This document shows positions 1 through 64,000 of a stretch of DNA of 64,000 bases, piece by piece. The stretch comes from an uncultured Alphaproteobacteria bacterium (GTDB taxonomy: Bacteria > Pseudomonadota > Alphaproteobacteria > HIMB59 > GCA-002718135), in assembly GCA_902570155.1 (NCBI GenBank), contig CACFXU010000005.1:50529-114528 (forward strand). The letters run 5' to 3'. Every line of letters starts with the position of its first letter. Positions within the stretch are counted from its first letter, which is position 1. Made by a program: the position numbers and the translations under genes. The notes below the pieces were generated by a model. The model ran no database searches, was not told where the DNA came from, and saw only the letters and a list, made by a program, of their open reading frames with translations.

Positions 1-796
1 CAACAAAGTGCCAATACCATGCTGCAGCCTCTAATCCAAAATGTCTATCTGGAGTAAAATGATTTTTATAAACACGATACAAACAAACAGCTAGAAATGC
101 CGTTCCAACCATTACATGAAATCCATGAAAACCAGTGGCCATATAAAATACTGACGGATATATTCCATCAGTAAAACTAAAATAATGATGAGCTGCTTCG
201 TAATATTCTACACCCTGCATAAAGGAGAAGAAAATTCCAAGACCAACAGTACACCATAATGCCTGAATGGCTTGATCTCTATGACCTTCTCTAACAGCAT
301 GGTGAGCCCATGTACAAGTAGTACCTGACATTAATAATATTAATGTATTTAAAAAAGGAACATCAAGCGGATCAAATGTTTTGATACCTTCTGGTGGCCA
401 AATTCCAACAGCACCATTACTATCAAAAGTTTCAGAGAATTCTTCTATAGGTAATTTAGGTGTTAAACTTGCATCAAAGAAAGCCCAGAAAAAAGCAACA
501 AAGAACATTACTTCTGATGCAATAAAAAGCGCCATTCCATATCTTAATCCAAGTTCTACAACAGGTGTATGAACCTTTTGAAAAGTTGACTCTTTAATTA
601 CGTCTCTCCACCATAAAAACATAATAGTTAACAAACCAATTGTACCAAGAATAAGAAGCCAAGAAGTTCCATAATGCATATAAAATACAAGACCGGCAGC
701 CATTGCTAGACCAGCTATTGATGATAAAAATGGAAGTGGGCTTGGATCAACTAAGTGATATGGATGTTTCTGCCCTGTTGTTGATTTATTAGCCAT
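1..796 (-). CDS. ctaE: cytochrome c oxidase subunit III (3' end runs off the window)
   Basis: Read manually; not in the ORF track. ATG at 796-794 gives MANKSTTGQKHPYHLVDPSPLPF, later FYMATGFHGFHV; lies directly downstream of ctaG in the cox operon. Confidence 0.95.
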   Translation of the reverse strand, partial: MANKSTTGQKHPYHLVDPSPLPFLSSIAGLAMAAGLVFYMHYGTSWLLILGTIGLLTIMFLWWRDVIKESTFQKVHTPVVELGLRYGMALFIASEVMFFVAFFWAFFDASLTPKLPIEEFSETFDSNGAVGIWPPEGIKTFDPLDVPFLNTLILLMSGTTCTWAHHAVREGHRDQAIQALWCTVGLGIFFSFMQGVEYYEAAHHYFSFTDGIYPSVFYMATGFHGFHVMVGTAFLAVCLYRVYKNHFTPDRHFGLEAAAWYWHFV

Positions 797-799
797 TGA

Positions 800-1315
800 T
801 TATTCTATATATTTAAAAAAGGTATATGACAATGTTATCTCTTCGACATCTTTCATTGTTGGATCTTCATTAATTGAAGGGTCTATATAAAACACAACCG
901 GCATTTCAACTGTTTCACCAGGTTTCAAAGCCTGCTTTTCAAAACAAAAACACTGTGTTTTAATAAAATACGGACCAACCTTTTCTGGTAGAACATTAAA
1001 TGTCGCAGTTCCAATTGTTTCAACGTCAGATTGATTTGTAGCTTTATAGTTAACAAGTTTATTTTCACCAACCTTAAATTTAATATTTTCTGGTGCGGCA
1101 AATGTCCAATTTATACTATCATTAACATCGGCATTAAATTTAAGATTAATATCTCTTTCTAAAATTGATGATGAAAGGAACTCAGATGTACTTGTCTTAC
1201 CACCATAACCAGTAACACGACAAAATAAGTCATATAAAGGTACAGAAAAAGCAACTAAAGTAATCATTGTTAAAACAATTAATGATAGTCCTAAAGCTGT
1301 TCTAGTATTTGTCAT
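800..1315 (-). CDS. ctaG: cytochrome c oxidase assembly protein CtaG/Cox11
   Basis: PLYDLFCRVTGYGG and KTQCFCF copper-binding motifs; cox operon context. Confidence 0.96.
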   Translation of the reverse strand: MTNTRTALGLSLIVLTMITLVAFSVPLYDLFCRVTGYGGKTSTSEFLSSSILERDINLKFNADVNDSINWTFAAPENIKFKVGENKLVNYKATNQSDVETIGTATFNVLPEKVGPYFIKTQCFCFEKQALKPGETVEMPVVFYIDPSINEDPTMKDVEEITLSYTFFKYIE

Positions 1316-1422
1316 TATACTCCAAAAATATTAGCCTTAAACAGAGTCCATAGATAGAAAAATGCAACAATACAAAGTAAAATAATTAGAGTTATAATAT
1401 TTTTTCTTCTTCTGTTTTTCAT
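1315..1422 (-). CDS. 35-aa single-TM peptide between ctaB and ctaG (CoxF-like position)
   Basis: Read manually: MKNRRRKNIITLIILLCIVAFFYLWTLFKANIFGV*. Start overlaps the ctaB stop (ATGA) and stop overlaps the ctaG start (TAATG); basic N-terminus then a hydrophobic helix. Confidence 0.8.
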   Translation of the reverse strand: MKNRRRKNIITLIILLCIVAFFYLWTLFKANIFGV

Positions 1423-2339
1423 CTTAATACCACATGATCAATCAGCAATGCTGAAAATAAACTGAATAAATAAAGAATTGAAATAGCAAAAAATTTTAAT
1501 CCTTCAGAATTTGGAATTGATTTTTTTTCTTTAGATTTTTTTAACTTTAGAGAACTATTAAATAATAATAAATTTAATATAGTAACTATAGGTAAGTATA
1601 TTATTCCAACTTTGCTATCTAAGTATGGAAGATAACTCGATAAAATTAATAATACAGCATAATAAACAATCTGTTTTTTTGTATCATCAATACTACTTAC
1701 ATTTGGTAACATAGGCACATTCGCATTTTTATAATCATTATATCTATAAACTGATAAGGCCCAAAAATGTGGTGGGGTCCAGAAAAATATAATTATAAAT
1801 AAACTAATTGGTAAAAAACTTAATTCTGGAACAACAGCAGTCCATCCAATGATTGGAGGAATTGCTCCAGCTGCGCCTCCAATAACTATGTTTAATGAAG
1901 TTGTTCGTTTAAGCCAAAATGTATAAATAAATACATAAAAAAGAATTGTAAAAAGAAGTAAACTTGTTGCTAATGAATTTGAGAACCATTGCATCAAAAT
2001 TAAAGAAATAGTACCTGTTAATATTCCTACAACTAGTGCCTCATTTTTTGAAACTATTCCAAGTGGAATTGGTCTTAATTTTGTTCTTTCCATAGTTTTA
2101 TCAATGTCCTCATCAAACCACATATTGATTGCTGCTGAAGAGCCAGCTCCTAAAGCAATAGCAACAATGACTAGAAAACTGTTTAGAAATGTTATCTGCC
2201 CTGGTGCCAAAAACATTCCAACAAATGCTGTAAAGATAACCAAGGACATAACTCTTGGTTTCATTAGTTCGTAATAACCTTTTAATTTTCTTAAAAGAAA
2301 ATTATTGCTATAACCAGCTTCTAAGGATTTAGCATCCAC
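1419..2339 (-). CDS. ctaB: protoheme IX farnesyltransferase (heme O synthase)
   Basis: UbiA-family motif NMWFDEDIDKTMERTKLRPIP and WTPPHFWAL; GTG start. Confidence 0.96.
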   Translation of the reverse strand: MDAKSLEAGYSNNFLLRKLKGYYELMKPRVMSLVIFTAFVGMFLAPGQITFLNSFLVIVAIALGAGSSAAINMWFDEDIDKTMERTKLRPIPLGIVSKNEALVVGILTGTISLILMQWFSNSLATSLLLFTILFYVFIYTFWLKRTTSLNIVIGGAAGAIPPIIGWTAVVPELSFLPISLFIIIFFWTPPHFWALSVYRYNDYKNANVPMLPNVSSIDDTKKQIVYYAVLLILSSYLPYLDSKVGIIYLPIVTILNLLLFNSSLKLKKSKEKKSIPNSEGLKFFAISILYLFSLFSALLIDHVVLR

Positions 2340-2344
2340 TTAAA

Positions 2345-4754
<2,410 letters not shown>

Positions 4755-4827
4755 CTTAATTACTTATTGTATACACTAATAAATAAATTATTCAGTAAAT
4801 TAACCAGTGATTTAGAGGAAAAATTCT

Positions 4828-4842
4828 AGGACAGGTTGTCGC
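4828..4842. promoter_or_regulatory. candidate RegA/RegR-type redox regulator box upstream of the cox operon
   Basis: AGGAC-AGGTT-GTCGC, a GC-rich imperfect palindrome in an AT-rich spacer about 75 nt upstream of the ctaC start; resembles the GCGNC-N5-GNCGC RegA/RegR pattern. Confidence 0.35.
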
Positions 4843-4852
4843 TCATTATGAT

Positions 4853-5584
4853 TTATTCAATAACCGATTGAATAGAAAAAATTGCAGCAGTAGTTGCAGT
4901 GTCTGATCGTAGAATTCTTTTTCCCAAAGAGACGGATATACATGAAGACAAAGAAGAGATGGTTGTTCGTTCCTTTTCAGAAAAACCACCTTCAGGTCCA
5001 ATAATGACAGACCATTTTTTGTATTTTTTTGTTTCATTAATTAAAGCATTATAAATAGTTGGTAAATTTTCATTTCCTTCGTCACAAAATACTAACCCTC
5101 TATCAGACGGAAAATTGTCAACTAAATCATCTAGTTTAATTGTTTTTTCTAAAGTCGGAATTGACAATCTCTCAGATTGTTCTGATGCTTCAATCATATT
5201 TAATTCAAAATTTTTAAAATTTATTTTTGATTGATTTGTATGTTCTGTCAAAATTGGAATAAATCTAGAAATGCCAAGCTCGGTAGCTTTTTGAATGGTG
5301 ATATTCATTCTATAGGATTTGATTGGAGCAAATATAAGCCATAAATCAGATTCTTGAGGAATATCTCTCAATTTGTTTTGTATTTGTAAAACAATGTTAT
5401 CTCTATTGATAGAAATTACTTTAGATAGCCACTCGCCTGTCAAACCATCGAATAGATTTATGTTATCTTCTTTTTTGATTCTAAGAACATTTTTCAGAAA
5501 GTGGTGCTGCTTATTTTTTATATAAATTAAAATATTGGCTGATAATTTTTTTGATACAAATAATCGTGTTTTAGACATTTTCAT
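4853..5584 (-). CDS. rsmE: 16S rRNA m3U1498 methyltransferase
   Basis: HFLKNVLR, QKATELG, EASEQSER, IGPEGGFS, LGKRILRSDTA SPOUT motifs. Confidence 0.95.
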   Translation of the reverse strand: MKMSKTRLFVSKKLSANILIYIKNKQHHFLKNVLRIKKEDNINLFDGLTGEWLSKVISINRDNIVLQIQNKLRDIPQESDLWLIFAPIKSYRMNITIQKATELGISRFIPILTEHTNQSKINFKNFELNMIEASEQSERLSIPTLEKTIKLDDLVDNFPSDRGLVFCDEGNENLPTIYNALINETKKYKKWSVIIGPEGGFSEKERTTISSLSSCISVSLGKRILRSDTATTAAIFSIQSVIE

Positions 5585-5619
5585 TACAATAGTTTAGAAT
5601 TATAACATTATATTCAAAT

Positions 5620-6483
5620 ATGTGGGATAACTTAGTTGTAAAAAAAATATTTGATTACTGCGAGTTAATCAGACTTAACAAACCTATTGGCTTCCTTCTA
5701 TTAATGTGGCCTTGCTGGTTTGGTTTAGCTTTACTAAAAACAGAAACTTCTAAACTATTATTTTGGTATATACTTTTTTTAATTGGTTCCTTTTTAATGA
5801 GAAGTGCGGGTTGTATAATTAATGATATTATTGATATTGATTTTGATCAAAAAGTTACACGTACTAAATTTAGACCTTTAGCATCAAAAAAGATTTCTAT
5901 TACTGAAGCAATATTATTATTAATAATATTATTGGTAATTAGTTTTTTCATTCTTCTCGAGTTTAATTTTAAATCAATTGTATTAGCTTTGTTAAGTGTG
6001 CCATTTGTTATTTTATATCCTTTTATGAAAAGAATAACTTTCTTCCCACAATTATTACTTGGAATTATTTTTAGTTGGGGTGTGCTAATAGTTTCAATCC
6101 AATTTAATACACGAATTACATTTGATTTTGTTTTATTGTATTTTGTATGTATTTTTTGGACTTTAGCATATGATACGATTTATGCCTACCAAGATAGGTC
6201 AGATGATATTTTAAATAAGATCAAATCTACTGCAGTTTATTTTGATAAAAATGGTAAAAGATTTGTTCAAACATGCTATCTTATTATCTTAATTATATTG
6301 TCTTATTTTGTATGGAATTCCTCAAATTTTTTACTAAGTTCAATTATTATAGCAACTATCGCAATTTGTACGTATATAGCAATCCAGAAATGGGATATAA
6401 CATCACCTTCAAGCTCAAATTATTATTTCAGACAAAATAATTTTTTTGCAATTATGTTGTTTTTACTTTTACAAACTTTTTAA
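5620..6483 (+). CDS. ubiA: 4-hydroxybenzoate polyprenyltransferase
   Basis: RLNKPIGFLLLMWP, RSAGCIINDIIDIDFD, YDTIYAYQD motifs. Confidence 0.95.
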   Translation: MWDNLVVKKIFDYCELIRLNKPIGFLLLMWPCWFGLALLKTETSKLLFWYILFLIGSFLMRSAGCIINDIIDIDFDQKVTRTKFRPLASKKISITEAILLLIILLVISFFILLEFNFKSIVLALLSVPFVILYPFMKRITFFPQLLLGIIFSWGVLIVSIQFNTRITFDFVLLYFVCIFWTLAYDTIYAYQDRSDDILNKIKSTAVYFDKNGKRFVQTCYLIILIILSYFVWNSSNFLLSSIIIATIAICTYIAIQKWDITSPSSSNYYFRQNNFFAIMLFLLLQTF

Positions 6484-8231
6484 TGTCCTTAGAAAAAAAA
6501 CAATCAGTTACTTCAAGAATAGTATTTCAATATTTAATGAGTCATAAACTTAAAATAATTTTAGCTTTATTTATGATGGTTATTTCAGCAGCAGCAACAG
6601 GTTTACATGCTTGGTTGGTAAGACCTGCGCTTGATGAAGTCTTAATCAAGGGTAATAAAGAAATGTTATTTTTAATTCCAATTGCAATAATTATAGTGAC
6701 CCTCTGTAAAGGATTGGCAACATATACTCACTCTTATCAAATGAGTAAAGTTGCACATTCTATTATTGCAAAACTTCAAACTCAGATGTTTGAAAAACTC
6801 ATGTATTTGAATATGAAATTTTACAATGATTCTAAGTCAGGTAATTTAATTTCAAGACTCATCAATGATACTTACTACTTAAGACTTGCAATAGTTAAAT
6901 CTGTAACAGGAATTATAAAAGATGTTTTAGTTATTATTTTTTTACTAGGTAATATGTTTTACCAAAGTTGGACCCTAACTCTTTTTGCTTTTTTTGCATT
7001 CCCTTTGGCGATCTGGCCCATAAGAAAAATTGGGAAGAGAATAAGAAAAATTACTTACACTATCCAAAACGAAATTGCAGTTTTTTCCAATGTGTTAGCT
7101 GAGAGCATTAAAGGTATTAGACAAGTAAAAGCATACTCAAGAGAAAACTATGAAAAACAAAGAGCTTTTGAAACAATTAGTTTCATTCAAAAATATTTTA
7201 CAAAATCTGCTTTTATTAGCAATCGCTTAAGCCCTTTAATGGAATTTATTGGAAGTTTAGCTGTAGCACTCTCAATTTATGCTGGGGGTGTTTTTGTCTT
7301 AAACGAAAGTATGACAACAGGCCAATTTATGAGTTTTTTAGTAAGTCTTCTTCTGGCTTATCAACCAGTAAAGGCACTTGGCAATCTAAATATTAGTGTC
7401 CAGGAAGGCCTAGCTGGAGCTGAGAGAATATTTAAACTTTTAGATACAAGTGAAAAAAATATGGAAAATATTTCTCCAAAAAATACTATAGATCTAGATG
7501 GAGACATTGTTTTTAAAAATGTTTCATTTGCTTATAACGATAATACAGTACTTGATAAAATAAGTTTAAGAATACCAAAAGGAAAAAAAGTTGCGTTAGT
7601 TGGCTTATCTGGATCTGGTAAATCAACAATAGCAAATATAATTTTGCGATTATATGATAATTATTCAGGTACTATATTAATTAATTCTAAAGATATAAAA
7701 GAATTAGATCTGACAGATGTAAGAAATAGTGTTTCAATAGTAACTCAAGAAACAATTTTATTTAATGAGAGTATATTTAATAATATAAAATATGGAAACC
7801 TTAAAGCAACTGATGAAGAGATTAGTTTAGTCGCTAAAAATGCTGGGGTAAGTAGTTTTTCAGAAGAATTGGATCAAAAACTACACACTGTTATTGGAGA
7901 AAACGGCATAAAATTATCAGGTGGACAACGACAAAGAATTGCTATTGCCCGAGCTCTAATTAAAGATGCACCACTTTTAATTATGGACGAAGCTACATCT
8001 TCTTTAGATAACATAACTGAAAATAAAATTCATGAAACAATAAATAGTCTTATGAATAATAAAACCAAATTAATAATTGCACATAGATTAAGCACAATAG
8101 AAGACGCAGACATTATCTACGTTTTAGATAAAGGGAAAATTGAAAGTCAAGGAAAACACAAAGAGTTAATTTCTAAATCAACTATTTATAAAAAATTACA
8201 ACTAAGAGAACAGTTGGAAAATGAGTTTTAA
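6483..8231 (+). CDS. msbA: lipid A export ABC transporter (TMD+NBD)
   Basis: Walker A GLSGSGKST, signature LSGGQRQR, DEATSSLD; adjacent to waaA and lpxK. Confidence 0.85.
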   Translation: MSLEKKQSVTSRIVFQYLMSHKLKIILALFMMVISAAATGLHAWLVRPALDEVLIKGNKEMLFLIPIAIIIVTLCKGLATYTHSYQMSKVAHSIIAKLQTQMFEKLMYLNMKFYNDSKSGNLISRLINDTYYLRLAIVKSVTGIIKDVLVIIFLLGNMFYQSWTLTLFAFFAFPLAIWPIRKIGKRIRKITYTIQNEIAVFSNVLAESIKGIRQVKAYSRENYEKQRAFETISFIQKYFTKSAFISNRLSPLMEFIGSLAVALSIYAGGVFVLNESMTTGQFMSFLVSLLLAYQPVKALGNLNISVQEGLAGAERIFKLLDTSEKNMENISPKNTIDLDGDIVFKNVSFAYNDNTVLDKISLRIPKGKKVALVGLSGSGKSTIANIILRLYDNYSGTILINSKDIKELDLTDVRNSVSIVTQETILFNESIFNNIKYGNLKATDEEISLVAKNAGVSSFSEELDQKLHTVIGENGIKLSGGQRQRIAIARALIKDAPLLIMDEATSSLDNITENKIHETINSLMNNKTKLIIAHRLSTIEDADIIYVLDKGKIESQGKHKELISKSTIYKKLQLREQLENEF

Positions 8232-8892
8232 AAAAAAAATTTTTAAATTTTCCATATCTCAAAAAATTTTGGCATTTATAGGTTACCTATATATCTTATT
8301 CGTATGTTACTCATCTAAAATACAGATTATAAACTCTGAGTTACCAGAAAAATTGTGGAGAGAGAATAAACCTTTTATTTTAGCATTTTGGCATGGTCAA
8401 TTGATGATGATAGGATATGTATGGAAAAGTAAAGCTGTGTTAAATATGTTAGCATCTAGCCATAGTGATGGTCGATTTGGTGCATATATTGCAGGTCATT
8501 TTAATTTAAAAAATGTTTCTATAATGTCAAAAAATAAATCACCTTCATTGAGGAAAGTATTTAAAATTTTAAAAGATAGAAATTATATTGGTATTACTCC
8601 TGATGGACCAAGAGGGCCAAATAAGAAAGTCTCAGAAGGAATTATAAAAATTGCAATTCATTCTCAAGTCCCAATTATACCACTTGGTTTTGCTTCAAGT
8701 AAAAATCTTAAACTTAAATCTTGGGACTCATTTTTAATAACGTATCCATTTGCAAAATGTAGATTTGTCTGGGGTGAGCCAATTACTGTTCCTTCTTCTA
8801 CTAAAGATGATGATTTAGACAAATATAAGAATTTCTTGGAAGAAAAAATTAATGATTGCATCGAATCAGCAGAAAAAAATCTAAATGCTTAG
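8221..8892 (+). CDS. DUF374 / lysophospholipid acyltransferase-like protein
   Basis: AFWHG, SHSDG, ITPDGPRGP, KSWDSF; usual neighbour of waaA in alphaproteobacteria. Confidence 0.85.
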   Translation: MSFKKKIFKFSISQKILAFIGYLYILFVCYSSKIQIINSELPEKLWRENKPFILAFWHGQLMMIGYVWKSKAVLNMLASSHSDGRFGAYIAGHFNLKNVSIMSKNKSPSLRKVFKILKDRNYIGITPDGPRGPNKKVSEGIIKIAIHSQVPIIPLGFASSKNLKLKSWDSFLITYPFAKCRFVWGEPITVPSSTKDDDLDKYKNFLEEKINDCIESAEKNLNA

Positions 8893-10105
8893 AATATATC
8901 AAATACTCAGTAATCTTCTCATACCAGTAATTATTTTTAATATATTTATTCGCATCTATAGAAAAAAAGAGGATAGAGTAAGATTTATTGAAAGATTTGG
9001 GAAACCAACAGTAAAAAAAAATAGTGGTAAAAAAATTTTATGGATACACGCAGCAAGTATTGGCGAATTTAAATCTTCAGATTTAATTATAGAACGGTAT
9101 CATAAAGTATTTGATATTTTAGTAACTACAACAACAAAATCTTCAGCGGAATATATTAAGGAGTTTTATAAAAATAAAATTGTCCATCAATACATCCCAT
9201 TTGATGTATCTTTATGGTGTGTAAGATTTTTAAACTTTTGGAAACCAAATCTAATTCTATGGATAGAGTCAGATATTTGGCCAAATATGCTTAATAAAAT
9301 TAGAATTAAAAATATCAATTGTTTATATTTAAATGCAAGGATTTCTCCAACATCTTTTAAAAAATGGAAAAGTACAAAAAATTTCTACAGAAATTCATTA
9401 AAGAGTTTTAATAAAATTTTTGCACAAAGCAAAGATGATAAAAAAAGAATTCAAGAATTAACAAACTTAAAAATTGACTATGTTGGAAATTTAAAATTAG
9501 CTAAGAATAAAAACAGTTCTTCAATAAATAAAGATCAATCAAATACAATCATGATTGCAAGTACTCATTCTAATGAAGAAAAAGAGATAATTAAATGTAT
9601 TAAAAAAACAATACGTGAATTTAATTTAAAAATTTATCTTGCACCAAGACATCCTGAAAGAATTAGTGCAATTAAACAAGAATTAAATAAAGAAGGATTT
9701 AATATTTCTTTAGAATCTAAAAAAGAATTTGAAGAAAATAATATCGTAATAATTGATAGTTTTGGAAAATTAGATCAATATTTTAAAATTAGTGATTTAG
9801 TTATTTTAGGTGGTTCTTTTTTAAAAAATATTGGCGGACACAATCCTATAGAACCTGCAAGTTATGGATGTGCTATTATTAGCGGTAATTATGTTGATAA
9901 TTGGACTAATATTTATGAAGATATGGTAAAAGCGAATTCATGTATAATGGTAAATAAGTTTGAAGATATTGATATAAAAATGAAAGAATTATTAAATAAT
10001 AATTTTGAAATAAAAAAAATTCAAGCAAATGCACTTGATTTTTCTAATAGATCTTTCTTTGAAAAAGAAAAGCTTTTCAAAGACATCGAAAAGTACATTA
10101 ATTAA
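8885..10105 (+). CDS. waaA: Kdo transferase
   Basis: WIHAASIGE, ESDIWPN, APRHPER, GGHNPIEPA. Confidence 0.95.
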   Translation: MLRIYQILSNLLIPVIIFNIFIRIYRKKEDRVRFIERFGKPTVKKNSGKKILWIHAASIGEFKSSDLIIERYHKVFDILVTTTTKSSAEYIKEFYKNKIVHQYIPFDVSLWCVRFLNFWKPNLILWIESDIWPNMLNKIRIKNINCLYLNARISPTSFKKWKSTKNFYRNSLKSFNKIFAQSKDDKKRIQELTNLKIDYVGNLKLAKNKNSSSINKDQSNTIMIASTHSNEEKEIIKCIKKTIREFNLKIYLAPRHPERISAIKQELNKEGFNISLESKKEFEENNIVIIDSFGKLDQYFKISDLVILGGSFLKNIGGHNPIEPASYGCAIISGNYVDNWTNIYEDMVKANSCIMVNKFEDIDIKMKELLNNNFEIKKIQANALDFSNRSFFEKEKLFKDIEKYIN

Positions 10106-10106
10106 A

Positions 10107-11105
10107 ATGCTTAAAGCTCCTAAATTTTGGTATAAAAAAAATGACACATACTTATCGAATTCCTTATATCCACTCTCTTTGCTGTTTAGGTTTGGAACAA
10201 AAATAAGAAATTTTGTTAGTAGAAAAACATCTTCTGAGATTCCTGTAATTTGTATTGGGAATATAGTAGTGGGAGGTGCAGGTAAAACACCAGTTGCTTT
10301 AAAAATTGGAAATTTATTAAAGCTTAATGGATATAATCCTCACTTTGTTTCAAGAGGTTATGGTGGTGTTGAAACATCTAATGTTCTTGTTAAAGAATGG
10401 CACTCAGCAAAAAGCGTTGGAGATGAATCCTTGTTACTAGCTGAAGTTGCTCCAACTTGGATTGGTCAGGATAGAAATAAATCCTTTATTTTAGCTAAAG
10501 AAAAAGGTGCAGATTGTATAATTATGGATGATGGTTTTCAAAACCCATCTCTACAAAAAGATTTTTCAATTATTGTAATTAATGGAGAACAGGGCTTTGG
10601 AAATAAACGAGTGATTCCATCTGGTCCTCTTAGAGAGAGTATTTCAAGGGGTATTTCCAGAGCAAATCTTGTTATCGTAATTGGAGAAATATCAAAAGAT
10701 GTAAAAGATAAAATCCCTAGCACTGTTCCTATTATTCATGCTAAGTTTCAAATAAGTACAGATAATAAAATATATAAAAATCAAAAAGTAACAGCTTTTG
10801 CAGGTATTGCTTACCCTGAAAAATTTTATAATTCGCTTTCTGAACAAGGTGCGATTTTAGAAAAAAAGATCAGCTATCCAGATCATCATATTTTTGATGA
10901 AAATGATATGTTAAATTTAGCTGAAAATGCAAATCTTACAAAATCAGTATTAGTTACTACAAAAAAAGATTTTGTTAGAATTCCTAAATCATATCGATCT
11001 TTGGTAAGCACTTTGAATGGAGAAATTAAATTTGAAGATGAAAATTTACTTAAAGAAATATTAAGTAACATTTTAGAGAATAAAATAAATGATTTAGCAT
11101 CATGA
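10107..11105 (+). CDS. lpxK: tetraacyldisaccharide 4'-kinase
   Basis: VICIGNIVVGGAGKTP, SRGYG, MDDGFQN, PSGPLRE. Start moved to ATG 10107, just after the waaA stop. Confidence 0.95.
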   Translation: MLKAPKFWYKKNDTYLSNSLYPLSLLFRFGTKIRNFVSRKTSSEIPVICIGNIVVGGAGKTPVALKIGNLLKLNGYNPHFVSRGYGGVETSNVLVKEWHSAKSVGDESLLLAEVAPTWIGQDRNKSFILAKEKGADCIIMDDGFQNPSLQKDFSIIVINGEQGFGNKRVIPSGPLRESISRGISRANLVIVIGEISKDVKDKIPSTVPIIHAKFQISTDNKIYKNQKVTAFAGIAYPEKFYNSLSEQGAILEKKISYPDHHIFDENDMLNLAENANLTKSVLVTTKKDFVRIPKSYRSLVSTLNGEIKFEDENLLKEILSNILENKINDLAS

Positions 11106-11965
11106 AAAATATAATTTATTTTTTTGAATATATTATAGTCTTTATAATATTTTTTTTATTTAAAATTATACCATTAAATATATCAGCTAAATTTGCTTCT
11201 TTTTTGTTTAGTACTTTTGGTACATTATCTAGCGCAAACAAGACTGCAATTAAGAATTGCAAGTATGTTTTTCCCTATATGAAAGAAAAAGAAGTTAAAG
11301 GTATAGTTAAAAAAAGTTGGGATAATCTAGGAAGGACAATTTCTGAACTTCCAAGGTTAAACTATTTATTTGATAAAAAAAAAATAAAGTACAATAAAAT
11401 TGAAAATATTGAAAACTTAATTAAAAATAATTCCCAAGGTATATTTATATGTATTCATCAGTCCAATTGGGAAGTCGTAGTACCAAGTCTTGATAGAATT
11501 GGTATAAATCTAGGTGCAGTATATAGACATATAAATAATCATTTTTTAGATAAATTATTATTAAAGGTTAGAACAAACTCGCTTGTATCGTCTAAGAGTT
11601 TTTATACTCCAAAAGGCAAGAAAAGTGCTAAAGATATAACTGAAGCCATAAGAAATTCTTTGTCAATGCTGGTTGTAATTGATCAAAAAGATTCTTCTGG
11701 TGAAGAAGTTCTATTTTTTAAAAAAAAAGTAAAAACACAGACAGGTTTTTTAAAACTAGCTAGAAAATATAAATTACCAATAATTCCAATCAAAAATAAA
11801 AGAATTGATAATGGAAATATTGAACTAACCTTTCTTGAGCCATTTTATCATAATGATGTAAATATCAGTGATAATCAAATGATGGAAATGATACATCACA
11901 AAATAGAAGATTGGATTAAGTCAGAACCCTCTCAGTGGTTCTGGCAACACAAAAGGTTTAGTTAA
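11102..11965 (+). CDS. lpxL: lipid A lauroyl/acyltransferase
   Basis: HQSNWE catalytic motif, DQK, C-terminal PSQWFWQHKRF. Confidence 0.88.
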   Translation: MKNIIYFFEYIIVFIIFFLFKIIPLNISAKFASFLFSTFGTLSSANKTAIKNCKYVFPYMKEKEVKGIVKKSWDNLGRTISELPRLNYLFDKKKIKYNKIENIENLIKNNSQGIFICIHQSNWEVVVPSLDRIGINLGAVYRHINNHFLDKLLLKVRTNSLVSSKSFYTPKGKKSAKDITEAIRNSLSMLVVIDQKDSSGEEVLFFKKKVKTQTGFLKLARKYKLPIIPIKNKRIDNGNIELTFLEPFYHNDVNISDNQMMEMIHHKIEDWIKSEPSQWFWQHKRFS

Positions 11966-13289
11966 TTTTTTTTACCTTAATATCAATTGTACCATCAACA
12001 AGCTTAACAGATAACTGATCATTAGGAGCGATTTTTTTTGTAGTCTTAACAATTTTCGATTTATTCATCAAAACTGAATATCCCTTTTTAAGATTTGAAG
12101 AGATAGAATTTGAATTAAGTAGTCTGATATTTGCTTTATATTTCTCAAGATTATCTTTGTAGTTATTAGCAATATTTAAATTAAGATTTTTTGCGATATT
12201 ATCTATTTTAGTTTGTTTTAAACTTAATAAATAGTCTGGAGAAATTACAGATTTGCCTAAATTTATAAGGTTCAATTTTGATATACTATATTTATTTTCA
12301 ATTGATAATGTCAGATTTTTAAAATCATCAAAAAGCTTTTCCTTATAATTGTTAACAATTGAACTTGGGGATTTAAGAAACTTATTTAAGTAATCATAAT
12401 TTTCCTTTTTGGACTGAATTTGTGAATTAACTTTTGTGTTTAATCTTAGTTGTAAATTTTTAATTTTTTCAATTAATTCAAATCTAACCGGTGTAGCTTT
12501 TTCGGCTGCCGCCGTTGGCGTAGAAGCTCTTAAATCTGATACTAAATCAATAATCGTCGTATCTGTCTCATGACCTATTGCTGAAATAATAGGTATTTTT
12601 GAATCAAAAACACTTGTTGCAAGATTTTCATCATTGAATGCCATTAAATCTTCTGTACTTCCTCCACCTCTAGCAACAATTAGAATATCTGGTTTAGCAG
12701 ATTTAAGTTTATTGAAACCTTCGATAGCATTTATAATACTATATGCTGCATCAACACCCTGTACAGATACAGGCCATATATCTAAAGGCATTGGAAAACG
12801 ATCATTCACTCTATTAATTATGTCATGTACTACAGAACCAGTGGGAGATGTAATTATACCTAATCTCTCAGGCAAAAAAGGCAATGGAATTTTTTTATCT
12901 TCATCAAAATAGCCTTTTTTTTGAAGTCTTTTTTTTCTTTCTTCAATGAGTTTTAAAAGTGCTCCCTCTCCTGCAATTTCAATTTTATCAATATCTATCT
13001 GGTAGGTAGTTTTATACCGAGACCAAGTGGTGATTCTACCAGTTGCAATTATTTCAAGCCCTATTTCTGGATTTATATCTAAATATTTTTTTTTCTGATC
13101 CCAAATAACTCCACTTAAAATTGAATCTTCGTCTTTAAGCGTTAGATAAATTTGCCCTCTTGTTGCGGTTTTTACTTCAGAAATTTCTCCTTTAATTCTA
13201 ACATAATTAAAATTGGACTCAATTACTTCTTTAAATGCTTGATTAAATTCTGAAACTTCAAATTCTGGTATATTAATTTTATCTATCAT
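11958..13289 (-). CDS. xseA: exodeoxyribonuclease VII large subunit
   Basis: ITSPTGSVVHD, ARGGGSTEDL, SAIGHETD, RASTPTAAAE. Confidence 0.96.
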   Translation of the reverse strand: MIDKINIPEFEVSEFNQAFKEVIESNFNYVRIKGEISEVKTATRGQIYLTLKDEDSILSGVIWDQKKKYLDINPEIGLEIIATGRITTWSRYKTTYQIDIDKIEIAGEGALLKLIEERKKRLQKKGYFDEDKKIPLPFLPERLGIITSPTGSVVHDIINRVNDRFPMPLDIWPVSVQGVDAAYSIINAIEGFNKLKSAKPDILIVARGGGSTEDLMAFNDENLATSVFDSKIPIISAIGHETDTTIIDLVSDLRASTPTAAAEKATPVRFELIEKIKNLQLRLNTKVNSQIQSKKENYDYLNKFLKSPSSIVNNYKEKLFDDFKNLTLSIENKYSISKLNLINLGKSVISPDYLLSLKQTKIDNIAKNLNLNIANNYKDNLEKYKANIRLLNSNSISSNLKKGYSVLMNKSKIVKTTKKIAPNDQLSVKLVDGTIDIKVKKIN

Positions 13290-13734
13290 GCTTATTTTTA
13301 AAAAATTTTTTTAATAAATTACTACATTCTTTTTCCATAATGCCGCCATAAATAGTTGGCATAAATATATTTTCTCTTTGAAAAGCAACTCGGAGTTTTT
13401 CAATTCCTCCATTTTTTTCATCATAGGCCCCAAAATATAGATCTTTAATATGTACTTCACTTATTGCGCTAGCGCACATTGTGCATGGTTCCAAGGTAAC
13501 AAATAAAGTCATATTTTCTAAATATTTAAGTTTTAGTCTTTCGCAAGTTTCTTGAATAAGATTTAATTCACAATGTTTGATAGCATTTTTATTTTTATTT
13601 ACTGTGTTGTAGCTTCTGGCTACAATCTTGTTCGTTTTATTATCAACAAGTATTCCTCCAACTGGAACCTCATTTAAATTATAAGCTTTGTCTGCTTCAA
13701 TAATTGCTTCTTTCATAAAAAAATCAACGTTCAT
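13279..13734 (-). CDS. tadA: tRNA adenosine deaminase
   Basis: NEVPVGG, HCE and TLEPCTMC zinc motifs; ATG 13734 preferred over GTG 13746. Confidence 0.85.
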   Translation of the reverse strand: MNVDFFMKEAIIEADKAYNLNEVPVGGILVDNKTNKIVARSYNTVNKNKNAIKHCELNLIQETCERLKLKYLENMTLFVTLEPCTMCASAISEVHIKDLYFGAYDEKNGGIEKLRVAFQRENIFMPTIYGGIMEKECSNLLKKFFKNKHDR

Positions 13735-13774
13735 TCTGGAACACACTTATGTTGTACATTATAATTGAATTATA

Positions 13775-14473
13775 ATGAAAAAACCAATTATTGGAATAAC
13801 TCTTGATAGTGAAAAAAAGAAAACATACTCAAAATTTCCATGGTATGCATTGAGGGAAAATTACTTAACTTCTTTAACAAAATTTAATGCTATTCCATTT
13901 CCTTTGTTACACGAAAAAAAATATATTGATGATTTTTGTCATTTAATTGATGGTTTAATTATTACTGGAGGAGATTTTGATATTCATCCGAAATTATATA
14001 AAACAAGTAATACTCAATCTAAAAATATTAAAAATAAGAGAACGAATTTTGAATTAAATATTTTCAATAAATTTTTTAAATACAACAAACCAATATTGGG
14101 AATTTGTGGTGGTGCACAACTTATCAATGTTGCTTGCGGTGGAACATTAATACAAGATTTAAAAAGAGATCCGATAAACCATGAACAAGAAAATCCAAGA
14201 AATCAAACTAGTCATAGTGTTAATATTTTAAACAATACTCAACTACATAAAATATGTGAGTCTCAAAAAATTAAAGTTAATAGTGCACATCATCAGTCAA
14301 TTAAAAAAGTAGGTAAGGACTTAAATGTTTCGTGTGCAGCAAATGATGGTGTTATTGAAGGAATAGAGCATAAAAAACATAAATGGTGTATTGGCTTACA
14401 ATGGCATCCTGAATTTTTAATTACAAAATATGATTTAAAAATAATTAAAAATTTTATTAGTGAAACAAAGTGA
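13775..14473 (+). CDS. class I glutamine amidotransferase, peptidase C26 / gamma-glutamyl-GABA hydrolase family
   Basis: GLIITGG, PILGICGG, VNSAHHQ, LQWHPE. Confidence 0.88.
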   Translation: MKKPIIGITLDSEKKKTYSKFPWYALRENYLTSLTKFNAIPFPLLHEKKYIDDFCHLIDGLIITGGDFDIHPKLYKTSNTQSKNIKNKRTNFELNIFNKFFKYNKPILGICGGAQLINVACGGTLIQDLKRDPINHEQENPRNQTSHSVNILNNTQLHKICESQKIKVNSAHHQSIKKVGKDLNVSCAANDGVIEGIEHKKHKWCIGLQWHPEFLITKYDLKIIKNFISETK

Positions 14474-15162
14474 ATATTAGAATTTCAAAATATCTATCAA
14501 GTGCTGGAATTTGTTCACGAAGAGATGCAGAAAAATTAATTGTAGAAAAAAAAATTAAAATTAATAATCAAGTATGCATTCATCCAAGTCATAAAGTAAG
14601 TGATTTGGATGTTATTAAAGTAAATAATAAAATTGTTAAAAAAATAAATGAAGTTGAAGTGTGGAAGTTATACAAACCAATTAAATATATTTGTAGTACA
14701 AAAGATAACTTAGGTAGAAAGAAAATTTTTGATTTATTACCAAAAAATATCGGTCAATTGATTAGTGTTGGAAGATTGGACTATATGAGTGAAGGATTGA
14801 TCTTACTAACTAATAATGGTGATTATTCAAGATATTTAGAACATCCATCTTCAAATATTGAGCGGATTTATAGAGTTTGTATAAATAGCAATATACAAAA
14901 TAGTGATTTACAAAAAATAAATAAAGGTATTACAATAAAAGAAATAAATTATAAAAAAATTAAAGTTGCCTTTGAAAAAAAATTAAAAAATCATAGTTGG
15001 TTAATTTTTAAACTTAAAGAAGGTAAAAATAGAGAAATTAGAAATATTTGTAATTATTTTTCATGGAATATAATTAAATTAATAAGAATTGGATATGGTC
15101 CTTATAAGCTTGGTAGACTCAAAGAAGGACAATTTCAAAAATTAAATTCAATTAGCAAATGA
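14470..15162 (+). CDS. rluB: rRNA pseudouridine synthase (RsuA/RluB family, S4 domain)
   Basis: S4 motif CSRRDAE, catalytic VGRLDYMSEGL, EGKNREIR; exact subfamily is inferred. Confidence 0.8.
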   Translation: MNIRISKYLSSAGICSRRDAEKLIVEKKIKINNQVCIHPSHKVSDLDVIKVNNKIVKKINEVEVWKLYKPIKYICSTKDNLGRKKIFDLLPKNIGQLISVGRLDYMSEGLILLTNNGDYSRYLEHPSSNIERIYRVCINSNIQNSDLQKINKGITIKEINYKKIKVAFEKKLKNHSWLIFKLKEGKNREIRNICNYFSWNIIKLIRIGYGPYKLGRLKEGQFQKLNSISK

Positions 15163-15719
15163 TACGGATTACAGGGGGAAAGTTTAAGCAAAAAAAATTA
15201 GCTAGCATTAATGATTTTGTAAGACCAACTTCTTCTCTAAAAAGAGAAGCTTTTTTTTCAATTATTGAAAGTTATGCAATCAAAAATTCTATCGAATTAT
15301 ATAAAAATAAAATTTTTTTAGATCTTTTCGCAGGTATTGGCACAATGGGATTAGAAGCAATTTCTAGAGGTATAAGTGAGGTAATTTTTTTTGAGAATAA
15401 TATTAAGGTTATTAATATTTTAAAAAAAAATTGTTTAGATATTTGTAAAAATAATCAATTTAAAATTTATGATGAAGACCTTATTAATTCTAAATTAGAA
15501 ATAGAATTTCGAAATATATCAGTTGTTTATATTGATCCACCATATGCAAAATATAATTTAGCAAAACTTTTAGAAAATCTATCAAATAAAATTAAACGTA
15601 CTACTTTGATTGGTTTGGAAACTAGTGTGAAAGATAATATTATTGTACCAGAAAATTTAAATCTGCTTCAAAAAAAGACTTACGGTAAAACAATAATTTA
15701 TTTTTTTAAATTATCTTAA
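15159..15719 (+). CDS. rsmD: 16S rRNA m2G966 methyltransferase
   Basis: RITGG, VRPT, LDLFAGIG, EAISRG, IDPPY. Confidence 0.92.
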   Translation: MIRITGGKFKQKKLASINDFVRPTSSLKREAFFSIIESYAIKNSIELYKNKIFLDLFAGIGTMGLEAISRGISEVIFFENNIKVINILKKNCLDICKNNQFKIYDEDLINSKLEIEFRNISVVYIDPPYAKYNLAKLLENLSNKIKRTTLIGLETSVKDNIIVPENLNLLQKKTYGKTIIYFFKLS

Positions 15720-16910
15720 ATAAGTTTTAGTTAGTTTTTTACCCTGTTCAACAGCAGGTTGATCAAAAGGATCAACATCTAAATACATACAGGAAGCAAT
15801 TGTTTCTATTATACTAAACGATAATAATTTACCTAAGTTTTTCTCATCTATTTTAGGAATATAGATTTCTCTAAAACTAAAATTATTTAATTTAAAAGTT
15901 TCAATGGTTGCACGCTGTTCAGCTTCCATTAAATCTCCCATTGTTTTATCTTTAAAATAGTCAATAGCAGTACCTTCAAACATATCATTATTAATTTTTA
16001 TACCCTTATGTGAATGATCTGTAGTTATAAAGGTGAAATATTTATCTTTAGGTCCATCTAAATACAGTTGTAATTGACTATGCTGATCAGTGGTCCCTAC
16101 TGAATGAATTGCTGTAATACCTTTATTATTTTTTCCTATACTTTCTGCCCAAAGTTGCAGATACCATTTTCCAAAAAAATAAAGTGAATCAGAATATGTC
16201 ATTAAAACATTATTAGTAAATTTTACATTTTCTTTTTGAATTAAATATCTTCCAAGATCGTACGGTTTATAATTATCAATATTATTAATGACTTCAGATG
16301 CTCCAACAAAAAGTGCATCTATATTTAATCCAGAAATGATTGCAGGAACTATACCAACATTGGTAAATATAGAATATCTGCCTCCAACATCTTTATGATG
16401 CTCTAATAGTAAACAATTATTATCTTTTGCAATTTTATAAAGTGGTGATTCTTTAAATTCAGTTATGATTAGAGTATTTGAAAAAAAATCTTCAACTTTG
16501 TTGGCTTCTAATGCCTTTTGATAAAGACATGAAAATTGAGATAATGTCTCTGGTGTAGTACCCGATTTTGAAATAACCAAGAAACCAGTTAGCTCAAAAT
16601 TAATATTTTGAAAATTTTTTTCAAAATTAATAGGGTCAACATTATCATAAAATTCTAAGATAATTTTATTATTGGAAATAATATTATTTAATGCTCTAGC
16701 TCCTAAATTTGAACCTCCTGTACCAAATACAATTATTTTTTCTTTTTTCTCTTTAAATTGATTTGAAATTTTTATGGTTTCTTCTAATAAATTTTTATCT
16801 GAAACAATATTCAGAGAAGGAAGTTTTTCTATTAAATTAGTTATACTTTGATCAGTATCTTTATTTTGAGTGATTTTGTCAAAATTTGAATTAAAGTATC
16901 TTATTTCCAT
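15711..16910 (-). CDS. pgi: glucose-6-phosphate isomerase (short form)
   Basis: GTGGSNLG, ISKSGTTPET, VGGRYS, QLWAESIGK, DQHSQLQ, PFDQPAVEQGK. Confidence 0.93.
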   Translation of the reverse strand: MEIRYFNSNFDKITQNKDTDQSITNLIEKLPSLNIVSDKNLLEETIKISNQFKEKKEKIIVFGTGGSNLGARALNNIISNNKIILEFYDNVDPINFEKNFQNINFELTGFLVISKSGTTPETLSQFSCLYQKALEANKVEDFFSNTLIITEFKESPLYKIAKDNNCLLLEHHKDVGGRYSIFTNVGIVPAIISGLNIDALFVGASEVINNIDNYKPYDLGRYLIQKENVKFTNNVLMTYSDSLYFFGKWYLQLWAESIGKNNKGITAIHSVGTTDQHSQLQLYLDGPKDKYFTFITTDHSHKGIKINNDMFEGTAIDYFKDKTMGDLMEAEQRATIETFKLNNFSFREIYIPKIDEKNLGKLLSFSIIETIASCMYLDVDPFDQPAVEQGKKLTKTYLR

Positions 16911-16918
16911 TTATAAAA

Positions 16919-17419
16919 TTAAAAGAAGAAAAATCTTTTTTTCTTTTTAGGTTCACCTTCTCCGTCAGCTTCATTTTCTTCTTTACTTTTGAAAAAGAAA
17001 AATCTTTTCTTCTTTTTTGGCTCTTCTATATTTTCACTTTCAACATCTGTATTATCTTGGCTTATTTCATCTTCTGAGTTTCCATCAAGATCTTCCCTGA
17101 TACTATTATCTACTTGATCTGCTTCAGTTTCTTTTAAAATATTGTCGATAACAGAATTTTCAGAAGGTGTTTCATCACTTTCTTCATCCAGACCAAAGAG
17201 AATTTCCTTTGCAAGCTCACTATCGGTATCATCAATATCTTTTGATTCAATTTGATCAGGTGGTAGTAAATTAAAATTTGGCGGAATTACTAATGGAGGA
17301 TTTTCAACTACATTGTATTCATCTATTACTTTTCTTTCTACACCCGCACTACTTCTTATAGTATTACAAGAGTATAGAAAAATTGAGGAAATGATTGTTA
17401 CATAAATAACTTTTTTCAT
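16919..17419 (-). CDS. DUF3035-like lipoprotein
   Basis: Lipobox LYSC, DEYNVVENPPLVIPPNFNLLPP; lies next to lspA as is usual in alphaproteobacteria. Confidence 0.8.
   Translation of the reverse strand: MKKVIYVTIISSIFLYSCNTIRSSAGVERKVIDEYNVVENPPLVIPPNFNLLPPDQIESKDIDDTDSELAKEILFGLDEESDETPSENSVIDNILKETEADQVDNSIREDLDGNSEDEISQDNTDVESENIEEPKKKKRFFFFKSKEENEADGEGEPKKKKRFFFF
16922..17023 (-). repeat. duplicated C-terminal peptide motif EPKKKKRFFFF
   Basis: Copies at 16922-16954 and 16991-17023 encode identical 11-aa peptides with several synonymous codon differences. Confidence 0.9.
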
Positions 17420-17868
17420 TTTACTGTTTTAGATTTTATAAAAAAACTCATTATTAACATGATAATTCCAATTGTAATATAAATATCTGCTAGATTAAAT
17501 GCGGGCCAATAAAAATTATCATAATGTAGTAAGATAAAATCAACAACATAACTATTTATCAATCTATCAATAATATTTGATAAAGCCCCAATTATAACAA
17601 AGAAATAAGCCAGTTTTTCAAGTTGTTTATCTGATTTAATAAGTAAATAAAAAATTAATATAACAACTATTAAGGCTATAAGTATTAATATCCAATGAGA
17701 AACATAACCAGAAAATAAACCAAAAGAAACACCAAAGTTCTGAACATAAACTAAATCAAAATATTCATTGATTTGTATTGATTGATTTAAAAATAAATTA
17801 TTCTGAATAAAAAATTTTGTTAATAAATCTAATAAAATCAAAAAAATAAATACTGCTGTTTTAATCAC
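17416..17868 (-). CDS. lspA: signal peptidase II
   Basis: QNFGVSFG, GALSNIIDR, VVDFI, PAFNLAD. Confidence 0.96.
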   Translation of the reverse strand: MIKTAVFIFLILLDLLTKFFIQNNLFLNQSIQINEYFDLVYVQNFGVSFGLFSGYVSHWILILIALIVVILIFYLLIKSDKQLEKLAYFFVIIGALSNIIDRLINSYVVDFILLHYDNFYWPAFNLADIYITIGIIMLIMSFFIKSKTVK

Positions 17869-20642
17869 TTAAATATTACAGTATTACACCTGTTACAAAC
17901 TTCATCATTTATTAACTTTGCCTCATATTTCCAACATCTTTGACACTTTTCTCCATTTACCTTTGAAGCTTTTACGATTACATCAGAAATATCTTCAATA
18001 GAAAAACCTTTGGATTTTTCGTCAATAACATACAAAGAAAATGATGAAGTAATTGTAATTTCATCAAACATTACTTTCTCTAGTTTTTTATAACTTTCTG
18101 CAGAAACAAAAATATCTATGTGTGCCTCAAGACTTGAGCGAATAATTTTTTCTTCTCTAATTTTTTCAATTGCTCCAGTAGCAACTTTTCTAATATTTTT
18201 AATTAAACTCCATTTTTCATTTAATTGATTGTCCTCATATTCATTTTTACATTGTAAAAAATCTTGTAGGTGTATACTTTCTTTATTTCCCATAGCTTTC
18301 CAGGCTTCTTCAGAAGTAAAAGAAATAGATGGAGCAAACCATCTTACTAAATGATTAAAAATTATATTTAATAGAGTTCTAGTAGATCTTCTTTGAACGG
18401 ACTCTTTGCTATCACAATATATAGTGTCTTTTCTAATATCAAAATAAAAAGCTGAAAGATCACTTGAACAAAAATTTAAAAGTGTTGTAAACATTAGGTG
18501 AAAGTTAAATGTTGATACACATTTTTGAACAACTTGATCAACTTCCCATAATCGATGTAAAAGATATTTTTCTAACTCTGGAAACTCACTCTCATCGATA
18601 GTTTCTTCTTCAGTAAAATCACTTAAATTGCCAATTAAAAAACGAAAGGTATTTCTTATTCTTCTATAAGACTCAGCTTGTGATTGGAGAATGGCATTAT
18701 CAAGTTTAAGATCATCATAATAATCAGAAGCAACAACCCATAATCTTAAAATATCAACTCCATATTTTTTTAAAATATCATCAGGAGAAATGACATTACC
18801 TAAAGATTTAGACATTTTACGTCCTCTTCCATCAACAACGAATCCGTGTGTCAAAACACTTTCATATGGTGCCTTTCCTCTAGTGCCCGACGATTCTAAA
18901 AGAGATGAGTGAAACCATCCTCTATGTTGATCACTTCCTTCTAAATACATTGATGCAGGCCATTTCAAATCTTCTCTTTGTTCTAGACAAAAAGCATGTG
19001 TAGAGCCACTATCAAACCATACTTCAACTACGTCTTTAACCTGTTCATAATCTTCAAGTGAGTATTCATCTCCTAAAAACCTTTGTGGATCTTCGGTAAA
19101 CCACGTATTGCTTCCTTCTTTTTCATATATGTCAGCTATTCTATTGATAATATTTTCATCTCTTAATGGTTGACCCGTTTTTTTATTTACAAATAATGGT
19201 AAAGGTACACCCCACACTCTTTGTCTAGATACACACCAATCTGGTCTAGTTTCAATCATTGATCTAAGCCTCGTTTGACCTTGAGGAGGATAAAAAATAG
19301 TCTCATCAATTGATTTAAGAGCAATGTCTCTTAGGTTATTTTTTTCCATGGAAATGAACCATTGTGGAGTATTTCTATAAATAAGAGGAGCTTTAGACCT
19401 CCATGAATGTGGGTAGCTATGACGAAGCGTCCCTTTAAATAATAATTTTGAAAATTCTTCTAATTTATCTGCAATTTTGTGATCTACTTTATAAATATGC
19501 TCGCCTTCAAAACCAACGGCATGTTGATTATATTTTCCATCATCTTGAACTGTTTGGATAATATCAACATTATTTTTTATACCTAAAACATAATCGTCAT
19601 CTCCGTGTCCAGGAGCTATATGCACAACTCCTGTTCCCTGTTCTAAGTTTACAAAATCTCCATGAAATGGTTTTACAATAAAATCGTATCCCAATTGTTT
19701 AAATGGATGTTCACATTCACAAGAAGATAAATTATCTCCTTTAAATTTCTTTTTTATACTAAATTTTTTAATTCCAATTTCTTTAGTTACATTTTCTATA
19801 AGTTCTGAAGCAAATATTAATTTATCATTTATTTTGGCTAGACTATCTTCTTCTAATTCTTCGACAACAATAAGTGAATAATCTAATTCTTTACCATAAG
19901 CCAGAGCTCTATTACCTGGAATAGTCCAAGGAGTTGTTGTCCAAATAACTATATTAGAATCAATTAAATCTTTATCTGTAGAATTTTTAATTAAAAATTT
20001 AACATAAATAGTGTTGGACGTATGATCTTCATATTCAACTTCAGCATCAGCTAAAGCTGTCTTTTCTACAACGGACCAGAGAACTGGTTTTGCTCCTTTA
20101 TACAAGCTTTCATCAAGTAGAAATTTTCCAAGTTCTCGAACAATTTGCGCTTCTGCTTGATTTGACATTGTGAGGTAAGGATTTTCCCAATCTCCTTCAA
20201 CACCAAGTCGTCTAAATTCTTTTTTTTGTATCTCGATCCATTTTTCTGCAAACTCTCTACACTCATTTCTAAATTGAACAGTTGGAACATCATCCTTGTT
20301 CTTTCCTTTTTTTCTATATTCTTCTTCTATTTTCCATTCAATTGGTAAACCGTGACAATCCCAACCAGGAACATAGATAGAGTCTTTACCAGCCATTTGT
20401 TGTGTTCGTACAATGACGTCTTTTAAAATTTTATTAAGAGCAGTTCCCATATGAATATGTCCATTTGCGTATGGTGGACCATCATGAAGAACGAATTTTT
20501 CTCTACCTTTAGATTTATCTCTTAGCTTTTTAAAAATATTTTCTTTATCCCACTCCTCTATTATTACAGGTTCCTTTGCGGGAAGGTTAGCTCTCATTTC
20601 AAAAGATGTTTTGGGAAGAAAAATTGTATCTTTATATTCCAT
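17865..20642 (-). CDS. ileS: isoleucine--tRNA ligase
   Basis: PPYANGHIHMG, WTTTPWT, EGSDQHRGWF, KMSKS, C-terminal CQRCW...CNRC. Confidence 0.99.
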   Translation of the reverse strand: MEYKDTIFLPKTSFEMRANLPAKEPVIIEEWDKENIFKKLRDKSKGREKFVLHDGPPYANGHIHMGTALNKILKDVIVRTQQMAGKDSIYVPGWDCHGLPIEWKIEEEYRKKGKNKDDVPTVQFRNECREFAEKWIEIQKKEFRRLGVEGDWENPYLTMSNQAEAQIVRELGKFLLDESLYKGAKPVLWSVVEKTALADAEVEYEDHTSNTIYVKFLIKNSTDKDLIDSNIVIWTTTPWTIPGNRALAYGKELDYSLIVVEELEEDSLAKINDKLIFASELIENVTKEIGIKKFSIKKKFKGDNLSSCECEHPFKQLGYDFIVKPFHGDFVNLEQGTGVVHIAPGHGDDDYVLGIKNNVDIIQTVQDDGKYNQHAVGFEGEHIYKVDHKIADKLEEFSKLLFKGTLRHSYPHSWRSKAPLIYRNTPQWFISMEKNNLRDIALKSIDETIFYPPQGQTRLRSMIETRPDWCVSRQRVWGVPLPLFVNKKTGQPLRDENIINRIADIYEKEGSNTWFTEDPQRFLGDEYSLEDYEQVKDVVEVWFDSGSTHAFCLEQREDLKWPASMYLEGSDQHRGWFHSSLLESSGTRGKAPYESVLTHGFVVDGRGRKMSKSLGNVISPDDILKKYGVDILRLWVVASDYYDDLKLDNAILQSQAESYRRIRNTFRFLIGNLSDFTEEETIDESEFPELEKYLLHRLWEVDQVVQKCVSTFNFHLMFTTLLNFCSSDLSAFYFDIRKDTIYCDSKESVQRRSTRTLLNIIFNHLVRWFAPSISFTSEEAWKAMGNKESIHLQDFLQCKNEYEDNQLNEKWSLIKNIRKVATGAIEKIREEKIIRSSLEAHIDIFVSAESYKKLEKVMFDEITITSSFSLYVIDEKSKGFSIEDISDVIVKASKVNGEKCQRCWKYEAKLINDEVCNRCNTVIFK

Positions 20643-21571
20643 TATAGTTGATGATATTCTTTAGCTGTATTTATATCTTTGTTGATTTGCTTGGTTAATT
20701 CTTCAAAATTATTAAATTTTTGTTCAGCCCTAATAAATGTAAGGAATTCAACAGTCAATTCTTTACCATATATTTCTTCACTAAAATTAAACATATGTGT
20801 CTCTAGAAGGAGTTTGCTTCCATCAACTGTTGGTCTTAAACCAAAATTTGAAACACCTTTGTATTTTTTGCCTTCTAATAGCACTTCCACACAGTAAACA
20901 CCTCTTTTTGGTAATATGTGTTGATCTGGTATCATATTAGCAGTCGGAAAATTGATTTCTCTAGCTCTTTTATCACCTTCAATTATTTTTCCATGCATAT
21001 GCCAGGGCCTACCTAAAGACTCTGTAACATCTTCCATATAACCTTCTTTTATTTGTGATCGAATTATTGAAGATGAATATTTATCCGATTTATCAGCAAG
21101 CATAATAGGTTCGATTAAATGAATATTAAAATTATTTTTTTCAGCATACTTTTCTAATGTTTTAAAATTACCTTTCCTGTCTTTTCCAAACTTAAAGTCA
21201 GAACCTATAACTAAGTATTTAATATTTAATTTATCAATTAGAATTTTAGTTACAAAATCATCAGATGATAATATTGATAGATTGTTATCAAAAGAAAAAT
21301 CTATAAATATATCTAAATCCAATTGTTCAAGAAAATGTATTTTATCACTTTGAGTATAAATATTAAAAGGTTCATTAATTTGATTAAAGTAAATACGAGG
21401 ATGAGGATTAAAACTCATTATAGAAGATAACAAATTATTGTTTAATGCAATCTCCTTAATTTTATTTATTATTTCTTGGTGCCCTTTATGTATTCCATCA
21501 AAATTACCTATTGCGAGACAAAGGTTTAATTTTTCAAAATCTGATGCTGTATCTAATTTATAAATTTTCAT
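20642..21571 (-). CDS. ribF: bifunctional riboflavin kinase/FAD synthetase
   Basis: GNFDGIHKGHQ, SSSIIR, FPTAN, GLRPT; ribF-ileS-lspA order. Confidence 0.97.
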   Translation of the reverse strand: MKIYKLDTASDFEKLNLCLAIGNFDGIHKGHQEIINKIKEIALNNNLLSSIMSFNPHPRIYFNQINEPFNIYTQSDKIHFLEQLDLDIFIDFSFDNNLSILSSDDFVTKILIDKLNIKYLVIGSDFKFGKDRKGNFKTLEKYAEKNNFNIHLIEPIMLADKSDKYSSSIIRSQIKEGYMEDVTESLGRPWHMHGKIIEGDKRAREINFPTANMIPDQHILPKRGVYCVEVLLEGKKYKGVSNFGLRPTVDGSKLLLETHMFNFSEEIYGKELTVEFLTFIRAEQKFNNFEELTKQINKDINTAKEYHQL

Positions 21572-21613
21572 AATATTTATAAATCAATTAGTATAGAAAC
21601 TTATGGTTAGTAA

Positions 21614-22927
21614 CTACAAGTATTTATTTAAGATATTTTCCAGATATTCTTGTCTTCCTGAACGAGGTTCTGGTTCAATATTATCATCGATTACTTTTTT
21701 ATTTATATCATCTAACCCAGTGTCTTTATGATGAATAAACTGTCCCAAATTTTTATTCCAGTCTTCATATCTATTTTCAATAAACTTAGGAATAACATTA
21801 TCATTCATTAATTTTTCAACAGCAATAAGTGTTTTTGCACAAACATCCATACCCCCAATGTGAGCATGAAATAAATCTTCAGCATCAATAGATTGTCTTC
21901 TTATTTTTGCATCAAAGTTCATGCCTCCTTGACCTAAACCGCCATTCTTAAAAATAAAATAAAATGACATAATTAAGTCAGCAGGATTATTTGGGAATTG
22001 ATCCGTATCCCAACCTATTAAAGTATCACCTCTATTAATATCAATACTTCCTAAGGCGCTGTTAGAAGTTGCATAAGCAATTTCATGTTCAAAATTATGA
22101 CCAGATAAAGTTGCATGATTAACTTCAACATTTAATTTAATCTCATTTTCTAAACCTGCCTTTCGTAAAAACGCTAAGCAAGTTGCAGAGTCAAAGTCAT
22201 ATTGATGTTTAGTTGGTTCATGAGGTTTTGGTTCCAATAAAATTTGACCTTTAAATCCTATCTTGTGTTTATAATTAACAACTAATTCGAGAAATCTTTG
22301 AAGATTAGCTGTTTCCTTAGTCATGTCAGTATTAAGAATAGTTTCGTATCCTTCTCTTCCACCCCAAAGAACATAGTTTTGACCGCCTAATCTCATCGTT
22401 GCATCCATACAATCTTTTACTTGTGCAGCTTTATATGCAAAAACTTCTGGGTCTGGATTGGTAGAAGCACCACTCATATATCTTTTATGAGAAAAAGCAT
22501 TTGCTGTTCCCCAAAGTAATTTCATTCCTGAGTCATTAATTTTTTGTTCCATTAAATCTATAATATGAAAGAAATTTTTTTGTGTCTCAGCATAATTTGA
22601 ACCTTCAGGAGAAATATCTCTATCGTGAAAACAGAAAAATGGTGTTTTTATTTTAGTGAAAAAATTAAATGCAGCATCAAGTTTCATTTCAGCCATTTTC
22701 ATTTCATCACCTGCTTGCATCCATGGTCTATCAAATGTTTGACCACCAAATGGATCCAAGCCAGGCCAAGTAAATGTATGCCAATAACAAGTAGCAAACC
22801 TTAAATGCTCTTTCATAGACTTGCCTAAAACTTTTTTATTTTCATCGTAAAACTTAAAAGCAAATGGATTTGTGCTTTCTTGGCCCTCAAATTTAATGTC
22901 TGGTATTTTACTAAAGTATTCTGTCAT
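21614..22927 (-). CDS. xylA: xylose isomerase (class II)
   Basis: CYWHTF, FHDRD, WGGREGY, EPKPHEPTKHQYD, GWDTDQF. Confidence 0.96.
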   Translation of the reverse strand: MTEYFSKIPDIKFEGQESTNPFAFKFYDENKKVLGKSMKEHLRFATCYWHTFTWPGLDPFGGQTFDRPWMQAGDEMKMAEMKLDAAFNFFTKIKTPFFCFHDRDISPEGSNYAETQKNFFHIIDLMEQKINDSGMKLLWGTANAFSHKRYMSGASTNPDPEVFAYKAAQVKDCMDATMRLGGQNYVLWGGREGYETILNTDMTKETANLQRFLELVVNYKHKIGFKGQILLEPKPHEPTKHQYDFDSATCLAFLRKAGLENEIKLNVEVNHATLSGHNFEHEIAYATSNSALGSIDINRGDTLIGWDTDQFPNNPADLIMSFYFIFKNGGLGQGGMNFDAKIRRQSIDAEDLFHAHIGGMDVCAKTLIAVEKLMNDNVIPKFIENRYEDWNKNLGQFIHHKDTGLDDINKKVIDDNIEPEPRSGRQEYLENILNKYL

Positions 22928-22950
22928 ATGATTTCCTATATTATATTACT

Positions 22951-23664
22951 CTATCTTGATGCCCAAAGTAAACCACGTTTATAAATTTTATTCATTTGTG
23001 GATGGTTTAATTCATGTGCAAAATGACCAAGAGAGATATAAAAAATTTTACCTTTCCCAATTCGTCTTTTCCAAGCAACTGGCATTTCTACACCTTTTAA
23101 CCATTCTGTTGTATATGCGTCACCACTTGATGAACCAGGTTCTTGTTCAAGCTTCCAAACTTCGTTACCTTTAAATGTCGTCGTTGCTAAAACTTCATTT
23201 AATGGATCCACATGCATGTAATATTGCTCTGAATGATAATCAAAATCTTCAATACCTTCCATGATTGGATCATCTTTTTTTGTTATATTGACTTTATAAT
23301 CATGAATACCATTTGGGTGACTTACCCATTGACCACCAGTTAAGAACTGCCAATCAATTGATTGTCTAAATGCATCACACATTCCACCGTGATGACCAGC
23401 AAGACCACATCCATTATGAACAGCTTTAATAACATTATTAACCGCGGTTTTTTTTATTTCTCCTCTTGGATCAAAATGAAAGGCCATAGTTACTATAGGT
23501 ATAAGCAAATCCATTTCGTGAACATAATCTTCTGCAAATGCAGAAGTTTGGTATTCTGCTCTTACCTCATATCCTTCAGGCTCCAGCATGCCTTTAATTA
23601 TTTCAGAACATTTTTCTGGCTCATGTCCTGGCCAACCTCCATAAACTATTAAAGCTTTTTTCAT
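22951..23664 (-). CDS. ThuA-like (GATase1-fold) protein
   Basis: ALIVYGGWPGHEP, GGQWVSHP, SEQYYMHVDP, GKIFYISLGH. Confidence 0.8.
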   Translation of the reverse strand: MKKALIVYGGWPGHEPEKCSEIIKGMLEPEGYEVRAEYQTSAFAEDYVHEMDLLIPIVTMAFHFDPRGEIKKTAVNNVIKAVHNGCGLAGHHGGMCDAFRQSIDWQFLTGGQWVSHPNGIHDYKVNITKKDDPIMEGIEDFDYHSEQYYMHVDPLNEVLATTTFKGNEVWKLEQEPGSSSGDAYTTEWLKGVEMPVAWKRRIGKGKIFYISLGHFAHELNHPQMNKIYKRGLLWASR

Positions 23665-23674
23665 TTTATTCCTT

Positions 23675-24820
23675 TCACTTTAATAAATTACTAATCTCAT
23701 CTTCAGAGAAGTAATCTAAATTTTTAATAGAACTTCTAAGTTCTATTTTCATATTTTCTTTTGATGATTTAATTATACTATCTAGTATATCTAAAACGTG
23801 AAGACTTAATTCTCCACTACATCTATTTAAACGATTATTTTTTATTGCATCAACTGTTTCGCTCACACCTATACCTCTATAGTTAGCAATACCTGCTGAC
23901 TCATTTGCTTTTTCAGATTTATTTTTAATATTTATTTTCCCTAAATTGTTATTCTTGGTATCTATATTTTCCCAACTTCCATTTTTTGATTTACAAACTA
24001 GAATATCACCACCGAACATATTTGGATCAGGAATATTTATTGAACCTTTATCGCCATATAATTCTATGTGATTCTTACTATGTTTCCAGACATCAAAAGA
24101 AAAAAATGAATCAATTAATGCGCCATTTTGAAATTCTATTTGTGAAACTAATGTTGTTGGGATTTCAACTTCTATTTCCTGCCCTTGTCTATCACCACTG
24201 CCAATAACTCTTTTTTGATAAACTGTTCTTGATTGTGTAAAAACATTTTTCACAGGACCGAGTAAGTTTACTAGTGCTGTAAAATAATATGGACCCATAT
24301 CAAGTATTGGGCCACCACCATATTTATAGTAAAAATCTGGGTTAGGATGCCAGATTTCATGTCCAGCTACACCCATTGAAATACTTCCAAGATTTATTTT
24401 ACCTATTTCATTTTGATCAATAATTTTTTTTGCTTCCTGTATACCCGCTCCAAGAAAAGTATCTGGTGCACAACCCACATGTAAACCTTTTGAATTACCC
24501 AAATTAACCAACTCTTGACCATGTTCAAATTTTATTGAAAGTGGCTTTTCTGAATAAGAATGTTTACCAGCTTCAAGAATTGATTTTGAAACTTCAAAGT
24601 GAACATCTGGGATTGTTAAATTTATAATTAATTCAATTTCTTTATTAGATAATATTTGATCTACAGATAACTGTTCTACACCATACTTTTCTGCATAATT
24701 TTTTGCAGCTTCATTTTTAATATCAGCACATGCAACAATTTGAAAATTATTAAAGTACTTCTGGGAATTACTGAAATAAATATCGGCAATATTTCCACAA
24801 CCTATAATTCCTACTTTCAT
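23675..24820 (-). CDS. Gfo/Idh/MocA family NAD(P) oxidoreductase
   Basis: GIIGCGNIA, SEKP, APDTFLG, GGGPILDMGPYY; start set at ATG 24820. Confidence 0.9.
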   Translation of the reverse strand: MKVGIIGCGNIADIYFSNSQKYFNNFQIVACADIKNEAAKNYAEKYGVEQLSVDQILSNKEIELIINLTIPDVHFEVSKSILEAGKHSYSEKPLSIKFEHGQELVNLGNSKGLHVGCAPDTFLGAGIQEAKKIIDQNEIGKINLGSISMGVAGHEIWHPNPDFYYKYGGGPILDMGPYYFTALVNLLGPVKNVFTQSRTVYQKRVIGSGDRQGQEIEVEIPTTLVSQIEFQNGALIDSFFSFDVWKHSKNHIELYGDKGSINIPDPNMFGGDILVCKSKNGSWENIDTKNNNLGKINIKNKSEKANESAGIANYRGIGVSETVDAIKNNRLNRCSGELSLHVLDILDSIIKSSKENMKIELRSSIKNLDYFSEDEISNLLK

Positions 24821-24824
24821 AAAA

Positions 24825-25649
24825 CTATTCCTTAACTGCTCCACCCGTGAGACCGGCTACAATAAATCTTTGAAGTGCTAAGAAAAAAACTACAGCTGGA
24901 ATTAAAGTAAGAGAGACAAAAGCAAGTATCTTTGGCCAATCAGTAATATACTCACCTCTAAAAACCATTATCCCAAGTGGCCAAGAGTACAAACTTTCAC
25001 TATTTATCATTATAAGAGGTAGTAAATAATTATTCCAACTACCAACAAGATTAATTACTGCAACTGTTGCTATAATTGGTGTTGAAAGAGGCAGTGTAAA
25101 CCTAAAATAAAATTGAGAATATGTGCACCCATCAACAAATGCAGCATCAAATAACTCAGATGGCATTTGTCTAAAAAATCCTCTAAATAATATTATTGCA
25201 AATGCTAAGCCAAATGCAATTTGAGGTAAGATAACTGCCCAAACTGAGCCTAGCAAACCAAGGTCTCTAACTCTCAAAAACAATGGAAGAATTGCTGTGG
25301 CAAAAGGGAAAGTTAAACCAAGTATAAAATAATTAAATAAAAATCTACTTCCAATAAATTTCATATGAGCAAATACAAATGCTGTCATTGAAGCTAATAG
25401 AATAACTAAAAAGGTTGTTCCTGCTGCATATAATACTGAATTCCAAGTAAATAACCAAAACTTGTTATCAACAAGTAAACTTGTGTAATTTGATACTATC
25501 CATTCTGTTGGTAAACCAAGTGAATTAGTTCTTAAATCTCCAATTGTTTTAAAACCACCAGCAATAGAAACATATAAAGGAATGAAAATAATACCTGCCA
25601 ATAAAAAAAGAAACAGATACATGTAATAAGATCTAAAGTTACTAAACAT
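24825..25649 (-). CDS. carbohydrate ABC permease (CUT1, MalG-like)
   Basis: EAA loop ELFDAAFVDG, C-terminal GLTGGAVKE; start 25649 coupled to the upstream stop (TAATG). Confidence 0.92.
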   Translation of the reverse strand: MFSNFRSYYMYLFLFLLAGIIFIPLYVSIAGGFKTIGDLRTNSLGLPTEWIVSNYTSLLVDNKFWLFTWNSVLYAAGTTFLVILLASMTAFVFAHMKFIGSRFLFNYFILGLTFPFATAILPLFLRVRDLGLLGSVWAVILPQIAFGLAFAIILFRGFFRQMPSELFDAAFVDGCTYSQFYFRFTLPLSTPIIATVAVINLVGSWNNYLLPLIMINSESLYSWPLGIMVFRGEYITDWPKILAFVSLTLIPAVVFFLALQRFIVAGLTGGAVKE

Positions 25650-26533
25650 TAATCCTTCCTCATTAAAGTTCTTTGATAAGTAAGAGCTATAGTGAAACAA
25701 ATTAAGAAAATAACAACACCGATTGCACTACCAAAACCAAATTTCATTCGCATGACTCCAAAATAATATAAATATGTAACCATTGAATGAGTTTGATTTG
25801 ACGGCCCTCCACCTGTAAGTGGCATAATTATATCAAATAATTGTAGAGCTCCTAGAATAGATAAAAAAACTGATAATCTTATTGTAGGTAAAATGATTGG
25901 TATTTTTATTCTCCACGCAGTAGTTACTGGACCAGCACCATCAACTCTAGCTGCCTCTAAAACTTCTTTAGAAATATTTTGAAGACCCGCAATATAAATC
26001 ATCATATGAATTCCAAAGTATTTCCAAAAAATTACAATATATAGAGCAATCATTGCAGTTTCTTTTTCAGCAATCATATGAGGTGGTTCTGCTCCAAAGA
26101 AATTCCAAATTGCAGCAACCATTCCATAGTTACCATCATAAATATATGCCCAAATTAATCCTGTTACTATTTCTGCTAAGATATATGGTAAGAAAAAAAC
26201 AGTTCTGAAAAAATTAGCTCCTCTTATTTTATCTGAAATCATTAATGCAACCAATAATGCAAAAGGCAATTGTAGAAATAATGAAATAGCAATAATGTAA
26301 AAATTATTTTTTAATGAAAGAATAAATGTCTTATTTTTAAAAAGATATTTATAGTTTTTTAAACCAACATATTTATTAGGATCACCATATCCATCCCATC
26401 TATAGAAACTGTAATATGCTGCCTCTATTATTGGCAAGACGACAAACATTGTAAAAATAGTTAATGCAGGAATAATAAATATTACCAAAGTGGAATACTT
26501 ACTTAATATAGCATTAAATTTAGGTGATTGCAT
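25649..26533 (-). CDS. carbohydrate ABC permease (CUT1, MalF-like)
   Basis: VGLKNY, RTVFFLP, EVLEAARVDGA, TGGGP. Confidence 0.92.
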   Translation of the reverse strand: MQSPKFNAILSKYSTLVIFIIPALTIFTMFVVLPIIEAAYYSFYRWDGYGDPNKYVGLKNYKYLFKNKTFILSLKNNFYIIAISLFLQLPFALLVALMISDKIRGANFFRTVFFLPYILAEIVTGLIWAYIYDGNYGMVAAIWNFFGAEPPHMIAEKETAMIALYIVIFWKYFGIHMMIYIAGLQNISKEVLEAARVDGAGPVTTAWRIKIPIILPTIRLSVFLSILGALQLFDIIMPLTGGGPSNQTHSMVTYLYYFGVMRMKFGFGSAIGVVIFLICFTIALTYQRTLMRKD

Positions 26534-26543
26534 TATATTTCCT

Positions 26544-26572
26544 AGAGAAGGCTTTTTATAAAAGCCTTCTCT
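26544..26572 (-). terminator. 13-bp stem hairpin between binding-protein and permease genes (no U-tract; probably an mRNA-stabilising hairpin)
   Basis: agagaaggctttt-tat-aaaagccttctct; on the minus strand it is followed directly by AGGAAATATAATG. Confidence 0.7.
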
Positions 26573-26582
26573 TTATAAATAT

Positions 26583-27836
26583 TTACTGATTAAATTCCCA
26601 AGACTCTTGGACAAGTTGTGCTGCTTCTTCTGCTGAAATAATTCCTGCAGCTAAATCAGTAGAAACATCATTTACAACTCTGCCAATATCTGGACCTAAA
26701 AATTGGTCATAGAAAATTTGATGATATTGTGAGTTTCCAATGTTGTTTGCAACTTGAGCAAGTAAAGGATTGGTAATTGATTTATCTGCACCTTTTACAA
26801 CTGGAAGATAAGCACCTTTCGCAGCATCTTCATTTTGAATGTCTGCTGAAACTAAGTGCATTAAAAATTCTACAGCTGAGTCTGGTGCAGTTTTAGAAAC
26901 CAGCCATCCATTGATACCTCCTAAAGTATCAGCAGAGTCACCAAGGGCTCCTGGAGTCATTGGCATACTAAAGATACCCATATTGTCGTCTCCTAAACCT
27001 TCTCCACTTGCACTGTTAGATTTTTGAGCTGGATACATCCAATTACCCATGAAAGCCATTGCACATTTTCCATCTCCGAAGAAACCAGCTTGATCAGGCC
27101 AAGTATGACTTAACCAACCATCTTGAAAAGGTTCTAGAGCTACAAGTTCTAACATTTGTTCACCTGATTTAATGTACTCTGGTCTATCCCAACCACCATT
27201 TTCGAGTGATTCAAGGAATAATGACTCGCCACCATTTCTAATGTGTAAATGTGTCCAAATAAAATGAACAGGCCATTTATCTTTTCCTCCAATACAAATT
27301 GGAGTTATGCCAGCAGATTTAATTTGTTTTACTGCTGAAAGAAGATCGTCCCACATTTTGATACCATTAACATCAACACCAGCTTGGTTAACTAAATCTT
27401 TGTTATACCACCACGTGACTTGTGAAACATTTCTTGGAACTCCTACTCTTTGTCCTTTGTATACAAATGCATTTGCTGCAGCTGCACTTAGTGTAGATAA
27501 ATATTCATCAGTGATAACATCAGATATATCTCTTAAAAATCCTGCTTCAGCTTGTGCATACATTACTCCACCTCCCCAGCTATTAAAAATATCTGGTCTG
27601 TCATCTGATTGTAACATTGTTGGAAGTTTAGCTTTAAATGATTCATTTTCGAGATACATCATCTCAACTTTGTGCCCAGTTTTAGCTTCAAATTCTTCAA
27701 CAGCTCTTACAAAGTTTGGATACTCAGGTGAGCTTTCACCAGTTAAGTGTAACCATTTAATTGTATCTGCTTGAACAGAAGAAAAGAAAAATAAAGATAC
27801 TGAACCTATGATAAATTTAAATAAATTCTTCATCAT
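26583..27836 (-). CDS. carbohydrate ABC substrate-binding protein (CUT1)
   Basis: Sec signal ending VQA, PDIFNSWGG, WYNKDL, AFMGNW; AGGAGG SD. Confidence 0.9.
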   Translation of the reverse strand: MMKNLFKFIIGSVSLFFFSSVQADTIKWLHLTGESSPEYPNFVRAVEEFEAKTGHKVEMMYLENESFKAKLPTMLQSDDRPDIFNSWGGGVMYAQAEAGFLRDISDVITDEYLSTLSAAAANAFVYKGQRVGVPRNVSQVTWWYNKDLVNQAGVDVNGIKMWDDLLSAVKQIKSAGITPICIGGKDKWPVHFIWTHLHIRNGGESLFLESLENGGWDRPEYIKSGEQMLELVALEPFQDGWLSHTWPDQAGFFGDGKCAMAFMGNWMYPAQKSNSASGEGLGDDNMGIFSMPMTPGALGDSADTLGGINGWLVSKTAPDSAVEFLMHLVSADIQNEDAAKGAYLPVVKGADKSITNPLLAQVANNIGNSQYHQIFYDQFLGPDIGRVVNDVSTDLAAGIISAEEAAQLVQESWEFNQ

Positions 27837-27935
27837 TCCTCCTAAATTTTAAATAATCTTACTCAGATAAGTAATATAATCAATAATCATATTGTCTTTT
27901 TTTTAAATAAAAAACATATAAAAATTAATACTAAA

Positions 27936-29438
27936 ATGAAGAAACCTAATATTGTTATTTTTAATCCTGATCAATGGAGAGGAGATATGCTTGGATATCT
28001 TGGTTATCCAGGCGCTAAAACTCCTAATTTAGATAGTATAATTAAAGAAGACGCGGTTGCATTTAAGAATGCTTTTTGCCAAGCAACAGTTTGTACACCA
28101 AGTCGATGTTCATTTATGACTGGTTGGTATCCACATGTGCATGGTCATCGAACAATGCATTATATGTTACATACTGATCAAGGTGACTCCAGTATTTTAT
28201 CAGAACTAAAAAATAAAGATTACTTTATTTGGTGGGGTGGAAAAAATGATTTGATAGCAGGTCAGGAAGGATATCGTAATCATTGTGATATTTATTTTGA
28301 ACCAACTGAAAGAGATTTTCAAAAATGGGATTACACTCAACAACCTGGTACTCATGGAGGAGATCTATCATGGCGAGGACCTGAAGATGGAGATAATTAT
28401 TATAGTTTTTTCAAAGGAAAATTAGATAAAAAAGATAAAGATATTTATTTTGATGATGATTGGTCCATGGTTTATGGAGCATTAGATTTTATAAAAGATT
28501 ATAAACAAGAAAAACCATTCTGTTTATTTCTACCGCTTGGTTATCCGCATCCTCCTTACTGTGTAGAGGATCCATGGTTCTCTTCAATTGATCGAAGCAT
28601 AATACCTAATAGATATCAATACAAAACTTTGGAAGACAAGCCAAGTCTTTTAAAAGGAATTATGGATGGGCAAAGAATGCAAGATTGGACCGATGAACGG
28701 TGGAATGAATTACGAGCAGTATATCTTGGTATGTGTGCAAGAGTAGATTATCAATTTGGACTTTTGGTCAATCAACTTAAAGAAGATAATTTGTATGATG
28801 ATACTTTAATAATTTTTTTATCTGATCATGGTGACTTTACAGGTGATTATAATTTAGTTGAAAAAACACAAAATACTTTTCAAGACTGTCTTACTAATGT
28901 TCCTCTTATTATAAAACCACCAAAAAGTGAAAATACCTTAAATGGTGTTAGCGATACAATGATTGAATTAATTGATATTGCTGGAACCATATATGATTAC
29001 AGTAATATCGAGCCCTCATATTGGCATTTTGGCAAAAGTATTAAAAATTTTATTGAACAGAAAACTGATAATCATAGAGAAGAAGTATTTACGGAAGGTG
29101 GTAGACTTAGATTAGAAAGACAAGCAAGTGAAAATCAAAGTCTTCAATTACCCCATGGTCTTTATTATCCTAGAGTTAGTTTACAAGGTCAAGAGGATGA
29201 AATTTTAATGCATACCAAAGCAACAATGTGCAGAAATAAAAAATTTAAATATATTAAAAGAGCTTACGAAAAAGATGAGTTTTATAATTTAATCGAAGAT
29301 CCTGGAGAAATTAATAATGTTATTAATGATCCTCAATATGAGTCAGAACTTAAAAAACTAAAAGATAAAATGCTTTCATGGTATCAAGAAACTTGCGATG
29401 TTGTTCCATTAAAAGGTGATGAAAGAAATTTCAATTAA
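27936..29438 (+). CDS. Cys-type (formylglycine) sulfatase-family hydrolase
   Basis: PNIV...DQWR, CTPSR, PHPPY, SDHGD; no signal peptide visible. Confidence 0.9.
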   Translation: MKKPNIVIFNPDQWRGDMLGYLGYPGAKTPNLDSIIKEDAVAFKNAFCQATVCTPSRCSFMTGWYPHVHGHRTMHYMLHTDQGDSSILSELKNKDYFIWWGGKNDLIAGQEGYRNHCDIYFEPTERDFQKWDYTQQPGTHGGDLSWRGPEDGDNYYSFFKGKLDKKDKDIYFDDDWSMVYGALDFIKDYKQEKPFCLFLPLGYPHPPYCVEDPWFSSIDRSIIPNRYQYKTLEDKPSLLKGIMDGQRMQDWTDERWNELRAVYLGMCARVDYQFGLLVNQLKEDNLYDDTLIIFLSDHGDFTGDYNLVEKTQNTFQDCLTNVPLIIKPPKSENTLNGVSDTMIELIDIAGTIYDYSNIEPSYWHFGKSIKNFIEQKTDNHREEVFTEGGRLRLERQASENQSLQLPHGLYYPRVSLQGQEDEILMHTKATMCRNKKFKYIKRAYEKDEFYNLIEDPGEINNVINDPQYESELKKLKDKMLSWYQETCDVVPLKGDERNFN

Positions 29439-30355
29439 TATAATTCGTTTTCAATTCTTGTAAGCCAATAGTCGACATCCATTTTCTTGTGACCGGTTAA
29501 CAACCTCCAAAACTTGACAACATTTATTTTATCAAGTCTATTAGTATCTGCTTCTTGCCAAGGATAGGGCCTCATTAAAATATCATTGATAGTTTGATCC
29601 TTAGTTTCATCAGTCCAATACAAAGCACGGTTTGGTAAAGGTTGATATTTTTTTTCAGGATCCCATAACAATTCTTGTTTTTCTGTAGGTTGAAGTCTTA
29701 CTTTAAACATATAACGAATATTTTCTGAAAAATTGACTCCAGCTCCATGCCAAAGACCGCTATGAAAAATACCAATGGTACCAGGTTTACACACTATACT
29801 TTTTTGCCCAAGAATATTCTGATATTTTGCAATAGCCATTTCATTAACAATACGTAAGTGTGTTCCTGGATGATACCTTGTTCCACCCATTTCTTTCGTT
29901 ACTTCAGTTGGAAAATAAAATAGTTGAACATCAAAGGTACTTCTTGGATCTATCGTACTATCTTGATGGTTTGCTTGAGACATTTGGCGTTGATTTGCTT
30001 GATTAAAATATTTTGTTGGAAATGTTATATGAAGAAATTGGTGATCAACAATTGTATTACTTCCTACTAGACTTGTAATAGCGCCCTCAACTACTTCATT
30101 TTTGAAAATTTTATCGAGAGGTGAGTTTTTGGGAAATGCTTCTTTAAGTGGTGTGCCCGCAGGTATTCTTGGAATACTACTGGTAGCTTTAATATTCTTA
30201 TAAAAATCATTAACACTATCAGCTTTATCAATATCTGTATGACCAATATCATCTAAAAATTCTTTATTGGTTTGTTCATCAATTAATTCATCAAAAAATA
30301 AACATCCACTGCTAGCAAATTCTGCCATTTGCTCTGTTGTTAATAATTTTGGCAT
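29435..30355 (-). CDS. PhyH-family Fe(II)/2-oxoglutarate dioxygenase
   Basis: N-terminal LLTTEQMAEF, HQD, MGGT..PGTH, LWHG facial-triad pattern. Confidence 0.8.
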   Translation of the reverse strand: MPKLLTTEQMAEFASSGCLFFDELIDEQTNKEFLDDIGHTDIDKADSVNDFYKNIKATSSIPRIPAGTPLKEAFPKNSPLDKIFKNEVVEGAITSLVGSNTIVDHQFLHITFPTKYFNQANQRQMSQANHQDSTIDPRSTFDVQLFYFPTEVTKEMGGTRYHPGTHLRIVNEMAIAKYQNILGQKSIVCKPGTIGIFHSGLWHGAGVNFSENIRYMFKVRLQPTEKQELLWDPEKKYQPLPNRALYWTDETKDQTINDILMRPYPWQEADTNRLDKINVVKFWRLLTGHKKMDVDYWLTRIENELY

Positions 30356-30356
30356 A

Positions 30357-30635
30357 CTAAAAATCTCCTTCTTCTAATTTTTCAAAAAAAAATTCATGTT
30401 TTAAATATGATGTTCTATGTTCCTCACCAGGTTGTTCTGGTATAGCTTGACTTGCTTGAAACAATCTCCACCCATCTAACAATGCATCAAGACCAGTAGG
30501 ATATGGTGGAGTGTCACTGTCTCCAGTCATATGTAATTTTTTTCCGGTACCATCAAAAGTTGCCCAAGAAATAACTTCAGCTTCTAAACTTGGAAACTTT
30601 AAATAGAGAACTAAAACTTTTTGTCTTTTTGCCAT
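30357..30635 (-). CDS. 92-aa hypothetical protein coupled to the PhyH gene
   Basis: Fills the gap between permease and PhyH on the same strand; 1 nt between its stop and the PhyH ATG, with an AGGAG SD inside its 3' end. Confidence 0.8.
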   Translation of the reverse strand: MAKRQKVLVLYLKFPSLEAEVISWATFDGTGKKLHMTGDSDTPPYPTGLDALLDGWRLFQASQAIPEQPGEEHRTSYLKHEFFFEKLEEGDF

Positions 30636-30649
30636 TTAATAAACTTATA

Positions 30650-31468
30650 CTATTTTCCTAACCCTGCCAATGATCTAACAAAATACTTTTGGAATATTAG
30701 GAATACTATCAACACAGGAATTACCGCTATTGTAAGTCCTGCCATAATTGCCCCCCAATCAGATGTCCACTCTCCTCTTAGTTTTAATAGACCTATAGGC
30801 AAAGTTTTAAAGTCGTCTGAAGTTAACATTATTAGTGCTAATAAAAATTCATTCCAAATCCAAACAGTTTGAAAAATTGCAGCACTTGCAATAACTGGTC
30901 CAGAAAGGGGTACAATAATTCTGAAAAATATTTGAAGCTTTGTACAACCATCAATAGTGGCAGCCTCTTCTACTTCTTTTGGAAAATCCAGAAAGAAAGC
31001 ATAAAAAAGTATAACGGTAAAAGGAATTCCAAATGCAGTAAGAGGCATAATAACTCCAAATAAACTGTTTAATAAATTTAAGTTTGAAACCATCGTATAT
31101 AAGGGAACAAGAACTGCAGCAGGTGGAATTGCAAAACCTGCTACTATCAATAGATAAACAAATTTATTAATTTTAAAATCGATTCTTGATAGTACGTACG
31201 CTGCCATTCCTGAAATTGTAACAATTAAAAAGACGGCAAAAAAAGATACTATGAAAGAATTCATCATAAAACTTCCCAGTCCAACACTTAGAGCTTTTTC
31301 AAAAGAAGAAATTCCAAATTGACTAGGAATCCCCAAAGGTTCTAAAAAAATTTCTCGTTTAGATTTAAATGTTGTTAATACCATTACTAAAATTGGCATT
31401 AAAACATAGATGCTAAACAGTGTTACAAAACCATAAGCTATTATATTTGCTATTTTAAATCGACTCAT
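30650..31468 (-). CDS. carbohydrate ABC permease (MalG-like)
   Basis: EVEEAATIDG, WNEFLLAL, KTLPIGL. Confidence 0.92.
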   Translation of the reverse strand: MSRFKIANIIAYGFVTLFSIYVLMPILVMVLTTFKSKREIFLEPLGIPSQFGISSFEKALSVGLGSFMMNSFIVSFFAVFLIVTISGMAAYVLSRIDFKINKFVYLLIVAGFAIPPAAVLVPLYTMVSNLNLLNSLFGVIMPLTAFGIPFTVILFYAFFLDFPKEVEEAATIDGCTKLQIFFRIIVPLSGPVIASAAIFQTVWIWNEFLLALIMLTSDDFKTLPIGLLKLRGEWTSDWGAIMAGLTIAVIPVLIVFLIFQKYFVRSLAGLGK

Positions 31469-32373
31469 TAAGCTTTCCTACTGGATTTAAGTTGTAACCA
31501 CCCTAAAAATAATGCAATGATAAGAAGTATTACGGATAATGCGTTGGCGTATCCCATATGAAGCAAATTGAATGCTTGTAAATAAATGTAAGTACCTAAA
31601 ACTTGAGTTGCATTGGCTGGCCCTCCTTGAGTAAATACAAAAATAAATTCAAAAACTTTAAATGCCCCTATGGTTGTTATCAAAATTGCAACAATCAAAA
31701 CATTTCTAATCATTGGAAGTGTAATATACCAAAAAGCTTTAACTCCAGTTGCACCATCTATTTCGGCTGCATCATAAACTTCTTTAGAAACTCCTTGCAG
31801 ACCAGCAAGAATTAAGACCATCATAAATCCTGTATTTTGCCATGCAGCTGTTATCATTATCATCCAAATTGAAATATTAGGATCTCCTAACCACCCCTTA
31901 GACGGTGTTGATAAACCAATAGATTTAAAGATAGCATTTAATATACCAACATTTGGGTCATAGATTATTAACCAAATTAAACTCACTGCAACTGATGATA
32001 TGACCATTGGAGTAAATATTATGGTTCGAAAAATTACCCTTCCATATTTTATTCCTCGATCAAGAATTGCTGCTAAAATTGTTCCAACACCTACCTGAAG
32101 AACAATAGAAGCAAAAACTATTATAAAGTTATTTTTCAACGCTACCCAAAAATATTCATCCTGCGTTGCTTTAACGTAATTCCCAAAGCCCACCCATTTC
32201 CAATTGTTCATTGAAGTAAGGCTGTAGCTATAAAATGATCCTACAATTGTACCTATAGCAGGAATAAAGATAAAAATCGTACAAAATATTAAAGCCGGTA
32301 CAAGAAGTATAGTGGCTGATACTTTGTCATTTGACAAAGAAAAACTATTTGTTTGTGTATTATTTTTGTTCAT
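31468..32373 (-). CDS. carbohydrate ABC permease (MalF-like)
   Basis: VGFGNY, YDAAEIDGA, TQGGPANAT. Confidence 0.92.
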   Translation of the reverse strand: MNKNNTQTNSFSLSNDKVSATILLVPALIFCTIFIFIPAIGTIVGSFYSYSLTSMNNWKWVGFGNYVKATQDEYFWVALKNNFIIVFASIVLQVGVGTILAAILDRGIKYGRVIFRTIIFTPMVISSVAVSLIWLIIYDPNVGILNAIFKSIGLSTPSKGWLGDPNISIWMIMITAAWQNTGFMMVLILAGLQGVSKEVYDAAEIDGATGVKAFWYITLPMIRNVLIVAILITTIGAFKVFEFIFVFTQGGPANATQVLGTYIYLQAFNLLHMGYANALSVILLIIALFLGWLQLKSSRKA

Positions 32374-32407
32374 AAAAAATTTCGGCTATTAAGAAATAGC
32401 CGAAATT
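32374..32407 (-). terminator. intrinsic terminator-like hairpin between binding-protein and permease genes
   Basis: aatttcggctatt-aaga-aatagccgaaatt (32378-32407); the minus-strand U-run ends at the permease ATG. Confidence 0.75.
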
Positions 32408-32417
32408 AATAAAATAT

Positions 32418-33713
32418 TTACATCGCTGCTTTAGCTTCTAAAGCAACCTGCCTAATAAAATCCATAGCTTCTTGTGGAGTCTTCGTTCTATTTAGAATTT
32501 CAGTACCCATATCAAGATAAGCATTTGAAACATTAGCTTCTAATAAAACATCCAAAACATTTACGTGACCTGTTTTGTCTGCAATATCATTAACATAAAA
32601 ATTAAACCAATGAGTTGGATTACTCATTTCGCCAATTTTTGTTGGATTAGAAGGCATGAAACCCATTAGTTCAGCTGCTTGCAATGCCATATCATCTGAA
32701 ACCATAAACGAAGCAACATGTGCTGCAATTTCAGGATGTGCAGTTTTTGCTGATACCATCATGCCAGATGGAACAAGGAAACCTACAGTTGCTGCACCAG
32801 CACCACCAACTACTTCTGGGAATCTAAAATAGCTAAAGTCAGAAAAACCTTCACTATTAAAGATACCTCCACACCATGTACCACAATAAATCATTGGTGA
32901 AATTTGTGATGCAAACATTGATCTTGTTAGCTCTGGATGTGTAGCGTTTGGAGCATCTTGGAAACAACCTGCATCTTGCAGATCTACAACTTTTTGCCAA
33001 GCCTCAACATACGCTGGGTTAGTAAATAACTCATCTTCTGATGCAGATAAGTTATAATCTGCCGCAGTATTTTCTTCACCTACAACTCTTTGGTTTAACA
33101 TAGTTATAACGTGATTGAGTTTCCATCTTTCTGAGTTTCCTAGAGGCCATGGAACAATAGATGAATCAATTGCTCTAATATCTCTACAAAGATTTAATAA
33201 GTCATCAAATGTCTTTGGTACTGCCAAACTGTTTGCTTCAAAAAAAGCAGGGTCATAGTGAAAATATTTTGAGACTGAAGTATTTGGTACTCCATATATT
33301 TTACCATTAACAGCAGTTGTATTTGATAATCCTTCACTAATGTAATTACCATATCCACCTTCAACATTTGCGTAAGGAGTTATATCTAATGCTAATCCTG
33401 CTCTTGCTAAACGAGCACTATCTTCCCCAAACCAGTTAAAGAATACGTCTGGTCCATCATTACCATTTAAGGCCACTTGAATTTGAGTTTTATAAGCTTC
33501 ATTTTCAAATGTTTGTAAAATGATGTTTACATCAGGATTAATTTTTTTGTATTCTTTATTAAGATTATCGTAAAATTCATCCTGTCCGTTCCTACCACTT
33601 AAATCCCATATTGTTATATCAACAGCATAACTTGAAGTTATAAAACCAAATGATAAAAATAATGAGAAAATAAATAAGTAAATTTTTTTAGTAATAAATT
33701 TTAAAAAATTCAT
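32418..33713 (-). CDS. carbohydrate ABC substrate-binding protein (CUT1)
   Basis: Signal peptide ending SYA, GPDVFFNW, GKIYGVP; GGGAGG SD precedes ATG 33713. Confidence 0.9.
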   Translation of the reverse strand: MNFLKFITKKIYLFIFSLFLSFGFITSSYAVDITIWDLSGRNGQDEFYDNLNKEYKKINPDVNIILQTFENEAYKTQIQVALNGNDGPDVFFNWFGEDSARLARAGLALDITPYANVEGGYGNYISEGLSNTTAVNGKIYGVPNTSVSKYFHYDPAFFEANSLAVPKTFDDLLNLCRDIRAIDSSIVPWPLGNSERWKLNHVITMLNQRVVGEENTAADYNLSASEDELFTNPAYVEAWQKVVDLQDAGCFQDAPNATHPELTRSMFASQISPMIYCGTWCGGIFNSEGFSDFSYFRFPEVVGGAGAATVGFLVPSGMMVSAKTAHPEIAAHVASFMVSDDMALQAAELMGFMPSNPTKIGEMSNPTHWFNFYVNDIADKTGHVNVLDVLLEANVSNAYLDMGTEILNRTKTPQEAMDFIRQVALEAKAAM

Positions 33714-33834
33714 TTTTCCTCCCAAATTATTAAAATGATGAATTTAATCTAGCCGATATAGAAATTTATACAATAATTTAAAATGGCAATTTTTTTTTAA
33801 AATAAAGATATTTTTGTTAGATTTCTGGTATTTT

Positions 33835-35337
33835 TTAGAAATAATTTTTTAATAATTCTTCAGGAGGATCATAAGTTTTAATTTCTTCCAACATGATATT
33901 TTTATATTTAGTCATTAAGGCAATATCATTAACTGGGCTTAATTGACCTGGATCTTTTTTTAAATCATAAAGTGCACATTTAGTATCTTCTAAAGATTTA
34001 TGAGGATCAGTCTTTCGAAGTATTCTGTTTACTTTCATTACTGGTATGTTCTTAGTAAAATCAAAAGGCTCATGCATAGTTGCTGTTTGTAACTCTTCAT
34101 GTGAAAAAAATTGTCTCATATTTGTAGGCATTAAAGTATATTGGAATCTACTTCTATCGTACTGATCAAAATTTTCAGGATAGTGAAAATACGAATATTT
34201 TCCATCAGAGATATTAATTCCACCGCCCCAATATCCATACAAAGCAAAATAATCATTTTCATTATCTTTATCTAAAAAATTCAAAATGGACTTACCTTTT
34301 ACTTCTTTAGGAACATCATGGCCGTGCATTGTCATAAACGTAGGCATCAGATCAATATTTTGTGTTACAACATTTCTTTGTTCACCAGAATGATCTTTAA
34401 ATTCAGGATGATAGAAATAGAACGGAATATTAGCAATTTCATTATATAAAGGCATTCTATTTTTAGCCCACCAATCATGTTCTCCGAGCATAAAGCCATG
34501 ATCAGTAGTTAAAATCAATGCAGTGTCATCCCATAAATTATTTTTATCAAAATAATCTAAGACAGTACCTAACAAGTAATCACATAAACCAATTAAAGCA
34601 ATGTAGTTGGCTTTTAATTCCGCAACTTCATCATCTGTTTCTTTAACTCTGTCATATTGAGGCCAATCTAATCTTGGACCTTTGTAATTAGTTTTTAATT
34701 TTTCTCTAAAGCGTTCAGGTGCAAAGAAAGGTTCGTGTGGATCAAAAGTTTCCAATTGAAGAAACCAGTTATCAGCATCTTTATTGATATTAATAAAATC
34801 TAATCCAGATTGAAAGCATTTGACTGAAGGAAAATCTTTTTCTTCTTTAATAAACTCACTATTGATTGCGTAATGATAATAACCTGTTTCCCTATCAGTT
34901 AAATTTAATTGAGATTGATGATATTTTTCTCTCAATTTTTCAAGAGGTGGTTGAACCATAGCTTTCCATGGATCACTCTCTTGTCCTCTAATAAAATCCC
35001 AAGAATTAAATCTATTATGATATGTTGCACCACCATCTTCGAAGTAATGATAATGATCAGTTACAAGATGAGTATATGTGTTATTAAGTCTTAAGATTTC
35101 TGGAAATGAATTATCAAATGGTTCTAAAGGACCCCATGCACGGTGCAAAAAGCTTAAGCGTCCCGAGTGCATATCACGTCTTGCGGGCATACATGGCATA
35201 CTTCCAATATAATGATTATTAAATTGAACTGATTTTTCTGCTAATCGGTTAAAATTTGGTGTTTCAATATATTTACCACCATAAGAATTTAACATTCTTT
35301 TATTTAATGAATCAAATAAAAGGAAAACTGTTTTCAT
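33835..35337 (-). CDS. Cys-type sulfatase-family hydrolase
   Basis: FDSL, CMPAR, FDPHEPF, TDHG; no signal peptide visible. Confidence 0.9.
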   Translation of the reverse strand: MKTVFLLFDSLNKRMLNSYGGKYIETPNFNRLAEKSVQFNNHYIGSMPCMPARRDMHSGRLSFLHRAWGPLEPFDNSFPEILRLNNTYTHLVTDHYHYFEDGGATYHNRFNSWDFIRGQESDPWKAMVQPPLEKLREKYHQSQLNLTDRETGYYHYAINSEFIKEEKDFPSVKCFQSGLDFININKDADNWFLQLETFDPHEPFFAPERFREKLKTNYKGPRLDWPQYDRVKETDDEVAELKANYIALIGLCDYLLGTVLDYFDKNNLWDDTALILTTDHGFMLGEHDWWAKNRMPLYNEIANIPFYFYHPEFKDHSGEQRNVVTQNIDLMPTFMTMHGHDVPKEVKGKSILNFLDKDNENDYFALYGYWGGGINISDGKYSYFHYPENFDQYDRSRFQYTLMPTNMRQFFSHEELQTATMHEPFDFTKNIPVMKVNRILRKTDPHKSLEDTKCALYDLKKDPGQLSPVNDIALMTKYKNIMLEEIKTYDPPEELLKNYF

Positions 35338-35368
35338 AAAAATTAGATTAATACGAAAAAAAAAATTA

Positions 35369-36736
35369 TTAAAGTTTTTTCTTTAATCTATGAAAAGAAT
35401 CAGGATTTAATCCCATTTGACCAGGATTATTTACATTTTTAGCTTTTGTAATTTTAGTTGTAATATTTTCAACTTTTCTAATTTTACTTTTAATCTTTTT
35501 TCTTAAAGAGTTTACTATTTCATCATAAGTACTAATACCAATTAAGTTATTTAATTCGTACGGATCAGCATCAAGATCGTATAGATTTGTTTCTGTGTAT
35601 TGATTTGATGAAGGTTTGTCACTTCCATTAGAATCTTGATCAGCAATACAATATTTCCATTTTTCAGTTCTTAAACTTCTAGCTAATTGACTTTCACTAA
35701 TTTGGATAAAAATTTCGTTATCCCATTTTTTGGAAGTTTTATTCACTAAAGGCAATACTGATCTACCATCGCAATGGGAAGTATTTTTGACTTTTGCTAA
35801 ATCTAATATTGTTGCGTGAATATCTAGAATGTTGGTAAGTTCTTTTATACGTCCACCTTGCTGAAAGACATTTCCAATCAAAGATGTAGGAACTCGTATT
35901 GAACTTTCATGACATGAGCGTTTATATTCTCTATTTCGTGTTTTAAAATTATTTCCATGATCAGATGTAAAAATAATGGCACTATCATCAAATAATTTTA
36001 AACTTTTGATGACATCAATCATTCTGCCATAAGCTTCATCTATTCTCTTCACCATTCCATAGTAACCACCTAAATGCCGAGGAGAAGATCCAACTAGAGA
36101 TGAAAGATCTGGTGGTGACCACTTGCCTGTATATTTTTCTCTGTATCCAATAGGTGGTGGATAATCATCTGTATTATTTTGATGATGTGGCTCAATAAGA
36201 GAAACGAAAAGAAAAAATGGTTTTTTTTGATTTAGTTTTATAAAATTTATAGCTGCATCAGTTATTGCATCAACTCTATATCCTGGAAGAAATACTTTTT
36301 TATTTTGTCCATCATAAACATATGTTTCATAAGCATCAGAAGTAAATTCTAATAGATTTGATCCCAACCAATAATCATAACCACCTCTATCCTCTTTTTT
36401 AACAGGTTCAGATGAGCCGAGGTGCCACTTTCCAATATATCCAGTAGCATATCCTTCTTTTGATAAATGTTTTGCTAGAGTTTTAATATTTTTTTTTAAA
36501 GGTATTCTATTTTTAAAACATCCAGTTTTTGTTGCATACATTCCTGATTGTAATGAAGCTCTTGCAGGCCCACAAACTGGTTGGCATGTAAATGAATTAT
36601 AAAGATGTGTACCTTCTACTGCATAATGATCGAAGTTCTCCATCAAGGATAATGGATTGCCATGTAAACCAGAAGTATCCCAACGTTGTTGATCAGTAAA
36701 AAATACAATAATATTTGGTTTAGATTTAATATTCAT
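35369..36736 (-). CDS. Cys-type sulfatase-family hydrolase
   Basis: PNII...TDQQR, CGPAR, GKWHL, EPHHQ, SDHG. Confidence 0.9.
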   Translation of the reverse strand: MNIKSKPNIIVFFTDQQRWDTSGLHGNPLSLMENFDHYAVEGTHLYNSFTCQPVCGPARASLQSGMYATKTGCFKNRIPLKKNIKTLAKHLSKEGYATGYIGKWHLGSSEPVKKEDRGGYDYWLGSNLLEFTSDAYETYVYDGQNKKVFLPGYRVDAITDAAINFIKLNQKKPFFLFVSLIEPHHQNNTDDYPPPIGYREKYTGKWSPPDLSSLVGSSPRHLGGYYGMVKRIDEAYGRMIDVIKSLKLFDDSAIIFTSDHGNNFKTRNREYKRSCHESSIRVPTSLIGNVFQQGGRIKELTNILDIHATILDLAKVKNTSHCDGRSVLPLVNKTSKKWDNEIFIQISESQLARSLRTEKWKYCIADQDSNGSDKPSSNQYTETNLYDLDADPYELNNLIGISTYDEIVNSLRKKIKSKIRKVENITTKITKAKNVNNPGQMGLNPDSFHRLKKKL

Positions 36737-36748
36737 TATGATTTAGAT

Positions 36749-38248
36749 TTATTTACTAAAAGGTTTTCCTTTATATTTTCTTAGATTGTCAGCGTGTTTT
36801 TTTCTATCTGTTTTTTCAAGACGCTCAACATATGTATTCCAGACTTTTGAATAAATATTTGCATGATGAGGACCGCCTTCTCTAATTACACCTTGAAGTG
36901 GATCTCCTCTATCAGCCTCATACATATTTTCTTCAATCCACTCATCGATTAAAAACATCCCATGCGCTACGAGATCTTTATGGTGATCTGCTAGATTATT
37001 CAACTCGTGCGGATCCTTTTCAATATCGAAAAGCATATATTTTGGAAAATCTTTTAAACCAGTATCGTACGTTCTTATCAGTAACCAATTATCCCATCTT
37101 ACAGATCTTTGACAACTCCAAGCACCATGACTAATAACTAAATAATCTCTTCCATTTGATGATTTACTATTAGTTAAATTTTCAGTGAAATTAATACCAT
37201 CCCATCTATCAGGTTGAGTAGATGAAGTAATTTGAGAAATAGTTGAAGTTAAATCTAAATTATAAAATTTATTCTCTACAGTACTTCCTTTATTTGTATC
37301 TGTTATCCCCGGCCATCTAATTATTAATGGAACTCTATTAGTTATATGATCAGCTGTTTGGTGATCTCCCCAAACATTTAACTCGCCTTGATTTTCTCCA
37401 TGGTCTGCTGAAATAATTATTGCTGTATCATCCCAAAGATTCATTTTTTTTAAGTCTTCAAAAACTTTATTTAAATAAAAATCAGCGTACTTAATTCCAG
37501 TATCATATGCATCAATTTGTTCTTTAGCATCAGAAGTATTTTTAATTTCACCTACTCCCATTGTATACTTTCCTCCAAGATCTTCATCAAATCCTGGAAC
37601 TTCTCTAGCGCTGTGCGGTCCGAAACTATTCCTTTGTTTTTGAATTAATTCTTCTGTTACCCATTCTTCGATAGGATCATCTTTAAAAGGATTTCCAAAG
37701 TCTTCAGGCGTATCATACGGAGTATGAGGATCCCACATATTTACATGTAAGAACCAATTTTCTTTTTCTCCATTATTTTCTAACCACTTTTTTATAACAG
37801 GGTAGACTTCATCAGCATTTTCTAAACCACCTTTTCCAGTGTCATATGTTTCGGTAAAACCAAACCAAACTTGATAGGCCGTATGTCTTTCAGGAAAAGG
37901 ACTAATACTAGCTGTATAATATCCTGCATCTCGAAGAACTTTACCAAGAGATGTAAAAGCATATTCTCCTCTTAAACCGCCTTTAAATTCTCTATTCCAA
38001 ATATTTTTTCTAGGAGCAATATCAGAGAATTCACCGCCATGATTAACAACTCCAGTTTTGAAACCAAAATTACCACCGAACAAAGAAGTTCTACTAGGTA
38101 GGCATGGTGTGTCAGTTGAATAAAAATTTGTAAACTTGACTCCTTCTTTTGCTATTGAGTCAATCGTAGGAGATGTGTTTCTATGATAACCATAACATCC
38201 TAAATGATCAGGTCTTAAAGAGTCTATGTCTACGTATAAAATTCTCAT
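36749..38248 (-). CDS. Cys-type sulfatase-family hydrolase
   Basis: DSLRPDHLGCYG, CLPSR, WDPHTPY, ADHGE. Confidence 0.9.
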   Translation of the reverse strand: MRILYVDIDSLRPDHLGCYGYHRNTSPTIDSIAKEGVKFTNFYSTDTPCLPSRTSLFGGNFGFKTGVVNHGGEFSDIAPRKNIWNREFKGGLRGEYAFTSLGKVLRDAGYYTASISPFPERHTAYQVWFGFTETYDTGKGGLENADEVYPVIKKWLENNGEKENWFLHVNMWDPHTPYDTPEDFGNPFKDDPIEEWVTEELIQKQRNSFGPHSAREVPGFDEDLGGKYTMGVGEIKNTSDAKEQIDAYDTGIKYADFYLNKVFEDLKKMNLWDDTAIIISADHGENQGELNVWGDHQTADHITNRVPLIIRWPGITDTNKGSTVENKFYNLDLTSTISQITSSTQPDRWDGINFTENLTNSKSSNGRDYLVISHGAWSCQRSVRWDNWLLIRTYDTGLKDFPKYMLFDIEKDPHELNNLADHHKDLVAHGMFLIDEWIEENMYEADRGDPLQGVIREGGPHHANIYSKVWNTYVERLEKTDRKKHADNLRKYKGKPFSK

Positions 38249-38264
38249 CTTTATCCTTTCTTAA

Positions 38265-39806
38265 TTAAGCGCCTGAAACTCTTTTCATTTTTGATGTTTC
38301 ATCTTTTAATGTGGCTTGCGCAAACTTAAATAATAAATCTTTTTTTAATGTTTGTGCGTTCGTATTATCCCATAAATTATTATATTCGTTTGGATCATTT
38401 TCTAAATCAAAAAGTTCACCGTAGTTAGCTTCTCGGTAAATAGAGATTTTATAATTATCATTAATGTAAGTTTTTAAATGTGGCATTCTTGGATTATGTC
38501 TATTTTCAACAAATATATGTGAACGGATACTTTCCTTGTTGCCATAAAATACATCCGTTTGATCCACTCCTTGCATTTGAGTTGGTATATCAATGCCCGC
38601 AACTTTTAAAAATGTTGGCGCAAGATCAACTAAACTCAATAAAGATGAAGATGATGAATTTTGAGGAACTTTATCTGGCCATCTAACAATAAATGGTAAA
38701 CGGAGCATATCTTCATAGTGGAATGGTCCTTTAGCAATTAAACCATGCTGTCCTATAAAGTGACCATGATCAGTAGTAAAAATAATTATGGTATTATCAA
38801 GTTCACCCATTTGATCTAACTTATTAATTATTTTTCCAATATTCTTATCCATAAAACTAACCATGCCATAATAAATTGCCATGTCTTTTTTTAATTCTTC
38901 AATAGGATACAGATGACTCATGCATCCATGAGCGTTAAATGGTGAATGCCAATTTTCAAAATTAGGATTTGTCGTTTGTGTTTTTCCAAAATGTGGTGGA
39001 TTTAATTCGTGTTCACCTTCTTTTAACGTTCCAGGTGACATGTCTTCTGGATTATACATTGATGCCCATGGTTCACTTAATACATATGGTGGATGTGGAT
39101 CCTGAAAACTTGTCCAAAGAAAAAATGGCTTGTCATCTTTTTGTTGATCTAAAAATTCAATTGATCTTTCGGCTGTCCAATTTGTGTAGTGATGTTTTTC
39201 GTCTAACTTCCATACCCTATCCGGTCTTGCCCAGTAGTCATATTCACGAGCAATAGGAGGAGCATATTTAGAAGTTTCACCAGGCACTGGTTGAAAATAT
39301 TCTTTCCAATCACTAAGACCGTTTTGTTCCATCCAAATTGCATAATGTTGACCTACATGACTTTCATCTGCATGATTACGTGCTAGCTCAATATGTTCAA
39401 AGCCATACCAAGGTCCTTTAAAATTTTTCCAAAATTCTAAATCTCTTAAAGTTGGTTGTCCTTCTATAGATTCCTGACCTGGAACTGAAGTTAATGGCTG
39501 GAAATGAGCTTTACCAATTAAACCAGTAGAGTAACCATTTTTGTATAAAAGTTCTCCAATAGTTTCTACTTCTTCATCTAATTTAACACCAATTGTCCAA
39601 GCTCCATGAGAAGACGGATATTGTCCAGTAATAATACTTGCTCTTGATGGTGTACAAACTGGTGATGGACAATAAGCTCTTGTAAAATTCATTCCTTCAT
39701 CACAAAGCTTATCTAAATACGGTGTTTGTATTTTTGAATTAAATTTTCCGATAGTATCATGATGCTGTTGATCGGAAGTTATTAATAAAATATTTGGCCT
39801 TTTCAT
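38265..39806 (-). CDS. Cys-type sulfatase-family hydrolase
   Basis: RPNILLITSDQ, CTPSR, GKAHF, DPHPPY, TDHG. Confidence 0.9.
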   Translation of the reverse strand: MKRPNILLITSDQQHHDTIGKFNSKIQTPYLDKLCDEGMNFTRAYCPSPVCTPSRASIITGQYPSSHGAWTIGVKLDEEVETIGELLYKNGYSTGLIGKAHFQPLTSVPGQESIEGQPTLRDLEFWKNFKGPWYGFEHIELARNHADESHVGQHYAIWMEQNGLSDWKEYFQPVPGETSKYAPPIAREYDYWARPDRVWKLDEKHHYTNWTAERSIEFLDQQKDDKPFFLWTSFQDPHPPYVLSEPWASMYNPEDMSPGTLKEGEHELNPPHFGKTQTTNPNFENWHSPFNAHGCMSHLYPIEELKKDMAIYYGMVSFMDKNIGKIINKLDQMGELDNTIIIFTTDHGHFIGQHGLIAKGPFHYEDMLRLPFIVRWPDKVPQNSSSSSLLSLVDLAPTFLKVAGIDIPTQMQGVDQTDVFYGNKESIRSHIFVENRHNPRMPHLKTYINDNYKISIYREANYGELFDLENDPNEYNNLWDNTNAQTLKKDLLFKFAQATLKDETSKMKRVSGA

Positions 39807-39808
39807 AT

Positions 39809-40660
39809 TTACCCTTTTACAGCTCCTTGAACACCTTCAACGAAATATTTTTGCATAAACAAAAACAAAATAATTATAGGCAAAATAGTTATAACAGATG
39901 CAGCTGCCATACCAGACCAATCGACAAAGTATTCACCTTTAAAAGCGTACACACCTACGGATAGTGTTCGTATATCAGGATTACCTAGAGTGATAACGAC
40001 TGGTAATAAAAAGTCATTCCATGCATGTAAAACTTGTAGAATAGAAACTGTAGCTACTACTGGTTTTGTTAAAGGTAACATGATTGAAATAAATGTTCGA
40101 ACAAAGCCCGCTCCATCCATTTTAGCTGCTTCTTCAAGCTCTACAGGAACTCTTGAAAAATATCCTGCAAACAATAGAATATAAATTACAGGGGTGTGTC
40201 CTGCTGTTGCGAGTGTTAGTCCAATTAAGTTTTTAGAAATATTTAAATTATTTAATAAATCAAAAACAGGAATAATTGTGTAACCTTGAGGAATAAAAAT
40301 TGTACTAATTAAAATTCCAATAAGTATTTTTTTTCCTGGAAAAGAATATCTTCCAATTACGTAACCAAACATACCAGTTGTTACGACAACTATAATTACC
40401 GAAACAACTGTAATAATCAGGGTATTAAAAAAATACCTACCCATGTTTGCACCAAACCATGCTCTTTCAAAATTTTCCCAAACAAGCCGGTCAGGGATTA
40501 ACCCTAAACCACCCCAAATTTCAAAATCAGTTTTGAAAGAGGCTGAAAGTACCCACAGCAATGGATAGATCCAAAAGAAAGAGAAAATAATAAAAGCTAT
40601 TGTTATAATTAAATATTTAACTTGGTTTTTTTCAGCAATAAAATTTAAGTATCTACTCAT
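39809..40660 (-). CDS. carbohydrate ABC permease (MalG-like)
   Basis: ELEEAAKMDG, WNDFLLP, GAVKG; start set at 40660 (ATGA overlap with the upstream gene). Confidence 0.9.
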   Translation of the reverse strand: MSRYLNFIAEKNQVKYLIITIAFIIFSFFWIYPLLWVLSASFKTDFEIWGGLGLIPDRLVWENFERAWFGANMGRYFFNTLIITVVSVIIVVVTTGMFGYVIGRYSFPGKKILIGILISTIFIPQGYTIIPVFDLLNNLNISKNLIGLTLATAGHTPVIYILLFAGYFSRVPVELEEAAKMDGAGFVRTFISIMLPLTKPVVATVSILQVLHAWNDFLLPVVITLGNPDIRTLSVGVYAFKGEYFVDWSGMAAASVITILPIIILFLFMQKYFVEGVQGAVKG

Positions 40661-41571
40661 ATTCTTCGAGTTCTCCTCATCCATAATCCTTGAAGTACTG
40701 TAATAAATAGAACAGCAACACCCCAAAATACACCTGCAGCACAAGCGTATCCAAGCCGAGGCATTGTGCCAGAGTCAGTTACAAAAGCTGTTCTAAAAAT
40801 ATATATTTCCATAACTTCACTACTAAAGAATGGTCCTCCAGCGGTCATAGTTTCAATTAAAGGAAAAACATTTAGCGCTCCAACTGCCTCCACAAGAATA
40901 ATGACAATAGCAAAAGGTAGTACAATTGGTAAAATAATATGGATCCATAATCTGTATCCCTCAGCACCATCAATTTTTGCAGCATCGTAAACATCTTGTG
41001 GAACTGTTTGTAAAGCAGCAAGCCAATACATCATGGTTATCCCTAACCATTTCCAAACATATACTCCCATTACAGTCGGAAGCACTGTGTCTGGATTTCC
41101 AAGAAAATCAATTGGAGCAGAAGTTAAATTAGTAGACATTAAAAATTTATTCGCAGGTCCATTAAAAGGGCTAAATACAAAAGTCATTACAATACCAATG
41201 ATAGCAATTGCAGTAACTACAGGCATAAAGATTACAGTACGAAAGAAAGGGGCAAGTTTTAAAACCTGATTATTTAAAAATACTGCAATAATGAAACCTA
41301 AAACTATTTTTACTGGAACTGTTCCAAACATAAAAATAAATGAACGAATAAATGCATCCCAAAAAAATTCGTCATTGACAGCTTCATAATAATTTTGAAG
41401 GCCAATAAATTTTGCTTCTTTTGTAAAACCACTCCAATCTAATAAAGAAAAGTACCAAGACATACCAATAGGATAAATGACAAACATTCCTGTAAGAATT
41501 GAGCATGGCAAAACAAATAAGTAACACCATCTTGCATCATATATTTGTTTAGATAGAGGTTTTTTGTGCAT
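40657..41571 (-). CDS. carbohydrate ABC permease (MalF-like)
   Basis: IGLQNY, YDAAKIDGA, TAGGP. Confidence 0.92.
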   Translation of the reverse strand: MHKKPLSKQIYDARWCYLFVLPCSILTGMFVIYPIGMSWYFSLLDWSGFTKEAKFIGLQNYYEAVNDEFFWDAFIRSFIFMFGTVPVKIVLGFIIAVFLNNQVLKLAPFFRTVIFMPVVTAIAIIGIVMTFVFSPFNGPANKFLMSTNLTSAPIDFLGNPDTVLPTVMGVYVWKWLGITMMYWLAALQTVPQDVYDAAKIDGAEGYRLWIHIILPIVLPFAIVIILVEAVGALNVFPLIETMTAGGPFFSSEVMEIYIFRTAFVTDSGTMPRLGYACAAGVFWGVAVLFITVLQGLWMRRTRRI

Positions 41572-41574
41572 AAT

Positions 41575-41606
41575 AAAAAAAAGGCGAATTTAAAAAATTC
41601 GCCTTT
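41575..41606 (-). terminator. intrinsic terminator-like hairpin between binding-protein and permease genes
   Basis: aaaggcgaattt-aaa-aaattcgccttt (41580-41606) followed by a U-tract on the minus strand. Confidence 0.75.
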
Positions 41607-41617
41607 AGATATTTTGT

Positions 41618-43150
41618 TTAAAGTTCTTGATACTTTTCAGCACCGTAATTTGAATATACATCCCAATTAGGGAAGACCCAATCATCACGAGTTACATTAG
41701 CACCGTCTGCTCTTGCCTCTTCAACAGCTTTATCAAGAGCATCTTCATACCTTTGATTACAATCTTTAAGCTGTGCTTCCACACCTTTAAGTTGTCCAGT
41801 ATACAACCCTTGAATAACTAGAGCCAAAGAAGGATCTGGTACTCTAGACTTTGCAGCTACAATACCAACATCTTTATTTCTTACAATTGGATTAGGTCCA
41901 ACAAGTATGTTTTCAGCAAACATAGATAAAGCTTGTGCTGATGGTCCGGTTAAACCAGCTTTAGCAACTGCATCTGGATTAACAGCTGGATCTGCGGCAC
42001 CAACAGTTTGAGCCCAGTAAATTTGACCTTGCTCAGTTCCCATAAATCTAATCAGATCACCAGCAAATGGTCCCATTGTACTATTAGCACTTAACCAAAA
42101 TGTATTTGATCCACCTTCTGCAATGTAAAGTGGTTGCGCTTCTTTTCCATCTGGAACTGGTTCACTTGCAATACCGTATTTCCAATTTGGAGCATCTCTA
42201 CCCCAAACTCCAATACACCAAGGACCCTGGAATATCATTCCTGCTGCACCTTGTGGCATCAAAGCTCTAGCTTGAGGAGCATTCATACTCATAACTCCTG
42301 GGAAAGCGCTACCATCTGATTTTAATTGAAGAAGTAATTCAACTGCTTCCATATATTGATCAGATGCAATTTGGAATTTACCATTCTGGAAGTTAATGTG
42401 TCTATTTGTAAAACCACCTCTTCCACTATGTGCTCCACCTACTTGTCCAAATGTATGGACAACATCTTCCCATCGATTAACTTGGTTTCCACCAATAATC
42501 CAACCATAATACTGACCATTACCATTTTTAGTAATTTTTTTAGCAGCATCTCTGATTTCAGAATATGTCATACGACCAGCTTGAGGATCATAACCAGCTT
42601 CACTCATATATTTTTCACTATACAGAAGACAAGTTCCCGTTCTCTTATTTGCTGTTAAACATGTTCCATAAGTCTTTCCATTGAATTGGTTGACACCAGG
42701 AAGATAAACACCACTAGGAAACGCACCTAACCATTCGTCGATATTTTCAATGTAGTCATCCCATGGTTGTACCCAACCCTCAGATACTGCAACACCAGGA
42801 TCCATTCCTATCGGTAATTGGAATACATCATGAACAGTTCCATTTCTTATAGCAATTGGAACAATTTTATTTATTTCTTTCCATGGCAAACCATCGTATT
42901 CAATAGTGATACCTCTTGAAGCTGCATATTCTGGAAAAAGTTTTTTCCAAAAGACACCTTTCATGTCACCACTATCAATCCATCGCATATTACCGCCAGT
43001 TGTTGGTAATGGTTTTAGTGGATCAGGAATATTAAATTCTCCAGCAAATAGTTTTGAAGGAATAGATCCTGCTGACATCATTGCACCCGCAGCAAGAGCT
43101 CCTTTCATAACTGTACGTCTAGAGATTTTTAAATCTTTTTTCTTCTTCAT
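41618..43150 (-). CDS. Tat-exported carbohydrate ABC substrate-binding protein
   Basis: Twin-arginine signal ISRRTVMKG plus hydrophobic stretch, NGKTYG, FQGPW; upstream of two CUT1 permeases; GGGAGG SD. Confidence 0.85.
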   Translation of the reverse strand: MKKKKDLKISRRTVMKGALAAGAMMSAGSIPSKLFAGEFNIPDPLKPLPTTGGNMRWIDSGDMKGVFWKKLFPEYAASRGITIEYDGLPWKEINKIVPIAIRNGTVHDVFQLPIGMDPGVAVSEGWVQPWDDYIENIDEWLGAFPSGVYLPGVNQFNGKTYGTCLTANKRTGTCLLYSEKYMSEAGYDPQAGRMTYSEIRDAAKKITKNGNGQYYGWIIGGNQVNRWEDVVHTFGQVGGAHSGRGGFTNRHINFQNGKFQIASDQYMEAVELLLQLKSDGSAFPGVMSMNAPQARALMPQGAAGMIFQGPWCIGVWGRDAPNWKYGIASEPVPDGKEAQPLYIAEGGSNTFWLSANSTMGPFAGDLIRFMGTEQGQIYWAQTVGAADPAVNPDAVAKAGLTGPSAQALSMFAENILVGPNPIVRNKDVGIVAAKSRVPDPSLALVIQGLYTGQLKGVEAQLKDCNQRYEDALDKAVEEARADGANVTRDDWVFPNWDVYSNYGAEKYQEL

Positions 43151-43171
43151 TAATTCCTCCCTATTTGCATT

Positions 43172-43189
43172 TTATTTTACGTGAAATAA
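43172..43189. promoter_or_regulatory. palindromic candidate operator or leader hairpin in the divergent SBP/gloA spacer
   Basis: TTATTTTACGTGAAATAA, 16 of 18 positions self-complementary, flanked by TTTGC...GCAAA. Confidence 0.3.
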
Positions 43190-43243
43190 GCAAAATAACA
43201 ATTGAAAATAAATTTAAAATTATGTTAATATTTGTCAGTTTAT

Positions 43244-43669
43244 ATGAAATATTTACACACAATGGTGAGGGTTGAGAACATTGATGCTTCCCTAGATTTT
43301 TACTGTAACAAACTTGGATTAAAAGAGGTGCGACGAGTTGACAATGAAAAAGGTCGTTTTACCTTAATATTTTTAGCTGCTGAAAATAGTGATGAAAGAA
43401 CGGGTCTTCTTGAATTAACCTATAATTGGGATCCTGAAAAATATACTGGGGGAAGAAACTTTGGTCATCTAGCTTACAGTGTTAACAATATTTATGAAGT
43501 GTGTGAGAAATTAATGAACAACGGCGTTACAATTAATAGACCACCTCGTGATGGACATATGGCTTTTGTTCGCTCTCCCGATGGAATTTCCATTGAGATA
43601 TTACAAGAAGGGGAATCTTTACCAGAACAGGAACCATGGAAGTCTATGGAAAATTCTGGAAGCTGGTAA
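43244..43669 (+). CDS. gloA: lactoylglutathione lyase (glyoxalase I, VOC family)
   Basis: YLHTMVRV, ELTYNWD, NFGHLA, SPDGISIE; ATG 43244 preferred. Confidence 0.85.
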   Translation: MKYLHTMVRVENIDASLDFYCNKLGLKEVRRVDNEKGRFTLIFLAAENSDERTGLLELTYNWDPEKYTGGRNFGHLAYSVNNIYEVCEKLMNNGVTINRPPRDGHMAFVRSPDGISIEILQEGESLPEQEPWKSMENSGSW

Positions 43670-43670
43670 T

Positions 43671-44903
43671 TTATAAAGCTAGTTGTTTTTTTCCTAAAGG
43701 AGTTAAGTCGTCAATTGTAGCTCTGTTTTTATAAGTTACTTCATAATCCTCAGCTGCAAAATCAGGTGGGCTTTTTCCCTCGATAAATTTTTTAGATTGC
43801 TTTTGAGCATAAGCTAAATTTTTTTCACAGTAAGGTGTGGATCCAACATACACGACATTTGAATAACCTGTTCCAGAATGATGATCTTCCACTGCATGAA
43901 CTACATCTGGATGCCACCACACTGTATCTCCTGCATTCATTTTTGGAATTGAAACTAATCCTCTTAATAAAAGAGAGTGATACGTCGAATTAACAGATAA
44001 TGCTCTTGCTGGTTTAGAACCACATAATTCATTTTGATTTACATCCTCCATTAAGGCTCTTGTTAAAATAAAAGCCATGGACTTTGCTATTGGTATTAAT
44101 TGAAGTGTACCATCTCCAGGACCTTGTTGAGTTAAAGCAACCCAACCTTGAAAGGTTCTAAAGACATGACTAACAGCGGGAGATTCTATTTCTTTAGTTT
44201 TATTTCTATAAGAAGCATTAAAAGGATCATATTCTAGAAATTTATCAGAAAAAACTTTTTCGTAAACTGATTGATACCCTTTATCTATCCACCTTTCAAC
44301 TGAGCCAGCATCGCAGTGAGGTGACAATCCTAAAGTTGAGTCTCCGGGTTCTCTTCTTCGAATACGATCAGCATAAACAAGTTCTTGATTAGGATCAAAA
44401 ATTACTTCATCTTTATTTTTGTTGATCCAAAGATTATTTAACCATTTTTTTACTACATCCATTTCAGCAGATTGTCTTATTTGCACTTGTGTTTTTGACC
44501 AATACAATCCAAATATCTGCGGTTTACCTGATTTTAATTCACTGAAATATTTATCCAAGTCAGCTTTTTTCTTTTGATCTTCATAATAATTATTTTCTTC
44601 AATATAATTTTCTAAATCTTTGTTCATTTTATGCATCATACTATCTTCAAAAACATCTCTAATAATGACACAACCTTTTTGTTTAACTTCTCTTTCAAAT
44701 TCTTCTGTATTTGAATTTAAGTCTTGGAATTTAATCTCTGGAATAATTTGTTTATTGTTTTTCTTTAAGTCTTCTATTTTTATAATTTCACTCAAAATAT
44801 ATTTTTCAATTTTTGAAAAATTTTCTCTAAAATCCTTTGATTTATTTCTTAAAATATTTTTTTCTTTAATAATTATGTCTTCAATATTTTTTAAATCAAT
44901 CAT
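43671..44903 (-). CDS. DUF1479 (YbiU/Gig2-like) Fe(II)/2OG-fold protein
   Basis: PQIFGLYWS..QV, YADRIRRREPG, LSPHCDAGSVERW, FRTFQGW, WHPDVVHAVE. Confidence 0.85.
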   Translation of the reverse strand: MIDLKNIEDIIIKEKNILRNKSKDFRENFSKIEKYILSEIIKIEDLKKNNKQIIPEIKFQDLNSNTEEFEREVKQKGCVIIRDVFEDSMMHKMNKDLENYIEENNYYEDQKKKADLDKYFSELKSGKPQIFGLYWSKTQVQIRQSAEMDVVKKWLNNLWINKNKDEVIFDPNQELVYADRIRRREPGDSTLGLSPHCDAGSVERWIDKGYQSVYEKVFSDKFLEYDPFNASYRNKTKEIESPAVSHVFRTFQGWVALTQQGPGDGTLQLIPIAKSMAFILTRALMEDVNQNELCGSKPARALSVNSTYHSLLLRGLVSIPKMNAGDTVWWHPDVVHAVEDHHSGTGYSNVVYVGSTPYCEKNLAYAQKQSKKFIEGKSPPDFAAEDYEVTYKNRATIDDLTPLGKKQLAL

Positions 44904-44910
44904 AATTCAA

Positions 44911-45888
44911 TTAAATTTTTACTTTATAATATTTTTCAGGATTAGTTGCCAAAGCTATAACAGATGGAAGAACAAGTCTATAAAATTCAAATAAGCTTTT
45001 GAAAGGTTTAGGTAATTGATCGTCTATTTCTTTTCTTAATTTTTTAAGATTATAGGAAGGTATCATCGGGAACATATGATGTTCTAAATGATATTCCATA
45101 TGCCAATAAAGAAAACTTAATATTGGGTTTATTCGTACAGAGTAAGTGCTTAAGCGGTGATCTTTTGTGTCAACTTTAGCTGCTAGATGTTGAGTCACAT
45201 TAACAGCAAACCAAATTGGCTTCCCAATATAAGTTGGTAAAATAATATAAATTATTGGTAAGAAAGAACCTAAGTAAAAAGAATATATAATAACTGCTAA
45301 CCAAATAAAAACATATAATCTTGAGTTCCAAAGAATTTTTTTCTTTTCTTCTTTAGGTGCTGTTATATCAATAACTGGAGTGAATTTTCCAAAAGCATGT
45401 TTTAAAACTTCAAATTTAATTAATTTATGTGGGTACAATAAATCTGTTAGAGGTATAAAATTCAAAAAGAATGCAAATAATTCTATCGGTCTTGATACTT
45501 GAATTTCGTGATCATAATCATCTTGGGTTTGTAATGTTTTTGAATGATGAAAAGTATGACTCCAGCGCCATCTAAAACCTTCAAAGTCACACATGAAAGA
45601 ACTGATGTGGTAAAAAAATTCATTTATCCAACGAGTCTTGAATGCAGTTCGATGAACAGTTTCATGCCAGTTTGCTACACTGAACGCATAAATTGTACCA
45701 TAAATAAAAAAGAATAGATATGTCCACCACGTACCTAAAGTAATGTATGCTAAATATCCTGAAATAAATAAAGATAAAAAATAAAAGAAGAAATGGATTA
45801 GTCCAGGTAGATCTCTTCTTTTACTTAAGGCTTTTAATTTTTTTCTGTCGACTTCTGGTCTGTACCAATCATCGAGATTAACTTCCAT
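44911..45888 (-). CDS. fatty acid desaturase superfamily di-iron membrane enzyme, MocD-like
   Basis: His boxes HETVH, HTFHH, HLEHH plus TQH; N-terminus WY...RK..K.L..R.D resembles MocD. Confidence 0.8.
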   Translation of the reverse strand: MEVNLDDWYRPEVDRKKLKALSKRRDLPGLIHFFFYFLSLFISGYLAYITLGTWWTYLFFFIYGTIYAFSVANWHETVHRTAFKTRWINEFFYHISSFMCDFEGFRWRWSHTFHHSKTLQTQDDYDHEIQVSRPIELFAFFLNFIPLTDLLYPHKLIKFEVLKHAFGKFTPVIDITAPKEEKKKILWNSRLYVFIWLAVIIYSFYLGSFLPIIYIILPTYIGKPIWFAVNVTQHLAAKVDTKDHRLSTYSVRINPILSFLYWHMEYHLEHHMFPMIPSYNLKKLRKEIDDQLPKPFKSLFEFYRLVLPSVIALATNPEKYYKVKI

Positions 45889-45902
45889 GCTTGATAATTA
45901 AA

Positions 45903-46838
45903 TTAGTTATCCCAACGATCTAACCATGACCCATCAACTGTAGAGTCAAATTGGTCTTTTTTTGAAGTCCCTCTAAATTTAGTGTGTTCTTCTTCATAAC
46001 CTTTAAACCAAGAATCCCAATCAGCTGTATAGCTTGGGTCTTCTGATTTTCTCATTATGATTGGATCAACCAAACCAGTATGAAAACCAGCTTCATCTTT
46101 TGGATTTTGAAATCTTAGGTCAACACTCCATCTTACATCCTCAGATAAATTTTCAAGTGATCGATGAGGAACTAATTGATGTAAAAATAAAACTGAACCA
46201 GCCTTCATTTCACAAGTAACGACTTTCTCCTCTGGAATATCTTTGTCTTCAATAAATAAATACCAAGAATCTTTTACTGAACCATCTTTCTTTTCTAATT
46301 TATGATTCAAAACTCTTTCAGGTCTATGTCCTCCAGGAACAACTTGCATGCATCCATTATTTTTATTTACATCTAGAAATGGAATCCACGCAGCAGGCTG
46401 AGTAGTTTTTTCTGCTCCATCTTTTAAATAAGCAGAATCTTGGTGCCATGGAACTGTCATCCTAGCTGTCTGAGGTGTTTTAGATCTAATATTCCAAACT
46501 GGATGACCAGAAATATCTTTGCCCACCCAATTTTCAACCATATCTAAAAGTTTTTTTGATCCCCATAAGTTAGCAAGTGCTGGTTTCAATTCACCTCTAT
46601 GATGAATTAAAACTGAAGAACCTTTAAAATCTTTTTCGAGAGCAGCTAGTCTTTTAAAAACATCTTTATCATCATGTTTGTTTGTAATTTTTCCAGCTTG
46701 AAAAGCTTTTTCTGCAAAATCATCAACAATTTCTTCAAATTCATTTAATATTGGATTTAACTCATCCATACTAAAAACATTTTCAACGATCGTATAACCT
46801 TCTTCGTTATATTGTTTTATTTGCGCATCACTAATCAT
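45903..46838 (-). CDS. PhyH-family Fe(II)/2-oxoglutarate dioxygenase
   Basis: QYNEEGYTIV, VPWHQD, NGCMQVVPGGH, PHRS..N.S..VRWSVDLRF; GGGAGG SD precedes ATG 46838. Confidence 0.88.
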   Translation of the reverse strand: MISDAQIKQYNEEGYTIVENVFSMDELNPILNEFEEIVDDFAEKAFQAGKITNKHDDKDVFKRLAALEKDFKGSSVLIHHRGELKPALANLWGSKKLLDMVENWVGKDISGHPVWNIRSKTPQTARMTVPWHQDSAYLKDGAEKTTQPAAWIPFLDVNKNNGCMQVVPGGHRPERVLNHKLEKKDGSVKDSWYLFIEDKDIPEEKVVTCEMKAGSVLFLHQLVPHRSLENLSEDVRWSVDLRFQNPKDEAGFHTGLVDPIIMRKSEDPSYTADWDSWFKGYEEEHTKFRGTSKKDQFDSTVDGSWLDRWDN

Positions 46839-46852
46839 AATTCCTCCCAAAA

Positions 46853-47590
46853 TTATCCATTTACTAATAAATCAGTGAGATGATCTATTGTTGTATCCTT
46901 TTTATCCAAATCAGCAATTTTTTCGCCTCTTGCCATTACACATAAATGATCAGCAATTGGATACACATGACTCAAGTTGTGAGTAATAAATATTGATGTC
47001 ACGCCTTGGCTTTTTAATCCTTCTACAAACCTTAGTACTTTATTTGTTTCTTTTACTGATAAGTGGTTTGTTGGTTCGTCTAATATTAAAACTTTTGATT
47101 TAAAATACATTGCTCTTGCAATCACAACACCTTGTCTTTCTCCTCCAGACAATTGGTTAACTGGTGTATCAGGAGATCGAAGATGCAGTTCAACATCTGT
47201 TAATGCTTTCATCGCATCGTCCTGCATGGTTTTAGTTTTCATTAAACCAAAATTGCCAACATTATATTGAGTTTGTTCACGTCCAATAAAAATATTTCTT
47301 GCAATAGACATTTCAGGGATCAAAGCCGAATACTGATAAATTGTTTCAATACCTAAATTCATTGCTTCTTTTGTAGATTTAAATTTAACCTTATTACCTT
47401 CAAAATATATATGACCTGAGTCAGGTTGATGTGCACCAGATAAGATTTTAATTAATGTTGATTTACCAGCACCATTGTCTCCAATAAGACCAACAACAGA
47501 GTCTTTTTTTATCTTTAAGCTTAAATCTTTTAAAGCATGAACTCCTGAATAGTATTTGTTTAGACCCTCACAAACTATTATATCTTCCAT
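46853..47590 (-). CDS. sugar ABC ATPase (CUT2, single NBD)
   Basis: GDNGAGKST, LSGGERQ, LDEPT. Confidence 0.93.
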   Translation of the reverse strand: MEDIIVCEGLNKYYSGVHALKDLSLKIKKDSVVGLIGDNGAGKSTLIKILSGAHQPDSGHIYFEGNKVKFKSTKEAMNLGIETIYQYSALIPEMSIARNIFIGREQTQYNVGNFGLMKTKTMQDDAMKALTDVELHLRSPDTPVNQLSGGERQGVVIARAMYFKSKVLILDEPTNHLSVKETNKVLRFVEGLKSQGVTSIFITHNLSHVYPIADHLCVMARGEKIADLDKKDTTIDHLTDLLVNG

Positions 47591-47592
47591 CT

Positions 47593-48573
47593 TTAATCCT
47601 TTGCCTTGTTTTGACCAATTCGTGTCGCTCTTCTACTTATATAAGTATTAAACACTACGGCTATGATAATTAAAGAACCTAAACCTGCTCTAAACCATTC
47701 CGCATCTATTCTAGCCATAATGATTCCACTTTCTAAAAACCTAATTAGTATTGCGCCAATAACGGCACCAAAAACTGTTCCGATACCTCCAAATAAACTG
47801 ACACCGCCAATAACTGCTGCAGCAATTGACTCTAGTTCTAATAAGTATCCTTGAGATGGTAATGGTGCTTCCAATCTAAATGTTTGAATCATTCCAGCAA
47901 AGCCAGCTAAGAAACCACATAAGATGAAACAAAACATTTTAACGTTTCCAGTCTTTATTCCCATTGAAGATGCTGCGTTTTGATCTCCGCCAGTTGCATA
48001 GATCCAGTTACCAACATTACTTCTGTGAAGCATAACACCTAAAACCACGGCAACTAAAAGAGCCCAGTACAAGGACGCTCTAAATAACTCAAATTGATAA
48101 ACGAATAACTCATTTGGTAAAATATGAGGAAATGGTGGTGGAAATCCTGCAGTAGCTACAGTTGTAAGACTTCTAGCAATATAGAGCATTCCAAGAGTTG
48201 CGATGAAAGAAGGAATACCAAATCTTAAGGTAATAAATCCATTAACAAAACCAACAATAATACCAATCATTAATCCTAGAAAAATAGCGAACCAAGGTGG
48301 TATCCCTTGATGCACCATTTGTACAATAGTCATAGGGACTAATGCAAAAACAGAGCCTACAGATAAATCAAATTCACCTGAGATCATTAATATTGCAATC
48401 CCAATAGCAACAATAATATATTCGGGTGTAATACCCATAACTATTCTTATATTTCTTGCATCTAAAAATCTTTCATTAGCAATATAAAATCCAATCATTA
48501 TTGCTAGAAACATTAAGAAGGTTGCTACTTCTGGTCTTACTAATAAACTTCTAAGACTAAAATTTTTACTCAT
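47593..48573 (-). CDS. sugar ABC permease (RbsC-like)
   Basis: SGEFDLSVG, IPSFIATLG, IAAAVIGGVSLFGG. Confidence 0.93.
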   Translation of the reverse strand: MSKNFSLRSLLVRPEVATFLMFLAIMIGFYIANERFLDARNIRIVMGITPEYIIVAIGIAILMISGEFDLSVGSVFALVPMTIVQMVHQGIPPWFAIFLGLMIGIIVGFVNGFITLRFGIPSFIATLGMLYIARSLTTVATAGFPPPFPHILPNELFVYQFELFRASLYWALLVAVVLGVMLHRSNVGNWIYATGGDQNAASSMGIKTGNVKMFCFILCGFLAGFAGMIQTFRLEAPLPSQGYLLELESIAAAVIGGVSLFGGIGTVFGAVIGAILIRFLESGIIMARIDAEWFRAGLGSLIIIAVVFNTYISRRATRIGQNKAKD

Positions 48574-48587
48574 ATTTTTTTTATTTT

Positions 48588-48621
48588 AAAAAAAACCAGG
48601 CTCTATTTAAAGAGCCTGGTT
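48588..48621 (-). terminator. intrinsic terminator-like hairpin between binding-protein and permease genes
   Basis: aaccaggctct-atttaa-agagcctggtt (48594-48621) followed by a U-tract on the minus strand. Confidence 0.78.
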
Positions 48622-48628
48622 AAGATAT

Positions 48629-49594
48629 TTATCTAACTGACATTCCTTTGAATGATCTGATTGTTTCAACATCATCAGGACCAATCATAGCTTTACCAGT
48701 GTTGATATCTAGTGCACTTAAACCATACTTGTTCATTAAGTATAATTGGTGAACTGACATGTAACCTTGGTAGTATGGTTGTTGGTCAACTGTTAGTTGA
48801 ACATAACCTTTGTCCATTTCTTCGAAAACTACGTCAACTAAGTCAAAACCAGCAAGAAGTATTTCACCAGGTCCGTAACCTAAGTTTCTTACTGCTGCAG
48901 CTGCACCAGCTTCCCAGAAACCTACATCAAGATATGCAGTTGTATTTGGGTTAGCTTGAACATAAGCTGCCACTCTGTTTCCAACAGTTGAAAGATCTAG
49001 ACCTGACTCAATTTTCTCATAAGTTACTTTTCTATCAGGGTTAGCTGCTTTGTAATCTTCCATGAAACGTGCAATACCGTTTCCTCTAGTGTATGCCCAT
49101 GATTGGTTCATGTCTGCAACACCGATTAGAACGTGAATATCTCCATCAGGAAACATTTCAGAAAGATTAGCTGTTAATTCATAACCAGCTGCTTCTAAGT
49201 CTTGTCCAACATATGCTAGTCTGTTACTACCAGCAGCACCTTCTGGATCATCAGTATTAGCTGTAATTACTGGAATACCAGCAGCTAATGCTTCATCAAC
49301 TGCAGCATCAAAGATAGTTGGGTTAGTAATTGTAGTTACGATACCATCAACACCTTGAGCTATTGAAGACTCTAAGTTTTGTAATTGCTCTTGTTGGTCT
49401 CCATCACCTGAAAGAGTTAACATTTGGCAATCAGCATTAATTTGTGCACAAGCATCTTTAAAACCTTTGTGAACAGCTGCCCAGAAAGCATTGTTCGTAT
49501 CACTGTGCATTACGAAGTTAAATTTGTATTCTGCCTTCGCTGAAGTAGCAAAAAGTGCTACAGAGGCAAGAATAATTGAAGCAATTTTTTTCAT
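48629..49594 (-). CDS. sugar/polyol ABC substrate-binding protein (RbsB-like)
   Basis: Signal peptide AKA, NAFWAAV, GIPVITAN, YVGQD, VDQQPYYQGY; AGGAGG SD. Confidence 0.9.
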   Translation of the reverse strand: MKKIASIILASVALFATSAKAEYKFNFVMHSDTNNAFWAAVHKGFKDACAQINADCQMLTLSGDGDQQEQLQNLESSIAQGVDGIVTTITNPTIFDAAVDEALAAGIPVITANTDDPEGAAGSNRLAYVGQDLEAAGYELTANLSEMFPDGDIHVLIGVADMNQSWAYTRGNGIARFMEDYKAANPDRKVTYEKIESGLDLSTVGNRVAAYVQANPNTTAYLDVGFWEAGAAAAVRNLGYGPGEILLAGFDLVDVVFEEMDKGYVQLTVDQQPYYQGYMSVHQLYLMNKYGLSALDINTGKAMIGPDDVETIRSFKGMSVR

Positions 49595-49617
49595 GCATTC
49601 CTCCTATAAATAATATT

Positions 49618-49646
49618 TTCCTAGCAAGAATGGGTATGTAAAACAA
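49618..49646 (-). promoter_or_regulatory. candidate sigma70 promoter of the SBP operon
   Basis: TTGTTT-N17-TAGGAA on the minus strand, TG just upstream of -10; a weak match in AT-rich DNA. Confidence 0.25.
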
Positions 49647-49705
49647 GGAGAAATATTGGGAATTAGGCTGTAAAATTATCGCACTAATCAATAGCTAAGC
49701 AAAAT

Positions 49706-50857
49706 TTATATTTTTTTTAGGATTTGCCTTATGAAATCGTCATGCATGGGTTCAGGCTTCACACACGAAGAACGGAGCTCTACTTCCACTTTATAAATTG
49801 AAGAAATCATAGCACATTCAATTACATCTAAAACGTGAAGAGCAAGTTCTCCATTACACCTATGCATTCTATTATTTTCGATGGCGTCAATCATTTCAGC
49901 TAACCCAATACCCCTGTAGTTTGCTTGTTCAGGCGCTTCATTACTTCTTCCACTATGGTTAACAATATTTGTTTTTCCAAGGGGTTTATCTTCGACGCTA
50001 ATATCTTTCCATTCAGATCCAAACTCACCAGATATGGAAACTGGACCACCAAACATATTTGGATCAGGAACTACTATTGAACCTTTCGTTCCATAAAGCT
50101 CCATATGATTACGTTTATGATTTAAAACATCAAATGAAATGAAACCTTGAATGATAGCTTTATTTTGAAACTCAATATTAAACATATAAGAAGTTGGAAT
50201 TTCAACATTAAAAGTTTCTCCTTTTTTTGGACCAGCTTTGTATTCTCTTTTATCAGAAAATTTAGCTCCTCTTCCTCTTATATTTTTTACAGGACCTAGA
50301 AGATTAACAAGGGTGGTGAAAAAATATGGACCCATATCTATTACAGGTCCTCCTCCTTCTTGAAACCAAGACTCAGGACTTGGATGAAAATCTTGAACGC
50401 CAGGAAAAGCAAATATAAAATTACCAGTTAGAACTTGTCCAATATCATTGTTGTCAATTAAATTTCGTGTAAGTTGCCCTCCCCCTCCTAAAAAAGTATC
50501 TGGTGCATTCCCAATGTAGAGACTATTTTTTTTTGCTAAATTTAATAATTCTTTTGCTTCATCAAACTTAACACTCATTGGTTTTTCACAATAAACATGT
50601 TTGTTTGACTCAATAGCTCTTTTAGATATTTCATAATGCGCTTGGGGAATTGTGAGATTAAGAATGATGTCTACATTCTTGTCATTAAGTATTTCATCAA
50701 CTGATAAAGGAATAATATTATATTGATCAGCTGTTTTTTTAGCGGCATCTAAATTAATATCAGCACAAGCAACAAAATTTATATTGTTAAAATATTCCTG
50801 AGCCCGAAAGTAGGTCTCTGCGATATTACCACAACCAATTAGACCAATATTTTTCAT
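49706..50857 (-). CDS. Gfo/Idh/MocA family oxidoreductase (paralog of 23675-24820)
   Basis: GLIGCGNIA, CEKP, APDTFLG, GGGPVIDMGPY, ANYRGIG. Confidence 0.9.
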   Translation of the reverse strand: MKNIGLIGCGNIAETYFRAQEYFNNINFVACADINLDAAKKTADQYNIIPLSVDEILNDKNVDIILNLTIPQAHYEISKRAIESNKHVYCEKPMSVKFDEAKELLNLAKKNSLYIGNAPDTFLGGGGQLTRNLIDNNDIGQVLTGNFIFAFPGVQDFHPSPESWFQEGGGPVIDMGPYFFTTLVNLLGPVKNIRGRGAKFSDKREYKAGPKKGETFNVEIPTSYMFNIEFQNKAIIQGFISFDVLNHKRNHMELYGTKGSIVVPDPNMFGGPVSISGEFGSEWKDISVEDKPLGKTNIVNHSGRSNEAPEQANYRGIGLAEMIDAIENNRMHRCNGELALHVLDVIECAMISSIYKVEVELRSSCVKPEPMHDDFIRQILKKI

Positions 50858-50896
50858 AAATTGTTTCTATAAATCAATTGTAAAAAATGGAATAGT

Positions 50897-50929
50897 AAAA
50901 AAAAAGGCCGTAAAAAATTACGGCCTTTT
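50897..50929 (-). terminator. intrinsic terminator after the binding-protein gene
   Basis: aaaaggccgtaa-aaaa-ttacggcctttt (50902-50929) with a long U-tract on the minus strand. Confidence 0.8.
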
Positions 50930-50949
50930 AAAAATAATTTTGCTTAGAT

Positions 50950-51867
50950 CTACATAAAGTCTGCAGCGTTTTCTTTAGTAACTAATACAGTTCCAGTATC
51001 AATGTTATCTGGAATGCTCTCACCATTAGCTAATTTAAGTGCATTTTCTACACCCATGTATCCCATATTGTATGAGAATTGAGCAATAGTTGCTGACATT
51101 TCACCAGCCATTACACTTGCAGCAGCATCAGGGTTAGCATCAAATCCAACAACGACAACATCATCTAGCATATCAGCATTTTTTAATGCTTGGATAGCAC
51201 CTAGACCCATATTATCGTTAGAAGCAAAGATTGCTTTTAGATTTGGGTTACCAGTGATGATATCTTCCGTTACTGACATACCTTGTGCAGTATCCCAGTT
51301 AGCTGGAAGTTCAGCAACAATGTTCATGCCACATGCTTCAAGACCTTTGTGTGATCCTTCAGCTCTGTGTTGACCAGTAGTTTGCGTGATCATTCCTTGA
51401 AGGATTGCAACATCAGAACCACTTGGAACATTATCACAAATGTATTGAGCAGCTAAAGCAGCACCATTGATATTGTTTGTACCAATGAAAGTTACACCTT
51501 CATTAATTCCATTAGTATCAATGTATACAACTGGAACACCTGAAGCCATTGCATCATCAAGAATTGGTGCAACTGCGTTAGGGTCAGTTGGTGCAATCGC
51601 TATACCGTCTACACCTTTAGCAATTTGGTCTTCAATTTGCGCTACCTGAGCCATAACATCACTCTCTTGTGGTGGTGAAAGGATAATAAGGTTTACACCT
51701 AATTCTTCAGCAGCATCTTTAGCACCAGCTTCAACTGAAGCCCAAAAAGGGTTTCCAGCACCTGGTCCTTTAGTACTTAGCATAATTGTTTTTGCATGTG
51801 AGCCTGCTAAAAGACTACCTGAAAAAAACAATACAGAAGTAGTAATTATAGAAATAAAAAATTTCAT
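50950..51867 (-). CDS. sugar ABC substrate-binding protein (RbsB-like)
   Basis: NPFWASVEAG, IFASNDNMGLG, VVGFD, IDTG; AGGAGG SD. Confidence 0.92.
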   Translation of the reverse strand: MKFFISIITTSVLFFSGSLLAGSHAKTIMLSTKGPGAGNPFWASVEAGAKDAAEELGVNLIILSPPQESDVMAQVAQIEDQIAKGVDGIAIAPTDPNAVAPILDDAMASGVPVVYIDTNGINEGVTFIGTNNINGAALAAQYICDNVPSGSDVAILQGMITQTTGQHRAEGSHKGLEACGMNIVAELPANWDTAQGMSVTEDIITGNPNLKAIFASNDNMGLGAIQALKNADMLDDVVVVGFDANPDAAASVMAGEMSATIAQFSYNMGYMGVENALKLANGESIPDNIDTGTVLVTKENAADFM

Positions 51868-51892
51868 TTTTCCTCCTAAAATTTTTTTCTAA

Positions 51893-51936
51893 CCATTAAT
51901 CAAAAATGAATTTCTAATCAAGTGACTGTTTGTCAG
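51893..51936 (-). promoter_or_regulatory. candidate internal promoter with an abutting TGAC-N5-GTCA palindrome
   Basis: Minus strand CTGAC-AAACA-GTCAC directly followed by TTGATT-N17-TAATGG, upstream of the SBP gene. Confidence 0.3.
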
Positions 51937-51956
51937 AAAATGATTATTTTTTGATA

Positions 51957-52964
51957 TTATGTTCTGGTTGCAAGTTGTCTTCTTAGAACATCGATATAAA
52001 CAGCCAAAATAATAATTGACCCAATAAGAACTTGTTGCCAAAAAACACTAACATTCATTAGATTTAGACCATTTCGGAGTATACCCATAATCATGACTCC
52101 AGCAAATACACCTAAAACAGTTCCTCTACCCCCAAAGAAGCTTGCTCCACCTATAATGACTGCTGCAATCGCATCTAGCTCAGATTGTAAACCAGCATTT
52201 GGATAAGCAGAATTCGTTCTTCCAGCTAAAATTAAACCTCCAATACCAGCCAAGAAACCACAAAGGGTGTAAACTACGATTAAAATTCGATCTACATTAA
52301 TACCTGCTGCCCTAGCTGCTCCTGGGTTACCTCCAATCGCATAAATCCATTTACCTATTCTTGTATGATTTAAAAATATCCAAAAGATAAAAAATATTAC
52401 AATCATTAAAATTAAACTTGTGGGTATATACTCTCTAGCGCCTTCTCCAAAAATTACATCTAGTTTAATTTTACCATTTCCTATAACTCGAATCTGTTCA
52501 GCAAAACCTGTTATTGGAACGCCTCCAGAAATAAGGTTTCCAATTCCTCTAAATATATAAAGCGTCCCTAGTGTCATTATGAATGGATGAGGCATTCGAA
52601 GTAAGGTAATTCCAATACCATTAAACATACCACACAAAAATCCAATTGCTGGGGCAACTAACATGACAACGTACCAAGGCATTCCTGCCTTCGAAGCAAT
52701 AGCGAGTCCCATTAATGATAACATAATAATTGAACCGACTGATAGATCTATACCTGCAGTTACAATGACCATAAAGACACCAAGTGCTAACATAGACTGC
52801 CAAGAAACTTGTTTAAAAATATTTGTTACATTTCTCCATGATAAAAAAACATCAGGTTGCAACAAATGCAAAACAGCTATCATTATTAGGATAAGTAATA
52901 AGATTCCATATCTTTCAAAAAAAGGAATAAGTCTGACAAATAAAGATTCTTGATTCTTATCCAT
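51957..52964 (-). CDS. sugar ABC permease (RbsC-like)
   Basis: AGIDLSVGS, PFIMTLG, ELDAIAAVIIGG; start 52964 coupled to the ATPase stop (TAATG). Confidence 0.93.
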   Translation of the reverse strand: MDKNQESLFVRLIPFFERYGILLLILIMIAVLHLLQPDVFLSWRNVTNIFKQVSWQSMLALGVFMVIVTAGIDLSVGSIIMLSLMGLAIASKAGMPWYVVMLVAPAIGFLCGMFNGIGITLLRMPHPFIMTLGTLYIFRGIGNLISGGVPITGFAEQIRVIGNGKIKLDVIFGEGAREYIPTSLILMIVIFFIFWIFLNHTRIGKWIYAIGGNPGAARAAGINVDRILIVVYTLCGFLAGIGGLILAGRTNSAYPNAGLQSELDAIAAVIIGGASFFGGRGTVLGVFAGVMIMGILRNGLNLMNVSVFWQQVLIGSIIILAVYIDVLRRQLATRT

Positions 52965-53710
52965 TAATCTTTTTTCCCCATGATCCATCCAATCACTTCG
53001 TCCCTTGAAGTGTTTTTTAATTCTGATTCAGCGAAGTTTGTTCCTTGAAAAAGTGCCATTACGCGATCACAAACAGTAAAAATATCATCCATTCGATGGC
53101 TAATTACTATTACACTAACACCTAACTTTTTAAGATTTAAAATTAAGTCTAAAACTTTCCCAACTTCCTTAACAGCAAGTGCTGCTGTTGGTTCATCCAT
53201 CAATACAATTTTTGCATTAAAAGCTGTAGCTCTAGCAATTGCAACTGCCTGTCTTTGTCCACCTGATAATTCTTCAACTTTTTGATCAGCACTTTTTACA
53301 TTTATTTTTAGTTTTGCAAGATGTTCTTCGGTTAACTGTTTTCTTTTTTTATGATCTAAAAAATTGAATGGACCAACTTTTCTTGTTGGTTCTCTTCCTA
53401 GAAAAATATTATCACCGATAGGGAGATTCCCAGCTAGCGCTAAATCTTGATATACCATTTCTAAGCCCAAATTTTGTGAGTCTCTGGGACTATTTAAAGT
53501 TACTTTTTCCTTATCAAAAAAAAGTGAACCTTCGCTTGGCTTATATAATCCTGATAAAACTTTCATTAATGTAGATTTCCCAGCACCGTTATCGCCGACG
53601 ACACCAAGAACCTCACCTTTATTTAAATGAAGATCTACATTTTGAAGAGCTGTAATAGTACCAAAAAATTTCGAAACTGATTTAGCTTCTAGTACTAAGT
53701 TATCTGACAT
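52964..53710 (-). CDS. sugar ABC ATPase (CUT2, single NBD)
   Basis: GDNGAGKST, LSGGQRQ, MDEPTAAL. Confidence 0.93.
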   Translation of the reverse strand: MSDNLVLEAKSVSKFFGTITALQNVDLHLNKGEVLGVVGDNGAGKSTLMKVLSGLYKPSEGSLFFDKEKVTLNSPRDSQNLGLEMVYQDLALAGNLPIGDNIFLGREPTRKVGPFNFLDHKKRKQLTEEHLAKLKINVKSADQKVEELSGGQRQAVAIARATAFNAKIVLMDEPTAALAVKEVGKVLDLILNLKKLGVSVIVISHRMDDIFTVCDRVMALFQGTNFAESELKNTSRDEVIGWIMGKKD

Positions 53711-53730
53711 AGTGTGTTTTTAAATAAATT

Positions 53731-54759
53731 TTAATTAATATCAACTGGTTTTGAACGTAAATACTTAACAGTTTCTCTTTCAGCTTTTTTGCATAATTTA
53801 GGAGGCAGGCCTTTTGAAATAAGTTTTAAATCTTGAATTACTAATTCACCCATCTCTTTAAACGCGCTGTCTAATGCGCCGGCTCTATGTGGAGAAAAAA
53901 TTACATTTTTGAGTTTTCTTAATTTATGTTTTTTAGGAAATGGTTCTTGTGGAAAAACATCAATGGCAGCAAACACATTTCTATTTTTCAAAAAATTAAA
54001 AAAATCATCAAAATTTATTATGGCTGCTCTACTCATTAAGACAAACACTGATCCATCTTTTATTAATTTAAGTTTAGAAGAATTAATCATTGATTCATTA
54101 GAGGAAGTAATGGAAGCCAATACATAAATGATATCAGCATTTTTGAGTAACGAATTTAAACTGGTTGGCTTAACATCAAATTTTTCGATTTCTTTATTGG
54201 GAATCCAAGGATCATAGGCAATGATGTTATTAGAGAATGCTTTGAGTATAGGAATAAGTGATTTAGCTAAATCACCAAAACCAATTAAACCAAATGTTTT
54301 ATTTTTTATTAAAAAATTATTCTGACTTATTGCACCACCATATTTTTCTTTTTTTGAAATAAAGTCTGAGTGAGCAATATGGATACTTCTAGCTATAGAT
54401 AAAGTAAGACCCATTGCCATTTCAGCAACAGGTTGAGCAAACACAGGCGATGTTGCTAAAACATGTATTCCTTTTCTAAAACAATAATCGTAATCCATAT
54501 TGTCCATAAAATTGCTTTCTACATTAAATATTGCTTTAAGTTTTGTAGATTTAGAAATTAAGGATGAAGGTAAATTGGGTTGCCCAAAGATATATTCTGC
54601 CTTTGGTAAATTTTTTTCATAAAAATTATTTTTATTTTTATTTGGGGCAGTAATAAGTTTAAAATTATTTTTTAAGTATTTTAAATTTTCTTTAGAAAAA
54701 AGTAGGTCCATTGTTCTTGGATATGGATCTAATAAAATTATAGGCTTGTTTTGACTCAT
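53731..54759 (-). CDS. D-isomer-specific 2-hydroxyacid dehydrogenase family protein
   Basis: GLIGFGDLA, YDPW, SRAA, DVFPQEP, SPHRAG. Confidence 0.88.
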   Translation of the reverse strand: MSQNKPIILLDPYPRTMDLLFSKENLKYLKNNFKLITAPNKNKNNFYEKNLPKAEYIFGQPNLPSSLISKSTKLKAIFNVESNFMDNMDYDYCFRKGIHVLATSPVFAQPVAEMAMGLTLSIARSIHIAHSDFISKKEKYGGAISQNNFLIKNKTFGLIGFGDLAKSLIPILKAFSNNIIAYDPWIPNKEIEKFDVKPTSLNSLLKNADIIYVLASITSSNESMINSSKLKLIKDGSVFVLMSRAAIINFDDFFNFLKNRNVFAAIDVFPQEPFPKKHKLRKLKNVIFSPHRAGALDSAFKEMGELVIQDLKLISKGLPPKLCKKAERETVKYLRSKPVDIN

Positions 54760-54795
54760 ACAATTTTTAAAATTTAGAAAAAGAAATTTATTTTT

Positions 54796-56640
54796 TTATA
54801 CGCCCTTACGTTGTTTATTTTTTCCTTCTAAAAATTCGTTAAGAGCTGATTTCTTACCTTCGGTATCATCCACTTCAAGTGTTGGACTTTCCCAAAAAGC
54901 TGTTCCTTCTAACCATTCATATCCATCTGTTTTCATAGAAATTACGTATGTTTTGTCTGATTCTTTTGCTCTTTTGAAAGCAGCCTCTAATTCTGAAATA
55001 GATTTAACAGTCTCACCATTTGCCCCCATACTTTTTGCGTGAGCTTCAAAATCTACAAACTGTACATTTGTCGCTCTTGCAGCATTGAGATTGCAAAGAT
55101 ATTCATTGCCACCTTTTGCTAATTGCAATCTATTGATAACCATGTGACCACCATTATCACAAACAACTATAATTAATTTTTTATCATATAAAACTGAACT
55201 GTAGATATCGCTGTTTTGTAAGAGGTATGAACCATCGCCTACAAATACAATTACATCTTGTTCAGGTTTTGCCATTTTGATTCCAAGTGCACCTGATATT
55301 TCATAACTCATGCAACTAAACCCCCATTCAGTTTCAAAGGTATTTAGTTCTTTAGGTTTCCATATTTGAACCACTTCTCCAACTAACCCTCCAGCTGCAG
55401 TGACCACAATATCTGATGGATCTGAGTTTCTATAAACTGCACCTACAGCATGAGCATAGGATGGTAATTCTTGATTTGTTGGTCCACTTTCTTTGGCAAC
55501 ATATTCATCCCATTTATTTCTTTCCTCAATTGAACGCTGGTACCAATTATCTGGTGCTTTCCAATCTCCTAATGCTTTTGATAATTCTTGAAGTCCAATT
55601 TTTGCATCACTTACAACAGGAGTAGCGCGATGTTTTGTAGTATCAAATCGTGAAGTATTTATTGATACAAGTTGAAAATTTTCATTTTCAAAATTAGTCC
55701 AAGAGCCAGTTGTAAAGTCTCCTAACTTTGTTCCCACAGCTAGTGCTAAATCTGTATCGGTAGCAAGGTTATTAGATGAGCCTTCCCCTAAGCATCCAAT
55801 TGCACTTATATAATAAGGATCATCTTTTTTCATACAACCAATACCCATCACAGTTGCTGTTACAGGAATATTATGTTTTTTTGCAAAAGCGGAAATCTCC
55901 CCTTCTGCTTCTGAATATAAAACACCTCCACCTGAAATAATAATAGGTTGTTTAGATTGTTTTAATTTATCAGCTGCCTTTTGTATTTGATTTGGATCAG
56001 GATGAATTCTTCTAATTTCATGAATTTTTTCTTCAAAAAAAATTTCAGGATAATCATACGCTTCTCCTTGAACATCTTGAGACATAGAAATTACTGCTGG
56101 GCCACAGTCTGCAGGATCAAGCATTACATTAATTGCTTGAGGTAAAGATGTTAAAATTTGTTCAGGTCTAGTAATTCGATCAAAATATCTTGATACAGAT
56201 TTAAATGAATCATTTTGAGTTTCTGAAGGAGAATTAAAATGTTCTACTTGTTGTAAAACAGGATCCGGAAAACGACTAGAAAATGTATCACCTGGTAAAA
56301 GTAAAATTGGAAGTCTATTACTTAAAGCAACTGCAGCAGCTGTAACCATATTAGTAGAACCAGGTCCAACAGATGAAGTTGCTACAAATATTTGTTGTCT
56401 TCTTTTGGCACGAGCATATGCAATACCTGTTAGTGCCATATTTTGTTCATGATGACCTCTGTATCCAGGAAGTTCATTTTGATATTCTTCCATGGCTTGT
56501 CCAATACAAGCAACATTACCATGGCCATAAATACCGAAAGCACCTGGAAATAATGGTACTTTTTTTCCATTAATTAAAATTTTTTGCATAGTTAAATATT
56601 TAATTAATGCATGTGAACATGACATTCTAACTGTTTTCAT
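54796..56640 (-). CDS. iolD: 3D-(3,5/4)-trihydroxycyclohexane-1,2-dione acylhydrolase (TPP-dependent)
   Basis: GIYGHGNV, PGSTNMVTAAA, PDPVLQQ, RYFDRITRPEQ, GFSCMSYEI, VGDGSY. Confidence 0.92.
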   Translation of the reverse strand: MKTVRMSCSHALIKYLTMQKILINGKKVPLFPGAFGIYGHGNVACIGQAMEEYQNELPGYRGHHEQNMALTGIAYARAKRRQQIFVATSSVGPGSTNMVTAAAVALSNRLPILLLPGDTFSSRFPDPVLQQVEHFNSPSETQNDSFKSVSRYFDRITRPEQILTSLPQAINVMLDPADCGPAVISMSQDVQGEAYDYPEIFFEEKIHEIRRIHPDPNQIQKAADKLKQSKQPIIISGGGVLYSEAEGEISAFAKKHNIPVTATVMGIGCMKKDDPYYISAIGCLGEGSSNNLATDTDLALAVGTKLGDFTTGSWTNFENENFQLVSINTSRFDTTKHRATPVVSDAKIGLQELSKALGDWKAPDNWYQRSIEERNKWDEYVAKESGPTNQELPSYAHAVGAVYRNSDPSDIVVTAAGGLVGEVVQIWKPKELNTFETEWGFSCMSYEISGALGIKMAKPEQDVIVFVGDGSYLLQNSDIYSSVLYDKKLIIVVCDNGGHMVINRLQLAKGGNEYLCNLNAARATNVQFVDFEAHAKSMGANGETVKSISELEAAFKRAKESDKTYVISMKTDGYEWLEGTAFWESPTLEVDDTEGKKSALNEFLEGKNKQRKGV

Positions 56641-56740
56641 ATGTTCCTTTCACAAAAAAAATAGATACTATTATAATAAAAAAATAATTTAAAGAGTTAA
56701 ACAATTTATTTTTCTAATATTTTAGAATATAAAATTATTC

Positions 56741-57706
56741 ATGAAAGTTGGGGTTGTTGGTGAAATTCATCCAAGTGGATATGAGATATTTGATAAAAAT
56801 AATATTGAATACTTTGTCACTAATAATATTGATGAAAATCATCTAATAGAAAAATTAAAAGATGTGGATGGTATTGTTGTAAGAACGGCGGAAATAAATA
56901 GAAAAATTCTCTCTCAAGCAAAGAACTTAAAAATTGTTGCAAGGCATGGTGTTGGCTATGACAATGTAGATATTGAATATTTAAATAATAATAAGATAGC
57001 TATGGCTATTACTGGAAGAGCAAATGCGACCAGCGTGGCTGAACATGTAATGACAATGATGCTTTGTTTAACAAAAAATATTTTTGAATCAGATAGATTA
57101 GTTAAATTAGGTAAATTTCAAGAAAAGGGTAATCTACCCAACTACTTTGAACTCTATAATAAAAAAATTTTAATTCTTGGTTTTGGTCGAATAGGAAAAG
57201 CTCTAGCAAAGAGATGTAGTGGGTTTGAAATGGAAATTTATGTGCATGATCCTTTTCTTTCAGATGAAGAAATAAAAAATAATAAATGTATCCCAATCAA
57301 TAAAGAAGAAGGCTTTAAAATTGCTGATTATATAAGTATCCATTTACCTTTAAATGAAGAAACTAAAAATTTGATTTCTTTTGATCAATTTGAAACCTTT
57401 AAATCAAATTTAATTTTAATTAATACAGCAAGAGGCGGTATAATTAATGAAGATGCTTTATATGAAGCTTTAAAAAATAAAAAAATTTTTGGAGCTGGTG
57501 TTGATGTATTTGAAAAAGAACCACCTATAGAAAATCATAAACTTTTTTCTGTAAATAATACTTTGCTAACTCCTCATAACGCTGCTTTAACTTTAGAATG
57601 TAGAAAAAGAATGTCAGTGGAATCGTGTGAAAATGTTTTTGATTTTTTAACTAAAAGTAAAAACTTAAATAAAAGTAATATTATAAATCTAAATATTTTT
57701 AATTAA
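56741..57706 (+). CDS. D-2-hydroxyacid dehydrogenase (short SerA-like)
   Basis: RHGVGYDNVD, SVAEH, GFGRIG, INTARGG, DVFEKEP, TPHNA. Confidence 0.9.
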   Translation: MKVGVVGEIHPSGYEIFDKNNIEYFVTNNIDENHLIEKLKDVDGIVVRTAEINRKILSQAKNLKIVARHGVGYDNVDIEYLNNNKIAMAITGRANATSVAEHVMTMMLCLTKNIFESDRLVKLGKFQEKGNLPNYFELYNKKILILGFGRIGKALAKRCSGFEMEIYVHDPFLSDEEIKNNKCIPINKEEGFKIADYISIHLPLNEETKNLISFDQFETFKSNLILINTARGGIINEDALYEALKNKKIFGAGVDVFEKEPPIENHKLFSVNNTLLTPHNAALTLECRKRMSVESCENVFDFLTKSKNLNKSNIINLNIFN

Positions 57707-58023
57707 ATATTAAGGTAAAGATTTCCATCTTCTTCTGTAATATCAAATATTTTTAATGGGCTCTGTTCTAAATCAGAAATAGAATCTCCAGATACAATAC
57801 TAAATTTATTTCCGCATGTTGGGCACTCTAGTTCTTCACCTTCAATACTAGATTCACTTAATAAAGTTTTTTCTGCACAAGGGCAATTTCCTTCAGTTGC
57901 AAAAAAGCCAGACTCAAGTCTATAAATTGCATAATTTACATCGTCGTATTCAAAATTTTCAACTGAGCCAACATCAATATCGTCAACTTCACCTATTAAG
58001 ATTGGCTCTATTTCGTCATTCAT
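57703..58023 (-). CDS. MocE/Rieske-fold ferredoxin-like protein with all-Cys ligand motif
   Basis: Acidic 106-aa protein with a Rieske-ferredoxin layout (YAIYR..FATEG.C.., ECP.., F...SG), but ligands C47-x-C49-x17-C67-x2-C70. Confidence 0.78.
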   Translation of the reverse strand: MNDEIEPILIGEVDDIDVGSVENFEYDDVNYAIYRLESGFFATEGNCPCAEKTLLSESSIEGEELECPTCGNKFSIVSGDSISDLEQSPLKIFDITEEDGNLYLNI

Positions 58024-58083
58024 AAAAAATTTGTAAAATAAAATTGAATTAGAATAAATATTTTTTTTAAGAAAGTTGTTGAT

Positions 58084-59238
58084 TTATCTGAATTTTAGAT
58101 TTTTTCTTGTGAGTTCTTTTACGTTAGAAACACCCATTAATTTCATATCTCGTTCAATTTCATTGCGTAAATTAGATAAACTTTTTTCGACACCTTTTTG
58201 ACCTCCTGCAGCCAAAGCGTACAAATACATTCTTCCACCAGAACAGGCTTTTGCACCAAGTGACAGTGCTTTTAAAACATGAGTACCTCTTCTGATACCT
58301 CCTTCACAAATTACGTCTATTTTATCTCCAACAGCATCAACAATTTCAGCTAGTTGATCAAATGGTGATCTTGAGCCATCTAATTGTCTGCCTCCATGAT
58401 TTGAAACCATTATAGCTGATGCACCTACATCTACAGCTTTTTTTGCATCGTCTACGGACATCACACCTTTAATAGCAAATTGACGGCCCCACTCTTTATT
58501 AATATTTTCCACATCTTTCCAACTCATAGAATTATCAAGCATTTTAGTGAAGTAATCTCCTATGGTTGTCATTACTGTTGTGCCCTCATTAATGTGATCC
58601 TTTAAATTACTTAATTCCCATTTTGGTTTTGTAAAATAATCGACTGCCCACTTTGGATGAAGCATAAAACTTAAAACACTATTGAGTTTTAATTTCATTG
58701 GAATTGTAAAACCAGTATATAAATCTCGTTCACGGTTTCCTCCAACAGCAGTATCTACAGTCACAGCCATTGCCTCAAAATTTGATTCCTTACATCTTTC
58801 TATAAGCGCTTTGTTTAGGCCTTTGTCTTTGTGAACATAGAGTTGAAATAATTTTGGTGTTTTGACTAAATTAGATATTTCTTCAATACTAGCTGTGCCT
58901 AAAGAAGAAATTCCGAACATTGTTCCAAATTTTTCTGCAGCTTTTGCAACTCCAATCTCACCTTCATGATGAAACAATCTTTGAAGAGCGGTTGGTGCAC
59001 AATATAATGGCATATCTAACTTTTGTCCCATTACAGTAGTTGACATATCAACTTTATTAACGCCGCTTAATACATTTGGAATCAAGTCACATTGCTCATA
59101 TGCATCTGTATTTCTTTTATAAGTTATCTCATCATCAGCAGCACCATCAATGTAATGGAATATTGGACTAGGTAGTCTTTTTTTTGCTAAGTTTCTAAAA
59201 TCTTTAACGTTATGACAATTATTGATATTGCCAAACAT
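58084..59238 (-). CDS. lldD: FMN-dependent alpha-hydroxy acid dehydrogenase (L-lactate dehydrogenase-like)
   Basis: FHYIDGAADDE, FQLY, TVD, GNRERD, VSNHGGRQLD, GGIRRG. Confidence 0.85.
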   Translation of the reverse strand: MFGNINNCHNVKDFRNLAKKRLPSPIFHYIDGAADDEITYKRNTDAYEQCDLIPNVLSGVNKVDMSTTVMGQKLDMPLYCAPTALQRLFHHEGEIGVAKAAEKFGTMFGISSLGTASIEEISNLVKTPKLFQLYVHKDKGLNKALIERCKESNFEAMAVTVDTAVGGNRERDLYTGFTIPMKLKLNSVLSFMLHPKWAVDYFTKPKWELSNLKDHINEGTTVMTTIGDYFTKMLDNSMSWKDVENINKEWGRQFAIKGVMSVDDAKKAVDVGASAIMVSNHGGRQLDGSRSPFDQLAEIVDAVGDKIDVICEGGIRRGTHVLKALSLGAKACSGGRMYLYALAAGGQKGVEKSLSNLRNEIERDMKLMGVSNVKELTRKNLKFR

Positions 59239-60086
59239 TAAGCCTGAATAGTTTTTTGAGTTTGTTCTCCCAGACCCTCAATACCAAGTTTCATAACATC
59301 ACCTGCTTTTAAAAATACTTGTGGTTTCATTCCCATACCAACTCCTGGGGGTGTGCCTGTTGAGATGATATCTCCAGGTTGTAATGACATAAATTGACTT
59401 AAATAACTAATTAAAAAGTTTACTCCGTAAACCATTGTGCTTGTTGATCCATCTTGCATTCTTTTACCATTTACATCAAGCCACATTTTTAAGTTTTGAG
59501 GATCTGGTACTTCATCAGTAGTAACCAAATATGGTCCAATTGGACCAAAAGTATCACAAGACTTTCCTTTAACCCATTGGCCAGAATGTTCTATTTGAAA
59601 TTCTCTTTCGCTGAGATCATTGATGACACAGTATCCTGCTATGTGTGATTGTGATTCGCTCTCAGAAATATATTTTGCTTCTTTTCCAATAATAACACCA
59701 AGCTCAACTTCCCAGTCAGACTTTACTGATTTTTTTGGAATCTCAACATTATCGTTTGGTCCAATAACTGCACTTGTTGCTTTTGCAAAAATAATTGGTT
59801 CAGGTGGAACTTTCTGACCTGTTTCTTCAGCATGATCAGAATAATTGAGGCCGATACAAATAAATTTTCCAATACTTTCTTTACACACACAAGGTGCATA
59901 TCCATCACTGTTTTCAACTAGAGGTAAAGATGTAGGATCAATTTTTTTTACTTCATTTAATTTACTAATAGTTACATTTTTATTATCCCAATCCTTAACA
60001 AGAGATGATACGTCACGAATATTTCCTTCTTGGTCAAGTATTCCTGCCTTAACTTCATTTCCAATTCTGTATCTTAAAGTTTTCAT
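59238..60086 (-). CDS. fumarylacetoacetate hydrolase family protein (candidate 2,4-diketo-3-deoxy-fuconate/rhamnonate hydrolase)
   Basis: CIGLNYSDH, DWEVELG, NDLSER, GQWVKGKS, TGTPPGVG; start 60086 coupled to the SDR stop. Confidence 0.85.
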   Translation of the reverse strand: MKTLRYRIGNEVKAGILDQEGNIRDVSSLVKDWDNKNVTISKLNEVKKIDPTSLPLVENSDGYAPCVCKESIGKFICIGLNYSDHAEETGQKVPPEPIIFAKATSAVIGPNDNVEIPKKSVKSDWEVELGVIIGKEAKYISESESQSHIAGYCVINDLSEREFQIEHSGQWVKGKSCDTFGPIGPYLVTTDEVPDPQNLKMWLDVNGKRMQDGSTSTMVYGVNFLISYLSQFMSLQPGDIISTGTPPGVGMGMKPQVFLKAGDVMKLGIEGLGEQTQKTIQA

Positions 60087-60823
60087 TATAAAGTCCATCC
60101 TCCATCAATTAAGTTTAATGTTCCAGTAACAAAGTCTGATTCATCACTTGCTAAATAAGTTGCAAGCGATGCTATTTCCTCTGGTTGTGCTAATCTTCCC
60201 ATAGCCTGTCTTGCTATAAAGTCTGATCTTGCTTTAACAGGATCGTCGGCCATATTAACTCTGCCTTCCCAGGATGGTGTTTCAACTGTTCCTGGTAAAA
60301 TAGCATTGCAGCGGATACCATCTTTAACATGATCTATGGCAATCGCTTTTACAAAACCATTTAAAGCTGCTTTAGTTGTGCCATATATGAATCTATTTGG
60401 TGCTCCTTTAACATTTGAAGCAGCTGATGATACAATAACAATACTGCCTTTCTTCTGTTTCAACATTTTTGGGAGAAGATTATAAGTCATTAAATATGCA
60501 GAAAATACATTTACATTTATTGATCGTGAAAATTCATTTTCATCACAATCAAGAATTGTTCCATGATGAACAAAACCTACTGCGTGAAATAAAACATCAA
60601 TTTTATCTATGGAAGAACAGAAGGCATCTACATCATTTTTGTTTGTTGCATCCAATTTGATAGTTTGGATACTCTCGTTCTCATTTTTTAAATCATTTAG
60701 TTTATCTTCATTAATATCAGTTGCTAAAACATTAGCCCCCTCATCTGCAAATCTAAGAGCAGTTGCTCTTCCAATCCCTTGTGCAGCTGCAGTAACTATA
60801 ATATTTTTTTTATCTAATCTCAT
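60086..60823 (-). CDS. SDR family oxidoreductase, BDH2/2-keto-3-deoxy-L-fuconate dehydrogenase-like
   Basis: TAAAQGIG, GFVHHGTIL, NRFIYGTTKAA, PGTVETPS, FIARQAMGRL. Confidence 0.85.
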   Translation of the reverse strand: MRLDKKNIIVTAAAQGIGRATALRFADEGANVLATDINEDKLNDLKNENESIQTIKLDATNKNDVDAFCSSIDKIDVLFHAVGFVHHGTILDCDENEFSRSINVNVFSAYLMTYNLLPKMLKQKKGSIVIVSSAASNVKGAPNRFIYGTTKAALNGFVKAIAIDHVKDGIRCNAILPGTVETPSWEGRVNMADDPVKARSDFIARQAMGRLAQPEEIASLATYLASDESDFVTGTLNLIDGGWTL

Positions 60824-60959
60824 ATGTCAGAATGATATGTATTTTTTTAGCATTAACAGACTTTGTTTTGAATTCAATAAATAAAGAGGCCTATAATATT
60901 AGTCATTTATAAAATATATCAATTTTAAATTAATAAATAATAATTTATTAGATACTTAT

Positions 60960-61943
60960 ATGAATTTTCTTTTAACGGGTGGTGCTGGATATATAGGAAG
61001 TCATGCCGCTCTCTCTCTTCTAGATGCTGGTCATAATGTTCATATTATTGATGATTTATCTACTGGAAACGAAAGTCTTATTCCTAAAAATGCTTTTTTT
61101 ACAAAATGTAATATTAATGATGAAGAAGTAATTTCTGAACTTATAAAATCTAATAGCTTTGATTTATTAATGCACTTTGCCGGTTTTATTCAAGTTGAGG
61201 AATCTGTAAAATATCCGCAAAAATATTTTGATAATAATACTGAAAATGCAACTAAACTATTTGAAACTTGTAAAAATAATGGGTTAAATAAAATAGTATT
61301 TTCTTCAACAGCTGCCGCATATGGATCGGTAAGTGAAAATAGATTAATAGATGAAAATACAAATTTAAATCCTCAAAATCCATATGCTGAATCTAAAATA
61401 AAAACAGAAAATTTTTTATTAGATAATAAAGATAGTTACAAATTTATAATATTGCGATACTTTAACGTTGCTGGTGCTGATAGTAAATTAAGATCAGGGC
61501 AAATATCTAAAAGATCAACACATTTAATAAAAATTTTATCTGAGGTAGTTGTAGGTAAAAGAGATCATATTAAAATATTTGGAAATGATTATGATACACC
61601 TGATGGAACTGCTATCAGAGACTATATTCATGTCTCTGATCTTGCTGATATCCACTTAGAAGTTGCAAAATATTTATTGGAAAATTCAGAATCTAATTTA
61701 TTCAATTGTGGTTATGGAAATGGTTTTAGTGTTTTAGATGTTATAAATACAGCAAATAAAATTTCAGAAGATAAAATTGATTACAAATTTTCAAACAGAA
61801 GAGATGGGGATGTTGAACAATTAATTGCAGATACATCAAAAATATTAAATCATATTGATTGGAGGCCAAAATATAATGATCTAAGTAAAATTATAAATTC
61901 TTCAATTAAATGGGAAGAAAAAATTAATGAATCAAATACATAA
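60960..61943 (+). CDS. galE: UDP-glucose 4-epimerase
   Basis: TGGAGYIGSH, FSSTAAAYG, YAESK, LRYFNVAG, DGTAIRDYIHV. Confidence 0.94.
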   Translation: MNFLLTGGAGYIGSHAALSLLDAGHNVHIIDDLSTGNESLIPKNAFFTKCNINDEEVISELIKSNSFDLLMHFAGFIQVEESVKYPQKYFDNNTENATKLFETCKNNGLNKIVFSSTAAAYGSVSENRLIDENTNLNPQNPYAESKIKTENFLLDNKDSYKFIILRYFNVAGADSKLRSGQISKRSTHLIKILSEVVVGKRDHIKIFGNDYDTPDGTAIRDYIHVSDLADIHLEVAKYLLENSESNLFNCGYGNGFSVLDVINTANKISEDKIDYKFSNRRDGDVEQLIADTSKILNHIDWRPKYNDLSKIINSSIKWEEKINESNT

Positions 61944-62976
61944 AAGAATATTTATAAGAAATGATAAAAAAGAACTTTATCTTTATGGTTATAAGGAACA
62001 CAAAGAGTCCCCAAGCCAAGAACTTGAGATAACAGAAATTCCTAAACCTCATATGAGATGGAACCCTTCAAGAGAAGAATGGGTTACCTACTCAGCAGGA
62101 AGAAAAGACAGAACTTCATTTCCACCAAAAGAATATTGCCCACTTTGTCCAGGAGTAAATTTAAATTATCCAACAGAGATACCATTTTCAAACTTTGAAG
62201 TTGCAGTTTTTCCAAATCGTTGGGCTAGTTTTAATAGCAAAGGTGAAAATATATTTTTAGAAAAAGTTTTGAGCAAACCTTCAAAAGGAGAATGTGAAGT
62301 AGTTGTGTATTCACCGGAACATCTTGATACAATTTCTGAAATGCCTTTGGAGCGAATAGAATTATTAACTAAAGTTTGGATTGATAGATATAAGGAGTTA
62401 CAAAAGAAACCTGATGTTAAATATGTTCTACCTTTTGAAAATAGAGGTGAAGAATGTGGTGTTACGCTTAATCATCCACATGGTCAAATTTATGCTTATC
62501 CTTTTATTCCTCCTGCTATTAAAAAAGAAATAAGAGCATTTAGAAAAGAGAACTTTTTAATTAAAATTATGAAGGAACTGGAGGAGAAATATTATGTATA
62601 TCAAAATGATAATTTTATTGCTGCAGTACCTCCCTTTGCTAGATATGCCTATGAAGTATGGATAATACCAAAAATTCAAATTGAAGGACCTTGGAAATTT
62701 AATGATACGCAAATTGAAGACTTTTCTAAATGTGTTCAACAGGTTGTGAAAGGGTATGATACTTTTCTAAATAAAAGATGCCCATATATAATGGGATTAC
62801 ATGCTTCTCCTGAATTAAATGATAATCAGTTTCATTTTCATGTTGAATTTTATCCACCTCTACGACACGGAGATAAACCAAAGGTTTTAGCAGGCTCTGA
62901 GTCAATGGCTGGTGTTTTTATTATGGATGTATTGCCAGAAGATTCTGCTAAAGTATTAAGAAAATTTATTTCATGA
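61927..62976 (+). CDS. galT: galactose-1-phosphate uridylyltransferase
   Basis: CPLCP, FENRG, catalytic HPHGQ, HFHVEFYPP. Confidence 0.9.
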   Translation: MNQIHKRIFIRNDKKELYLYGYKEHKESPSQELEITEIPKPHMRWNPSREEWVTYSAGRKDRTSFPPKEYCPLCPGVNLNYPTEIPFSNFEVAVFPNRWASFNSKGENIFLEKVLSKPSKGECEVVVYSPEHLDTISEMPLERIELLTKVWIDRYKELQKKPDVKYVLPFENRGEECGVTLNHPHGQIYAYPFIPPAIKKEIRAFRKENFLIKIMKELEEKYYVYQNDNFIAAVPPFARYAYEVWIIPKIQIEGPWKFNDTQIEDFSKCVQQVVKGYDTFLNKRCPYIMGLHASPELNDNQFHFHVEFYPPLRHGDKPKVLAGSESMAGVFIMDVLPEDSAKVLRKFIS

Positions 62977-63386
62977 AAACAATAGAAGAAAAAATAAATT
63001 ACTACAAAGAGAGTCTGGATCTATTCGATGACGGAATGGATAAGTATAAGTTTTTAATTGATCAGGCGAAAAATGCTAAAAATTTTCCAGAAGAATATAG
63101 AAATGACTCCTTTAAAGTTTCAGGATGTCAAGCGCAAGTTTGGCTTGTTCCTCAATTAAAAGGAAATAAACTTTCATTCTATTATGACTCAGATGCTTTT
63201 ATATCAAAGGGCATGGTGACAATTCTATGTGATATTTATGGTGATAGGAGTCCATCTGAAATTAATGAATCTGATTTTAAGATGCTAAATATTCTAGAGC
63301 TTGATACTCTTTTAACTCCAGGAAGAAGAAATGGTGTTTATTCAATGCTTGAAAAAATTAAAGAGTATGCAAATTCTTATGTATAA
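62973..63386 (+). CDS. sufE: Fe-S cluster sulfur acceptor SufE
   Basis: KVSGCQAQVW, DSDA.ISKG, LTPGRRNG. Confidence 0.92.
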   Translation: MKTIEEKINYYKESLDLFDDGMDKYKFLIDQAKNAKNFPEEYRNDSFKVSGCQAQVWLVPQLKGNKLSFYYDSDAFISKGMVTILCDIYGDRSPSEINESDFKMLNILELDTLLTPGRRNGVYSMLEKIKEYANSYV

Positions 63387-63394
63387 AAAAGATA

Positions 63395-63997
63395 ATGTTT
63401 TATGAGCCAAAAAAGGGCAGTCCTTTTAAAATAGACCCATTTAAATCTCTTATTTTTCCTCGACCTATTGGATGGATTTCTTCAATTAGTAAAAATGGGA
63501 TAGCTAATTTAGCACCATATTCATATTTTAATGCTATAGCTGATGAACCTCCTCAAGTTATGTTTTGTTCAAATGGTAGTTCGACTCATGGAAAATATAA
63601 AGACTCATTATCAAATATTTTATCTACAAAAGAATTTGTAGTAAATTTTGCAACATCAAGTTCACGAAATAAAATGAATATATCTTCAAGAGACTTTAAA
63701 CCTGATGAAGATGAATTTTTTTTTTCAAATTTAAAAAAGAAAAAATCAAAACTTGTTAAAGCACCCTCAGTAAAAATTAGCCCTGTAAATTTAGAATGTA
63801 AATTAGTAAAAACAATCAAATTAAAATCAAATTCAAAAAAAATCTCAACAATGATTGTTGGCGAAGTAATTGGAGTTTTCATAAATAATAAATTTATAAA
63901 GAATAATAGAGTAGATAGTGTTTCAATGCGATATATAGCAAGAATGGGTTATAGCGAATACACGACTATTTCTTCTAAATTTAATCTTAAAAGATAA
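63395..63997 (+). CDS. flavin reductase-like FMN-binding protein (DIM6/NTAB family)
   Basis: PRPIGWIS, NLAPYSYFN, KDS..NI...KEFVVN, SPVNLEC, ARMGY. Confidence 0.88.
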   Translation: MFYEPKKGSPFKIDPFKSLIFPRPIGWISSISKNGIANLAPYSYFNAIADEPPQVMFCSNGSSTHGKYKDSLSNILSTKEFVVNFATSSSRNKMNISSRDFKPDEDEFFFSNLKKKKSKLVKAPSVKISPVNLECKLVKTIKLKSNSKKISTMIVGEVIGVFINNKFIKNNRVDSVSMRYIARMGYSEYTTISSKFNLKR

Positions 63998-64000
63998 TTG

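Follow-up and report, generated by a model that had tools for sequence, protein, structure and literature searches.

Organization and setting of the gene cluster

What could an ABC importer and three different oxygenases, encoded one behind the other, do for a marine bacterium? This is the question raised by six genes at positions 43671-49594 of the window (the whole stretch of 64,000 nt analysed here). All lie on the minus strand and, according to Pfam, encode a substrate-binding protein (SBP), a permease, a half-size ATPase, a PhyH-family oxygenase, a protein of the FA_desaturase fold, and a DUF1479 protein. The host belongs to the SAR11 order and has a tiny genome of 1.5 Mb. The first-pass annotation had described this gene order with gaps of 2-14 nt from the permease through DUF1479, and the coordinates agree: 2 nt separate permease and ATPase, 14 nt ATPase and PhyH (assuming the PhyH start at ATG 46838), 14 nt PhyH and desaturase, and 7 nt desaturase and DUF1479. 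The SBP/permease gap of 55 nt contains a terminator-like hairpin on the minus strand (48594-48621; an 11-bp stem with six GC pairs, then a T run), which possibly serves as an attenuator between the two genes. The arrangement is not a product of chance: it is syntenic in relatives and recurs in metagenomes.

Directly upstream of the SBP gene lies a Gfo/Idh/MocA oxidoreductase gene (49706-50857, minus strand; Pfam), which is the probable dehydrogenase of the module given its synteny with the importer in relatives; it adjoins DUF1479 in other cassette types. It is preceded by a second ABC importer (50950-53710, minus strand; RbsB-like SBP, permease, and half-size ATPase by Pfam and NCBIfam), included here as context only, and by the gene for IolD, the ring-cleavage hydrolase of the inositol pathway (54796-56640, minus strand; TIGR04377, 769.6 bits, cut-off 715). 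Six genes separate IolD from the cassette, and IolD may be merely a fixed neighbour. On the other side, a convergent glyoxalase I-like gene (43232-43669, plus strand; TIGR00068, 118.7 bits against a cut-off of 120) forms the fixed right-hand border in every cassette variant seen. The interval from iolD to glyoxalase is a hot spot with cassettes of different kinds. Besides the iolD gene of the window, the genome has an iolE match that exceeds its cut-off, iolC and iolB matches that fall just short of theirs, and rhamnonate-type sugar-acid genes. The iol genes are scattered on three contigs and none is within the six-gene cassette; in one relative, the cassette sits within an iolC-iolB-aldolase-iolE cluster.

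The importer and the PhyH oxygenase

The SBP (48629-49594, minus strand) is a periplasmic protein of the Peripla_BP_4 sugar/cyclitol type (Pfam E 3.5e-43) with an N-terminal signal peptide, and its gene has an AGGAGG Shine-Dalgarno sequence ahead of the ATG. Among NCBIfam models, the rhizopine SBP NF052284 scores best, with only 98.5 bits against an equivalog cut-off of 420, so that the protein does not count as a rhizopine SBP by this model. Its best solved relatives are sugar SBPs, e.g., 2h3h (99 bits), 4ru1, and 4irx, and the ligands of solved relatives are plain sugars as well as inositol. The single permease gene (47593-48573, minus strand; BPD_transp_2, Pfam E 2.9e-42) has monosaccharide, ribose, and allose permeases as top NCBIfam models, none of them reaching its cut-off. 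The ATPase (46853-47590, minus strand; ABC_tran, Pfam E 7.1e-35) has one nucleotide-binding domain of 245 aa and is half the size of the RbsA/XylG type, as NCBIfam alignments cover the first ~240 of ~500 model positions. The SBP and permease thus fit a CUT2-type monosaccharide importer and the ATPase lacks the tandem-domain form of ~500 aa, which makes the importer a half-size variant within the CUT2 type.

The PhyH-family Fe(II)/2-oxoglutarate (2OG) oxygenase (45903-46838, minus strand; 311 aa) matches its Pfam family with E 9.7e-31 and 108 bits against a cut-off of 22. Its frame is open to 46850, and the start at ATG 46838 is supported by the 311-aa open frame of the relative G002. The strong Shine-Dalgarno sequence claimed in the first pass was found as GGGAGGA 5 nt before this ATG. 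Residues H132-Q-D134, H225, and R236 are invariant across seven subfamily members, i.e., the HxD...H triad and the 2OG-binding Arg are present. Homolog alignments likewise showed the metal motifs of the desaturase-like and DUF1479 proteins to be as intact as had been annotated.

Conservation of the importer with the PhyH-desaturase pair

What is conserved as a unit is the ABC importer together with the PhyH-desaturase pair. Orthologs of the two oxygenases are adjacent in all 15 genus genomes with PhyH (15 of 33 searched); the relatives are kin, so these counts are not independent. The importer lies upstream of the pair in all three fetched loci of relatives that hold it (L015, L016, and L017). 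Among 75 labelled marine metagenome loci, PhyH has a desaturase-family gene next to it in 50 and within three genes in 55, and within the latter distance are ABC parts (39 loci), PanB-like genes (21), and MocE-like Rieske genes (10). Furthermore, a high-GC alphaproteobacterium from a different family has an independent PhyH-SBP-permease-ATPase-FA_desaturase operon, along with the variants PhyH-FA_hydroxylase-permease-SBP and SBP-permease-ATPase-PhyH. Contigs from RNA libraries (metatranscriptomes) of four studies span the desaturase/PhyH, PhyH/ATPase/permease, and permease/SBP junctions.

In 8 of the 75 metagenome loci, proteins of the FA_hydroxylase family, which has an ether-cleaving member, replace or accompany the desaturase. 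The imported solute might then be something other than a carbohydrate, such as an amino-cyclitol, a methylated amine derivative, or an ether-linked glycerol compound, which the oxygenases would de-alkylate. Rhizopine is itself an inosamine, and an amidase is present in one distant PhyH cassette. However, the SBP, permease, and ATPase all best match monosaccharide-type systems and the neighbouring genes encode sugar and cyclitol enzymes, and we regard a solute of this kind as rather improbable.

The MocD-type di-iron protein and its possible electron supply

The desaturase-like protein (44911-45888, minus strand; PF00487, Pfam E 3.5e-34) is predicted to be a membrane di-iron oxygenase. Its three His boxes (H75xxxH79, H111xxH114H115, and H267xxH270H271) are common to a rhizobial protein that was named MocD by its depositor (P0125), with which it shares 36% identity over 320 aa (E 1e-67), and it is 36-41% identical to 281 plasmid records. 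These comparisons concern depositor-named homologs and homologs placed by PGAP context. Immediately behind the rhizobial homologs come a MocE-family ferredoxin, so named by PGAP, and an FAD reductase, an arrangement that, together with the identity to the depositor-named MocD, sustains the MocD-like label of the first pass. The operons of these homologs read desaturase-MocE-reductase-PanB-like-iolG and adjoin a sugar ABC system and purU, which fits the release of a one-carbon unit. The curated NCBIfam lipid-desaturase models gave only 41.4 bits (DesB) and 22.4 bits (DesA) against cut-offs of 500, no solved-structure homolog was found at E <= 1, and in a tree built without a lipid-desaturase outgroup the protein forms its own orthogroup inside a SAR11-order clade. 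By sequence, it is probably of the rhizobial MocD type and is distinct from the curated lipid desaturases.

Lipid enzymes are the best-known representatives of the FA_desaturase and FA_hydroxylase folds, and the iolD-glyoxalase site is a hot spot with differing cassettes. Hence the oxygenases could have membrane lipids or some other cellular component as their target, with their place behind an importer a coincidence at a variable site. We consider this very improbable, given the low scores of the lipid-desaturase models, the recurrence of the ABC-importer link with non-orthologous parts in distant lineages, and the paralogs of the gene: the genome has five MocD-type genes, this one and four others, and every one of the five is within four genes of a similar ABC importer. 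Relatives have up to seven matches per genome.

The six-gene cassette contains no ferredoxin, reductase, or PanB-like gene. A pair of MocE-type ferredoxin and reductase genes is found 60 kb away in the same genome, beside two of the four other desaturase paralogs; this Rieske ferredoxin is the only one of its type in the genome and scores 136.1 bits against a cut-off of 136.15. A MocE-family match is present in 13 of the 15 cluster-bearing genomes. In the sister genus, 22 of 24 genomes have a desaturase homolog and only 2 of 24 a MocE-family match, so MocE is not a strict requirement of the desaturase family. An in vitro assay of a MocD-type enzyme was not found in the searched literature, so the chemistry of this type rests on rhizobial genetics.

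That chemistry might also be directed at ring or chain carbons. The oxygenases would then hydroxylate imported deoxy-cyclitols (algal osmolytes of the quercitol or cyclohexanetetrol type) or deoxy- or C-methyl sugars or cyclitols, and so yield inositols or hexoses. Weak NCBIfam matches include ectoine hydroxylase for PhyH and the guanitoxin arginine hydroxylase for the FA_desaturase fold, oxygenases in series suit serial hydroxylations, and the PanB-like neighbours of the paralogs could conceivably cut a C-hydroxymethyl branch in the reverse of the PanB reaction. On the other hand, the sole genetic precedent for the family, mocDEF, involves an O-methyl ether. We judge hydroxylation of this kind to be unlikely, although less so than a non-carbohydrate solute.

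DUF1479 as an optional gene

The last gene of the run (43671-44903, minus strand) encodes a DUF1479/Gig2-like oxygenase of Fe(II)/2OG type with a full-length match to PF07350 (E 2.4e-121; 405.7 bits, cut-off 27) and 400 bits to the solved structures 4rgk/7twc/7twe. Its ligands H196 and H331 are present in 7/7 homologs and D198 in 6/7. The gene is a gene-sized insertion: positions 43674-44916 are extra relative to G018, and close relatives have a clean absence of the same size. Moreover, DUF1479 follows the PhyH-desaturase pair in only 4 of the 15 genus genomes, is within three genes of PhyH in 4 of the 75 metagenome loci, and was not found in G264, a 96%-complete relative in which the PhyH gene is present. 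The first pass had made its proposal depend on co-conservation of the three oxygenases; the importer and the PhyH-desaturase pair do stay together, and DUF1479 does not share in this. It is an optional extra, carried by a minority of strains. The expectation that the locus would give DUF1479 a functional context was largely disappointed, since 71 of the 80 best DUF1479 loci are in an unrelated Pelagibacteraceae setting beside MsrB and glutaredoxin, and the context obtained here is weak and lineage-specific.

DUF1479 may widen the range of decorations that are removed or else be unrelated to the cassette. A passenger, i.e., a general-purpose oxygenase of the order that reached this site in some strains, is a serious alternative to which we give somewhat less than an even chance; the conserved setting of the 71 loci, the clean indel, and the result for G264 all point to it. 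Against it, DUF1479 in this lineage is always found within sugar/cyclitol cassettes, in three architectures. In addition, one distant homolog follows a CUT1 ABC system in a run of genes on one strand, another is flanked by a sugar SBP and a Gfo/Idh/MocA gene, and fungal homologs are sugar-regulated according to the tables of PMC4620465 and to the PDB name of 6akz.

Proposed function

The locus is most economically read as a module for the oxidative tailoring of one imported polar substrate, and its oxygenases probably demethylate or hydroxylate a modified cyclitol or (deoxy)sugar that the importer takes up. The first-pass interpretation thus stands for the MocD type and the importer with its pair, and falls for the trio as a unit and for the context of DUF1479. 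The best explanation is in our opinion a catabolic uptake-and-tailoring cassette whose chemistry, substrate class, and electron donor we infer, and we would put its chances at about even. The SBP would bind a polar, sugar-like solute in the periplasm, and a homodimeric permease with two copies of the half-size ATPase would import it. The soluble PhyH 2OG oxygenase and the membrane MocD-type di-iron oxygenase would each oxidise a C-H bond of the solute's decoration. The likeliest target is an O-methyl group, the hydroxylation of which would give an unstable hemiacetal that decays to formaldehyde and a free hydroxyl. The di-iron enzyme could obtain its electrons from the lone MocE-type Rieske ferredoxin and the partner reductase, whose genes are 60 kb away. 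Freed of its decoration, the cyclitol or sugar would enter an ordinary, dehydrogenase-led catabolism, via the adjacent Gfo/Idh/MocA protein and the genome's iol or sugar-acid routes.

Algae commonly produce methylated sugars and cyclitols. It is a tentative and rather doubtful extension that the multiplied cassettes (five here, with importer and MocD-type protein and often PhyH and a PanB-like protein) form a P450-independent toolkit, with which oligotrophs of the SAR11 order strip methyl groups from the methyl-sugars, methyl-deoxysugars, and cyclitols of algal origin that dissolved organic matter contains, and harvest one-carbon units.

Comparison with known systems

The DUF1479 protein shares its full-length match and metal ligands with the DUF1479/YbiU/Gig2 family (PF07350; 4rgk, 7twc, 7twe, 2csg, 2dbi, and 6akz), whereas its setting is lineage-specific. 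No function or substrate of any DUF1479/YbiU member was found in the searched literature, partly available as excerpts, and the locus offers only a weak lead for this family. The myo-inositol pathway is represented by the iolD, iolE, iolC, and iolB matches, but these are scattered outside the cassette. With the rhizopine genes mocCABR-mocDEF of Sinorhizobium meliloti L5-30 and Rhizobium leguminosarum, as described in excerpts of PMC10107442, the locus has in common a MocB-like SBP, a Gfo/Idh/MocA protein, and a MocD-type oxygenase, as well as the MocE-type ferredoxin and reductase (here elsewhere in the genome) and the link to the inositol pathway. In contrast to moc, the cassette has neither a MocR regulator nor a MocC-type TIM-barrel gene, the ferredoxin and reductase are encoded in trans, the ATPase is half-size, and the SBP scores far under the rhizopine equivalog cut-off. 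Moreover, the PhyH 2OG oxygenase is a constant partner here and is not mentioned for moc in the excerpts of PMC10107442.

In marine Bacteroidota, a cytochrome P450 with ferredoxin and reductase demethylates 6-O-methyl-D-galactose, according to excerpts of PMC6292453, PMC9400963, and PMC10033563. The P450 systems of polysaccharide-degrading Bacteroidota were the only carbohydrate-demethylating enzymes found in the searched literature, itself seen partly in excerpts. As far as those excerpts go, the proposed logic is shared, i.e., an algal sugar loses its methyl ether by oxidation, formaldehyde is released, and normal catabolism follows. Here, however, a membrane di-iron and a 2OG oxygenase would take the place of the P450, and an ABC importer of a free-living oligotroph that of a polysaccharide utilisation locus. 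If our proposal is true, the importer-PhyH-MocD-type unit would be a second, unrelated enzyme solution for demethylation, placed in the most abundant free-living bacteria of the ocean, and would give testable roles to the PhyH subfamily and to a family mislabelled as 'fatty acid desaturase'.

Organization, surroundings and RNA-library coverage of the cassette

The cassette at 43671-49594 on the minus strand comprises, by Pfam, a Peripla_BP_4 substrate-binding protein (SBP) with a signal peptide, one BPD_transp_2 permease gene, an ATPase of 245 aa with a single ABC domain, a PhyH-family oxygenase (ATG at 46838), an FA_desaturase-fold protein and a PF07350 protein (Gig2-like, formerly DUF1479). 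The intergenic spacings from the permease to DUF1479 are 2, 14, 14 and 7 nt according to the ORF coordinates, and the 14-nt gap 5' of PhyH holds only for the ATG at 46838. This start is preceded by GGGAGGA at a distance of 5 nt and is consistent with the PhyH open frame of 311 aa in the relative G002. The metal motifs of all three oxygenases are intact and are kept among the homologs. Gene order, close spacing, metal motifs and the Shine-Dalgarno sequence before PhyH were thereby confirmed as described in the first-pass annotation. In addition, an 11-bp hairpin with a T run was found between the SBP and permease genes. The structural model of PhyH, built from a 7-row alignment, had a mean pLDDT of 50.7, which is too low for a fold search, and the protein atlas offered only generic PhyH or 'ectoine dioxygenase' clusters for this protein.

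The genome of 1.5 Mb is 89% complete with roughly 33% GC, the window belongs to its contig 5, and the surroundings of the cassette form a sugar island. On the upstream side, Pfam and NCBIfam models identified a Gfo/Idh/MocA oxidoreductase, a second ABC importer, a 2-hydroxyacid dehydrogenase and IolD, the last above its equivalog cut-off. Further upstream (58084-60823) there are an FMN lactate dehydrogenase, an FAH-family hydrolase and an SDR, which resemble the last steps of the non-phosphorylative rhamnose/fucose route; the best model for the hydrolase is 2,4-didehydro-3-deoxy-L-rhamnonate hydrolase (387 bits, cut-off 500). Downstream, a glyoxalase-like gene in convergent orientation is accompanied by CUT1 importers and sulfatases. 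The segment 27936-39806 holds five sulfatase genes, two CUT1 ABC importers and another PhyH-family gene (29435-30355), which together represent a notable investment for a 1.5-Mb genome. Elsewhere in the genome, iolE exceeds its model cut-off, and iolC and iolB narrowly miss theirs. IolD was rejected as an operon member, because six genes intervene and iolD keeps its place whichever cassette is present. Cassettes of this kind concentrate between iolD and the glyoxalase-like gene, which marks this interval as a hot spot; there, relative G020 (L015, 14165-19780) has a PanB-like gene and two additional desaturase paralogs, and a different ABC importer replaces the second importer. The Rfam scan of 42000-58500 gave nothing but one sub-threshold match, to the enterobacterial sRNA STnc430 (50894-50975; 38.7 bits against 47), which overlies a terminator-like hairpin 3' of the second SBP gene and is almost certainly due to chance.

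The cassette stretch or part of it was present in at least 20 RNA-library runs from 12 studies, and contigs from four metatranscriptome runs of four studies were compared. Three of these four runs had single contigs across the desaturase/PhyH junction, and the PhyH/ATPase/permease and the ATPase/permease/SBP junctions were each spanned by one contig, bearing in mind that RNA libraries can contain DNA and that a contig over two genes does not prove one transcript. Expression of the core genes is thus moderately supported. The DUF1479 part was thinly covered, with several contigs diverging from the window near 44798-44830 and 45068, which is evidence neither for expression nor for absence. The word depth of the SBP was much higher in those runs and is unusable for ranking the genes.

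Conservation of the importer, PhyH and desaturase genes

A homolog of the desaturase was found in 53 of 57 relatives. The PhyH ortholog is present in 15 of 33 genus genomes and directly adjoins the desaturase ortholog in all 15, and the fetched loci of relatives share the order iolD-dehydrogenase-ABC2-Gfo-SBP-permease-ATPase-PhyH-desaturase-glyoxalase, so that co-conservation holds for the importer, PhyH and the desaturase. The PhyH subfamily is rare in the class (9/401 genomes at E <= 1e-25). Among 11 fetched places, importer operons hold PhyH at three, in two high-GC genomes of another family, as PhyH-SBP-permease-ATPase-FA_desaturase, PhyH-FA_hydroxylase-permease-SBP and SBP-permease-ATPase-PhyH. 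The desaturase of the first type groups with the rhizobial MocD type and not with that of the cassette in the 18-sequence tree, and therefore the PhyH-desaturase partnership recurs with non-orthologous parts.

The metagenome scan with the PhyH alignment yielded 210 relatives; 75 of the best 80 loci could be labelled, and the five unlabelled loci all have 52-55% identity. By comparing the neighbours of PhyH at the 75 loci, where counts are lower bounds because many contigs are short, a desaturase-family gene is adjacent at 50 and within three genes at 55, or at 58 when FA_hydroxylase is included. Within the same distance, ABC parts occur at 39 loci, a PanB-like gene at 21, a MocE-like Rieske gene at 10 and DUF1479 at four.

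DUF1479 as a variable member

The DUF1479 protein is a clear PF07350 member, with 405.7 bits to the Pfam family and 400 bits to the solved structures 4rgk/7twc/7twe. The conserved unit does not include it. The gene follows the PhyH-desaturase pair in only 4 of 15 cluster-bearing genomes, and it was not found in G264, a 96% complete relative with the PhyH gene. Compared with relative G018, 43674-44916 is a clean, gene-sized extra segment, flanked by a desaturase 3' end of only 83% identity and a glyoxalase side of 97%. Together with its four metagenome loci, these results show that the three oxygenases are not a co-conserved trio.

Beyond near-identical loci, the nearest relatives of the gene are from Pelagibacteraceae, which places the host among the oligotrophs of the SAR11 order. 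The best 80 DUF1479 loci in species genomes consist of 71 from Pelagibacteraceae and nine sugar/cyclitol cassettes of the host lineage, some of which probably belong to the same genomes as those compared here. In Pelagibacteraceae (locus L036, 5617-11784, and 70 similar loci, L037-L107), the fixed run FAD oxidoreductase-EamA-2-hydroxyacid dehydrogenase-deacetylase-like-MsrB-DUF1479 faces glutaredoxin and DUF2805, a second and unexplained context of the family. In the host lineage, DUF1479 occurs in three architectures, always with an adjacent glyoxalase-like gene. In the first it comes after PhyH-desaturase. In the second it comes after a different PhyH and a Gfo gene, some examples also having another desaturase and a PanB-like gene. 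The third, seen in one genome, is an ABC-desaturase-TIM barrel-Gfo-DUF1479 block next to iolC, iolB, an aldolase and iolE. Among the distant homologs, one follows a CUT1 ABC system in one strand run, and one is flanked by a sugar SBP and a Gfo/Idh/MocA gene. Moreover, in Neurospora a DUF1479 gene is listed as directly targeted by the cellulose regulators CLR-1 and CLR-2 (PMC4620465). From the cassette contexts, the neighbours of distant homologs and the Neurospora targets, a loose link to carbohydrate metabolism is plausible. The functional context that the locus was expected to supply for DUF1479 is weak and lineage-specific, as 71 of the best 80 loci lie elsewhere, and the cassette does not fix a function. 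The class-level PF07350 search matched 5/401 genomes, which may be an undercount, because the control matched 0/14 named genomes although E. coli was expected to match from the solved YbiU structures. No function for DUF1479 or YbiU was found in the literature searched, and the GIG2 papers retrieved concern fish immune genes only.

The MocD-type protein and its candidate electron donor

By sequence, the desaturase-like protein can probably be assigned to the MocD type. No curated lipid-desaturase model exceeded 41 bits, where the cut-offs are 500, and no solved structure matched at E <= 1. Matches were obtained in 281 plasmid records, mostly of Rhizobium/Sinorhizobium, with 36-41% identity over the full length. 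In the annotation of one record, the homolog (desaturase family protein) is the first gene of an operon and is followed by 'MocE family 2Fe-2S type ferredoxin', FAD oxidoreductase, PanB-like and iolG genes; the operon diverges from a group made up of a TIM-barrel gene, a sugar ABC system, purU and a Gfo/Idh/MocA gene. This homolog is 89% identical to a protein named MocD by its depositor, to which the cassette protein aligns with all three His boxes at 36% identity (E 1e-67), the comparison being with this protein and not with the experimentally studied L5-30 MocD. The earlier MocD assignment thus agrees with both the similarity and the rhizobial MocE/reductase operon context. The mocDEF genes are treated in PMC10107442, citing Bahar 1998 and Rossbach 1994; an assay of any MocD-type enzyme was not found in the literature searched. 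In the tree of 18 sequences, which had no lipid-desaturase outgroup, the SAR11-order desaturase proteins form one clade (100/99), and that of the cassette is an orthogroup of its own inside it (also 100/99).

The genome carries five desaturase paralogs (43-48% identity), each within four genes of an importer with Peripla_BP_4, BPD_transp_2 and half-size ATPase genes. The cassette is without electron-transfer genes of its own. On the same contig, 60 kb away, a paralog locus has the order desaturase-reductase-Rieske-PanB-like-desaturase-FA_hydroxylase and adjoins a lactonase, two sugar-acid dehydratases, and rhamnose-mutarotase-like and fuconolactonase-like genes. Its Rieske protein reaches 136.1 bits, where the MocE-family cut-off is 136.15. 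This MocE-type ferredoxin/reductase pair (contig positions 30300-31899) is the only one in the genome and would be the obvious source of electrons for each of the five paralogs. In the sister genus, the oxygenase occurs in 22/24 genomes and a MocE-type ferredoxin in 2/24.

The larger paralogous module there (contig positions 19339-36000, loci L203 and L013, ~60 kb before the cassette) is divergent from an SBP-ATPase-permease set and looks like a methyl-deoxyhexose route. It includes PhyH (260 aa), Gfo/Idh/MocA, rhamnose-mutarotase-like, fuconolactonase-like, PdxA, rhamnonate-dehydratase-like, ILVD-type dehydratase, lactonase, FA_hydroxylase, two desaturase, PanB-like, MocE-type Rieske and reductase genes. 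An FGGY sugar kinase in L203 (1354-2839) appears as two overlapping ORFs, with the C-terminal domain at 1354-2073 and the N-terminal domain at 2039-2839, and may reflect a frameshift or sequencing error. A third cassette, on contig 10 (7210-15536, L014), has the order desaturase-Gfo-ThuA-permease-ATPase-SBP-aldehyde dehydrogenase-desaturase.

Proposed function and comparison with known systems

The best-supported reading is an uptake-and-tailoring cassette. We hypothesize that a solute would be imported by the ABC system, that PhyH and the MocD-type enzyme would each oxidise a decoration of it, and that the product would pass to the Gfo/Idh/MocA dehydrogenase and the iol or sugar-acid routes. 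The substrate could be a cyclitol or a (deoxy)sugar, and the evidence is undecided between them: the iolD neighbour and the iol-cluster context of a relative's cassette point to the former, and genes of the rhamnonate and fuconate type near a paralog to the latter. The SBP scores far below the cut-off of the rhizopine SBP model. The characterised SAR11 binding proteins listed in the available part of PMC12358799 include no cyclitol-type SBP, so on this list no ligand can be assigned by homology. No bacterial pinitol demethylase was found in the literature, and no importer-PhyH-MocD-type module was described, for SAR11 or otherwise, in the literature searched, which excluded subscription journals and supplements; the available part of a 2007 metagenome paper only notes a mocD-like read, attributed to Rhizobiales (PMC1976395). 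As for the reaction, the main rival to the demethylation suggested in the first-pass annotation is that the PhyH and MocD-type enzymes hydroxylate deoxy or C-methyl compounds. Demethylation is favoured, as one-carbon genes (PanB-like, purU) accompany members of the family and the moc precedent concerns an O-methyl ether.
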